The position numbers were made by a program, and so were the translations under genes. 64,000 nucleotides of DNA from Lama guanicoe (lineage: Eukaryota): positions 4,391,632 to 4,455,631 of the forward strand of contig MU054831.1 of NCBI GenBank assembly GCA_013239625.1. Direction: 5' to 3'. The notes beneath the pieces were generated by a model. That model searched no databases and was not told where the DNA came from. It saw only the letters and a program-made list of their open reading frames with translations. This document shows, piece after piece, positions 1 through 64,000 of this stretch. Each line of letters opens with the position of its first letter. Position 1 is the stretch's first letter.

Positions 1-3000
1 CGCTCACACCAGAGCCGACCCGGAGACAGGCTCGGAGGGTGACCCTGCGGCTTTCCTGCTTCACACGAAACTCCCCGAGGCCCCCCAGGAAGCCCTGCTG
101 GACGCTGGAGATGGGGCTCCTCCTCTGGGCACCCACCGCTCAGAAATCCTCCGCCTCCCGGGCCAACTCCTTGGTCAACAGCAGAGCCTTCCCAGAGCCG
201 CACAAGTGGTGCCGTGAAACAGTCTGGCACCAGGGGCCCTTCTCTTTGGTAAAGGACGTGAATGAAAATGAAAATAAAAAAAACCCCAATCCCATGTGCC
301 TTCTCTAAGAGAAGCTGCGGCTCCCACATGTGTTCTGCCGGTCAGAGCATGAGCTCGGATACCAATTTTATATTAGAAAACAATATATTTTGAATTCTTT
401 TTTAATTTAAAAAAATGTAATTTTTTTTGCAGGTTAAGCTCTGACTTTCACAGATAAATGAAAAGTGTATTCAGTGATGTGAAAATTTTAGTGACCAAAT
501 TTAAATAAACCTGAAGTTCAAACGATAAACATGAAATGCAATGAGAGAGAAAACTGAGGGACCAGTGATCCTGGGGCTGACGGGTGCCTCCCAAGCATCT
601 CCTTCCTGCTCCTCTGTCCTGGGCTATGTTTTCCTTTCTTCTCTAAGAAGCAGGGGAAAGTCGGCTTCCTCAAGTCTAGGAGCACCTTACAAACGCTTGT
701 GGTCCAGGGACCAGACCTCATCTCCCAAGACAGAGGCGGACACTGTCTGACCCTCCACATGGAGGAAACACTAACCAGGTCCCACCCTCTGAAGGGTGTG
801 TCCTGACTGCTCACAGTGCCTAGTGGCCGTGGGCACCCCCTAAGTACCCCCACCCACCCCAGTGGCAAACCGAAAACCAGTTAACTGGCAGCGTTTTCCA
901 CTACCCTAATACAACACAAGGAGCCACAAAGTCCTGCGACGTCCTTCTCAAAGCCGGTCAGTTATCTCTGGGGACGTGAAATGATCTGTAATAATGGAAA
1001 GGAAGGTTGTGCCTACAGGTGCCCAGGAATGGTGACTTGAAAATAGCTCCCCCCGTCCCTGGAACGTTCCAGTATGCTCTGCCTGGTTTTGAAAGGCTCC
1101 ATCTTGAAATCCCCCCAGCGTAGACATCTTTCCTTGAAGCAGGGTAAGCTTCCAGGCTACAGGACGCTTCTGTACGTGCTAGAACAGCAGACCGGTCCTC
1201 AGGGAAGCTCATGGTCAGGCCAAGACAGAGACCTCCTGGGGGCCCTAACTCTCCCCCGGGGGTGGTGGACTGACCACCTCAGCCTGTGCCCAGTCGTCAT
1301 GAGATCTCAGGGAGTCAGTGTCCTTGAAGGCCATCGTCCCCTGGGGTCACCTCCAGGATTAAATGGGCGGACCCACACGGGGGTCCTGGGGGTGGGTGTC
1401 CACCCAGTGTCACTGATTCACAGTATGTATGTTTTTCAGGCATAAGAAGCTCATAGGATGAGTCCCACTGCTGGTCGCAGGCCTTAATCTTTTTTTTTCC
1501 TTAAAAGCAAGTCTTTAATTAATCACAGGGATGAAAAGGAAGGAAAATATTACTGTATCAAGTGACATCACACATCCTAAGCATCTGAAGCTACTTAGTA
1601 AAAGATACATTTCAGGGACGTTGGAGCAAAGATGTTTCTCAGAGGGAAACGCGCTGGAGAAGAAAGTATGGGATTTCGTCTGTCACCTTCTGGGGAAACA
1701 CTGGGCCTGGGCTTTGTCCTAAGGGCACCCCCCAAAAATACTTTCATTGAAAAGGTCACCCTAATAGCAACTACAGCTGATGAAACCTTCAGGGCAGGGC
1801 AGTGCTGTGGGCCCCTAACTCCTCGGGCTGGAGCTCCCCCTCCGGTGGACCAGGGGCTCCTTCAGAGACCAGTCTCATCACAGTTCAACTCTGGCCCGGG
1901 GCAGCCTTCTCACCGCTCACGGCTGGACTCGGGACGCCCCATATCTCTGCACATCCCTGCCCATCAGTGTCCATACCCGGACAGCATCCCCAGACAACGG
2001 CGCTCCTGAGGCCACTAAACCGGCCCCGACGTGTGCATCTGGAGGTCTCTCATCTGTCTTCTGAGGTTCTTTATGTCAGGAGCCTCCTGAGGTCTGAAAT
2101 GGCCCCTGGCACTCCAAACCTTTATGCGCTGGAAAACCAGAAAATCACCCCTGCTGACGCCCACATTTCACCCACTTCATTCTCCTAGTGACCAGCTGTC
2201 TCTAAGGGACCCTGCAGTAAAGAGCCGTGTGAGAGCAAGACCGACACCCCCCCTACCACGGAGGATTGAGGAAGATTTATTCAGCATTAGGCACCATCAC
2301 GAGCCTTCCAGCACAGCATCAGGCATCGCACCCCGTCCTGCTCAGTTGTAAAGGAACAGACATGCACCAGACATGAGCTCACACAGCTTTGTAACCTACT
2401 TTTTTTTCACGTTTAACGTGCCTTCAGTGTTCCCTTAGTATCATCAATTATGCTGTCTCAGTAATGCTAAAAAAATCTTCTCCACGCTTTAACATCTTTG
2501 CCATCAGAATGTGCCTGACAGACTGCTTTTTTTCATGGTTTCACAGCATTTTTCTTCTCAATGTTGGTATAGCTCATAATCAGGGGCATTTTAGACTCAA
2601 TGGAACACGGTCAATCCGCAACATCGTTCTGTAAAGCTGCACAGTCTTCCAGTGGGTGGAATTCTAGACCCTCAGCAACCCCCGCATGCAGCATCTGTCA
2701 CTTAAGATACTGGCTAATCCCGCGTCACACTTCCACAAAAAGGCAAGTTCAAGAAAGAAGTGCCAGGGACATTTTTAATATTAAATTTGCAGGGATGGTC
2801 CTGACTATCACTAGCCCTTGGTTCCTTTAAAGTGTTTAGCTGGTGAATTATCATGTAAGTAAAGTAATAAACCGGAGATTAAGTAAACCAAAAAAAGTGG
2901 TTTTCTACATTCACACTGTTTTTTTTTTTTCTTTTGCCTCCACTACACCCATTTTCCAAGGAACTTTCAAAGAAATCACACCATGCCGTATCCTGGTTTT

Positions 3001-3098
3001 CAGTGCAAAATGACTTGGGCCAGGAAGATTCCAAAAATTCCATCCAACTTTCTACATGATCGTTCTACTCTCGAGAGCAAACACTTACAGGAAAAAGG

Positions 3099-3116
3099 AC
3101 ACACACACACACACAC
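3099..3116. repeat. (CA)n microsatellite
   Basis: acacacacacacacacac. Confidence 0.9.
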
Positions 3117-3344
3117 AAAAAGACTACAGAAACTTCCAGATGTCAATTCAACTGAGTCGACAAATCCGTGCAGATTCTGCTCTTCCTTCCTTCTTAAAAC
3201 CACAAAGTGAGAATCAGCCACACAGTCCCAACTTCCCTCTAGGATTCTGTCTGAAGGAACAACAGAATCAGTCTCTTGGAGATGAGAAAACACTCAGCCG
3301 TAGAAAACATTATCGTGGAGCCTCTCCCCCTCACCTTTCCTTTC

Positions 3345-3513
3345 GTTTTTGTTTTTTTTGTTGTTGTTGTTGTTCTTTTTTGTTTTTTTTGGTGAGGTGG
3401 GGAGGGATTAATTTCCTTTCCTTCCTTCTTTCTTTCATGGAGGTACCAGGGATCGAACCCAGGACCTTGTGCACGCTCAGCACGCGCTCTACCACTGAGC
3501 TACACCCTCCCCC
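3345..3513 (-). mobile_element. tRNA-derived SINE (Vic-1-like, camelid)
   Basis: Reverse complement gives A/B-box head ggggagggtgtagctcagtggtagagcgcgtg...ctgggttcgatccc and an A-rich tail. Apparent TSD ctccccctcacct on both sides. Confidence 0.9.
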
Positions 3514-3606
3514 TCACCTGCTCTCGTGCGCACCTGACTGTGGAGCCAGAATCCTCAGGAGAAAGGGCAGGTGGAGGCTGGCCACCGGTGTGCTTGCAGT
3601 ACTTAC

Positions 3607-3692
3607 CTGTGCCTCTGGGGGGCCCCCTTCATCTCTAATCAGCAGCAGATAGCTTTGTCCATCAACAACAATCTCTTTCTTGAATCTGCCAC
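3607..3692 (-). CDS. AGAP1: AGAP1 coding exon 4 (86 nt): (G)[28 protein letters not shown], containing the G3-like IRDEGG motif
   Basis: Acceptor tgtgtggCAG (3695-3693), donor CAG|GTAAGT (3606-3601). Starts in phase 1, ends in phase 0. Visible inside ORF 3514..3705. Confidence 0.96.
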
Positions 3693-5636
3693 CTGCCACA
3701 CACACAAAAAATCCTGTTACACAAGAAAGACGGAGCGTGAGGAGGGCAAACAGACGTGGGCTTCGCTTGTGGAAAAATACACCCTAGGCCGTGGCCCTGG
3801 AGGCCACCCTGAGGATTTAGGAGTGGGCTTCGGATCTGTCTCAGGCCAACCACTGGGTTTTAAAAGAACTACTGAACTCAGAGATAAGTATTCATCTTTA
3901 AGAACCCGTGTTCATTTCGAGTTAGCCTCCAAGGAACGCCAGGATCACTCCCGGCTGACAAGGGTGGAATTTTAATGTAGGCTTTGAATGTCAATTCAGG
4001 AGTTCTCTCTCACGGGGAACACGTTGATACGGAGTTCAGAAACAGAGAACACTGAAACTGTCATTCTCTGGTCAGGTTCACAGAACCGCAATGAATTTTT
4101 CGGGTTGAACAGGTCTACACCATATGGATCAATTGGGGTACTGAGAATCTGTATTCTCCTCAAGAGAAACCCAGTTCTTGGAAGGAAAACATAGAACATC
4201 ATGGGGACGGTGTTTCCGGATTCACAGTTCACAGGTAAGGGAAGGATGCTCAGCTACCACACACGGGTTAGACAGAAACTACTGGATGGCATCTCCACAC
4301 AGTGGAGACAGAGCAGTGCAGCTGGCGGACGGAGAGGCGTTAGAGACCACGTTGGGTTAGCAAGAAACCTCGGGGCCCCGACGCAAAGTCGGGGGAGGGG
4401 GATGGCCACATGAAGGCGGCAGGGGCTGACCCCAGACCCATCCCAGGTGGGGAGGGGCACACGGCTGCCCCGCGCATCTCCCCTAAGCGCCCAGACCAGA
4501 CTGCCAGGCCTCTCCTGGACAGGGGAAACACTTCCACTTCTGGGCTCCCTGCCTCTCTGGAGACACACCACCTTTGGACATTCTGGGCTCTGAGTGCACC
4601 CCAGGTAACCGTCACCGGGCTTTCGAATTCGTGGTTTCCAGAGAGGAAGCCATCAGTACCTGCTCTCACGCCTGCTCCTTGGTACGGAGACCTTCTAGAA
4701 ATACCATCCAACACCAAATAACTGGACCTTGGAGAACCTCGCTGGGGGGCTCCCCTACTCGCCCCACTGGCCGTGCGTCAGCCCCCTGCCACCCGGAGTC
4801 ACATTTGGTTCTCAGCCACAGTGGCTCCCCAACCATGGGGGCCGACCTTCCCAGAGTCTGGGCTTTGAGCTATGCAGGCGCCTGAGAAGCCGAAACCAGA
4901 GTCTCCACTCCCCCCACCCCCCCCACCCCTAAGAAGTGTCGAGGCCCGGGGGTGGGTCGGCTCGGAACTAACCTCCCTGAGCGTGCGCGCATGCGCACAC
5001 ATGCACACACCCCTCCACGCCCGCCCTGCTCCCGGCGTAACAGACAAGACGCTCTTGCTTACACAGCAAACGAAAAGCCGAAGAAAACTCCCAACGTTAA
5101 AACAGACAAGCTCTCATTTGGATCCCCCTCACTGCCGACACCGAAAAAAGAGGACGGGGTCCTTGCAGCAGGGTCAGCTGGACCCACGTCTGATGGGGGA
5201 TGACACAGCACTCGCACGCGGGATCCAGACCGGCTGAGGCCCAGGCTCCGCACCTGCCGCTTCCGGCTGTAGGAGGATGGTTTAGGGTCCCCGCACCCCG
5301 GGCAGGTCCCCTAAACACACCTGTCTCCCAGCATCTAAGGATGCATGAGACCAGCCCTTGCCTGATTAACTCAGGGCTTACCTCCATGAGGCTCCGCAGC
5401 TGCCCCGGGCACGCCGGTCTCACACACGTCCAACTCCTCACTAGTGCGGTGGTCTCTTTGGAGACCAGCACCCCTCCGCTGTCAGGGGCCTCCAGCCACC
5501 TCCCCCATCTCTCTGGGGAGCAGGAATCCGGTGGGCATCACCACCCAGCTCTCCCGGAATGACCCTGCTGGTGGCTCTGTTTCTCTCCCACATCTCTGTG
5601 CCCTCGCGTGTCTTACAGGGTAAGCACTTGGACAAA

Positions 5637-5741
5637 TTTCATTCATTCATTCATTCATTCATTCATTTTAATGGAGGGGATTGAACCAAGGACCTCGTGC
5701 ATGCTAAGCCCCCTCTCTACCACTGAGCTATATACCCTCCC
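5637..5741 (-). mobile_element. tRNA-derived SINE (Vic-1-like) with (TTCA)n tail
   Basis: gattgaaccaaggacctcgtgcatgctaag...ctaccactgagcta core with adjacent (attc)n. Confidence 0.88.
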
Positions 5742-6591
5742 TCCTCATATCTGTTCTTTTGTTCACTTTCTTTAATGTTTTCATAGGGCCACATTTGCAA
5801 GTTATATGTCCAGATGGTTGAATCACAATATTAAAGTTAAGGAAGGTTTGCACAGAACTCTCTCTGCTCTTCATATACTCTCTGCTTCATAACCTCAAGC
5901 AAAGGCCTGCGGGCCTAATTTTCATCAGCTCTAAAAGCAGGGGTGATTCTCTCCTCCGTCCGTAAGGCCCCTTCCAACTCTAAAACTGCTTTACATTTCA
6001 CCCCTAAGTGCAATTAGGGGTTTAGCCTGTAATTAGTTTGCCTTCCCAGTATTTTATAATTGCAAATATTAGACACTTGCAATGGACTTGGGTGATTTTT
6101 CTGGTATTATACACACATCCGGAAACAAAAGTTACACACCCAAATGCATCTGCCATGAACCCCAAGGTTTAATAATTAGATAAAATTCAGCCAGGTGTTT
6201 AAGCACCCAGACTGTGAGAAAGAAAGGATATGATTGATAAAAGTTCCACAGAAAAGAGAAACTCCGGATCCTGAGGGCCAGCAGGCTCACCGGGAACGAG
6301 ACCGCTGGGCTGGGCACTGGAGAGACACGGCCCAGCAGGCAGAAGCCTTCAGAATTCATTTTCCCCAGTTCACCTTAGAGACGCAAAGCGGGAAAGCTTT
6401 AGGATGAAGGTGTGGGTAGCACCAAGCTGGTCTCCATTCATCAAGGGCCACCACTCTCGTTATTTCAAATTCAAACCCACCATCCCCTCCCGGCCGCTAG
6501 ACCTTTTCCTACTGAAACTGTAGGGGACACCACCAAACTCTACATCCAATTTCATTTTTAATATAGATTTTTAAACGCCTCTTTTATAATC

Positions 6592-6929
6592 CAGTTTCCA
6601 ATTACAGTATCCACAGGGGACTGGTTCCAGGACCCACAAGGACACCAAAATCCCTTAAATAAAAAGGTGTACTATTTTCATATAACCCACGCACACCCTC
6701 CTGAGTACTTTAAATCCTCTCCAGGTCACTTACACTATCTAATACGGTGCGAATGCCGTGTAAGTAGCTGTAAAGACAACAGAAATGCTACATAAATAGT
6801 TCCCAGCAGGAGACAAATTCAAGTTTCGCTTTCAGAAACTCCCTACATTTTTTTTTTCCTGAGTGTTTTCACTCTGTGGTTGGTTGAATCTGTGGACACA
6901 GAACCCTCAGATACAGGCGCCAGGTTGTT
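6592..6929. mobile_element. MER2/MER2B-like non-autonomous TcMar-Tigger DNA transposon
   Basis: gtatccacagggggactggttccaggaccc...tataacccacgcacaccctcc...tactttaaatc...ggttggttgaatctgtggacacagaaccctcagatac resembles the recalled MER2 consensus. Confidence 0.8.
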
Positions 6930-8139
6930 TGCCCTGTAGGTCTAGTTCACCCAACTGTATTCCTAGCGCTCAATGCGCAGCCCGGCCCACAGCCCACGCT
7001 ACACGAACGACCGGCAACCTCCTTTGGCTGCCAAATACTATTACGTAACATTAAATGACCTCAGGGATAATCTTAATCTTAGCAAAGTGTCCCCAGACCT
7101 GACCCCTATACTGGGAGCCACCGACAGGCAGCTGGCCCAGACCACCTGTGTACAGGTGAGCAGGGGCCCCACGCACAGCTGCCTGTCCCCTGAGTCCCCG
7201 GGGGCAGCAGGGCTCTGTGCCCATGATGACGTCTCCACGAGAAGGGAAGGTGGAGGCCCGTCCCGCAGGTGAGTCTGTGCCTTCCGAGGGCGCCAAGAGG
7301 TCACCAGAGGTAAACAGCAAATGGGGAGAGACAGGTGAGCAGAAGCAGGCTCATCCCTGGGCTCGCCACTGGACGGGAGAATGAGTGCTCTCACCTTGTG
7401 GGAGCAAAGAGGGGACACGCGTCTTGTCTGAACACAACCTCAAGGGTAGTTTATCAAATCTCTGGGTCACCCAAAGGCTAGTTTTCTGAGTTCCCAGAAA
7501 ACTGCCGCAGTTAGCTCCGTTTGCCCTGAGCTAGGCTTATTAAGCGAGTCAAGGTCTTAATTTCTTCCAAAATTAGGTAAAAGATGGACCTGAATTCACC
7601 TACCGAGGGCAGGGGTGCTGACGCGGGTGTGCTGTGAACAACAGCACAGCAGGAAGGAAAGAACAGTGGTGTTTGTGTTGTCGTTGTTCTAAAATAGCCC
7701 GAAGAAAGACTGAAAGGTGTCCCTCACAATCCACTGGCAACTAACTACTCTCACGGTTTCAAGGTTACTCTCCTGAGTCCTGGTCTTGTGCTACGGGAAT
7801 CGGTTTCAAACCTGGGAAGCTGGAGCAGAGGAAACAACTGGGTTCCCTCGACTATGCAAACTCCAGCTAGGTAGGCTGGATCTGCAGTGGAGCCCTGCTC
7901 AGTGCAAGGGCTGTCTCCACCCAGAAAGCTGTGCCCCTCCCACCTGTGCTGGCATTTCTGATTTAAGGTGGGGGGGGGCGGGGTAGAACACTGAATTTTC
8001 CTATTCCCCCCAAAAAAAGTTTTGTTGGGAGTAAGCACTGCAACAGATGTCTAACATTTCTGTTTCTGTCTTTTTGGCTAATTGGACTGAAAGCTATTAA
8101 CATATCATTAACAGCCCTCCAAGCAACAGAAAGCGATGG

Positions 8140-8255
8140 CAGTAACAGTGACTCTTATAATACTTCACAGTTTACAGAAAGCACTTTCCTTCCCCCATCT
8201 TCTCCATTATTCCTCACAGCATCTTGTGATGCAAATACCATGATCAACACCCATG
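8140..8255 (-). mobile_element. MIR fragment
   Basis: tacttcacagtttacagaaagcactttc...attcctcacagcatcttgtga. Confidence 0.5.
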
Positions 8256-9532
8256 GGTACTGGGGCATTTTCAGACCCTGCATTAACCCCCACTCCCAAG
8301 CCAGCAGGCGGCAGACGCGCTGACTGATCCTGGCCTCTCCTCCCTTCTGTGTGCATTTCTGCTCACACAGAAACCATCACAGACACTGCACACACTGTCC
8401 ACAGACGAGCCTGGAAGCTTTCGTGTAGTTTTCTGGGACAACACCGAGCACCATGGGTCGGGGGAGGGGCTGTCTTCTCCCTACTCCACCCACAGCTCCA
8501 GAAAGGAGGAGCCGTCCTCAGCTCCGAACACCATCCCTGCCTTAGGGAACTAAGAAGAAACAGACCTATCGCTTTGTTCACTTTTTCCCTGTTGATTTTC
8601 ATCTTAATTTTTCTAAGCATAAGAAAAGGATGGATATCATTCTTGAATTTCAAGCTACATTTGTGAACCACACTATTTCGCTTCTCCCTAAGAAGAGGGC
8701 ATTATTGTAGCATCTGATCAGAGCAGTCAGGTCACTGTGGTCCCCACCCCGAGGAACCAGTAGACCTCGCGTCCTGCCACCATCACAAAGCCGCAGCTCA
8801 GGTGCTGCGTCCCCTGCAGGCACGGTTTAGAGATTCTCATCTGTGAAAACATTTTTAATGCTTGCCTAAAATTTTCTTCTTACTTAGCCCCATATTAAAA
8901 TAGAAAGACTATCTGCAAATGTTGCTGTTCCCTAATTATTCAGGACCAGCAGGATGAGAGGAATCCACCGAAGAGGACTATGAGTCTTTTTAGTTCTCCC
9001 TGGGAGAATATAAAAAAATTTCACCATGAACGTGCCAGAAATTTCTTAAAATTAATTTTGCTCTTTTAACTTTGATAAAAATACTGAAGTCTGTAACTCA
9101 TTACTGAGGTTTTGGAGACGTTTCATATCGTGACATTTAAAAGGAGTTTTGGATCATGTTATTGTTACACTAGGGGAAAAAAGTTTTATTGGTAACTTAC
9201 TCATTTACAAAATTTAACCACATCAGACTTCATTTCCTCTGCCAGGCTTTTAAAAAGCTTACATTGTTTAAATAAAGGTGGGGGAGGGACTCCTATAAAA
9301 ATGTACCAGCAGTAAGGATCTAATTAATGCGTGATGACGGCCAAGTAACTTCCCAGGTAAACTCGGGGCTATAACTTGAGGTGAAGTGGGGATGAACACA
9401 GGCCAGGATCTCTGATGACTTCGCTGAACCCAGACCTGAGCAAAACAAAGAAGGCAGATCAGGAAAGAAGTCAAAACTCCAGGGTAAGAGAGATGATTTG
9501 AACTTTGCAATAACTGAATTTCTTGTCTTCCA

Positions 9533-9668
9533 TTTCTTTTTTTTAATTTGGTTTTTTGGGGGGGAGGGTAATTAAGTGTATTTGTTTGTTTAATGGAGAT
9601 GCTGGGGACTGAACCCAGGACCTCGTGCATACTAAGCATATGCTCTACCACTGAACTAGACCCTTCCC
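9533..9668 (-). mobile_element. tRNA-derived SINE (Vic-1-like)
   Basis: ggggactgaacccaggacctcgtgcatactaagcatatgctctaccactgaacta core, T-rich tail, approximate TSD tcttYcatttct. Confidence 0.9.
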
Positions 9669-10689
9669 ACTCCTTTCTTTCATTTCTAATAAAATGGGGG
9701 GCGGAGCGGGTAGTAAAAACCAGAAAGAAAATTCCCCAGCCACCAAGAGAAGCAAAGCCTCAGTAACCACCCTCGAAATCACTGGAAGGAAAAACAAAAA
9801 GCACAGTGCCAGACTCGGGAAGAGGGGCTCCTCGCCCCTTGGGGGGAGGACAGACGTGGAAGAAGCCGCACAGCCGCCCTGTCCTGTCTCTGGACAAGGA
9901 TGACAGTTAGGAGGTCCCCGATGAGCAGCCGCCAAGGGGGCAAAGAAAGTGCCTGCGTACCCAGACTGTGGGAGGGGGGGACCCCCGCGGGGAGTAGCAT
10001 TATACACACACCCTCCCACCCTCCACAGGTGCAGGGAATCCGGGCAGGACAACCTGCAAACTCCAGTGGAGAACAGAGCCCTGTCTCTGACCGTAGATCA
10101 CCTTGGTCTGGAGGCAGTTTCCTCGGAGGACAAAGGGCATCCTTTTATACTGTGACCTCGGGTAAAGTAACAGCCAGCTTCAGCCTCCTGCGCCTGAGTG
10201 CCTCCCTGCAGGTGGTCAGGTGTGTGGCTGAGGTCTGGGCAATGGGAGCCTGCGCAGGGTGGGCTGTCCCTCTGGTCCAGGGATGTCTCCTCCACCCTTC
10301 CTCCCACTACAGGAAACCGGACGGTGGAGGAGGGGGACTCCCCACGCCCAACACCCGAGCTGGGATGCGGGGTGGCCACTCGGAACTCCAGCCAGGTGAA
10401 CAGCCTGAGCAGTGCCTGTATCTCTGCCCTTGACTGCAGTCAAGACAGCGCCAGTCTCAGAGGACGGCTGGAGAAGTGGTAAGGACATCATGCAAAGACG
10501 GGGCAGGAAGGGAACAAGGGGTGGGGTTGGGCACTGGAAGGAAGCCTGCAAAACCCAAAAAGCCAATGGGGAAGAAAATCGAACTCAAAAAGCGGAAGGC
10601 AATCCCTTCCGATTGCTCCCTTCCCTAACGCAGCTTACAAGGAGGCATCAAAAAGGCACACACTCCGGGAGTGAGAATCTGAAACAGTA

Positions 10690-11050
10690 GGAAATGGAAA
10701 CCTCTAGGACGGAGGACCAAAACAACATTTTGGAATGAGTGGATAAAATGTGAAAAAGGCAGGGACAGAAAAAACACTGCTCATAGCTGAATTTCCGACA
10801 CAGAGGAATGGCCTGAAATAAACTCAGTCGATGAGATGAAAAAGGCGGAAATTAACTGATAGGAAAACAAACGAAAGGAACAAAAGGATAAATGGCATCT
10901 CTGACAACAAGTCCCCAGCAAAAGAACCCAAAGACTATTTGGAGATAAAATACAAAGGAATTTTCCTGAAACGCAGGCAGGCGTGACCTGCAGGTCGAAG
11001 AGCACACGAGATGCTCCAGGAGTGACAGAGACTCTCAACATCACTTGAAA
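10690..11050 (+). mobile_element. Ancient L1/HAL1 ORF1-region relic
   Basis: A-rich purine-biased tract with aaaatacaaaggaattttcctgaaac...ctgcaggtcgaagagcacac, resembling the L1 ORF1 ENFP...LQIERAH segment. Confidence 0.45.
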
Positions 11051-13648
11051 GACAGGGCACACCGAGGCCCTGGTGAGAAGCGGCCAGGCCAGCCAAGGCG
11101 GGGGTTCTGATCACGGAGCCGGGTTAAGGTGCACTCTGAGGAGCGCCCCTCCAAGGATCTGGAAATGGCCAATGTAATAAGCATTCGTCACATGGGGGCT
11201 CCTCCCTGAAAACTTGCATGGAATGAGAGTGGTTGCTTTTACTGATTCAGATTGGAATTTCAAGAGTCCCACTATTTCTACTTCAGCACTTCTGGATTAT
11301 GTAGTGGAAAAGAACAAGAAATGGCCCATAAGGCGGAGATACACAACACACATTTAAGTGTCCCTTACTTGTGTAGCTCAGGTTTACCTGACATCAAATA
11401 GAACCAAACATTAACTGGATGAAAACCTGAAACAGGAGACTCAAACGCCCTATTTTGTGTCATGTAAAGAAGCTTCATTGTCGTCTCTGATAAGTAATGA
11501 GTCAGAAATCTACAAACCAGAACTTGTACAGGTTTTATTAATGGGACGTCGTGCTGCACCAGAGACCTACGGAAAACATTTTGTAAAAGCAGTACTGCTG
11601 CTCAGAAAGAAACTGGGAAACTCATGTTTGGGGAAGTGGTTTGTTGCCCAAGAGTTAAATTCAATTTCCTTACATCTTCACTTCCAAGAACTCTGAGCAA
11701 AATGTAAATTAGCAGCTCAACACATGAAATCCATTCAAAGCTCTCTCCTCCAGATACTATCTTCTTGAGACTCAAACACGGAAACCCGGTACAAGCGTAC
11801 GCTGGTGGACCTGGACCAGCCTCCAATCGACAATGTCCAGGGACAGACCCAATTTCACTGCAAGTTTTATTAGCTTTTCCCCTCAAAAAACACTAAGATC
11901 GCTGTAAAACAGCATTATCCCTACAAAACATTCTCCATCACCACAGCCACAGAGCCTCAGATGAAGAGGCAAGCACGCTCCACAGTATCAGCAACCCCAG
12001 AAGGCAGGCAAGTCCGGAGCCCACAGCATCCTTCTCCCTGGGGAGGTGCGCGCGGGCTCCGCGGTGCACAGAGGGAGAGAGAAGCCTGGGTCACGCCGTC
12101 CTCAGCTTGCGTCCCAGGTGTGGTGCTGGGGCCGGGGCCTGGAGCCTGCTCCCTCCTCCGGGACTCAGCCGGCCCCTGGGCTTGGAGCCCAGGCCCACTC
12201 AGGCTGCCCTGGCTCCACACACTCGGACTTCCCCGCAAGACTGTTTTTGGAACTAGGAACCAACCCCCCCACCACCTTGCCTCCCCACCTCCGCCAAGTT
12301 CACACACTGCTCTCCACCGGACTCAGCGCCTTCCCAGTAACTCAGCAGCTGTTCCAAGGGGACAGGCACCCTGCAGTGGCCGGCGCGGCCCAACACTTCT
12401 GCGTCTATTTAACAGAAGAGTACCACTCAGCAGACTTGGTGACTAGAGGTCCCGTGGAGGCCCCTGAATCTGGCTGCTGAGACGTCGAGTGGGCTGTGGC
12501 CCCTTCAGGACAGCGGTGCATGTGTGATGGCAGGGGGTGGGGGGTGGGGAGACGGGGTGCATGCACTGCAGAAGAACAGGCTCCAAGCTGCCCCCTGAGG
12601 GTCACCCTCTGAGCTGAGTGACCCTGAGCAGCTCCAGTAGCCTGATGGCTCAGTTTCCTTCTGGGAAACCTCAAGAAACCACAGCACCTGCCTTCTGTGG
12701 CTGCAGCCAGGGGAGCACAAGCTGATCCAAGTCAGCTGTCAGGCTTCTTAAGCACCTGCCTTGTCTTTAAAACCCACTAAGAATTGGTATGTGACACTGA
12801 TGACTCTGTGATTTCCAAGTGGAAAGCTGCACACTGAGGGGAAGTTTCAAAACGACATTCAGTGAGAGCTGAGACTGCAGGAATCGGAGAAGGAAACATG
12901 TGTCTTACACTCCTATTCCTTTAAAAAAAAAAATAGGGCTTTCCCTAATACTTTGTCACAATTCCACACATTCCGGAAGATTCAGGGTAATATTTCTTCT
13001 TCCCAAGTCAAAGCAGCTCATGAGACAGCAAGTCTTGGACGGTGCTGCTCCAAGTGCCCCAGACAGAAGATTTTCTAAGTCCGTCCCCAGGAACAGTGTC
13101 AACATTTGTCCAAGTGCGTGGTGTGTTTCCAATCTGAGACTGGACTTCCACGTCAACAAGAGCCAGACTAACAAAGGGGCCTCCACTGATTTACACTCAG
13201 CCGACGACACAGTTTGATTCTTATTAATACTTGGCAGGAGCCCTCCCATGTGCTGGCCATCCCCTGTTTCTCATAGCTCCTTGCACCAAGGCAACAAGTT
13301 CTTGGTCTTTGGAACCACCACCCAGCAAGTACTCAGCAAACTACGGGCTCAGCACAGAGCTGTGCTGGGAACAGAGCAGACTGAGGCAGAATCCCTGCCC
13401 TGAGGGAGCTTGTTGTCAAGGGCAGGAGGGGGAGGAGGAGGGAACTGACAAGGAGGGCTGGCGGGGTGCGGGGCAGGGGGGACTAGGGCCCCATGAGCAG
13501 GCGTGGTCTGTGCCACCACCCTCACCCCCACTCTGAGCCCCAGGGGAACCCACTGAGCGGGTGGGCCGGGGGGCCTGGGTGTGAATCAGCTCTCTGAAGG
13601 AGATAATAGCCGTAAAACAACGAGCTTCTCCATGTAAGATCGAACACA

Positions 13649-14088
13649 CAGGCACACGCTGGAGACGCCGGTTCAGTTCCAGGCCACAGCAATGAGGCGA
13701 ACGTGGCAGCAGAGTTGAGTCGCAGGAGTTTTTTGGCTTCCCAGTGCCTATAAAAGTTACGTTTGCACTACGCTGTAGTCTATTAAGTGTGCAAGAGTAT
13801 GTCTACAAAAACAATGTATATACCTTAATTTTAAAACAACTGTAAAAAAGTAAAACAAACATACTGCTAAAACATGCTAACACCATTTGAGCCTTCAGCA
13901 AGTCAGTCTCTTTGCTGGTAGAGTCCAAAATATTGTAAAATGTGACAGAGAGACACGAGGGGAACAAATGCTGCTGGAAAATAAATGCGGCCGACAAACT
14001 TGCACGACGTAAGGTTGCCACAAACCTTCAATTTGTTTAAAAAAAAAAAAAGCAGTATCTGAGAATCGCATAAAATGAGGTGTGCCTG
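13649..14088. mobile_element. Internally deleted Tigger1 derivative (Tigger1a_Art-like) retaining both TIRs
   Basis: Terminal inverted repeats caggcacac...gtgtgcctg. Internal tttttggcttcccagtgcctataaaagtta...gtctattaagtgtgcaa and ggttgccacaaaccttcaatttg match recalled Tigger1 ends. Confidence 0.85.
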
Positions 14089-17000
14089 TGAGACCGAAGA
14101 AGTCAGCTGTTTGCTGGACACGTTCCAACGCCCGCTGCTGGGGCTGTACGGGAACGTTCCAGTCCGACCGTCTCTGAAATAGTCTGGTGGTGGACCAAAT
14201 ATATTTAGTCAAGCACATTTGTTTCCTTGGGGGGAAATGTACTTACGGTTATTTGTTTGTTTTATTTTTTAATATTCTGCACATTTATTTTAAGCATAAA
14301 AAAGGATAAATCACAAAAAGGATTACAGATTCAGGAGAAAGAGCCCAGCTGCTCGCCTGGTGTATTTAAAGGCGGCTTTGCTGCCAAATCCCACCGCCCG
14401 TGGCCTGAGACGTGTCCACGGGCAGGAGCCTTAGAAAGGAGCGTGGCGGGGTGTCGGCCAGCACCCAACAGAAGCCAACTGTTTGGGGGCGGTTTTTCAG
14501 CTGCCAACATGTGGGCAAATGGTCCCTTGGTCCCTCAGATTTTATTGTTCTAACCTAGTGTTTCCCGTGTGAAAATAACTTTATTAAAAAAAACACTGTC
14601 TTGTACGCTATTTTTGAATAAACAATTCTAGAATAAAACATGTCAAGGTACTGGCTTTAGAACTGTCTGTTCACACACATTTCTCTGAATATAAATCAGA
14701 TGTTTGTTCCAAGCAACTCAAACAGGGTGGCTGTTGTCAGACTGGATCATATGGAGAAACCCAGAAATCCTCTACATTTAAAACCTGATGTGTTTACATA
14801 CTGCGGAGCGGGGGCCATGAACTGTCCCGGTGAAGGGCCACCAGCCAGGACCCACTCTAGGCCCTGTGGGTAGCAGCCTCCCCTGTTTCTGTGGGGGGTT
14901 TGTTTTCACTTATTTTTACAAACCTTCAGAAATGCCACACTCCTCAGCTCGTGGAGTAACAGCGCAGGCGGGAGGTGACTGCTATGGGGGGGTTTCACGA
15001 TACTTCTCCTGGGGACACGAGCACTTACTGTTTGGACTGGCACCTGCCATTTCAGACGGCAGGGGCGGCGGGGGGAGAGGGAGGGGAGGACCCCACTTCC
15101 TGTGGGAACAGTGCGCGTACTTTACGGGAGGAGCCCAGCTGGTACTAAGTCTCCAGGTCACAGATCCCACCCCAGAGGGGCTTTGGTCTCTGAGGTCGGC
15201 ATCCTCTGAGCCGGACACCACCAAGACGTGGAGCAAAGCAGGAGCCAGGACCGCCGTGGTGTGTCTTTGTGTATCTGTGTGTCTATGTGGTGTGTGTCTG
15301 TGTGTGTTGCTCCCTCTCAGGCAGCTCAGGAAGCGCCCGCATCTTGGAACGCTCTTGGTTTGCACCTGCTCCTGGTGCACTGCCAGGTTCCTGCCCAAGC
15401 TGGAATGCAGACCGAGGCACATCCTACAGCCAGTGCTTCTCAGGACTATAAGCTGCCACCTCTCCTGATGAGGCAGCAGAGGGTCCACTGGTGAGCGGGT
15501 CCCCACAGCTCCCTCCCACCATGATGTGTTGATTCCAACATCCAGAGGTCATCTGAGGACCCCTCCCATCTGCCCTCCTGTGTCCCTCCCCAAAGCCAGG
15601 GCTTGTGTAATGACCGCCAGGAGCCCCAGGGTCCAGCCCCCTGGACTCCCTGCAGAACCCTCACACACACAAGGGCCCCTCTCCGTCCCCAGGCCGCAGT
15701 GGAAGATGCACACGCTGCCAGCCGGGTCCACCTGCAGATCACGCAGCCACGCTGTGTGTAAGTGACACAACCTAACACCCTCCCCTCTGCTGCAGGCACG
15801 GAGGTGAGGACACACTGGGGCCCGCTTTCTGTCACCAAGGCCCCCTCTCCACACACACTCCTCACATTTGGCACAATCCAGTGGCCCTCCAAGAGCAATG
15901 CTCTTTCCTTCTTTTGTTTGTGGCGTTGCTGTTTTGTAAAATAAGCAGGAACAGTAAGAAATGGAGCTCAGAAAGGGGCAACAGGCTGGCCACCCAGGAG
16001 GCCCCTCAGGCCACGTGGCAGAACAGGAGCCGCTCCCGGACGCAGGGCAGGCGTGGCCACCCACCCACGCAGCGTTCTTCCTGATCCTGGATCCTGCCTC
16101 AGAATCCTTCCCAACACAGCACATCCAGGAAGCCACCTCGGACGGATGGAAGACTACGCCATGAGTTGAATCTGGTTCCCACTGCTGACCTGGGTCAACC
16201 ATCAAAGAATTTATTCAAACCATTTCAAGCACATGGAACTGTCGCCTTCTGTAGGTAACCGGCAGCTGTGCGGGGCGGGCACTCAGGCAGTGCACACGCA
16301 GTACGCCCCGATCCCCGCCACCCCGATCGTACGCCTGGTTCCCCGATACCCCTCCCTCAGGCCGGGGGCCCCCACTCCTGCAGGAAGCCACGCCCTGCAG
16401 GGAGAGCCCGGGACATGCTCGGAAGAGCCTCCAGACGTGATTCTTTTTGGCATGTGGCCCGTTCTGCTGCTGGTGTTGTAACTTTTACCCCCTTTTCTCC
16501 ACGTCCTGGGCCCGAGAGTTGCCAGGACCCCGAATGGAAATTTGTACCCACAATTCTCATGAGCGTCCAGCAGGATCACCTTACATGATGTGGCATTTTC
16601 TTCCCGCAGCGATCCTGTCTCCCACCAGCAGCGACTGGGACAAGGGCTCCACACTCTCATAGCCATCCTAGGCCCCTCCTGGTACCTAAGCCTCCCCGCC
16701 TGACCCACAGCCGTGCACTGAGGGTGCCGCCCACACCCACCGCCTCTCCCAGGCCTCCTCTCTCCACTGCACAAGCCCCCCTTCTCCTGTCTGCCCCCCC
16801 CCAGGCCAGTCCTTCTTCCTCTCTGCACATCCTTCCACAGAATCCCTTGACCCTGATGAGCACCCAGACCCAGCTAAGGACTGGCTGTGAGCATCTGATC
16901 TCTCCCCACCCCCGGGGCAGGTGCAAAGTAAAAATAACAGTAAGGAGGGGGATGCAAAAAAAGTCTCAGCTCACAAAGCCACTTAAGATTCAAACAACGC

Positions 17001-17259
17001 ATGACAGTCCAAAGACTAACTTTTCTGCCCCTGAAGCTCAAGAAGGGAAAAATGGCTGCAGAAGCCCCAGGTCCACAGGCTAAGCGGGACTATAAAAATC
17101 AGAGGGAGTTTCTGGAAGAGGCAGTGAGGTGAGTTCAAACAGTCCAAGGCACTTCTGTCTCCCGGGCATCCTGCTCTCAGGGTGCAAACTGAATAACAGG
17201 TCTGTTAATTAGGGACGGGGTCCGCATTACAAAGCCCCCCATGCGTTAGAACTTAGAAA

Positions 17260-17592
17260 GAGTATGTGACTCAAGCAATGCCAATCAGAGCTGTCTCTGA
17301 GTCTTGTTGGCGCTCTTGAGAAAAACAGCCAATTCTCCCTCCCCACCAGGTGTGAGTGCTGTAGGTCACGTGGTCGTGAGGACACCTGGAACTGCTTGCC
17401 ACCAGCCGGGGAGACCCAAGAAACGCGAGAGGCAGGTTCCTCATCAGCGCAGGTGGGTCAGTAGGTGAGGGTCTTTGTCAAGCTGTGGATCCACCCGCTG
17501 AGCTGCTCCAGTTATGGGAGTTGATAAATCCTCCCTTTTCTACTGAAGCTCAGTTAAGTTGGTCACCTGCACCTTGCAAACAAAAGCGTCTA
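17260..17592 (+). mobile_element. Old MaLR LTR fragment (MLT1J/K-like)
   Basis: gccaatcagag...ataaatcctccctttt...aagctcagttaagttgg...cttgcaaacaaaag 3' signature; highly degraded. Confidence 0.5.
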
Positions 17593-19749
17593 CACCAAGG
17601 CAGTGAACATGGACACTGTGGCTCCCAGATCAGAGCAGGCAGCTGGACGAGTGGGGACTGGCCAGCTGCCATGCAGTCCCCTGGCACCAGAGCTGGCTGC
17701 CAGCAAGATGGCAGAGTCAGGGCCCAGTGACACAGGCAGATGCAGCCACGGACCAAAGGGGAAACGCTGGATGGCGGTCCAGCACTGCCGGCTCCAGGGG
17801 CCACTTTCTCATTTGCAATAAACTCATGCCCTTAAAAAAAAAAATCTTCAGAGTTAAAATTTCTCTAGAAAGAGTAACTTACAAATTCAGAGGTGAAATT
17901 GTAAGTTTCTAGACTCCAGTCTCCCTTTTCTTTTTTAAGAAAGGATTTGGTAAAATCTTTTGAAGTCAGGAGGCGTCTCAGGAAAGCTTCCGCTGTGTGC
18001 ACAGCCTGCAGTGTGCTGTCCGGAGGCTGTGCTGGGAACCCAGGGCCTCCTCCCGGCAGAAGCCGGCACCCTCGGCGTCCCCGCGGACCAGGAGTGCGTC
18101 ACCTCCCTGAGCTAGTTCTCCCCCCACGAGCCTCTTCTCCTCTGGAACGCGCACCCGGGCCGCAGGCGCGGCGCCCGGCCCTCAGCAGGCCCTCGGTTTC
18201 TTGTTGAACCAATTATAACAATACAGATGACGCGTTCTGAGGTCCAAACCACCAATTCATAAACACACTTCGTCCTGCCAGTTTTGTCAGTGCCAGAGAC
18301 GTAACCTCCTTACCCTCATTTTACAGCTTTCCTTTTCTTGCTCAGAGCAGGACATGCTGCTTTCTCATTATTTCTCTGAAGTTCCTAGTAAGAAGTTTTA
18401 TGTCCTTCAGTATTTTGGACAGTGATCACCCGATCTTCAACATGGCTTACATGTGCGGGGGACCGAGATCGCAGACTGTCACACAGACGAAGACAGTCAC
18501 CAGGATCAGTGGCACTTCTGTGGTTAGGGACTGGGCTAGGAGGTGAAGTAATTAGAGAAGGTGGCTGAGCCAACTGCTGCTTTATCTATTAACCCAGTTT
18601 TAAAACTTCAGATAACCCTCACTAAAAATATCATGTCCTTATAATTACTTGGTTGCAAGTAACACGGTAAAATTATGCTGAAAAATTTAAACAGCTAGAT
18701 TTCAATACTGCTCAAGTTTTACTAGCGTTTAAAGATATTTCCCCCCATTGGAACATTAAACGGCACCCACGAACGTGTTCAGAAATAAGCCTAACATCTG
18801 TTGAGCAGTGGTAGCTGACAGAAGTTTTAAGTTTATTTGATTTGCAGAGGGTTTCTGGAGCTGACAGTTTAAATGCATTTCATGTGTCCCAGAAAATAAG
18901 TCTGGTGTTTACCACGTGGCTGGTTTCTAAGAAACCAAGTAAACACTCATTTTAAAAAAATTAATTCAGATCCACATGCTCCCAAGAACGCTTTCACGGG
19001 CCTGATGACAGACATGTCTGCTGGGAGAGGACCCCAGGCAGAGACCCCGGGGAAGCGGCAGGACTAGCAGAGGAACATCCAGCTCATGGGGACCGTCGGC
19101 CACCAGGCCCCTACAGCTGGAGGAAGTGACCACTGGGACACGGCCAGCGTGTGACAGCGGCAGCCAGGAACGGGCAGGGCACAGTGGGAAGTCCAGGGCC
19201 GGTCAGCTTCGGTGGGCACAGACTGTTAACACGGGGAAGGAGACGGCAAAGATGCAGCTGACTCGGGCCTCACAGCGGTCACCTGCGCTATAAGCCCACG
19301 TCCACCCAGAGAAGCTCCGGACACTGCATCGTGGTCCACGCAGCCCGCCCACCCCCATCCCCGCCCTACATGTGGGAAAGACTTCACAGAACTCAGCCCC
19401 AACCCGAATCACCGAGGGGCAGGGTCGGGGTGGTCAGCCCACTTTCAACTGTGTTCTTTTCTCTAGTTTCCAAATGACACGATTAGGGCCCAGGCATGTC
19501 TCCACTGCCACGACCTGGGATTTACTTAAAACTGTCAGCATAACCGCACAGACGAGGAGACAGTCCCTTGGGCATCTCCCAGCCGGGTCGGGGCTTAACC
19601 AAGGAAGAGCACTGAGCAGAAGAGAAGGCCATCTTGCTCTGAGGGACCTGAGGTCCTGAAGCCACACCTGTGCTTAGCGCTGAGGAGGCGGGGCCCACAG
19701 CCTGGGGCAGAAGCTGTGGGAGAAAAGGGGCGGGGCCTGTACTTAAAAG

Positions 19750-19925
19750 GTGACCTTCACGAGGCCTTGCTCTGCACCAGGCACTAGAGCGGCGTCTTCC
19801 ACACGTTTAAGCTCTTATTTGGTCCCTGCAACACCTGGGAAGCAGAGAAGAGCACACTGAAATTCAGGACCCAAGGTCACAGGAACAGGAGTGGCTGAGA
19901 CAGGCTGGGGACCCTAGGTTTCAAT
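19750..19925 (-). mobile_element. MIR fragment
   Basis: ctgcaccaggcact...cttatttggtccctgcaacacc...actgaaattcagg...cccaaggtcacag. Confidence 0.55.
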
Positions 19926-20750
19926 GGCCACAGGCAAGTTCAGGCCTGACACAGAGGCTCAGAGCTTCTAGAAGGCAGTGCAGCCCTCTCCCTGGGGACA
20001 CTCAAGTCCAGGCAGGATGGGGTCCAGGCAAGGGTGTGGGGAGGCGGCCCCTCCGGCCCTGAGATCCTCCAGCCCAGGACTCCCTGGAGCTTCCTGACAA
20101 GGTGCTCCAGCTCCCGGACCACCACCCGCTTCCCTCCTGCCGTGGTGGCCCCACTCCTCCCGTCCCTGAAACCACCCAGCCCTTCCACACCCCGTTTCAG
20201 CCTGGAATCATTAAAGACGCTACGCATTTATAGGTTCTTCTCCCAGAATGTGAACCGGTTTCATCTTTCCTATGAAATACCCCAGGTTTGTATCAAACTC
20301 CGTGTATCTGACATAAACCAAATACATGAGAGAGACGGGCTCTAGGCTCCTTCCGGGAAGACTGAAGAAGCGGAACACAGCCGGGTGCTTCCCTGCTGCG
20401 GCCCGGCGCAAGACAAACACACCAGGGATTTCCTGCCATGTCCGGAAGGCCTAACTCCCTATCTTATTGCATTATGTACCTTACCATTTCAACCATTTTG
20501 TTTTACACACTGCAGCTTTCTCAATGTAGTAGTTATAATTACTCAGTATCTAACATTTTCTCCAAAGGCTAATTAGCAGCACTCAGGCATCTTCTGTCGC
20601 CCTTTTTGGCTTCAGACTCCTTTCTTTACACAGAAGGAATTCCCATGGAGCTTCCCACTTTGGAAGGACACTGGCATCCCACCCGGCTCCAGTAAGTTCC
20701 TAGAGGAAGGTCCACCTGTAATTCTCTGCCCAAACTCATGGGGCTGAGTC

Positions 20751-20876
20751 TTTTTTTCCTGGAGGGGTAGGTAATTAGGTTTACTTATTTACTTTTGGAG
20801 GAGGTACTGGGGATTGAACCCAGGACCTCGTGCATGCTAAGCATGTGCTTTACCACTTGAGCTATACCTTCCCCCC
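20751..20876 (-). mobile_element. tRNA-derived SINE (Vic-1-like), low divergence
   Basis: gaggtactggggattgaacccaggacctcgtgcatgctaagcatgtgctttaccacttgagctataccttcccc. Confidence 0.92.
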
Positions 20877-22217
20877 ATCTGACTGTTTTAATTTGTGAAA
20901 TGAATGGTGCAGGGCTGGAATTCCTAGATACCCGTTCATGTTTTCCGGTCTTGGGTGGGTTGCAGCCGTGGTGGCACATGTGTGGTCCCCGCTGGGAAGG
21001 ACAGGAGAGCGAAGACGGAGCTCTGGGTCCCCGCCCAGATGAAGGCAGCTCCCCTGGAGATGAGAGGCGGTGCCATCGCAGCCTTCACACTGGCACATGC
21101 CCCGTCCCCCAGCTCCCAGCCAGGATCCTGCTGGCTGCCGGCCTAGATTCGGGGCTGTCACAGCCTTGGGGCTTTTTACCCTGAAATGTGAGCTGGTGAG
21201 GAGTCCGAGTCCAGAGAAGCTGAAGATGTTCTCCCTGGGGGAATGAACCTCTGATGGATTCCGCTTACGGGGACCCAGGAAGGACAGCCGCTCCCAAGTC
21301 ACACCTGGGCAAGGCCTGCAGCTGCCTGGGCCCCTCCTGTTTCACACCTGGATGAGGGTTTACTCCAGACTCAAGGCAAAGGAGGCTCTCAGACAGCGTG
21401 ACGTCACCCTGGCATGTTTTACCCCATCTGGTGGCCTGAAATTCCTGGAACAATTAGCCAGGAGCACTTCACTTTATAACCACAGGAAGGAAGGTCCTGG
21501 ACGTTCTTCAGTCTGTTTCCACCAGCCTTAAAACCTACTACTCAACCCGCTGGGCAGTTCAGTCCGCCTTAGAGCCGGTGGGCCGGCCCCCGCCCCTCCA
21601 CTGCCACCACGAACGCAGCTGCTGGCTCCAGCCTTTCCGGGCCCAGGTCCTCCTGCATGGCGCACGGCGGGAGGCAAGGAGAAGCACAGAGACGCGTTGC
21701 AGGACACGGTCTCAGAGCAACGCCTCAGCTCCGCAGCTCCGAACTCCCTGGGGGCACAACCACCTCCCCGCCTGCCAGGGGAAAGTGTCTCAGGGGCTCG
21801 TGTTTTCCACCAGATTCCCACTTAATCCTGGGCGGCCTGGTATTCTTTCCTTTTTCTTTTTCTTTTTCAGGGAGAGAGTGAAAACCAGTGGCAGACGTGC
21901 GGGGTCTGTGGTGGAAGGCGGGGTGCCCAAACCCCCGTTCACTCTTCTGATTAGCAGCCGTTAGTGGGGCACCAATGGCAAGGGAGTCATTCGTATCTGA
22001 TTCTTTCTGTCAGAGGTGAATGGCAGCTGCGAAACTCCCATCAGCGCTGTGAAGGTCACGTGTAAACTAACCTTCACTCAGGTCTGCAACCCCAGCAGTG
22101 AGCGTCGCCGGAAAGGCCTGGGGCAGCTTCGCTCTTCTGGTCACGAGGACGTAACGGGCAACCTCAGTCCCGAGTGCAGCTGCCGTCAAACACCGCATGT
22201 GTGTGCTATGCGTGCTT

Positions 22218-22635
22218 CTGAGGGCTGAATTCTCTCCCGTAAGCCGTGTGCAAGGCCCTGCCCCCGACACCCCGACACCTGCGATGTGGCCTTGTTTGCC
22301 AACAGGGTCTTTGCAGACGTGATCAAAATGAGGTCGTCCTCGAGTAGGGTGGCCCTCAACCCAGAGACCTGTGTCTTCATGAGATGAAGGAAATGTGGAC
22401 ACAGACAGACACAGGGAGGAGAGGCAGAGACCGGAGCAACGCGTCTGCAGCCCAGGAAGGCCAAGGGCCGTCGGTGTCAGCAGCTCGGATGCTCCCTCAG
22501 CTCCTCAGGGGGAGCCAGCCTGTCCACACCTTGATCTCGGACTTCCAGCCTCCAGGGCTGTGAGAACACATTCCTGTTGTTTTAAGCCACCCAGTTGCTG
22601 GTAATTTGTCATGGCGGTCCTAGAACTCAAGCACA
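22218..22635 (+). mobile_element. ERVL-MaLR solo LTR (MLT1B/C-like)
   Basis: agggtctttgcagacgtgatcaaaatgaggtc...caccttgatctcggacttccagcctccag...ctgtgaga...tgttgttttaagccacccag, typical of MLT1 LTRs. Confidence 0.85.
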
Positions 22636-25357
22636 TGGACATCTCTCTCTCTTACACACACACACACAATTAAAAGGGTATTTGCCTGCACAAAACTTTT
22701 ACTTTGGATTACTTTCACGGACTTACAGGCTCCCCACTGGTTACCCACTTTTGCCTTGTGAATCCACTAATGAAAAACACGGAGTATTTAAATCCTTCCT
22801 TCATTTAAATTGTATCTTTCCCATGATCTAAATTGTGGGAGTCCACTCTCTTTGCTACAAGAATTAAAACATCAACCAAAATGTACCACACAATTAAAGC
22901 ACACCAGATGTCATCCTCTGAGACCCGACGACAAAGTGCCCGCTGGGGGAGGCTGGGGACCACCCCATCCCAGCGGCGGGTTTTCTATGGAGAAAGAACC
23001 CTCTTCAGAAAGCAGAAGGCCCTTTACCCTCCCGGCCATCTAAAGACACCTGCCACAGGTCAAAGTAAAGCTACAGGCTGTTTCCCCGTTAATGAAATCA
23101 AAAGAAGAGCCACATGCAGACAGGAGAGCAGCAGGGCGACCCCAGGCAGCCGGTGCACAGGCGGGGCCCAACCACGCCAGCAGCACACGCCTCCCGTCGG
23201 AGCTGCTGCCCAGGGTGGGAAAGGCAACCGATCACTCCAGTGGTGGGAAGAGGGAAGGAGGAAAAATCAGAAAGTAATAGTAATAGCAAGAAAACAGAAA
23301 GGTCTCACAGCTCACCCAGAGTCCAGGCCCCTCCGCCCAGTGCCCACAATGTCCACCATCAGCTGTGCCCTGACCCGACCCTTGGCTGCAGAAGTCGCTG
23401 CCTGGCAGCTGTACTTGGCCTTCGCTGCCTCCGGCACCGCCCGGAGAGGACTCCCTTTGCTCTCATGTTCTCCATAAACCTGGGTGATGTCACGGCACAT
23501 TGCAACTCCAAACATTCTCTGTGCAGACTTCTCAGTGAAGCAAGCCTGGGTAACTGAGGAAGTCACCACGCCCGACAAGAGCTGAAATCCCTCTGCAGCT
23601 GCGGCGCCCCGACCAGAGAAAGAACTTCAGCGTGTCAAGACGTCGGGAGGCATGGCTTTTCCCGTTCTGTTTCTTTCCTTTCAGAAGCAACCAACTGGGT
23701 TCCCTCCTGCTGCCACGTGGATGGAACATGGGAGCCAGTTCCCTGGTCTCACAAAGAGAGGCAAAGGCATAGCCACCAGCCAGGTTCCAGGGTGGCAGGT
23801 CCCTTGGAAAATGGACTCACGGAGGTGAAGGGCTTCCAGGCACCAGGCGGCACCTGTTCACAATCTTCCAGGACCCGGAGGCCCTGATGCATGTGCAAAG
23901 GGGCGTATCTCTCTAAGCTCCCAGCGATGCCAAGGGCAATCCCTTGACCTGGAATCAAATGGTGAGCGGACAGGTGGCCAGGTGGCAGGACGAGAGGAAA
24001 GATCAATTCTGGACAATCTTCCCTCTGAGCCAGGAGGCCCTGGGCACCGGCTCCTCTGAGGGATGAGGTTTTCCCACTTTGCAGAGGAAGAAAGAGATGG
24101 GAGCGTACTCAAGAATGCATATACTCTTTCAGATAATGTCTTAACATCATATGATACCGTGAAATTCCAGTAGTAAAACGTGTCACTTGAAAAGTCAAAG
24201 AAGCAGGGCTATAAGAGACCACATTCAGGTCCCCCCGCTGGGAACAATTTTTACTTCTGATGTGCAAACGTTCAAGAGAAAGGCCTCCATGTTCATCAGA
24301 ATGTAAGGGCCCGCTGCAGACTCACAGTCAGGCTCGAATGCGGTGGCACAAACTGGACCCCCAAAGGGAAAACAGCAGAAGCCACAATAAGGACAAAACG
24401 CACCACAGGGGAGGGGGCGGCGGCCAGGAGCCAGGGGGCTGGGGACTCGCACTGGCCACCCCAAACGCTGAACCAAGCCCGGAGAGGCCAGCACGTCACC
24501 AAACCAGGGCCCAGACAACGTAACCTCCAGGGGCCCCCAACTGAAATCCGGAGTGTTCCAAGGGCAACACAGGCAGGTTTACTGGGAGAGGTGATCACGT
24601 CACCTGCAGTCATGTTCATCCGTCCACAAGCGGCTGCCGTCACTAACACAAAAGCCACTAACCCCGAGGAGTAAGCAGAAACCCCAAGAAAAAGGCTCTA
24701 AGACAATCAGGTATAATCCAAGGGATGATGGCTAAAATCCACACTCGGACACAAACGAATAAACACACCAGCGCGACCAAGCAGAGACCCCAGGAAAGAA
24801 GTCGGAAAGACGCGTAAATTCCTCGCCTGCCTCACCTAAGGGACGCAGTTTTTTGGCATCTGTGTATATTTTGCATTGTCCAGCTACGTTTTTTTCCCCA
24901 TTGATTCCCACAATTTGAACCTTCAGTTTAACTTCTCGTCTTCCAAGAGCATCATTTCAATGTGGGTAAGGGAAAAGGAAGCCGTTCCCTCATGTGACCA
25001 CCACGAGACCTTGATGACATGATTGCAAAGTTCTGCAAAGTCACGCCAGAGCCCCAAGCAAAGATGGCCCGGGGTTCCATCTTCCACACTCCCCTGAACG
25101 GTCAACAGTGTCCAGGACAAGAGGTAAGTACCAGAACAGGTGTTACGGGAGACACGGGAGCTACTCAGGACTACTGCTAACGACATCTAAGGGACAAAAC
25201 AAGGTGAAATGTTTAACTTAAAAAGAAAAGGAGAAAGCGGAACAAAATAGGATGGTACACAGAACAAAGAGGGCAGGGGACACTACGGTACAGAGCTGGG
25301 CCTCTCCTCTCTCTCCAAACAAGACAAGCAGCTGCCAAGAAGAAAAGGTATAGTTAC

Positions 25358-25369
25358 CTGCATCCATGT
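25358..25369 (-). CDS. AGAP1: AGAP1 12-nt cassette microexon ACATGGATGCAG, inserting DMDA (ESPE-DMDA-GGRFKK)
   Basis: Minus strand reads ttctggttccttctttttcttactggctgttccattctttgCAG|ACATGGATGCAG|GTAACT. Long pyrimidine tract, canonical sites, phase 1/1, no stop. A neural AGAP1 microexon is recalled from microexon surveys. Confidence 0.85.
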
Positions 25370-26071
25370 CTGCAAAGAATGGAACAGCCAGTAAGAAAAA
25401 GAAGGAACCAGAAATTCAGTGTCTCACAGTTGGATTTTCAAAGGTTACACGGAGAGAAAATAAAATTTAGAAAACTGCGTGTGCGAGATACCTTGACTAG
25501 GGAACAAGGGGGCTAAAGGGTCTCCTAGCGTTACTACTGAAATTTCATTTACAGCAAAACATAAAACATGGATATGTTCACAGAAGAAGTAAAGGCCTGG
25601 TGGCAAAAGAAATATCTCATTCACGTGCAAAATGATTATCAAATGTTTGTAATACGATCATAAGGGGGGGAACGTTCTCAAACATACGGTGGTGGTGATC
25701 ACCTGAAGGGCCTTGTATCTCTAAGTAACATACAAATTATACATCAGCTCAACATCCAGATCAGAGAAACTTCCAAGCAATACAGGAGCGACACTGGATT
25801 AACGTTTGAAAGGACAGAATTACTAGGTAAGAAATACGTTCCACAGCATTTGTGGCTTTACTTTATTGCTGCAAATGCCGAGGTGAAGATAACATAGCTG
25901 GTCAGCTAACAATACTGTAGAGGAAACAACGGGCCTGCAGATTTTTGAGGCTTGGTATTTTATTACTTGCTTGATATGTGATACATCAAAGTAATGACTT
26001 AGAATATGCTAGCGAAAAATTTAGAGAAACTAAACTCTCTGAAGCTTGAGGCTGTCTGCCAAACAGCATAC

Positions 26072-26159
26072 CTTCGGGAGACTCCTCCTGGACGTACGTG
26101 CCGGTCAGATACCGGTGCACCAGGGCCGACTTGCCGCTGGCCAAGTTACCCACAATTCC
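26072..26159 (-). CDS. AGAP1: AGAP1 coding exon 3 (88 nt): [29 protein letters not shown](G), with P-loop GNLASGKS
   Basis: Acceptor gtctttgttcCAG (26162-26160), donor AAG|GTATGC (26071-26066). Walker A motif GxxxxGKS. Starts in phase 0, ends in phase 1. Confidence 0.97.
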
Positions 26160-28171
26160 CTGGAACAAAGACAGGGACAGTCATTAAGCATCAGTGTAGC
26201 GCGCTATGCGGCAAGCTGCAAACAGACAGGTTCAAATGTGGTGTAATCCTAAACCTGATCTCAACCCAGCACTGCTGGGTGGCCAGAAATTGGCTCATTA
26301 AATCCTCCTGCTGGGAAGAAAGGGGTTCCAACACCCTCGGTGAACATCTCACGTTCTCACCGGCCCCTACAGCCCATAGAATCAACACAGTTCGAACACA
26401 CACTGGTGGTGGCCTTTTTCCAGATGCCAGGAGTGCTGGTTCCATCGGGAAGGTGTGCAGTGAGCCAGCCCGTCCACATTTTCAGGTACCCTCAGAACAC
26501 TCCACCAGGCGCCAGGTGAAGCAGCACACAGTGGCAGGATGGAGGAACTCGAGGGTAAGGAGGACATTCTGGTGCCTTCCATCACGACTCTGGAGTAGGA
26601 TTTTGGAGCCGGGTGAGACTAGCAGACAAAGAGCTACGCAGGGAAAAGACTGTCCAGGAAGGACACAAGGGGCAAAAACTGGACCAAGGCGGAGGGAGGG
26701 GAGAGCAAGCCTCTATCTCTGGACATGGGGTCTACACCACAGGACCAACACAAGGACAGAGTGGGGGCCACGGCAGGGGCGGCAGAGGGGTTCATACTGG
26801 GTTAAAAAGGAGTCAGAGTGACGTGAGGGCCACTGTCCTAGCATGTAGGAAGGCCCGGTCACCACGGGGCAAGGTTGGCACTACCCTGGCTTTTTTCAAA
26901 AAATCCCCTATAACACAGCCAAGATATCTGGCCTGGAGGCAGCCAGCCCCGCCGGAAGCCTTCCCTCCACTGGAGGTCTCACCCCACCACCTTGACCTCC
27001 CAGGCAATGCTGGTCACCAGGACTGTCCAGCATCTGAGTCTTACCCTCCCCCACCAGGACTTTCCTATCTACACGGGGGCATGATCAAATCAATCCTCTC
27101 TTTAAGGAAAGCAAGACGGGAGACCTGCCCTGGAGATGGGTCCCCTCCTAATGGAGAGGCTGCCATCCCTTTCAGGGCCAGGCCTCAGGCTCTGCCCACC
27201 CCCAGGCTCCACCCACCCCTGCCCCCGCCCTGAAGGTCTGACCCCATTCTCCAGGACACTGCCCGAGGTCACCAAGGACTTCAATTTCTAAAACCATGAG
27301 CCTTTCTCCAACTCCTGACCCAGGCCCATCACCAGAAGCTGTAGAACTGAGATTCTCTTTCTTCAAACTCCCACCCTGGGCTTCCTCTTAGAATTCCCTC
27401 TCTGACCACACGGGCTCCTTCCCGAGCTCTCCCAAGGTCCTGGATTCTAGGTCCCCCAAGTGCGCCTGGACACACTGGACTCCACAAATAGGCTTCAAGT
27501 TCCCACCCTCGTTCTCCAGCCCCCACCCCGCAGCTCCAGGGAAACCCACACCGTCCATGCCAGTACTCAAAACCTCGGCAAGTCCGCGTCCTGCCCAGTC
27601 TGCTCATCTTCCTCTGGGACCACATGCCCTCCAGCCTCTCACACCAGACACCGGGAAGCTGTCCCGCCTCCCATCCCGCCCAGACGTCCCAGGACCCCCG
27701 CACCTGGGAGCGTCTTCAGGGTCCCGTGGGCCCGGCTGGGCTGCCCATCACCTGGATCTCGGGAAAGCCTGCCTGGGAGGCCCCCCCTCACCCCCAGGAT
27801 ACCAGAGATTCTTTAACATGGGCACTGCCAAAGTGTTACTCCCTCATTTCACAATTCTTGGGAAGACTCCCACAGCCGGCAAGTCCAAATATCTCACAAC
27901 AAAGGGTCTCCATCCAAACCCTCGTACACAGTCTGCCGTGGGCACCCAGACACGGCAGGAACCACACTGACACTTCTTTCTTCCTGCCACCTGGGCACAA
28001 CTCCCTCCTTCCCCTGAAGGGAGTGCTGGATGCTTTTCCTGCCTCTCCGCACGCTCAAGACACCTGACACTGTGACCCGCTACACGCAGGTCCCTGGATA
28101 CCAGCAAGGCCACCGCTCTGAATCCTGACCCTCAGCCCAGGTTCCAGCCCCAACAAAGTGCCAGTAGGTAC

Positions 28172-28224
28172 GGGATGGATGATGGATGGATGGCCGGCCG
28201 GACGAACAGATGGATGGATGGGTG
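28172..28224. repeat. Imperfect (GGAT)n microsatellite
   Basis: gggatggatgatggatggatgg...gatggatggatgggtgg. Confidence 0.8.
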
Positions 28225-28469
28225 GGAGGCAGGGCTGGAGGGAGGGTTTGCTGGCTGGTTGGATAAATGGATGGTGATGCCAATAACTTACAAGAACAAA
28301 CACAAGGGAGAACAGATTTGGCATGAGATTGTAGAAAATAAGTTAAAACCTGACCTAAAACCCCAAGCCCATCCTGTCCCCCTCACCACGCAGGGCACTT
28401 TGTCCTCTGTATTCAGGGACCAAACCCATCCCACAGGCCTTGCTGTCTCCAGACACCCAGACCTTCCCA

Positions 28470-28870
28470 CGTCAATCGCTGCCTGAAATACGACTCTTAA
28501 CTCACTGCTCAGCAATCAGTTTGGATGTCACCTCCTCTGAGAAGCCCTCCTAACGCCACAGCCTCCAGCAGTGCCTCTCCCCAGAGCCCCCTCAGCGCCC
28601 TCCTCACTGCCCTGTCGTGACACTCACCTCTGCGTTTCCCCAGCATCGGTCTGTGGGGCTGACGCCCTCCAGTGCTGACAAGGCACTGGGTCTCACCTCT
28701 CCCTGGCCCTCCACACCCCGGGCTGCCCCCACCCCAAGGCAGACTCTCGCCAGCACTGACTGAATGAACGAAGGAGTGACTGTAAGGCCAGTGGGTAGAA
28801 ATGAGATGCTTTCTCACTCGGCTCAAAGCCACAGACAATGTGGACAGACCCTCAATAAAGCTGTTTGTCT
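28470..28870 (+). mobile_element. L2 3' fragments
   Basis: gatgtcacctcctctgagaagccctcc; tgactgaatgaacgaa; ctcaataaagctgtttg. Confidence 0.55.
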
Positions 28871-30514
28871 TCCTGATTTGACTTCTGTCTTCCTTTTGCC
28901 TTGGGCCTCTATAATCGGAGAGTTTCTACCTATTAATTATTCTCTTGCTCAAGGGCACCTACTGTTTGTCAGCTTCACGCTGAGAAAATCCAAAACAGTG
29001 TGCCACAGAATTAAATTTTTAATTAAGGTTGGGGTTTTGTCTTTCCCGAGGAGGAGACGCTCAGAATCCAGTTCTTCCCGTGCGGGGCCGGCGTTCCTCC
29101 TGCCTCACGCGCCAGCGGTCCGCGCAGAAGGGGCTTTCCCCTCACAGGGATCAGCTCACCCGACCCAGGGCGGGGGATTATTTGGAGTGAATGGCTGGCT
29201 CACAGACCTCCTTACGTTTGCACACCACGGGCATTAGTTTAATTTGAAACACTGGCAGAAACTAACAGCCGGCTGTGAGGAGGAAATAAAACAAGGGGTG
29301 AAAACGCCCTTGACGCTGTAAAGCTCCACCAGGATCCACGAACCGCGGCTGCGTGGAGACCAGAGAGCGGAACCACCCCAGGCTGGGTCTCCGGGCTTGA
29401 GGAGACACGAGGTAACACGGGTGACGTCCTGAAAACCGCAGGAGCAGCCGTGCATGCTGGGGCAACACGTCGCCACCGCTGGCCTGGCGTCCTCTGGGCA
29501 GGCCTAGGAGCCGCCACGCCACAAGAGGGGAAGGAGCTGGGGGGGGCCTTTTTAAGCTGATTTCTCGACTGTCCCACACCTTCCCACTTATCTTGCTCAG
29601 CTTGCTGAAAACGGCATCGAGGCCTTCAGTACAAACCCCAGCCAGGAATTCAGTGAAAACACACAGACAGGATGTGACAAGGGGCTGATGGACGCCACCT
29701 CCACAGGCACGAGGGGAAGGGGCGCGGCGTGCGCCGCCGGGCTCGTGTCCGCAGGGCCAAGCGCGGGCCACCGATCGCCCGGCCACCATGCGACCTCGGA
29801 GTGCGCGCGGCACAGCCCCGCTCTCGCACAGCAAGCCGACACTGACGGTTTCTCTCCGACAGATTCCACAAGATTCATCACCCAGTGTGACATAAAGAAC
29901 CCATCTGAGGCTTGTTACTGTGTCATTTAATCGCTCCGTTTCTGAAAACACTGTCAGGGGCTCGGAAGGCGCTGACCTAGGGGACCACCCGTCCGTCCCG
30001 GGCGCTGGACTCGGGCAGGGAACAATCGCGGCCCTGTGGACACGCGGACTCAGAGGCTGCCCTGGACAAAGGCGCACTTGCTGGAGATGCTGGGAACCCT
30101 GCAGCACAGAAGGGATCTGCTGACGAGGTCAAGGAGGCGGAGCTGCCCGCTCCCTGCCCGGCAGGGGGCGCACGGTCCAGAGCAGAGCCAGCCAGCCTGC
30201 CGGAGTCTCGGCCAGCGCTCGGGTCAGGAGGCAGGACGCTGCACAGCGACTTCTCCTAGACGAAGTCCATCCAATCTGGGAATTCGTGCCAGCTAGGCTG
30301 TAGGATCGTAAATCCATGCTGCCTGTTAATGCAACCACCCCTACGCCTCCAAGGCGTGTTTCTTATTTCAAAGGTGCTCTTGAAATACCAGCAGGAAACG
30401 GGTTGGCGGAAGCATCCTCAGTGATGGGCTGGTGTGGCCTCAGCACCCGACTCCCTAAACTGGGTTTAGACCAGAGGGTCTGATACTCAATGATCACAGA
30501 CTCTAATATGGTCG

Positions 30515-30685
30515 AAAGGGTGACCCCTGGCCTCATGTGGCTACTTTAACCTAAATTAAGCTTAAACTAAAATTTAAAATTCAGCTCGTCATTTGTACTC
30601 GCTACAGGGGGTCCGTGGCTGTCACCATGGACAGCGAAGACAGAGAACGTCTCCGCGTTGCAGAAAGTCCCGCCGGTGGTGCTGA
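30515..30685. mobile_element. hAT-Charlie MITE (MER3/MER33-like)
   Basis: catgtggctactt...aaattaa...aaaatttaaaattcagctc...gtggctgtcaccatggacagc...gcagaaagt. Confidence 0.6.
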
Positions 30686-32015
30686 CGCGGAAGCACAAGC
30701 TCCAGGCTCAAACCCCGGCTGCGCCTCTCACTGCCCGTGGCTTCTTCACGTCTGAGACTCAGGCCCCTGCCCGCGTGACAGGGATGACAACAGTCCCAGC
30801 TCCTGGGCGGCCCTGGGGATTAAGCCCGCCGACTCCACGCAAAGCAGGCCCCGCACAGAGGACGTGTCATCATCCCTGAAACACTGTGCCCCTGGTTTCA
30901 TGCTGCTCGCTGGGCCTGAGCGTTGGCTGCCTTGCGAAGGAGCATCTGAAACTAGAATGTCTTCCTGGGAAACTGAGCAGCACCCTGCCGGCTCTGCAGG
31001 GACCGCTGCCAGAGCTTCCTGGCCGGGTCCCGGGGACGGTGGTGACAGAGCACAGAGGACAGAGGGGCGCTGTCCTGAGGCCGGCCTTGCGGAACCCACG
31101 TTCCTGAGATGGCACCAGGACTGTGGGACGCTTTGTCTCCCGAGAGGAAAGAAACTGCTGGCAGGAGCTGCTGAAAAAGGTCAGAGCCGGTGGGAGGCAC
31201 AGGGGAGGGCAGCCCGGAGGTGGCCCAGCAGAGGGGATGCCGCTGGCAGGAGGCGGGGGGCACGTCTCCCAACGTCCAAGGACCTGCCCACAAGTTGTCC
31301 CTTGTTGCTTAAGCTGAAAGCCGTGTTTTTCTTGGCGACAAAGGTCACAGACATTATCTTCAAAATCCAGAACTTCCTTGTTGCTCAATCTCTTCATCTC
31401 AGTTTGAGAAGCCAGAAGGGGCCTGTCCCTCCCTGGACCATGAAGCACTGCTGCGGTTGGGGCCCCGGCGTCCAGGGGCCTCTGGGGTTCCCCAGGCAGA
31501 CGGGCTGGATCCACAAACCGGCGGACCTCGGCAGGAAGGGCACGTGCAGGGGATGGAAACACTGAGGGTGAGGGGCTGGGGAGGGCGGAGCCACCAGCGG
31601 CCGGCTGGCCGCCAGGCAGGAAGGGCTTACCAGCTTCCATCTCAGAGTCCATCCCTTGAGAAGTTTAAAATACAGACGACCACCTCCCTCCGATGCCACT
31701 TATTTCATAACAAAGAACGCGATTACTTAATAGTTTCATTTATCCTTCCCTCTATACTGGGGGCGGGGAGGGCTCAGGGGTGTCACAACCGGCCCAGGTC
31801 GTTTTTCATTTAAGCCATATTTGGGCTTTGAACAGTCTCACTGAAGAGCATTTAAAGCTCATAACAGAAACAAAGCTTCTGTTCACTGGGTGCTGCTCCT
31901 CTGTGACACAGTCAGCAGTCACATGTTTTAAAAATGACGAATTACAAAGCTTGACGGCTAACTGCAGAAATTTTCCATGGAAGTCCTGCAAAGGACCAGT
32001 AAAGCCATGGCTGTG

Positions 32016-32072
32016 TGTGTGTGTGACAGAGACAGAAAGAGCCTCTCTCTTTCTGTCTCTCTCACACACACA
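32016..32072. repeat. 26-bp inverted repeat (one mismatch, 5-nt loop)
   Basis: tgtgtgtgtgacagagacagaaagag-cctct-ctctttctgtctctctcacacacaca. Confidence 0.9.
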
Positions 32073-32338
32073 GATACGAGAAAGGATGACTGACGGACGG
32101 ACAGACTCAGCCCTGCACACAAGGCCACTCTGGCTGGCGCTGGTTGTGGCCATCAGACACACTCGGGGCTCCGGCCCCAAACGCAGCCCACCTGGCCCTC
32201 TCCTGAGGACCCACCAGAGCAAGCCCCAACTCCGGGCCCCAGGGGACGCAGGCTTCGTGTGTGTCACACCTCTCCTCTTCCAGCCCCCGCCTCCTGCAGG
32301 TGAGGAATGACAACCAGCAAGGCCGAAGGACCACTCAC

Positions 32339-32397
32339 CACTTTGAGCTCCGGGACTGATCGACTTAACGTCCATTCCTGGCTATTCACAAAGGCAT
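32339..32397 (-). CDS. AGAP1: AGAP1 coding exon 2 (59 nt): (D)AFVNSQEWTLSRSVPELKV
   Basis: Not in the ORF track; read directly. Acceptor cctcctgttttaCAG (32400-32398), donor GTG|GTGAGT (32338-32333). NSQEWTLSRS is the AGAP-family signature. Starts in phase 1, ends in phase 0. Confidence 0.96.
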
Positions 32398-33162
32398 CTG
32401 TAAAACAGGAGGGTAAAACGAGGTGAGATGCTGTGACTTACCTAAGTGCCAGGTCAGCACACCCCAACTGTGCCGTCTGTCAAACCAGAGGGACCCACCC
32501 CCTCGCATCACTTCCACCCGGAGGAGCTGAGACGTGCCCGGTTCACGTGGCTGTTCCGACTCCCAGTCAGCGCTCTGTCTCGGGAACCAGAATGCACGCA
32601 CCCTCCAGGCCCCATCCTGTCGGGGGCATTAATACCCTTCTGAACCCGGGTGTTTGCTGAGTGTGGAGACTAGGAAGGCTCCTGGCTCTCCTGGAGCTGA
32701 CCCTCCAGTCACTCAACTTCCGACTGTCTGGGTTTTTTTAAGACAGTCACTTGCCTGTAATCCAAATGTTTACAACAACATTTTATGGTTTAGAAGATTT
32801 TTTTGTCCCAGAGTTTCGATCCTCAAAAACATCTTAGACGCTGAAGATCCAGTTGGAATACTCCAGGGTGTGTCAGAAGGATGAGGGGACCCCAGACCCT
32901 GCCCAGCCAACACACTCGGGGTGGCCTCGCCTAACCAGCATCTCTGCCTCTCACCCCCAGGGGTGCAGGTGGAGATGACCTATCCAATCCAGAAGACCCA
33001 AATGACCTGGATGTCCCCCGTCCCCCACTTGCCACTTCTCACAGTGCGCCCCTGCACCACCACCCACGTCAGGCACTTACGGGCAGACGTGACCAGCCTG
33101 ACAGCTGCCCCAGCGACCACCACGCTGGGGGAGAATGCTTCTCCTTCCAAAAGAGATTCGCT

Positions 33163-33240
33163 TTTTTTTTTTCCACTTTTTTAAAAACTGAAGTATAGTC
33201 AGTTTATAACGTGTCAATTTCTGATGTAAGCCAGAAAGAG
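33163..33240 (-). mobile_element. Short LINE-1 3' terminal fragment
   Basis: T-rich tail followed by tgaagtatagtcagtttataacgtgtcaatttctgatgta, the laurasiatherian L1 3' end in antisense. Confidence 0.6.
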
Positions 33241-34279
33241 ATGCACTTTTTATACGTTTTCTGAAAATTCCCAAATTCCTTCCCTCCACATTATGACCAA
33301 GAAGTCAAGTCACAAAATGCCTAAAAGTCAAGAAATGCCAGGTTTCAGACGCATGATGTTCGCATCGAATGAGTGTGGGAACCGAAGCGAGGGCCCCACC
33401 CCTGCAGTCCCACGGTGGGGGAGCGGGCACCCAGGAGGACGAGGAACGCCTCTGGAGAAGAGAGGCAGCGACAGGAAGAAGGGGTGAGCAGCCACGTGAT
33501 GGACCAGACAGCGCTGGCCCTGCAAGACCGAGGCGAGGTCCACGATGCTCGGGAGGTGGGCAGGCACGGGAGGAGGACTCCGGGGAAGGGTGGGTCGTGG
33601 ACGAGGAGGAGAGGGAGGCTCTGGGCAGCTGGAGATGCTGCAAGGCTGACGGGTGCCTTGAGTAACCTCGAAAGCTTGGGTAAAAGCTGGCAGGGACCGG
33701 TGTTCAACGGCAGACATGCTGAACCTTTGGGGACCCGAACACCAGGCTAGCGGGCAGAGTGAGAGGGCAGAGGTGCACCTGCGGGAGCTCAGGAGGAGAC
33801 GTCCGCTCGCGAAACAGAATCAGGAGCAGCTTCTCCCCCCATGGAATCGAGCACGTTGGGGGCCGAACACTGGGGGTGCACATCACTTTCTGCCCCTGAA
33901 CACCCAGCCTTTGGTCAGCCAAGCACCACCCTAACATGTCAGAGACACGACCTGCAGACATAGACAGGGACGGCCCGGGCACAGGGCTGGACGCCCGGTG
34001 GGTGCTTGGCAGATGGAAGTGAACGTCACTGCCGAGCACAGGGAACAGCACGGCTCATTAGGTGGCAAAACGTGCATTTTCTGTCGGAAACTGATCCCTC
34101 AGGAAAACGGGCTCGTGGCCTCGTGGGACCTGCAGGGTGACCCCAATGGCCCAGGGAAGTAAATGACAGCAAACCTGTCCACGCGAAATGCATGTCCCAA
34201 GGGCGTCCCCAAAAGCCAGCCTGGTGCTGTGCTTGGAACAACCCATTGCTGGTTAAGTACGCTCGGATAATCCACGTAC

Positions 34280-34565
34280 TGAAGGCTAAGTGGCCGAGAA
34301 AATGCTTACAGCCTCAAGACAAAGCCATCCCAAAGCTGGCGTAGGTGATACAAGTAAGTATGTGTGAGCGTGTGCGTGTGAAGTGCACATGACCTCATCC
34401 ATGCTGAGAACACGTCTGGTGGGACTAAGAACTTCACAGTCGCTGACTTAGGGTTGGGAAGCCAGGTGGCTTGGGGACAAGATTTGAGGAGACTTTCTTT
34501 CCATTGCTACCTTTTGCTACCATTCCAATTTCATACCATCTGGCACATTAAAAATATTTTAAATG
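34280..34565 (+). mobile_element. Degraded L1ME-type 3' fragment
   Basis: ggagactttctttccattg...ccttttgctaccatt...aatttcatacc...attaaaaatattttaaa. Confidence 0.35.
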
Positions 34566-37500
34566 TAGCTTTTAATAACCTTGATAGGAAAACAAAAGAG
34601 GGTAAAGGGGGAATTAAAATGCACTCAATTCACTAATGCACTGCTTTTTAAACATATACCACCGAAAGATTATGTTTATCACAACAAATATTAACTGCTC
34701 ATTATAAATTAAGCAGGGCGCCACTAAATAAAGACGTGTAATTATATAAACACTGGGACAATGTGCGCTGCCTTTTTACTTGCAAATATATCTCCTCTCA
34801 AACATAATGTGTTCATCTCTGGCAACAAAATTAATAAAATTAATGCTTGGCATAACAGAACAGATTCATAAAATTAATGCTTGACTTAAATGACCAGAAA
34901 AGCACATCTTGAATTTTAAAAGATTTACTTAAAAATGCTCATCATTCTCTCGTCAGGATGGAATGCACGGCCTCAGGAGAGGATAAATTAAAAGTTACAA
35001 AAGATTTAGCAGATACTCCCTCGTGCTACCTCTCCACTGGGACCTTTCCGTGGGCTGGACTCAGTAAACGGGGGCTGAGAGAGGATGGCATGGCCCCTGC
35101 AGAGGAGGTCCTAGTGGGGCAAGCGGGGTGGGAACCAGCCAGCTGCGTATTTCAAGTCCCACGGGGCAGCAACACTTGAAACATAAACACCTGTGCTTTG
35201 GGGCCACACCCCCGCGAGTCTGCGTGTGTGCACACGTTGTTCTTTCTCAGAGCAGCTGGAACCCGAAGTCCTGAAGAAGCGTCTCAGTTCAGAAGAGGCC
35301 GCTCCGTGCTCCCACGGGGGGTAGAACAGTACCATAAAATGCGCTCCCATGCACCTGTGGAAGTGCTGCTGAATCTGAATTTAGAGTAAAACCCAGCCAG
35401 TGCCCCTGACTGACAGCTTCTAGCCTGTCGCGGACCGAGGCTCAGTGGGCTGTCATCACTGGGGGCCGGCGAGACCCCAGGCTGTGGGGCGCCTGCACCA
35501 AGTACCCAATACAATGCAGTTTAGGAAAAGAAGACAGTTAATCATTTCTTATCATTCACAGGGCTCCCCTTCAGGTGGCACCTTATCTTTTAAATTTAAA
35601 TCACCATATTGAAAAGAGACTCTCAACAAACGCCAAGATTAGGGAGCATGAAGTAACCCGGAATGTTTATCAGGAGGAAAACCTAAACCATTCGTTTCTT
35701 TGGAACAGAAATCTGAAGGCAGTGAGAGGAAGTAAGCAGTCCTGCCAGTGACGGGCCTGAGGACACCAGCGGGTGGTTACAGGAAGGAGCAGGAAACCGA
35801 AATTACTGGGGTGGGGGTGGGGTAGGAATTTTAAACAGAAATTCTCAGCCTAGTTATTCTGAGTTGAAGGCCAAAGGATCTGAAGTTGAAGGAAAAGACA
35901 GCAAGTCCCTGCCGTCAGACCGGTCCGCCCACAGGTCACACGCACGGCACACATTGCAAGTCTCAAGAAAGGGAACTCTAAATAACTCAGTGTGGATGCC
36001 GGGAGAATTCCTTCTCAGCTTAACCCTCTATTAGGATAAAGTCCAGTGATGCTCAGAGTGTGAAACGCACCGTCCCACACATGACACGCTGCTGTCGTGA
36101 TGCTGGGCGAAGAGGGAGCCGCCAGAGCCACACTTTCAAAGGGAAAGGTGCTTGCAGTTCGGACAATCACCGCTGAGCCACAAGAAAAATGAAATTCACA
36201 CCATCTAGGCCACTCACTTACGGTGCCCTCAGCAGTTTGCCTCTCCTTGTATTTTTTTTTTAACCAGCAACTTTCCTTAGTTTAAATAGTCCTTTAAAAC
36301 ATACAAAGTAAGGGGGTGCTGAGCCTGGATCCCCCCGATGCAGTGATGAGGGAGCGCAGGTTGGGGGAGACAGAGCGTACTTACAACACAACACTATATT
36401 TATTCCTCTTGTTCCTGACACAGCTGACCACGCGGGTCCCTGAGTAATAAACACGGTTACGCATCCAGCACACAAGCAAAGACACTGCTCGAGAGCCAGT
36501 TCCTGGTGCTGCCTGGCCCGGGGGAGACCCCGAAAGTGACAAGTCAGCCTCGGCTCCTGCTGATGCCAGCCAGCCCCCGCCCCAACAGCCACCTTAACAA
36601 AGGGCTCGCACTCTGGCCCGGACCCGCACGCCCGGACCCCTGCGGCGTGGTCAGCTCTCCTTAGCCTCCCAGAAACGCCTGCGCTTCCTTCCGAGTGGCC
36701 AGTGTGACTTGGGCCTTTCTCAGGAAATCTGAACATGTGATGCAGGAGAAACCCCCTCACCTGAGACCATTAGGGCCGGGCTCCCCCCTCCTCCACCCCC
36801 AGTTGCTGCTATTTCCCACGCCCACACGCACCCCTGCACCTGCAGGGCCTCAGCAAGAAGGCAGCCCGCCACAGACGGCTCGGACAACCGGGAAATGTAA
36901 ACAAAAGCCTCCGTCCAAGCTTCCGTCCACGTCTGCGGAGGGAGCGTGGACTCTGCAGCGGCCCCTATCCCCAGCCCCGGGGCCCCCAGGCATCCTGGAT
37001 CCCAGTACAATCGCATGCGTCTTGCTGTCTCTGAAGCAGACCGAACCCTCTCTCCCCAGAGGAAACACACAGATAAATCCTCGGCGGGGCTCCGGAAAGC
37101 ATCTTAAGCCCTTGCCCCCAGACAGCCCAGCGTCCCTTCCCTGTTCTTTTGAAAGAGACACAGCTACAAAGGCTGAAGGCTTGTTGCGGAGAAAAGCCCC
37201 TCTCCCCAGCAGAGAAGCTGCTTTTCTGAGCCACTGGGGCCCCTGAGGCCTTCTTTCCGGAACCTCCCCTTCCAGGGTCACCTCCGGCCCCAGCCTGCCT
37301 CCCCTCAGGGACAAGGACGAGGCACAGGACCCCAAGAAAGACAAACACCCCCGACACGGACAGAGAGGAGAGCAGACCATCTGGGGCAGGGAGCTGCAGA
37401 GGAAACAAAACACAGGCCCAGTGACAAAGCTCAGCTGCTTATCCTCGCTCCCAGGCCCGGGAGAGCTGTGCCGCCTCCCCGCGCGGGGCCTGCTTAGAAT

Positions 37501-37643
37501 TCGCCCTGACTGCAGACTTCCTCCATCCTCTGCCTGCTAGTAACGGAGGGACTCGGCTCCGTTTTCAAAATTATTCATATACGGAAATGCACATTAAGCA
37601 GGAAAGGTAAGGCCCTCGTTACACCACACACAAAACAGGCACT

Positions 37644-37766
37644 GGGGGGCTCAGGGGTAGAGCGCACGCCTCGCGTGCACAAGGCCCTGGGTTCAATCCC
37701 CAGCACCGCCATTAAAAATAAGTAAGTGAATAACCTCCCCCCACCCCCAAAACAGAAAAAAAAAAA
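37644..37766 (+). mobile_element. tRNA-derived SINE (Vic-1-like), plus orientation
   Basis: gctcaggggtagagcgcacg...ctgggttcaatccccagcacc followed by A-rich tail. Approximate TSD aaacaggcact / aaccaggcgct. Confidence 0.88.
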
Positions 37767-39049
37767 CCAGGCGCTCCAACTTGAAAGCCATGAACGTCCC
37801 CTTTTTTAACCAACCCTCTTGGACCAGACAGAACACAATGGGGTGTGGGTGGGCGAGCGCGCAGGCCTGATTCCCAGCTGCCTGATTAGCTCTTTGCTTT
37901 CCATCCGGGATCACGGACTAATCATCTAATCCCCAAGTACAAGAACACAGGTGAAGAGACGGCCCAGCGCACAGACGAGCTCGGAGTCGCTCACTTTTAC
38001 CGCAGGCCCGTCTGTCCCTCTGTGCTGCTGTGTTAGTGGTGCCATTACAGCACCGACCCTGCCGCTCTCTTTACTTGAGGTAACAAAAGCCAGAAATTCA
38101 AGTCTTAAAACTGATAGGATTTTTTGCCAAGTAGCTTAAAGAAAAAAAAAAGACTCTTGCCCGTCAGAATTCTCCTGCAACATCTCGACATTTATTTAAT
38201 TGCAGGGCATAAAGATGGCTACAGACCACATTCACCTTTTGGTTCCAACAATAACCAGGAATGCTGGGTTAAGAGCAGCCACGGAAATCACCCCTTCCCT
38301 ACGTCCATTTCCGCTGAGCCTGGACCACACAGGGACACCCCAACACTCAGAACAGCATCAAAGCTGTAGTTTGACTCCTTTCTTGTGCACTTCATGCTAA
38401 AAACGAGCACCGTGCAAGAACAAACACAGCAACCGACCGGCACAAAGATGACTATGAAGGATGATCTTACTGCCGTATCTGGGAGGGAGACTAAAATTAC
38501 AAAAGAAGGGATGTGTTTTATTTTCTCCTTGTCCTCCTGCCTCCACCCCTCCCCTGGACACACCAAGACCCCCTCCAAAAAAACACAGAGTGGAAGACCC
38601 TTCAAGAGCATAGAAATGATCATGAATGAAAGCACGAGTCTTCTTTACAAAATGCAATCAAATCTCTGCAGTGCAGGCAAACAAGGCAATTTTTCTACCA
38701 CAGTTACTCTGGTCTGGAGACAAATGATTTCAGTGATTAAAAAAAAAAAAAAAGCTTAGGAGTAAAGCCGCCCTCAGTACACTGTCTACACAAAGAGCAA
38801 CAACTCCATGCGTGCCGAATGAATGAAGCACGAGAGCAAACAGAAGACAGCGCGCTTCGTGCTGATTCACAAGTTGGAGGTGCAGGGCTGAACCTGAGAC
38901 ACTGATGACCATCCCCTGAGCACTGCGGTGCCCCAGGCCCACTCAATATGGCACCAGCAGCGCGACAGCTGTCACCGCACCATGGGTCCCTTGTGAAAGG
39001 TCCCTTGGGCCAAGCCCTCCCGCCTTCCCTGTTGTGCTCCCCGCCCAAC

Positions 39050-39165
39050 CTGGCCTCAGACTCACCTGGGACACTCGGCCAAACTGGCAACAGGTGAGCA
39101 TCGGCAGGCTCATCCCATTAGAACCTGAGAACCTGCATTTCTCACAAGCTCCCCACGGGACTTGA
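39050..39165. mobile_element. MER5A-like hAT-Charlie fragment
   Basis: tcacctggga...cctgagaacctgcatttctcacaagctcccca. Confidence 0.5.
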
Positions 39166-42100
39166 CTCACTCTCCTTCAGTTCTGCAACTTTGCTAAGCA
39201 GATGTTGCAAACTGCTTAGCAAAGTCCAGCGTCACGATTTCAGACCACACGTTGTGGGAGCCCCGCTTCTCCCACCTGGCCTCACCTGGCCTCAAGTCCA
39301 GGACTGCACAGGACAGGGAGACACAGAGGAGAAGCAAGAAACTTGGTGGGAGAGGCCAGGAGCTACGGGCTGATGGTGACCTCGACCTCTTGGGTACTTC
39401 CAAGTCTGGCCGTCTCCTCACTGGTGAAACAGGAGTCTTTCCTTCCCACTCAGAGACGACGTAACCCCTCTCCTATCAAAGGCCCCCCCACCCCATGGAA
39501 GCCCTCCTACGGCCTTTGGGGGTGTGATTAAGGGGTCAGGGCTTCTAGCACCCCATGTCCTGGGTCTCACAGCCATGGGGGTGGACGCAGACTACCTGAG
39601 TTCACTGCCTTGTTGGGGCCACAAGTGACAACAGGTCACACGTGAGCCTGAAAAGCACGTGGCTCGTAAAAGCCTCATCAAGCAATCCAACTGCAGTTAT
39701 CGGCTACCGTGGTTCAAGGCAAGCCAGGAAAACCAGGTAAAAGGCACTGCCAGTTAGTTTCAATCCCGAGCCAGTTCATACCACGAGGAACCATGTGGAA
39801 CTGCCACGCAGGAGGTCACGAGTGGCCGAGCAGCGGCCAGTCCACGCGGTCCACACTGTGCAAGAGCGCACGGGGAAAGCTGTGCCCACGTGGCGTGAAC
39901 ACTAACATACGTCAGAAATTCTGCAGTTTAACATAAACTGAAAATACCTCCATCCATTCTCCCTCAGCAAAAACAACACAATCAAAGGAACAGAGCAAGC
40001 AGGCTATGATAAAGCAAGAGATCTCTCACTAGACAGACTGAGACGGCGAAGCCCCACCTCCCGGGTCCCCACCGCGGCAGCGGCGAGGACCCAGCTACCT
40101 AAGGACCAGGGAGGGCCCGCCTGGCTGTGACACAGGCTCCCGTCCCCAAGGCCGGCACAGTGTCCTTCCCTCGGGGTCTTTCCCTAGCGGCTCCCAGCAC
40201 TCATCAGACAAGACAGCCAAAAACTCATCTTCAAGGATATTAAACCAGCCATCCTTTGGCTCCCGGATTCACTCCCCAAGAAAGCTACAGAGAAGCACAG
40301 CATGCAGCCACAGCTAGCACATTAAGGTCAGTCCTCCCTCCCTCCACCCCGTTTGGATTCAGTGACCGCAAATACAGGTTCCAGCAAACCTCCTGCAATT
40401 ACATTCAAGAGTAGAAAACAGGAACCTGACATCACAGGTGAATTTTTAAAAACATCTTAGTATCTCAGGGATTGAGAAGTTTGTTTGAAACCTTACATTT
40501 CACAATGATTCTTTTTCAAGTATTATTTCTGGCCACAGAAAAGTGAAGGAGCATTTATTTTTACTTTAAAGCATTCATAACCCCAAAATATAAATGGATA
40601 CAGCAAGGGGGAGCAGCAAGCACGCCCACACAGAACAGGCGTGCTGGGGGAGAGACGAGGGCTCTCGTGTGGCATCACATCTGTGCTGAGACGGGAAGCG
40701 CACGTCCTTAATAAAATAAACCCATCTCAGTGCAGCAGGAACAAGCCACACTGCACAGCGGTTGATGCAGGATCCGCCGATGACTCTCAAATGGAGGATT
40801 CAACAGACGCCCACTGGCACGGTTTTCCATGGGCTGATTTGATTTCTTACTTGAGGATCCTTGAGTCTCTGTAATAATTGGAACAAACCACAAACTCTCG
40901 GGATCCCAGGTGCATCCTGGCTCCCCTGGAAGTTTGGGTTGCCTTCTGGTGGCCTGAAAGGTCTTCAAACCAGACAGTGTCCCACCCCGCCGCCCTCATT
41001 CCCCAATAGCATCCAACCCCTATTCACGGGGCACCCGCCAGGGCAGGGTGACATGTGCTGGACCGCCAAGATGTCCCAACCCCCTCACCGCAGACACAGC
41101 CAAACCGTTCTCAAGCATCTTCCTCCCTCTGAGCCCTGATGTGAACCAGAATCCGTCTCAACATGACCAGACTCTAAGGGGATCCTCTCTCTCCTGAGGA
41201 GCCCCCAAGCCCCAGCTCGAGAGGACTCGCACGCTTTCATGTCCTCAGAAGAGGGAGGCCTCCCTTCCCCACGGCTTCCCCCACAGCGCTCCTACGTGCC
41301 CCACAAAGCACCTCGTTCCACACTCTCCGAGAACACCACCGCTGTGCTGGGCACGTGAAGAACACTTTCAGATTCGTGTCTGAGGATAAGGAAAGTAGTG
41401 GGTGTGCAAATTTGAGAGCAGAGAGGAAGAAAACATGTTCTCCTTCAAATACATAAGCTGATGCCCACCTGTGGCCTGGAGCGGCACAGAACCACCTACC
41501 GAGGACCGTTCCGCACAGCCCTGGCAGGTCTGGGTTGTGTGTTTCCTTCAGAAGGATGTGTGTTTCCTTAGCTGACGCGGCTTCGGAACGTTTTATTCAC
41601 AAGGAAGACAACAATCCCAAACCGGCGACCTGATTTCACCCGGTCTCTGCTGCGCTGTTCTGAATCCAGGGTGACCGTGGGCTTTGCTGCAAACGTCTTT
41701 CGAGGGCAAACTTTGGATGGCCCAGCAGGATAACCCTGCGGCCCCCTAGCCCATGTTAACCCAAGAGTCAGCACACGTGTCTACGCAGACAGACAGCAGG
41801 CCTGTCTCCACGCTGAAACCAAGGGCCTTCCCGCAGCCCCAAGGTCTGCAGAGAACCACCATCCAGGCCTCCTGCTCCCTGGGCGCTTCCGGCGAAGCAT
41901 CACCTCTGGCTGCTTCCTTATTTCACAGGGCGGGGGGGAGGGGGCTCACTTCCAGTTTTGCCTCCCAAACCTGTGCAGCTTGGGAGCGAGTTTAGCCCCC
42001 ATCACTGCGAGATGTCAGAGGAAAGGCAGTCCTCCCATAGCCTGGTCCCTCACTGAAGTCCATGAGCTGGAACACACACCCCTCCATGTGGTTAAAGCAC

Positions 42101-43359
42101 CATCATTAGTTGAAAACCGTTTGGGAATTTGTGTTCTGAATTACGTTAACCCTTACAGTCACAGAATGCAATGTGGACATAGCGGTACGCTTTTGGGAAG
42201 GTCATGTCATGACTCTAAAGAGTAAATTTTGGCTATGAAATGTTCCAGGGTCTCAGAAAGAAAGACCAAGTGTGTGGAGGTGCCATGGGACCAGTGGGAA
42301 TTCAAGAGGGCTGCAAAACTTTTTGGGGAAAAAAAAAGTACATTCAACTTTAAATCTATATCAGGGTCCCAAGCTACAATGTTACAGAAGGTCAGCTCCA
42401 ATTTCCCACACCAAACCAACCGCTGCTGTCCAAAACCTTCTTGTTTTATATTTCAGTTTTCTACGCAAAACCACCCTCGCCAAAGACACTGCTGGGTCTG
42501 CAGCTCAGCTCAGGCCGCCCGGTGTCCCCACACCCTGGCACTGACACCTGGCGCCCTCCCACCAGAGGAAGGAAGGAAAGATACAGGGGCCAAGGAGGAC
42601 ACAGGCTTGAGTTTGAAGTCCCGGGACGCCTGGCCTAACCGGAGCCCTCCGCTTCCTTCTTGCAGGGGCCCAGGGACAGGGGCTGTCCGATGCCCGCATG
42701 GTCCAGGCCACCTGGGCCCGGCCTCCCTCAAGCTCCTCTCTGTTCTCCCGAGAGCTGCCCACAGGGGCTTGATAAAGACCCGCGCCAGGGTCTTAGCACA
42801 GAGGAGGGGTTCAACCTGTGCGTCATGGGGACTTGCGGCTTGGGTGACAGCTTCTGTAAGTCAGAAGATTAACAAGGACTTTGAAATGAAGGCTGGTATG
42901 ATTACTAATTGTTCAACAGGAACAGTGGCTGCCACACTGGGCTGCTGAAATGAAGTGTCCCTGAGACAAAGACCCCAGGAACACAGGGAGCCGTGGCCCC
43001 ATCACTAAAATGCCAGGTCATTGCCAAGGACACACAGCCTCCTGTCAGGGGCTCCTGGCACTTTTAAGCCGCAGTAAAACATTGTCATCCCTGGACAAAG
43101 TCAGAAACCTACATTTTGTAAGATTTAAAATTGTAAACAGAAAAAACAAAACAAAACAAAATAATGTGTCCTTATTTCAATACCCAATGAAACTGCAGAG
43201 TCTTTGAAAATGAAAATGTCAAAATAAAGACATTTTATGTAAAGGTCTGAGTCAGAAATGGCCAGAAAAAATAAAATCAGAGGTTAAATCCATGGCCATT
43301 TTTCTGAGACGGGGTGTAGCCGTTTTTCTTACCGAAGCTTGAGCAGGCACATACATACA

Positions 43360-43452
43360 TTAAAATGTAATTTCAAATTGACTATACTTCCGTTAAAATA
43401 AATTAACACAATATTGTAAATCGACCATACTTCAAGTTTCTTTTTAAAAAAA
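43360..43452 (+). mobile_element. LINE-1 3' end fragment(s) with the terminal motif present twice
   Basis: aaattgactatacttc followed by aattaacacaatattgtaaatcgaccatacttcaa. Confidence 0.5.
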
Positions 43453-45878
43453 GGTTAATTTCTATGATGCCGCTTAGATGCTGCGGATGAGCAACAACCA
43501 CTATGAGTGAAAGTTAAGACAAAGCTGGAAACAAACAAGAAAATCCTCCTGGTTGAAATCGATTCTGAAAAAAACAGAGCCGGCTCAGGTATTTGCAGTT
43601 CACATGCTGCATTTCTGTCCGTCTTAGCTGGATATAATGGGGCCTGACAATTTTAATTTCATAAACAATGGTGAACAGTCAGCAGTATTTTTTAATTCAT
43701 GGTGCAATTAATGTTTATCCTAAGAGATGGCTTGGTAATAGATGACGATGAATCCAGAAGGTTACTCCAGGGTGAGCAAGCAGAATTGTCTTCCCCTACT
43801 GCCCCTGCAGTTTGGCCAAAAAACCCGTAAGGTTGGCGGAGGAGTGGAGGCAGTGGGACCAGCAGGGCCCAGAGTCCACTCCATGTCTGTCACCCCAGCC
43901 CGTCCATCACCAACAGAGAAACATCACTCCACCTGGACTGAAGGAGTCACAGGGTGGGTGGGGACTCACGTGGCCCACTGCTCCTGGAGGGGCTTCCTGA
44001 GGACTGACTAAACACATCAAACAGGAGACAGTTAACAAACAGCACATCCCCGGGAGGAGGTGAAAATTCCTGCTTCAAATCCACACGCTGCACCAAACCC
44101 TGGGCCACTTTCTGCAAGTCACATAGCCTCTTTGGCCCTCACACCCCAGAATCTTCTCTTTTGGGAACACCCTTCCAAGCAGACCCCGGCTGGCTGGTGC
44201 GTGCGGCAGCCACGCCTCTCTCAATTTAATGGCCCGCGCTGACCAGAAGGGAGGTGTCAGAGACCCTGGTGCCCCGACATGGCCTTCGGAGAATGTGACC
44301 CTCGACTCAAGGCAGAAAAATCAAATCAAAACCAAAAGAGCTGGGATCCTTCTCTTTATAAGGTGGGAAGAGGGCTCATGGTCAGTTAGCATGAATGATC
44401 TATTCTTCCCCCACAAAGAGGTCTGCAGCCCTTGCACAGGAAATGGGCAGTGATTTCACGGTGCCACCACCAATTCTGCGGCTGCGTTACATGATTAAAA
44501 TAAATACCGCCCATTAGGTTGTAATGTCCAGCAAATCTAATCACTGTCCTGGCAGAAGGTCTGCGGAGTCTGCTGGCAAACAGGGCTCCACGTCTCCTCC
44601 CTATGGGCTTCGTCTGGGGCCTCATGTCCAAGAGATGACGATGCAGGCAGCCAAGTGCCTGATGAGGGCCTGTCCCCATCATCACACCTGTGTCCCCCGT
44701 GCCCTCCAGGACCTGCTGGGACTTCCAGGCCCCTGTCACTGACATTCGGGGTCAATACTGCTCACGAGCCATGGATTAAAAATCGGCAAACAAAACAAAA
44801 AATTGCCAAAAAAACCAAACAAAAACTCCCTCCCCACTGGTCAGGCAGTGCCCATCACCACATTGCCAGTCCTGGTCCCCCTCCCACGCATGCACCGTCT
44901 CCACCCGTCTCTCCCCTGTCCTCAGCATGAAAGAAGCCCCAGTGGGTACACAGAAAGGGATTAAGACCTGAAGTCCACAGCAGAGGGGCTGGCGACGGTC
45001 ACAGCCATCATCGGCACCTGGCCCGACAAGCGGCACAGCGTCTCTGCAGGAAGCTACCTCAGGCCCCGGCTCACGGAGGCCCCGGGGGACAGCTGCCTCC
45101 CTGCCCCTCTCCTCGCTCCCTGGGCTCGGTGCCCAGGGTCCTGTGCATACACGCGCACCTCACCTTCCTCTCCTTCCCCAGCGAGGGGCCCCCACGCAGC
45201 TGACCCTCTGCCCCCGGCAGCTCAGATGCACGCAGCACAGACACTGCGGTAACGGTGTGCAGGCTCGGGAGCAGACTGCACCCCTACAAAACAGGACACC
45301 CTGAACAAAACCTGCCTGGGCAGGGACGAGCCCCAGACAGGTTCAGTGCCACACGCCGAGCCTGAAGACTGGGCTACAGAGCGCGTGCCTCGGCCCACAG
45401 CCGAACAGCAGGTCACGAAGCAGAGACGCGGCCTGTAAACAAGTGCACGGAAGGTGGTCTGCGTGGTCCTCGAGTCACCTGACAGCAGCGGCGACCTCTG
45501 AGGAGGAAGAGGAGGCAGAGCGATGTTCTCTTTCTCTTTTACTGATTCTGGTCCTGTTTCAATTCTCTACCAGGGGCATGTATGTTTTTGCAATAAGAAA
45601 AGGCAACAGAGACACTTTCTCAGACAGAAGTAGCTCCTTTTTACGCCTCTAAGAGCCAGGGGCGTGTGAGATGACTCATCCACGTGGCGATCCAAGTGGC
45701 AAAGTCAGAAGCCTTAAGTTGGCCTCAGTGTCTGAAGCATCAAATTAGGGAGGAAACACCAGGAGATGGTCCCCGTTATCACTGGATTTCTTATTCCCCA
45801 GACTATGACTGTCAGAGACCCTTAGCTGGTTCTGAAGTTATAAGGCCCGTTTAACAATAAAAGAATAGAAATGGAACT

Positions 45879-45914
<36 letters not shown>
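45879..45914. repeat. (TA)n microsatellite
   Basis: tatatatacatatatatatatatatatatatatata. Confidence 0.95.
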
Positions 45915-45918
<4 letters not shown>

Positions 45919-46930
45919 TTCCCCAACTGCGGGGGCACCATATCCCCTATCAGGAACGTCCCCGCACATCACACCCAGTTCAGTGTCGCCGCGGAGACAC
46001 AGGCCACGGGGGAGGGCGGTTCCCTGTATTGACACTGTGCAGATTTAACTGGGAGGCGGGAATCTGGGTCCCCACACATCCTGGCACCTGCTCACTCGGG
46101 CAGTCTGTCCTCTGTGTCTGAGCTGTGTATGCTTTCCAACGACACAGCAGCTCTCAGGAGGGAAGGAGACCCATGTGCACACACACAGGGCAGGTATGCA
46201 GGGACAGCTGGACACCTCCCCGACGGTCCGAAGGAGACGCCAAATATCTCCCCAAGACCAGGTCAGGTTCCCCAGCCGTCTTCTTGGTTCCCAGGGCCGT
46301 TTGTTCCACTTTCGTCAGACATACGCAACTGCTGACAACCTACCTCTCCCCTCCCTCAGTGAGTCGTGGTCAGCAGCAGAGACACTGGCCTTGCCCATGG
46401 GGCGCCCCAGCTGGACGTGCTGGCAGGAAATTAGGCACCCAGTGCCTAGCCCTCAGGGCCTGGGTTCCCCGGAAAGGGCAGACGCGGGAGCAGAGCTGGG
46501 GCAGGCGGAGAAGACTCTCCCAGTACACAGCCCCCGTCCCGGTGCCCTGGCGCTCTCACAGGAGGGCTCCGAGGTCCCAAGCTCACAGCTTAACCAGAGA
46601 AAACCCAGCAGTGAGAGGCTCCCAAGGCGGCTTATGGCAGGTTTAAAATAGCCACGAATCCAAGCCAAGCCCTAGGCCCAGACTCCAAGTGTTTACACGG
46701 CTGGATTTAGAACTCTGAAAATAAAACCCTTGATTTGGACTTCTCAAACCAATACTCAAACTGGACTGGAGGGGAAGAAAAATCACAAGCAAAGAAAAAA
46801 CTCACTGACTTCACCCAAAGATGGAGCAAGAGTGATCAAAACTCAAGACCAGCACACCCGCCCCAAGCCGACCCGAGGCTGCCAGGCAGGGACGCCGGGG
46901 GCTCTTCCAGCAGGGGCTCCGGCATCTGGC

Positions 46931-47155
46931 CGGCAGCAGGGTTGTGGTCAGCCTCAGGCCCTCCTGCCTGCCCCGCCCCGCCCCGCCCCCCCCCCCCACC
47001 CCGGGGCGCGGGATAAAACGCGGCTCCTCCTCGTTTTTCCCCACGGCAGCAGGGTTGTGGTCAGCCTCAGGCCCTCCTGCCTGCCCCGCCCCGCCCCGCC
47101 CACCCTCCCAGCCTAGGGACGAGGAATAAACCGCGTTCCTTCCTGGTTCTCACTT
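46931..47155. repeat. Tandem duplication, period 113 bp
   Basis: cggcagcagggttgtggtcagcctcaggccctcctgcctgccccgccccgccccgccc occurs identically at 46931 and 47044; the second halves are similar but diverged. Confidence 0.9.
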
Positions 47156-50100
47156 TTAAGTTAAACTAAATCTTGTGCCTAAAGGTCTCAAGTGCACAAC
47201 ATCATATGCTCCAATGTGAGCCCCGCCTCCAGAACTAGACGGCGCCTAGAGAGCCAGGCCCACAGCGGGGCAGGGAGGGGGGCGAGGGGGCCTGCAGCTG
47301 TCCCAGGAGCCCACCTGCCTGGGCCTGTCCTTTAAAAGGCCAGGTGCTCTCACCTTTAACAGGGTGGGGTGGGGGAGAGGGGGTCAAATTCCCTTTGGGC
47401 TCTGACTTGCCAGGGCCCTTTGTTTTAGAAGCCTGTCAGTCAGTCCTCAGAGCCAGGAAAGTAAAGATGGGCCGAGCGTGGGGCAGGAAGTGAGATGGCT
47501 CCTCCTCCTCCGAAGAGGCAAGAGGGGCGCCTCGGGACCCACCAGTGGCTGAAAAGCAGGGACAACACCTCGTGAAACCCAGCGAGGAGTGAGACCCTGG
47601 GGCTCCCATCACCTGTGCGTTTGCTGCAGGCCCACCTTCATCATCAGACACAGACAACCGCTGACAGGGTTACCACCAGATAAAGTCAGCCCAGGGAAAA
47701 CAGTAAACAGCTTTTTCAAACACGGTCAATACGCCACTGCGCACCCTTAAGTGCGTCATACAGTCTGGAAAGCAAAATATCCAGCCTGACATCTCAGCTC
47801 CGAAAACTCCAGGCGGTGGTGCACACGTCCAGCTCACTGCCCACCTGCTCGGACGGCACGGGGCTCGGCCCCGCCAGGCGGGACTCCACAGGTGTGATCA
47901 CACACGCGCACTGGCACGGGAATCCACCAGCCTCCCAGCTCTCCCAACCCTCCTCTCCCCTGCAATCTCGGAAAAGCAGGAATCAAGGGAATACAGGGAA
48001 ACGATACTAACCTCTCCTGGCTTGGGTTTGAGATGGAAGAGTCAGGGACCAGCCCTGTAGCGGGCCTGCCAGTCTGAGGCCCAGAAATTACGTCTCTGAA
48101 ATAAATGACAATGGGGGGGCACAGCAGCACAACAGACCTGAGACGCCAGACCTACCCAGGCCGACACCTCAGCCCCACGCCGCCCCCCCCGGCGCACGGA
48201 CACACCACGTGTCCCTGCGCACACACTCCACCTGTCCCTGTGTGGTCCCCAATGTGGGGTCTGGGGCTGCACAGAGACCTGCTCAGGTCCGCTAAACCGA
48301 GCCCATTAACAAAGGCACCCGATACCATGTCAGAGTCAGCCTAAGAAGCATGGCCTTCTCCGGCTGTGTCCCCCCAGGGGCCGGGACAGGGAGGACACAG
48401 CGACCTCACTTTTCCCACCACTTACTCTAGGTCTCAAGAGCCCAGGACTGTCCCAGTGTGGCGGGAAGGGAGGGTGAAGGCAGGCCGTTAGCGATGGGGC
48501 GGCCGCCGGCTCCTCTCTCAGCCTTCCTGTCTCTCTGCACAGATAGCTCTCCGCAGAGAACCCATCAGCCCTATTGATCCGAGGTTGCTGGAATCAGTGA
48601 GTCAACATAAGCAAAGTGCTTCCAGCAGAGACCAGCCTGGCACACACTACGCCACAGGCTGCTGCCGCCTGACTGTGACACAGCCACACAAGTCTAGAGA
48701 AGCACCCAGCCTGCTCCCCAAACAGCAGGTTTGCTGCCAGGAACACCAGGCTGCAGGGCAGGAGAGGGGACCCAGGACAGCCCCGCTGTCCCCCCTTTTC
48801 CCCCCACACCTGAATGCCCTGAAGCCCATCCCTCCACTGCAAGAGCTGGGCATGCTGGAAGACCCCATCCCTTGAAATCATGGTTTCCATCTCAGCAGCA
48901 GCAGCCCCTGGTCCCAGTCCCAACGGGCAGGAGCCGTTTCACACGCAGGCAGGACAAAAACCTCAACATAAAGAAAGGGCCCCGTCCAGGCCTCCACGCC
49001 CACCCGGAACTGGAAATGCTCTTCATGACAGATGCTCGTGGAGCCCGGGGCTGGAGGTGGTGGGATCTGATCTCTCTGGAGGCAGCCTGCATCTGCTGGA
49101 CACACAGAGGACCCGGGGAGAGGCAGAAAGCTGCAGTGCATCTGAAGCAGAGGGGCTGTCAACGTGAAAGGCAGCTGAGCTGTGGGACCCTCGCTGACCC
49201 CTAGAACCGGGGAAAGAAGGGACAGGAATAGCGTTCCACATGCACAGCCAGGACCCCACACTCCAACAGGCACACGGAGGAAACCCAACCATCCACAGAC
49301 CCCAAAGCCAGGATGCCGTTCAGATCTGAGTGTCGGAGGACGGGGGTTGGAGGGGAAATCCAGGAACATCCTCTGACCACCGAGAGCCTAACTCCTGGGA
49401 ATGCATGCCTCCCTCCAAAGAGATGCTTAATGACTGGAATCCTTCTGACCTCCCTCCCTCGCGTCTGTCTGTCAGTACCCCAGATAAATCTCTGGCTACA
49501 TCCCGGGAATGAAGAGAACATTCCTGTGTATTTTGGAAGAACTGAAAAGCTGACAGCTCATCTAAACAAATAAACCATGTTTCAAGTGCTGGTCACCACA
49601 TATAACATGATTTTATCTGTGTGTTTTATCAAACTGTAACTGACATGCGCCAAGTACACTGAAGTTTGGAAACTCACCTGAAATGGATTTTAAGCTAGTA
49701 TCTAAGATGAGCAACCTTTCCAGGATTTACTTGGCATTATACACACAAGCCATATTATCACCCCGAAGGCACGTCTATACAAATGAGAGCCAGGCGTCAG
49801 AGGCCTTCCTGAGGGACGAAATTCCAGGACAGAAAAGCTGTAGGTTAACAACAGCCACCAGGGAAGCTGAGACTGAAAGCGTAACTTGGCGAGATGGACC
49901 TCAGGACTTAATCTCCCTCCGAAGGATCGAGATCTATCTAAAGACTGTAAAGAAAAGGAAAACACCACAAAAATCTCCTGCAGGGTAGGAAACGAAGGGA
50001 CCCAGGAGTGCAAATCTGTGTGACAGCACGTCCCTGGATTCTTCTTCGGGGAACAGGGTGCACTTTCAGAGCTGGGATTCATCCCTTCACTGGACAGAGG

Positions 50101-50824
50101 CTGTCATCAGCCCCACCCACCTGACCTTTAACCCGCAGGTCTTACGAGCGACCCCGTAAGTAATTATGTCTTCACGATTCAGCAGGACCCAGGAGAGGAG
50201 GGATCAGGGAAGGTGGTTATTCAGAAAGCTTTCCTTTGAACCAGAATCTAGACGTCACAGGTGAATCTGCCCATCAGTGAGCGTGTCCAAGCCTCCGGCA
50301 GGTGCTGCCAATCTGCAAGTATTCTTTGCAAAGGGGCAGTGAGTGGGCTGCAAACCTCAGCACGGGCCCCTGTCACTTCCCAGCTTCTTAGCCGACCTCG
50401 TAAGTTACTCATGCATTTTTACATTTTAACTCATTTAAACATTAAATACTGAATGTATTATTTCATAATTTATAAAATGTCTATTTGTATAAATTATGAA
50501 TACTAAGTATTAAATTTTAATCAAAATTTTAAATATATATGTTTGGGAGAGATAAAAGACGCAAGCACGTTTCAAAAAAATAAAAATAAACCAATGAAAC
50601 CCCAAACTGTCACTTCTCTCCAAGGGGTCATTATTTTTACCCATTTCACCTTAAACAAAAGAAATTATTTTTCATTTTAAAGGAGAGAAAGATTTCTCAC
50701 ATACATAGAACCTCACTTTCCACGCTGGCCAGGGTGACAGGACTTCCACCCAGAGCAGCTCCTGTCGTTTGGAGGGGAGGGGAGGGGAGGGGTCACCACC
50801 CGGGAGGCAGCAGCAGCCTTGGGG

Positions 50825-50990
50825 ACACAGCGCGCTCACCCGTTATCCCTCACCACCAGCCCAGGTCGAGTGCGCGTACCGCTTCTTCCTTCCCGGGTGA
50901 GGACACGGAGGCACAGAGAGGTGAGACTACGCGCTCAAGGACACCTCCCGAAAACGGCAAAACCTGGCGTCCAGCTCAGGACGCCTCATC
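50825..50990 (-). mobile_element. MIR fragment
   Basis: ggtgaggacacggaggcacagagaggtgagactacgcgctcaaggacac matches the MIR core gatgaggaaactgaggcacagagaggttaag. Confidence 0.65.
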
Positions 50991-52949
50991 CTCTGCCAAC
51001 CAGCGGCACGGACTCGACGGCCAGATTGAAAGGGCTTCACACACACCTGCCACTGTCCCTAGAGGAACACCCCGAAACCAAACCCAGCGGAGCGTATCAC
51101 GGGCTAAAGCAGCACACTGGCGAGCTGCCGCGGCAGACACGCCTTGGTGTGCACGTCGGTGGAAAGCAACACATTTCACCAAGACTCCAATTCTGAACCG
51201 ATCTGCCTGTTAGCAAACTGCTCTTGAGAGTCCGTGATCCGCCGGAGCCGCCGGGCGGGGTATTTGTCAGGCGCCGGCCAGCGCCAACGGCGGACGGAAA
51301 AGCTGCGACAAGTCTGCGACGCTTCTATGGTATTTGACGTTTACTCTCGTCTCATGAACTTGAGATCTCAGTTTGAGGAGGGGTGGGGGCAACGCCCTTC
51401 AAACTCTAACAGGTCTTTACGAAGACAAGGCCCCCCCCAATGTGGGTCTGCGTGCGTCTGGCCATCTGGGGGAAGCAGGTGGACAAGGCAGTTAAAGGAG
51501 GCCCAGAGCGCCAGGCTGGAAGTGACTCCCCCTCTGCTGCAGTGTGTGCTTTCTACCTGGGGTCGGGGGCCGGCGGGAGAGATGTGATGGCACCAAAACC
51601 TGCAAAGAGGCCAGCGGACTGACCATGTGAAAGGAGGACAGACAGCAGCCGTGGGCACGGGTCATCTCATCTGGTGCCCGCAGCCCTGGTAACAGCACAG
51701 GCGCACAGACGGGGGGGCGCAGGGGGATGATTCGGAGCAGAGCCTCTGGGGGCTGTCGCCGCCCTTCCCACTGGGTGCCCGCTCTTCTCAAGGAGGCCTG
51801 GACACGACAACCTGCCGTCAGAACAAACATGCCCTACATGGTGAATTCCCTGAGGGGACTCGCTCCGGGATGCTCCTTTGAAGGTGCGCTGCCCAGCTCG
51901 GAACCAGTCCCAGTGGATGTCACCTGCCCCCAGGGCAAAGACAAGCCCCCGAGAGATGCCTGAGAGGAACACGGGTCCAATGACGCCATCTGTAACACTG
52001 TGTAAGGAAACCCGAAAATGTGACAACATGGGATGCTTCAAATGACCCTGCTTACACCGCAGTCCATGGCTCGCACTTCGTGTGCTGTGCCAGAACTCAC
52101 TGCTCTGAGGGCCGCAGGTCACGGCCAAGAGAGGCATCAACCACCGATCGATACAACAGGAAGAGGGCGGCCACCAGGGATGCAGACGACTGCAGTTCAG
52201 GCCACACGCTCTCCGGGAGGAAAGCAGAAGCGGGCCTCACGAGAGGCAGGGTGCGGACGCGGCACTCAGAATGGCTTTCGGAAATCAACCCGCATTTGGC
52301 TCATGTCAAGAAGGAAATGAATCCATAAGCTAAAAATGGAATTCACTCTTCCAGCTACACGAATAAAGAGACAATAAAGAGAAAAAAAGAATAAGATGAA
52401 AAAAGATAACTCTTTTCTCCCCATTTATAAATTGAAGGTATAATGGTCAACAATTTCAAAAGAAGTAGTTAAACTGCAGATCATTAGAAAATACGGGATG
52501 AAGGAGCGAGAACAAAATGCAAGGTTAATTCACACTTGCAGCTTTGGCAATGCACTCACCTGACCTGGGCAAATTTACATCTCAGAACACCTGTAAGCCA
52601 AGCCGTCCCACGTAGCTGGTATGTTCCATCTTTTGCAAAACATACTACAGACAATCATCCTAAAGCAAAGCTATTGGGTCAAAGAGTTTTTAGGACTTGC
52701 TTTCACATGCATTCTGGCCTCCTTGACAATCAGCCACGGTGACTGTCAACACCTACTTAAATAAATAAGGTGGGGGGCAGGGCAGTGAAGCGCCTTCTCA
52801 GGGTGCTTTGCAAGCCTAAACTGGCAGCCAAGACCAAACCCATTCCACTGATGGGGGATGCTGCACCATCCCCACGTGGTAGCTTTAAAAGTCATCCCTG
52901 ATAAACAGAACATTCTTTCCGGCTACCATCATCATCATGACTCACATAC

Positions 52950-52976
52950 CTGAAGTCAGCTTTCGAGGCAAGGACG
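52950..52976 (-). CDS. Candidate 27-nt cassette microexon of AGAP1 (would insert ASLPRKLTS before exon 2)
   Basis: Minus strand reads gccgctttcttgactgctttcttTAG|CGTCCTTGCCTCGAAAGCTGACTTCAG|GTATGT. Length is a multiple of 3, open in phase 1, with TGC about 12 nt upstream of the exon start. No transcript evidence. Confidence 0.35.
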
Positions 52977-55324
52977 CTAAAGAAAGCAGTCAAGAAAGCG
53001 GCACAGGCTGGGAGAGAATCAGATGAAGGTCACACTAGGACATCACCCACCGCCTTGAGGACAAGAGGACAAGTGGCATCAGTACCCAGATGGCCCAAGA
53101 GGAGCCCGAGAAGCACGAGCCGTGGGGGCAGCTGCCGGGAGGGAGGGACGGATTGCTTCTGGCTGCCAGGCTGCGATCCTCCTAAATCTCAGCTCAGCCA
53201 GCTGAGTACAGCAGGAGCCTCACGCGGGGCCACGTGGGGGAGGCAGGCGCTCACCACAAAGAGCGCAAATGCACCTCCTGTTCTGTAAGTCTGAGGGAAA
53301 GTTTCTGCTGAGAGACCAGGTACAAAAGTCATCAAAACCCTAGGTCCTAAAAGGACTCTCGACCTTAAAATCTAACACGGGGCTTTGAGACCACCAATTC
53401 TAAGCCCCCAGACAACAAACACAGCACCCCTCCCAACATTCCCTGACTAGCCTGTGCTTGGAAGCCTCCATGGAAAGAGGCAGCCAGCTCCAACTGAGAA
53501 GTGCCTTCTCAACTCTGAGTCAAACTTTCCCTAACGCATCTCACTAGTCTGGGTCCTTCTTCTGTTTGCTTCTTGAGAACTGGGTGACACGTCTGCAGGT
53601 TCCCCTTCCAAGTTAAAGATCCTCAAGTGTCTTTCCTGATCTGGTCTTCCATAAGCCACACCAGGAAAGCAGATCAGGCCGCCTGAAGTCTGAAGTGAGA
53701 CAGGTCAGATTCTCAGGACTTGGGATTCTAGTTTGGGAACTAAAATAACCAGAATGACAGATGCAAGTATCTCGGGGCTATGGGTGAGCTGGGGGGCACC
53801 AGGGAGACAAAGCCTGCCTTGCTCAGTCCACCACTCCACCCATGACCGTGCCTGCGTCTAAGGTAGCAGGACTGAAGCTGCAGGAAACAAGTCACAAGTG
53901 TGTATCCCCAAGTCCGAAATCCTGTTACATATATCTTGCAGACCAACCGCTTTTTCTATTGTTTGAAAGCCCCTGCTAATTGGAACAGGAAAGTACAAAG
54001 TGGATAAACGCCCGCCATCCCCCTACCCCTATCAAGTGGCGTCTGAATAATTCGGATCTGATGTAAGAACTAGAGAGGGCAGGAGCTGCATCACAGAGGC
54101 CGGAGGCATTGTTTACAGTCAATTCTCAAGTGTTGGACAGTCAGCAGCGTGGCTGAAAGAAGCCCTTGCGATGACAGGCACAGAGGGCGCGAGGGGACGC
54201 AAGATTCCCTTTGACAAGCGTCCACTGAGATGAATCTGTATTCCACTGGTACCCAAAGACAGCCCACGGGATAACGGGAGTGGTCCTAAGTGTTGACCGA
54301 ATGACTGTTACACTGAGTCATGCAAAATCTCACACCTGCTGGTCACACCGGAGATAGTTACAAAGCGTGGATCTATTCTCAGCATATAGGAAAGCAAGTC
54401 TCCTTTCCCTTTTCCACTCCACCAACTGGAGTGCCTCTTAAAATCATCTTCACGTGTTAGGCAAGGAGAAGCCAGAGGACCCCTTCGTGAGCCCCAGCTG
54501 GCACGCCCTGGTACCGAAGGAGGGAACAGAGATGTCCATCCTCCAGCCCAGGACGCTGCTTTCTTTTGTAAGCTTTCTGAGTCTTTAGATGCACCAGTTT
54601 GAATTGAAAACCAACACTAAAAGGAAATTAACAAGAGATGATAAGAAAACAAAGTGTCAAGATGCATCTTTGCGTTAAAACCAGCCAAACGACTGTATGT
54701 GCGCTAAGATTTTTTAAAGTGTAGAAGCATCTACATTAAGTAAACTAACAGGAGAAAAGAGAACAGATATGAACGCCTACATCAACAGAGACACAGGAGA
54801 AACAATTCCTAAGAACGTAACCCACAGACAAGCAAGTATCATCACCACAGCAGACTCTAATTTGAGCTGAACAAAGCCTGGACCAAAACGATGGCGGGCA
54901 GATGGTCCTTCCTCTCAAAATGATGCAAAGACAGTAATCGCCCTTCTTTTTGCTAATCTGTTGACCTTAATACCAATTCTGTTCATCACCTGGGGATACA
55001 ACTGCAGCTGTACACACTTCATCTCAACCACTGTCCTAAATAAATAAAACCTGTTCTTTTTCATTATTTTTCCCATTGTGTCATTTTAAATGAATATAAT
55101 TTTTCAAATAATTACAGAAAAGAATAACAATAGTCTAAAGGAGAGTTCCCATCAAAAACAAAAACTGTGCCAAAAAAAAAGAAAAGCAAAAACAAAAAAA
55201 CCTCGTGGAAACCATAACATCCTTTTAATGCTTGACACTGGCATTAGTCATACAGATCTAAGGAAAAGGAATGACTTGTTATGAGTTAACTATAGAAATC
55301 CCAACCATCTTGCTGGTGGAGAAT

Positions 55325-55820
55325 CTCCTCTTTTCTACCTGGCAAACTCCTACTGATCCTGTAAGACCCAGATCATTTATCCCTCCTTGAGGCTTTCATT
55401 AACTCCTTCCCCTGCTCAAGGAAATTTGCTCTTTTTTTTAATCTCCCCCTACCTCCTCTCAATTCCTCCAACATTACAAGCTTATGTGCCAAGCAAGTGC
55501 ATTTAATTCCTCAATACAAGGAGGAATGCTACAGGGTTCATTCATGCCCAGGAGGGACTCACTGACTGTCAGACCTGGCTGACATGTAAATGCGATTACT
55601 GCTACACACCAGGACTAGTGCTCCAATGGCGGTGCGCTGTGCAGAGAAATACAGCCACACCTTCCTCTAAGTAACCCATGAAGCTGTGATCCACTGTGCT
55701 CCACCTGCCCCAACAGGCTCCAGACCTACGAGATCAGGAACTGTGCCTTAGTATATACCCCAGCTCTCAGCTCCTGCTGCAGAACATACCACAGAAACTC
55801 AATAAGTGCCTATTAAGGCA
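55325..55820 (+). mobile_element. L2 fragments
   Basis: ctacctggcaaactcctactgatcctgtaagacccag; caggaactgtgcctt...aactcaataagtgcctatt. Confidence 0.5.
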
Positions 55821-57524
55821 ACAGAAAAACAACTAAAAATACACATTGTCATATCAGCGCTGTATAGCTGGGCTTGAGACTTCCAAGTAAAAGTATTTAC
55901 TTGTGTAACCAACCAGATGGCTGCAATGGGCCCACGCTAAAACTGGAGGACTTTTTTTTAGTAGATGTACTTTTGAACATTCCTTTGGGGACAGGATATT
56001 CCAAGCCCAGGCTGACATAAAGAAAGATGCTAACAGGTGAATATGCTGAAACACGGGCTCCAACTTGATAAAATAAACATGGCAAGGCATAGTCCAAGCT
56101 CCCCACGCCGGCTCAGAGGGTCTCTGGCTGACCAGAGCAGCTCTGCCCGCATCCCAAGAGGGCTGCTCTGTCTCCAGAAAAACAGCTCAACCTTTTAACA
56201 AAAAGAATGGGGATTTTCCTAAATTACTACCTGGAGTCATTTATTTTAAAAAAAACAAAAGTGAATTTCAAAACCCTGAATATATAATTAACTCAAAATG
56301 TCTCAAATGAGAAACTCTGAGCTACATCCTTTCATCTTTTTTTTTTAACATCCTTTCTTTGAAACCCCTTATGTCCTTCTTAGCAACAAATCAAGCTTAG
56401 AAATAAAAATGTATCAAGTTATTTCGGTCATTTCACTGCTGCTTCCTCTCGCCACTGAAGTTTTTTTTTTTAAACTATAAAACAGTCTATCATGCTACAC
56501 AAATTGAGTGATACAAATTAAGGGAATCAAAAACTAAAGAACAAAACCACTCATAGAAATGTGCTGTCAAAAATCAGTTGTAAATTACTAATTTAAAAAG
56601 CTAACCTCAGTCAGGGCTATCAGTGAATCACTTTATTGCTGTAATCAGTCCTCCTGGACAGTAGCAGAACACCCTGAAAAGCACACGCAGTCCTGGACTG
56701 GCATTGCCTGCAGCTGGTTCCAAGCAGGGTCAGCAGGCTGGCCGGATGCAGGGGGCACGTGCCAGAGAGTGACAGCCTACAGTGTAACTGATCACTTATT
56801 TGTCTTTCTTTGCATTAAATTATACTTGTGTCAACAGACTCTGCCCTAAGACATGCGTATCAGGTAACAGAAAGCGGCCCTTGATTTGACATAAGGCCTC
56901 TATGAAACATTCTAGGGCTTGCTAACAATTACAAACCTTACAGCGAGCAGCAGCCCTGGAACTCTGAGAGGCACCTGTTAGACATCACAGGTGAGGAAGA
57001 GGAGATGCCCCAACAGACGAGAACCAATGGGGCTTAAAGAGCATGAGACAATCATCCAACAAAGGTAGGAGCTTCAATCCCTTCCTCCTAATGCCCTGAA
57101 TTAGGATTACAAGAAACCCAGAGATACGTGCTGAGGGCACCTGTGATTCTCTAATAAGACCCCAACCATCTTGCAAAGGTACCTGTCTAAGACTACGCAT
57201 CACTTCTAAGGAGAGGCCAAGTACACCATATAATGTAACAATGAATTAGTCTGTTACTCTCCTGTAGTCAGTTCAAATATTTAACAGCTGAGTGTAACAG
57301 TCTTTGCTGTACACCTGAAGCTAGCATTGTAAGTAAACCACATTTCAATACATTTTTTTAAAATTTTAACAGCCGTGAAGAGTCTAATGCAAGGAAAACC
57401 AGCCCCAGATGATGTTTCCTCTAACCCCCTTCAGACTTGAAAGGATGTCTAATTCTGAGACACTGTAAAGGCTGAGATTTAAAGAAAGCAAGCGATATCG
57501 CTCATGGCATGTATCACAAGTCTG

Positions 57525-57800
57525 CAACAGCTTACGTGTAACTCTGAAATCCAGAAAGGTCCGAAAACGGAAGCTTTATTCACAAGTGTTTAGCAGCCTC
57601 TTGGTGGCAAAACACATCTGTCATACTGAGTGCGAGTGTCTCAGGCTTTGCCACATTTTGTGAGAGTCTGATTACAGGGTGGTGCTGCCAGACCGCACAG
57701 GCAGTGTTCCGTCACACACACCTTTACCTTCCTAAAACCCAGACTGTCCAAGTCCTGCAAACCCACCCGGCCCCACGGTTGAAGGCTCTGGGGACCTACA
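57525..57800 (-). mobile_element. MER46C-like TcMar-Tigger element
   Basis: ctgaaatccagaaag...gaaaacggaag...ggtggcaaaac...tgattacagggtggtgctgccagacc...taccttcctaaaaccc...ggcccc resembles the reverse complement of the recalled MER46C. Confidence 0.65.
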
Positions 57801-59999
57801 CCCTACAGACATTCACAGGGAAAGTGAGCTTTGGTTCCACTGCACCTGAATGTTACCTGACAGAACTGCACCCTGAACTCAAGACCTCACTTAAACAGCA
57901 CCTCAACTTTGAGTACTCCACGTCCTAGGAAGCGATTACATAAAACGTGGAAAGCAGATGATAGACTGGGAAGACCTGAAGCCGTGGGGCTGCAGCCTTT
58001 ACCTGTAATAGATACTGGCCTTACAAAAATCTTGAGAACACCGACATTTCAGGCATTTTAGCCAAAGGCAGGTGAAGGGGGTAGTTTTGCGATTACCTAG
58101 AACTTTAGAATAAAGGAAGGCCCTGGGGTTCAGACTGTGCCGTAACCTACCTTGTTATCACTCGGTTTTTCTCCACAACCCACGTTGTTACCGTTACGTC
58201 AGACACCAGACTAATTCCACCCTGACAAGGACCAGCCACAGGGGACAAACCAACCCAGTATTATTTTAATTATTGCTATTAGTATCATCACATACTGCCC
58301 TAGAGGGCAAAATTCCAATACACTTCACACCTTTACCATTCCAAATCCACCATCAATCCATCTGACAGGAAACACCCAAACCCCAATGCTTTTAACCTGA
58401 ATCAGCGATGACCACAGGGAACCACTCTCCTCCTAAGCAGCTCTGTGCCGTCTCCCTCTCCCGCTCTCTGAGCTGTATTTGTCCGGAACCCAGGCAGCTA
58501 ATTACTATTTTCGACAAAGCCCATGAGAACAAAGATGCAAGCCTGCTATTACAGGAAGCACTGCTGCCTGCCTATCTGAACTTCCCCCGAATGCAAGTGA
58601 CGGCAGCGGCCACTTCATACAAGCCCTGTATCTTAACAAAATAACGCACATTAGTTTTAAAAAAATATTTTAAGAGCATATGAGAAGAGATGGAATAATG
58701 GTTGGAGTCAAGCACAGCGCCTTCTAAAGTAAGTATTCCAAGGCAGGTTAAAACAAGATGTGTGCAGCAAGTTAAACTAATTCACGCCAGGCAACAGAGA
58801 ACGTTGTTACATCCTCATTAATGAACTCAGATTTTAAACACTATCTGCACATTCAACTGCTTTCTTTCAAATACTTTCTGTCCAATTCTGAGGATCAGTG
58901 GGGGCACACTGGAACATGACATCATCTGTCTTCAGTTTAACCTTTAAAGTACTTCAGTGAGGTCAGTGGTTTCTTTGTATTGGCTGGTTTTAACACACAG
59001 CTTTGGCAGTCGGTTCACCTGTAAGGTCCACTAAGGAGGCACTCACTCTCCAGGGCTGGTGAGTTAGCAGCTGAAAATCTTCAACTAAAAGCCCACACTG
59101 CGTGTTTCAACGGCCTTAATCTCTATCATCAGAGGAGTTTTGGTAACTAGCAGAAGGTGCAGTTACTAACGGTTTTTCAGTGGTGAGCTAAGCGCACCTG
59201 GACAGTGTCTTTAGGCACCACCCCCCACCCCTCCCCGTGAGATGGGTGTAACCATCCAGCCCACTGCCTGCCCTGGCCGCTTTCCTTCAGGGTGATGCCC
59301 ACGTGTGCAGAGAGAAGGGGTTTGTGTTTCAAGTTTCTGGAGAATTCTGAGCCCCAAGCAACTTCCAGAAGGTTAGCGGATATTACCACATCTGCCTCCA
59401 GAACTCCCTGCGAGGTGCCTGTTGGAGGGCACCAGAGAACAGAGATCCCAGGGCAGGCTGTGTGCCCTGTATGCCAGAACTCATCACTAGGAAGCAGAAC
59501 CCGGTCCTAGGGGAGCTGCCACCACCCGACACCGGTGTGCAGGGAGGGCTATCTCTGACCACTGGGGTGAACCCTCTTTCTCAGGCGCTCAAAAGATGAG
59601 AGCAGCCAAATCAGCGGGGCCACATCCCAGCACTCACAGATGGCAGCGCCTACAGGGAGACCAGGCTTGGGGGGTGGGGGGAAGGGAATTAAGATGAGAA
59701 ATTAACCAAGATGAATGTCCTTCTCCCAGCCAGGCAGCACCACCTGTGCAGCATCTTCAGGGGCCCAGCCCCGGCCCCTGCTGCAGCCCCCAGGTGTCAC
59801 AGCCGGCAAGCACGCAGTGCAGCAGCAAGCTCAGGAGCATGCTGCGCCAGTACCTGCGGGAGAAAGCACCGCTTGGCAAGGTGATCTCTCCCTAGACAGG
59901 CTTCAGTGGCTGGGGTGACAGGCCCTGAAAGATACCCAGCACACACAGCTGGGAGCAGGGACAGTCAATCACTTCCAGACCTGCAGCACGACTGAGGGA

Positions 60000-61800
60000 A
60001 AAACCGCAGTACCGGAATTCGCATCCAGCACGGCCACTTGCCGACTGATGACCTGGTAGGGCGGGTCCTTTGGCTGCTCCCAAGTCCCAGCGCGCTCTGC
60101 CAAGCAGGCCGCCGCGGAGCCCGGCCGGTTCCCATCACCGCCCTCCCCTCTCCGGGCGCGCTGCCCACCTCTGCGCGGAGACCCGTCGATGCTCTCGGCG
60201 CTGGACGAGTGCGCGTCGGCTGGGGCCCGACGCAGGCTGCTGAAGTAGCCGCGCGGACGCGAGGCGCCGCTCCGCGGGGAAGGACCGCCACCGGGCGCGC
60301 CATCCCTGCGCGCGAAAATGCCGCTGAAGAAGCGCAGCAGCCGGTGCTCCGACGCCGCGCCAGGGCCCGCGGCCGCCGCCCGCGCGCGCTCCAGCCGCTG
60401 CAGGTCGCTGTTGTCCAGCGTGCGGTTCTTGCTTTTGCTGCGCTCCCAGCGCTCGAGGTCCGAGAGCCCATCGTTCTTGCTGAGCACCTCGCCCACGTCC
60501 AGGGTGTTGCGCTTCTCTGAGGCGGGTTGCGCGGAGGCCGCGGGCTCCAGGGCGGCCCCGAGGTCAGCCACAGCCTCGCCGCCCGGCGCCCAAGCCAGGC
60601 TCCCGGAGCTGCTATGGCGCCTCCCGCGGCCCAGAGACCGGTCCCGCGGCGCCTCTGGTCCGCTCCAGTGCCTGAAGCTAAGGCTCCGCCGCAAGGGCGC
60701 GGCCCGGACCCCCTCCACGTCGGGGCTGCCGGACGCGGGCGAGCCAGGCCCCTCCTCCCCAGCCGCGGGGCTGCCGGCCAGGTCCGCGGGCTCCGGGCCG
60801 CGTGCGCAAGGCCGGAGCCGCCCGAGCTCCAGCTGCCCGGTGCTGCGGGTGCGGAAGGTGCGGAAGTCCCAGGCGCGCGGCTGGAGGCCCTCCGAATCCT
60901 CCGCGTCCGCCGCCTCCTCGGCCTCCTCCACGAGCCGCCCGGGCGCGTCCGGGGAGCGCGCGGGCCGGGGCCTCCGAGCCTGTCGAGGGTCGGGACCGCC
61001 AGGACCCGGCGCGCCCAGCTGTTCCTTCCTAACCATGGTCACGGAGATGCGGTAGACGGTCCTCCTGGGGGGCGTACCGCGCGGCATCGCGTCCGCGGGC
61101 GGAGACGCGGGTTCGCCGCTGCCGTCCAGCAGGTACATGTCGCCCGGGGCCGCAGCCGCCGCGCCGCCCGCCAGGGCTCCGCTGCATCCGCGGGCCGGGC
61201 CGCACGATCGGGGCGGGCGCCGGGCGAGGCGGGGAGGGCGGGAGCGCCCGGAGTGGGCCCACGCCCCCCGCTCTCCGCGAAGGCTGCGCTCAGGCTGCGG
61301 GGACGGCGCCCCTGGCGCCCGCCGGCCCGTGCGCCGTGCGGCCCGAGTGCGGGGGTCCGGGCCCGGGGCGCCGAGCCATGGGCCGACGGGGCCGAGTGGG
61401 CGGAGCGGCGGGCGGGCAGTCAGGCGTGGGGACGGTCTCGCCGGCAGGTGCGGTCGCGGCGCGCAGGGCCCGGGGCGGGCGGCGGCGCCCGCGGCTTCAT
61501 TGTCTACGGCGCGGACTCCGCTCGCATCCTCGGGCCTTTTTTGCACAGTTCGGCGGCTCCGCAGCCTTCGCCACTCCCTGGATTCGGGACGCGCGGGCAG
61601 CTGCGCCGGCCGCGGGCTGGGGGCGGGCGGGCGGCGGTTTCAAATGGAAATGCGCGCCGGGGCGGGGCGGGGGCCGACGTGCAGGGACCAGGCTCCGCGG
61701 ACAGGCCTAAGCGCCGGGGTGGATCGCCAACGCACGAACCGGAGCCTCCGTAGGATGGGCGGTGGGGGCTTGCGCCCCGCCTGAACCGACACTCTGGAGC
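60000..61800. promoter_or_regulatory. CpG island / internal promoter for the alternative first exon
   Basis: Very high GC and dense CpG over ~1.8 kb. Tandem GC boxes ggggcggggcggggg at ~61659-61673. TATA-like CATATAAA on the minus strand at ~61851-61858. Confidence 0.9.
60169..61138 (-). CDS. AGAP1: Coding part of an alternative first exon of AGAP1: ~323-aa PIKE-L-like N-terminal extension (alternative ATG at 61087, MPRGTPPRR...)
   Basis: Lies within ORF 59969..61546. ATG at 61138 (ggcgacATG). Donor GAG|GTGGGC at 60168 in phase 1 joins exon 2 as ...GSPRR-D-AFVNSQEW. Motifs RRTVYRISVTMVRKE, KSKNRTLDNSDL and RLLRFFSGIF resemble recalled AGAP2/PIKE-L motifs. Confidence 0.85.
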
Positions 61801-62221
61801 TTGGCTTGCAAAAGTGAACAAAATATGCGTCGTCTCTGACCCGCTAAGGGTTTATATGAAGCATCTCTCCTAATCAAGGAGCTCTGAAGAATATGCAACC
61901 CAAGCGACCTGTTTTAAAAAGCAAGGTACCTTTGGTACTTGTTGTCCTAACTTTACAAGAGGAGCAAGTGCACTCCCAGGAAGGAGAGAACAAAGACTGG
62001 GGAGGCAGCATCGCCGTAATGGCGGTCCTGTTCACACCAGTGCCCTCCGAATGAAGGATTGTGCAGCTTCACTCCTAGTACACTATTTTGGAGTCTTTCT
62101 GCAACGTGTGTGGGAAAACTCCTGACAGACAGGCATTTGCTGCCCGAGATGCAAGCGGGAGAAGACAATGGTTAAGAGAAAAAAGAAGGCTGGCCTCTCC
62201 CAGACCTGCATATCCACTTGC

Positions 62222-62350
62222 CAGAGGGCTCAGTTTTTACACCTGTAAAGTGGGGGTGGACACCACAAACAGCACCTAAACTCTGAGCATTCTTGTAGGA
62301 CTGAACTCGTTCAGAGACTATAGGCAGGCATTCTGCGTGCTAAATACCAT
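62222..62350 (+). mobile_element. MIR fragment
   Basis: ctcagtttttacacctgtaaagtgggg...cacct...ttgtaggactgaa. Confidence 0.55.
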
Positions 62351-62421
62351 TAATATTTAATGTTGATTTCTCTTCCATCATATTTTCCCACTTGCTATAC
62401 CTCTTGGCTCTACAGATACTC

Positions 62422-62518
62422 GTTGGTTGGTTTGTTTTAATGGGAATACTGGGGATTGAACCCCGGACCTCGTGCATGCTAAGCACACACTCTACCACTG
62501 AGCTCTACCCCACACCCC
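62422..62518 (-). mobile_element. tRNA-derived SINE (Vic-1-like)
   Basis: tactggggattgaaccccggacctcgtgcatgctaagcacacactctaccactgagctc. Confidence 0.9.
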
Positions 62519-63014
62519 TATAGGTGCTGGTTCTAGATATCTGATGCAGCACAATATTCACATAGTCGATCAACATACTCGTTCTTCATGATGTCATGAA
62601 CATAGACCTCCTGGGTTTGCTGGTTTAAAAGTTTCAGAAGGAAAATGTCATAAATACAATGTCCACTCATCAAACCAGATGCTTTTCTGCAGCCTTCTCT
62701 AGGCCTGGAAATACCAAGACTGTGGAGAAGCTGTTTCTAGGAAACGTGCTCGTGGCCAGGCCGGGCGCTACTCGGGGATTAGACGACTGTGTGTAAGAGT
62801 TGTTTCCCTTCTTTCATCTTTTAGCAATTATGGGGCACCTACTGTGTTCATGGCATTGACGAGGAAATAGAGATGAATCATGAGGTCTCTTAGGAAGAAG
62901 ATTATAACCTAGTAGATCTGGGTTGTACCTCAGGGTGAAATAAAATACTCAGATTTAATGAGATAAACTGAATCAACCAGCAGTCTTTCTGGTTTATTTT
63001 TAAAAAGATACTTT

Positions 63015-63346
63015 AGAGCATAGTGGGTTTTTAGGGCCATGAAAGATACTCTGTATGATACAATAGTGATGGTATGTGTCATTATACATTTGCCCAAACC
63101 CACAGAATACGCGACACCAAGAGTGAACCCTAATGTAAACAATGGACGTTGGGTGACGATGACGGGTCAATGTAGATTCGTAAGTTGTAACAAATGTACC
63201 ATCGGGTGGGGGGTGCCGATAGTGCAGGAGGCTGTGCATATATGGGGGTGGTGAGACGCAGGGGTATATGGGAATTCTCTGTACCTTCTGTTCAGTATTA
63301 CTCTGAACCAAATACTACTCTAAAAAATAAAGTCTATTGTTTAAAA
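63015..63346 (+). mobile_element. L1MC-type LINE-1 3' UTR fragment
   Basis: tactctgtatgatac...cattatacatttgcccaaacccacagaat...gagtgaaccctaatgtaaac...gtaacaaatgtacc...tatatgggaattctctgtac...ctctaaaaaataaagtctatt. Confidence 0.85.
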
Positions 63347-63624
63347 GTACTTAAAACACATTTGAGCACCCTCAGTGGCTCCACCTGGACAACATGATTG
63401 CCACCATCACAGGGTCACAAGTTCAGTTCACCTGTTCTTGACACTAAAGAGTTCAGGAGTAGTGCCTTTGACATGTCCTCACTGCAAAGGTGGAGACCCC
63501 TGGGACAGATCAATATTACCTTTTGAGTTTCAATAAAAAGTTAAGACCCACAAAAGACCAAACTTCTAGAGTGCTGCCAGGCAGTAATCACCTATCCGAA
63601 TGAAGTTTCTAGAACCCATCGTGT

Positions 63625-63725
63625 TAGGGGGATGTGGAGACCCAGAGAGGGTGGGTACTTTCCCCAAGGCTACACAGCTCATCGCTGAGAGCTAAATCTG
63701 GGGTCACACTTTCTGTGCCCATTTC
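63625..63725 (-). mobile_element. MIR fragment
   Basis: gagacccagagagggg...cccaaggctacacagct. Confidence 0.5.
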
Positions 63726-63844
63726 CATGCACCAGCATCATTTCTTTTGTCAACATTCTGTGAGAAACGAATGTGTGACTGTTGCCAAATCTGACACTCA
63801 CTGAACTCAAATGATTCCCAACATCTTGGCAAATTTTCGTTTAT

Positions 63845-63945
63845 TTTTCCATTTGTTCATTTATTCATGAAATATACACTGAGTACCTATTGTGACCCTC
63901 CAAAGTGAGGGTTTCTCTGTCCTCAAAGAATTCACAAACCTGTGA
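63845..63945 (-). mobile_element. L2 3' end
   Basis: tttgttcatttattcatgaaatatacactgagtacctattgtg...tcctcaaagaattcaca. Confidence 0.55.
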
Positions 63946-64000
63946 AAAATGCTGTAGTTCTCAAGGCCACGTGACTTAACAAAGCCCGAGAGGGAGGTGA

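What the first reader, a model, noticed from the sequence alone, without database searches (positions are those of the whole stretch)
60169..61138. PIKE-L-like long isoform of AGAP1 from an intragenic CpG-island first exon
Seen: a ~970-nt coding stretch in a CpG island ~28 kb upstream of exon 2, ending at GAG|GTGGGC in exactly the phase needed to give ...SIDGSPRR-DAFVNSQEWTLSRS. It would replace the canonical MNYQQQ... N-terminus with ~323 mostly disordered residues. Recalled knowledge: PIKE-L, the brain long isoform of paralog AGAP2 and a PI3K enhancer, has a long first exon joined at the equivalent NSQEWTLSRS position. Three of its motifs appear here in the same order: RRTTTYLISLTLVKLE ~ RRTVYRISVTMVRKE; KGKSKTLDNSDL ~ KSKNRTLDNSDL; RKMLKFISGIF ~ HRLLRFFSGIF. 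Inference: the two-promoter architecture predates the AGAP1/AGAP2 duplication and these motifs are conserved, uncharacterised binding elements. The isoform may exist as a predicted transcript, but I know of no functional study.
Basis: partly seen in the sequence, partly recalled or inferred. Interest (0 to 1): 0.85.

Follow-up and report, generated by a model that had tools for sequence, protein, structure and literature searches.

The report
AGAP1 long-isoform first exon, PIKE-L-like
This is a real, vertebrate-conserved alternative first coding exon of the trafficking gene AGAP1. It adds a 323-residue disordered N-terminus related to that of the brain protein PIKE-L, but it is already predicted in public gene annotations and nobody has studied its function.

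Summary
On the minus strand an ATG at 61138 opens 323 codons plus one base, ending at 60169 before a GT donor. The phase fits the AG acceptor of the next AGAP1 exon at 32397, and the exon lies in a true CpG island.

It is coding. About 1,050 database proteins carry this N-terminus, and stored full-length models join it directly to DAFVNSQEW. One model, Vicugna pacos AGAP1 isoform X2, is 99% identical to the window over 306 residues. Seven sequence islands are conserved from teleosts to mammals.

The PIKE-L link holds. A DNA motif scan recovered fish AGAP2-type first exons with the same three motifs in the same order. They also share the donor phase and the junction position. Profile-profile comparison gave E 3.9e-19 for the second block, which was not part of the search pattern.

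The isoform is already widely annotated by automatic pipelines, so it is not a discovery. What may be unpublished is its homology to the PIKE-L N-terminus and the set of conserved motifs.

The parts
60000..61780 (.). CpG island holding the exon and its presumed promoter and 5' UTR
   Evidence: GC 0.70-0.84 and CpG observed/expected 0.86-1.24, against 0.2-0.5 outside. The transcription start was not determined.
61136..61138 (-). Start codon (Met of MYLLD...), with G at -3
   Evidence: It is the first in-frame ATG of the open frame. The same MYLLD start is seen in mammal, chicken and teleost models, and M1 and L4 are invariant in 60 sequences.
60169..61138 (-). Coding part of alternative first exon 1L: 323 codons plus 1 base (phase 1)
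   Evidence: Residues 1-306 are 99.0% identical to Vicugna pacos AGAP1 isoform X2 (P0387) and 98.4-98.7% to Camelus models.
61016..61087 (-). Block 1, M.RGTP.R.TVYRIS(V/L)T(M/L)V(R/K)KE..L, shared with the AGAP2 long exon
   Evidence: Invariant M18 R20 T27 Y29 R30 I31 S32 T34 V36. hhalign against the AGAP2-type block gave probability 98.3%, E 1.7e-14. This block was the search pattern, so it is not independent evidence.
60812..60865 (-). Block 2, FRTF.T.STGQLELGRL, specific to AGAP1
   Evidence: 90% or more conserved across mammals, chicken and teleosts. No counterpart in AGAP2-type exons.
60659..60697 (-). Block 3, LRRS(L/F)SFRHWSG, a basic Ser-rich motif specific to AGAP1
   Evidence: Invariant L150 R152 S153 S155 F156 R157. 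Matches an R-S-x-S pattern.
60599..60616 (-). HSSSG(S/C) serine cluster (RGRRHSSS in this window)
   Evidence: Invariant H176 S178 S179. RxRxxS and RRxS patterns are present in the window.
60476..60517 (-). Block 4, EK(R/S)(N/R)TL(D/E)VG.VL.K, specific to AGAP1
   Evidence: Invariant K210 T213 L214 G217 L220.
60392..60466 (-). Block 5, LS.LERWER.K.KNRTLDNSDL, whose core is shared with the AGAP2 long exon
   Evidence: NRTLDNSDL is invariant in 60 sequences. AGAP2-type exons have KGKSRTLDNSDL. BLASTP E 1e-6 and hhalign E 3.9e-19 for blocks 5 and 6 together.
60299..60349 (-). Block 6, (E/D)(H/R)RL(L/V)RFFSGIF(A/S)(R/K)(R/K)(D/E)G, a basic-hydrophobic motif shared with the AGAP2 long exon
   Evidence: Invariant R267 L268 R270 S273 G274 F276 R278. 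AGAP2-type exons have DRKMLKFISGIFTK.
60167..60168 (-). GT splice donor of exon 1L
   Evidence: Protein conservation stops here: the read-through tails of the stand-alone ORFs P0001, P0002 and P0005 diverge.
32398..60166 (-). Rest of the intron between exon 1L and exon 2 (intron 32398-60168, 27,771 nt)
   Evidence: No canonical first-exon motif was found anywhere in the window in six frames.
32339..32397 (-). Exon 2 of AGAP1 (completes Asp, then AFVNSQEWTLSRSVPELKV), common to the isoforms
   Evidence: AG acceptor and GT donor, and the phase fits. tblastn of P0160 and P0168.

Best explanation
The stretch is the coding part of an alternative first exon (1L) of AGAP1. A promoter in this CpG island would give a transcript that is translated from the ATG at 61138 and spliced from the donor at 60169|60168 to exon 2 at 32397. 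The product has the usual AGAP1 body (GTPase-like domain, PH, ArfGAP, ankyrin repeats) behind a 323-residue N-terminus rich in Arg, Ala, Gly, Pro and Ser. That N-terminus is mostly disordered and carries seven short conserved islands. Three islands are shared with the long first exon of the paralogue AGAP2, the PIKE-L type: an N-terminal strand-like TVYRISxTxV motif, the TLDNSDL motif, and the basic-hydrophobic RFFSGIF motif. The exon therefore existed before AGAP1 and AGAP2 separated. Shown here: the anatomy, the coding constraint, the junction in orthologous models, and the homology to AGAP2-type exons. Inferred: the extension acts as an isoform-specific docking and regulatory arm made of short linear motifs, probably controlled by phosphorylation at the RRSxS and RRHSSS sites. 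This is by analogy with PIKE-L, whose N-terminus is what separates PI3K binding and merlin binding from PIKE-A (PMC3733165).
For: Anatomy and phase. CpG island. Codon-position GC typical of coding sequence, strongest in the conserved blocks. A HMMER scan of 1.84 billion representatives found 40 hits, all with the same motifs in the same order, and the six that include NSQEW continue into an AGAP1-type GTPase-like domain. Named full-length models with the exon joined to DAFVNSQEW: Maylandia zebra isoform X5, mink A0A8C7AIL7, Lemmus CAO2625387.1 and chicken XP_015144747.1. About 1,050 hits in each of two searches, including RefSeq models from mustelids, bears, seals, cats, whales, pig, camels, rhinoceros and a colobus. 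230 of 236 stored full-length proteins have the direct junction. Window residues 1-306 are 99.0% identical to the alpaca model with no gaps. Invariant residues across mammals, chicken and teleosts. RNA-seq runs from four studies recorded as RNA hold 62-65% of the exon's sampled words. AGAP2 link. AGAP2 gene layout from the literature: the PIKE-L first exon lies downstream of the PIKE-A first exon and is linked to a CpG island (PMC7073092).
Against: RNA-run contigs cannot separate spliced mRNA from pre-mRNA of the canonical transcript, in whose first intron the exon probably lies. The public models are automatic predictions. dN/dS could not be computed because no orthologous DNA was available. 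AlphaFold2 gave no confident structure for the extension (pLDDT 25-36), but the whole model was poor (mean 39), so it says little. The proline-rich SH3 and Homer ligands described for PIKE-L are not evident: there are five PxxP, no class I site and no PPxxF. The single-sequence scan of the representatives did not reach AGAP2 at E 0.001 or better.
Confidence: 0.9

Rival explanations
1. It is a chance open frame in a GC-rich CpG island. Stop codons are AT-rich, so long ORFs are expected there. The island would be a promoter or enhancer with a non-coding first exon at most.
For: The opposite strand of the same island has ORFs of 408, 245 and 215 aa, and the frame stays open 136 codons upstream of the ATG. 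Pfam finds nothing and the protein atlas gives only weak, unrelated hits.
Against: The same protein, with the same Met start and seven islands of invariant residues, is found from teleosts to mammals. It is joined to exon 2 in hundreds of models. Codon-position GC is periodic in the exon and flat upstream. Conservation stops at the donor.
Confidence: 0.02
2. The exon is real, but its likeness to the AGAP2 (PIKE-L type) N-terminus is convergence of short linear motifs and not common descent.
For: Only about 80 of about 320 residues align. The middle of the two exons is unrelated. The single-sequence database scan did not reach AGAP2. The first motif was itself the pattern used to find the AGAP2-type exons.
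Against: The second and third motifs were not in the pattern, yet they occur in all three recovered ORFs and in the great majority of the 120 listed relatives (absent from a few, mostly truncated ORFs), in the same order. hhalign gave E 3.9e-19 against 0.26 for the reversed control. In both genes it is one long first coding exon, the first motif sits 10-25 residues from the Met, the donor is G|GT in phase 1, and the split codon lies four residues before NSQEW.
Confidence: 0.04
3. The exon is real and coding, but the extension is a passive spacer. On this view the conserved islands reflect constraint on DNA or RNA (promoter elements, 5' regulatory structure) and not on the protein.
For: The exon overlaps its own CpG-island promoter region. 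No function is known and no structure is predicted.
Against: In the conserved blocks, codon positions 1 and 2 are low in GC (0.57 and 0.51) while position 3 is 0.92. That is the signature of amino-acid constraint, not nucleotide constraint. The blocks are kept in teleost genes with quite different base composition and linker lengths.
Confidence: 0.04

Closest known systems
Predicted AGAP1 long isoforms in public annotation, e.g. 'AGAP1 isoform X2 [Vicugna pacos]' (P0387, 1073 aa), mink A0A8C7AIL7 (P0160) and chicken XP_015144747.1 (P0168)
   Same: Same exon, same start, and same junction to DAFVNSQEW. The alpaca model matches 303 of 306 residues with no gaps.
   Different: Nothing of substance differs. 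The window is another camelid copy of an exon that is already annotated. These models are automatic predictions with no published description that I could find.
PIKE-L, the long brain isoform of AGAP2/CENTG1
   Same: An alternative first exon replaces the short N-terminal peptide. For AGAP2 that exon lies downstream of the short isoform's first exon and is linked to a CpG island (PMC7073092). The AGAP2-type long exons recovered here share three collinear motifs, the donor phase and the junction position with the window exon.
   Different: PIKE-L is described as having three proline-rich domains and as binding PI3K, Homer 1c, merlin, UNC5B and SET (PMC3733165). The window exon has no clear SH3 class I or Homer ligands. 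It has four conserved blocks that AGAP2-type exons lack, and the middle parts of the two exons are unrelated. No PI3K-enhancer activity is known for AGAP1. Mammalian PIKE-L itself was not aligned here.
Canonical AGAP1 (short N-terminus)
   Same: All exons from 32397 downstream are shared. Exon 2, exon 3 and the next GTPase-like-domain exon are in the window.
   Different: The short first exon is replaced. It was not found anywhere in the window, so it must lie beyond 64000 if it exists in this genome.

Membership tests
AGAP1 long-isoform first exon (orthologue of the annotated models) | Open frame from a conserved Met (MYLLD...) carrying the family's motif blocks in order | tested here: met
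AGAP1 long-isoform first exon (orthologue of the annotated models) | Phase-1 GT donor compatible with exon 2, with the same junction in orthologous full-length proteins | tested here: met
   Window phase. Junction ...PRR|DAFVNSQEW in P0387, P0392, P0407, P0413, P0160 and P0167.
AGAP1 long-isoform first exon (orthologue of the annotated models) | Near-identity to the model of a close relative | tested here: met
   99.0% to Vicugna pacos and 98.4-98.7% to Camelus over 306 residues, with no gaps.
AGAP1 long-isoform first exon (orthologue of the annotated models) | Spliced transcript 60169->32397 in this species | tested here: inconclusive
PIKE-L-type N-terminal extension (AGAP2 long first exon) | A single long first coding exon, joined at the same codon before NSQEW and in the same phase | tested here: met
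   L001, L005 and L006 end ...SSEEE + G|GTAAG or G|GTAGG. P0196 joins it as ...SSEEE-VNIANSQEW. The window joins as G|GT and D-AFV-NSQEW.
PIKE-L-type N-terminal extension (AGAP2 long first exon) | Significant, collinear sequence similarity of the N-terminal extension | tested here: met
   BLASTP 1e-6 and 0.002. hhalign 99.15%, E 3.9e-19, and 98.3%, E 1.7e-14, with reversed controls at 0.26 and 0.33. The comparison was with fish AGAP2-type exons, not mammalian PIKE-L.
PIKE-L-type N-terminal extension (AGAP2 long first exon) | The comparison exons really belong to AGAP2 | tested here: inconclusive
   NCBI names P0196 'AGAP2-like'. P0196 and P0296 join the exon to a GTPase-like domain with AGAP2-type residues (TGSY, IREE, LCAD..RCSYYETCA) seen against chain 2bmj. 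However, bit scores to the human AGAP1, AGAP3 and AGAP2 domains are close (227, 224, 210), and no tree was built.
PIKE-L-type N-terminal extension (AGAP2 long first exon) | Three proline-rich domains with SH3 and Homer ligands (PMC3733165) | tested here: not met
   Pro is 11%. There are five PxxP, no class I site, one class II-like site and no PPxxF. This is a simple pattern scan only.
PIKE-L-type N-terminal extension (AGAP2 long first exon) | Binds and enhances PI3K; binds 4.1N, merlin, Homer and UNC5B | not testable with these tools
   These are biochemical properties and no data exist for AGAP1.
PIKE-L-type N-terminal extension (AGAP2 long first exon) | The long-isoform first exon lies in a CpG island downstream of the short isoform's first exon (PMC7073092) | tested here: inconclusive
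   The CpG island is met. The short first exon is absent from the whole window, so by elimination it should lie upstream of 64000, but that search used motifs recalled from memory.

The most novel reading that the evidence does not exclude
The three motifs shared by AGAP1-L and the AGAP2 long exon would form an ancient module that predates the vertebrate genome duplications and gives both long isoforms a common, still unknown partner. One example: the strand-like TVYRISxTxV motif might dock by strand addition onto a FERM domain, since merlin and 4.1N are reported partners of the PIKE N-terminus. AGAP1-L would then be a second PIKE-L-like signalling isoform and not just a trafficking GAP.
Probability: 0.2. 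Interest if true: 0.6.

Novelty: already known. Interest (0 to 1): 0.3.

Why it matters
AGAP1 has been linked to neurodevelopmental disorders (my own knowledge, not checked here), and work on it uses the short isoform. The long isoform changes the whole N-terminus. Variants in this GC-rich exon would be read as intronic or promoter changes if only the reference transcript is used. The homology to the PIKE-L N-terminus gives AGAP2 researchers three short, deeply conserved motifs to test. These differ from the proline-rich segments that have been the focus so far. It also shows that the paired short and long first exons are an old feature of the AGAP family. As a genome-scan finding, though, it re-identifies an exon that annotation pipelines already predict in over a hundred species.

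Tried and rejected
- **Read laying:** No junction, start or strand evidence was obtained, and this is not evidence about the locus. Queries used window:60221-61138 or public proteins, and the local BLAST copy of the window had those bases masked.
- **Pfam:** no family matched.
- **Protein atlas:** best score 0.82, to unrelated clusters. Uninformative, as expected for a disordered region.
- **AlphaFold2 of mink AGAP1-L with a 60-sequence alignment:** mean pLDDT was 39, and even the known domains were weak. The extension scored 25-36, with one short helix at residues 245-254. It was not used for fold search and a second job was not run.
- **PDB sequence search of P0196 and P0296:** this does not separate AGAP1, AGAP2 and AGAP3 by score. 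Only residue signatures favour AGAP2.
- **Single-sequence HMMER scan:** found no AGAP2 protein at E 0.001 or better. The link needed profiles.
- **The search for homologous proteins:** it lists only the best 120 hits, so AGAP2 could never surface behind about 1,000 AGAP1 hits. Mammalian PIKE-L was therefore never obtained, and I did not type it from memory.
- **Metagenome pattern scan:** L002, L003 and L004 are chance matches in AT-rich, non-vertebrate contigs. None of the six contigs looked human, and none was taken further than reading its ORF.
- **Paper searches:** searches for the motif string, for AGAP1 with alternative promoter, long isoform or first exon, and for AGAP1 with PIKE-L found no description of this isoform.
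- **Earlier-findings search:** nothing on AGAP2 or PIKE in this genome.
Full report
**What is in the sequence**

Read on the minus strand, an ATG at 61138-61136 opens a frame of 323 codons. It ends with one extra base (G, 60169) directly before GT at 60168-60167. The next AGAP1 exon starts after ...ttttacag at 32397 with AT GCC TTT GTG AAT AGC CAG GAA TGG. The split codon G+AT reads Asp, and the protein continues AFVNSQEWTLSRSVPELKV to a GT donor, so exon 2 is 32339-32397. The intron between the two exons is 27,771 nt. The exon lies in a true CpG island: 60000-61750 has GC 0.70-0.84 and CpG observed/expected 0.86-1.24, against 0.2-0.5 in the flanks.

**Is it more than a GC-rich accident?**

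ORF length alone proves nothing here. The opposite strand of the island carries ORFs of 408, 245 and 215 aa, and the frame is open for another 136 codons upstream of the ATG. Two things decide it.

- Codon-position GC is periodic in the exon (0.75/0.65/0.88) and flat in the in-frame upstream stretch (0.85/0.81/0.82). In the conserved blocks it is 0.57/0.51/0.92, the pattern of amino-acid constraint in a GC-rich gene.
- The protein is found elsewhere. A HMMER scan of 1.84 billion representative proteins gave 40 hits. All carry the same motifs in the same order, and the six that include NSQEW run on into the AGAP1-type GTPase-like domain.

**Public models**

- Named full-length models carry this N-terminus joined directly to DAFVNSQEW. 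They include Maylandia zebra AGAP1 isoform X5, mink A0A8C7AIL7, Lemmus CAO2625387.1 and chicken XP_015144747.1.
- Two word-index searches restricted to the N-terminal region each returned about 1,050 proteins. The 120 best of the second are mammalian RefSeq, Ensembl or UniProt AGAP1 isoforms from mustelids, bears, seals, cats, whales, pig, camels, rhinoceros and a colobus.
- Of 236 stored full-length proteins with the N-terminal motif, 230 have the direct junction.
- Window residues 1-306 are 99.0% identical, without gaps, to 'AGAP1 isoform X2 [Vicugna pacos]' and 98.4-98.7% identical to Camelus models.

The window is evidently from a camelid, and its exon is already annotated in its closest relatives.

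**Anatomy of the extension**

The extension is rich in Arg, Ala, Gly, Pro and Ser (14, 14, 12, 11 and 10.5%). Pfam finds no domain. AlphaFold2 gave it pLDDT 25-36 with one short helix, though that whole model was poor.

An alignment of 60 long isoforms from mammals, chicken and teleosts shows seven islands of invariant or near-invariant residues separated by freely varying linkers:

| Block | Conserved sequence | Window coordinates |
|---|---|---|
| 1 | M.RGTP.R.TVYRISxTxV.KE | 61016-61087 |
| 2 | FRTF.T.STGQLELGRL | 60812-60865 |
| 3 | LRRSxSFRHWSG | 60659-60697 |
| Ser cluster | HSSSG | 60599-60616 |
| 4 | EK..TL.VG.VL.K | 60476-60517 |
| 5 | ...ERWER.K.KNRTLDNSDL | 60392-60466 |
| 6 | .RL.RFFSGIF.... 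| 60299-60349 |

A further SS.ES cluster sits just before the junction. Protein conservation stops at the donor: the read-through tails of stand-alone ORFs from other species are unrelated.

**The PIKE-L link**

Mammalian PIKE-L could not be fetched. The protein search lists only its best 120 hits, and AGAP1 fills them.

Instead I scanned the metagenome contigs for a degenerate DNA pattern encoding T.Y.ISLTLVK.E. Three of the six matching contigs (L001, L005, L006; fish-like, none taken for human) carry ORFs of about 375 residues. These begin M...(Q/R)RTTYLISLTLVKVE and later contain KG(K/T)SRTLD(N/D)SDL and DRKMLKFISGIFTK.

The last two motifs were not in the pattern.

Each ORF ends ...SSEEE plus one base G before GTAAG or GTAGG. 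That is the same phase-1 donor as in the window.

Relatives of these ORFs include 'AGAP2-like [Notothenia coriiceps]' (P0196) and a Gymnothorax protein (P0296). In both, the exon is joined to a GTPase-like domain: in P0196 as ...SSEEE-VNIANSQEW, with the split codon four residues before NSQEW, as in AGAP1. That domain has AGAP2-type residues (TGSY, IREE, LCAD..RCSYYETCA) when compared with the solved AGAP2 domain. Bit scores alone do not separate AGAP1, AGAP2 and AGAP3, so this orthology rests on the name and on residue signatures.

**Statistics of the similarity**

| Comparison | Result |
|---|---|
| BLASTP, window exon vs L001 exon, blocks 5-6 | E 1e-6 |
| BLASTP, window exon vs L001 exon, block 1 (collinear) | E 0.002 |
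| hhalign, 42 AGAP1-L exons vs 113 AGAP2-type exons, blocks 5-6 | probability 99.15%, E 3.9e-19 |
| Same, reversed control | E 0.26 |
| hhalign, block 1 alone | probability 98.3%, E 1.7e-14 |
| Block 1 alone, reversed control | E 0.33 |

A greedier alignment places block 1 of both families at the N-terminus with high confidence. Because block 1 was the search pattern, only blocks 5 and 6 count as independent evidence, and they suffice. The middle of the two exons, including AGAP1 blocks 2-4, has no counterpart.

Both paralogues exist in teleosts and tetrapods. Both have a homologous long first exon with the same phase and junction. The exon therefore predates their separation.

For AGAP2, the literature says the PIKE-L first exon lies downstream of the PIKE-A first exon and is linked to a CpG island (PMC7073092). 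For AGAP1, the short first exon is nowhere in this window. It should therefore lie upstream of 64000, which would make exon 1L intragenic. That step is inference.

**Expression**

RNA-seq runs from four studies recorded as RNA, several labelled reproductive system, hold 62-65% of the exon's sampled 31-mers. Runs of a second organism hold 93-97% and are probably DNA of the window's own species. The constant share fits about 1.4% sequence difference between species better than partial transcripts.

**How it most likely works**

- Shown: an alternative first coding exon, under protein-level constraint, joined to the common body of AGAP1.
- Inferred: its own CpG-island promoter gives tissue-specific use. 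The disordered arm works through short linear motifs.
- The window has basophilic-kinase-like sites (RRSLSF, RGRRHSSS) and a basic-hydrophobic segment (RLLRFFSGIFARR).
- In PIKE-L the N-terminus is what distinguishes PI3K binding and merlin binding from PIKE-A (PMC3733165). However, the proline-rich SH3 and Homer ligands stressed for PIKE-L are not evident here.
- I therefore file the exon as homologous to the PIKE-L-type extension, not as a functional PI3K enhancer.

**Novelty and verdict**

The exon and isoform are already predicted in public annotation for well over a hundred species, including a 99% identical model in alpaca. I found no paper that describes the isoform, its motifs or its relation to PIKE-L. 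The finding is correct and well read. It re-identifies a known predicted isoform, so interest is modest. The residual value lies in the conserved motif set and the shared ancestry with PIKE-L.

Noticed in passing
window 25358-25369 (minus strand): A 12-nt microexon (ACATGGATGCAG) with an AG acceptor and GT donor lies between the two GTPase-like-domain exons. It would insert D-M-D-A after ...EESPE. Teleost AGAP1 models carry the matching insertion (ESPE-ADVDA-GGRF). This is the subject of another first-stage note.
   Followed up: partly
P0168 (chicken AGAP1 long isoform), PH-domain region; not in this window: The chicken model carries an insert AKRKAWKLNRVGSLRNIY... in the PH domain. It resembles the 20-residue PIKE-L-specific nuclear-localisation insert quoted in PMC7073092 ([20 protein letters not shown]). 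This is a second isoform feature shared by AGAP1 and AGAP2.
   Followed up: no
window 61139-61864 (minus strand): There are five upstream ATGs, at 61864, 61527, 61500, 61379 and 61187. The last opens a 52-codon out-of-frame uORF that overlaps the main start codon. Whether any lies in the mRNA depends on the unknown transcription start.
   Followed up: no
window 20799-20871, 62441-62512, 3438-3509 (minus strand): Three Rfam tRNA matches (39-46 bits) lie in intronic or flanking DNA. They are most likely tRNA-derived SINE heads and not tRNA genes.
   Followed up: no
window 60038-61784 (plus strand): Four long ORFs (160, 245, 408 and 215 aa) lie antisense to the exon. They have no support and look like by-products of the stop-poor GC-rich island.
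   Followed up: partly
database proteins P0012, P0246, P0133, P0329: Stand-alone or partial models of these first exons are misnamed in public records. Examples are 'collagen alpha-1(XVII) chain-like' (a cuckoo) and 'classical arabinogalactan protein 9-like' (a seahorse). Two AGAP1-type proteins are named 'AGAP2-like' (Osmerus, Leptonychotes).
   Followed up: no
database proteins P0027, P0035, P0038: A divergent subgroup of fish AGAP1-type N-termini has K(R)KTRTLDNS(D/E)L and FRTFSTG(H/Q)IE instead of the usual forms. It may be a second teleost copy and was not resolved.
   Followed up: no
L002, L003, L004: These are chance matches of the degenerate pattern in AT-rich, non-vertebrate metagenome contigs. 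They are unrelated to AGAP.
   Followed up: yes
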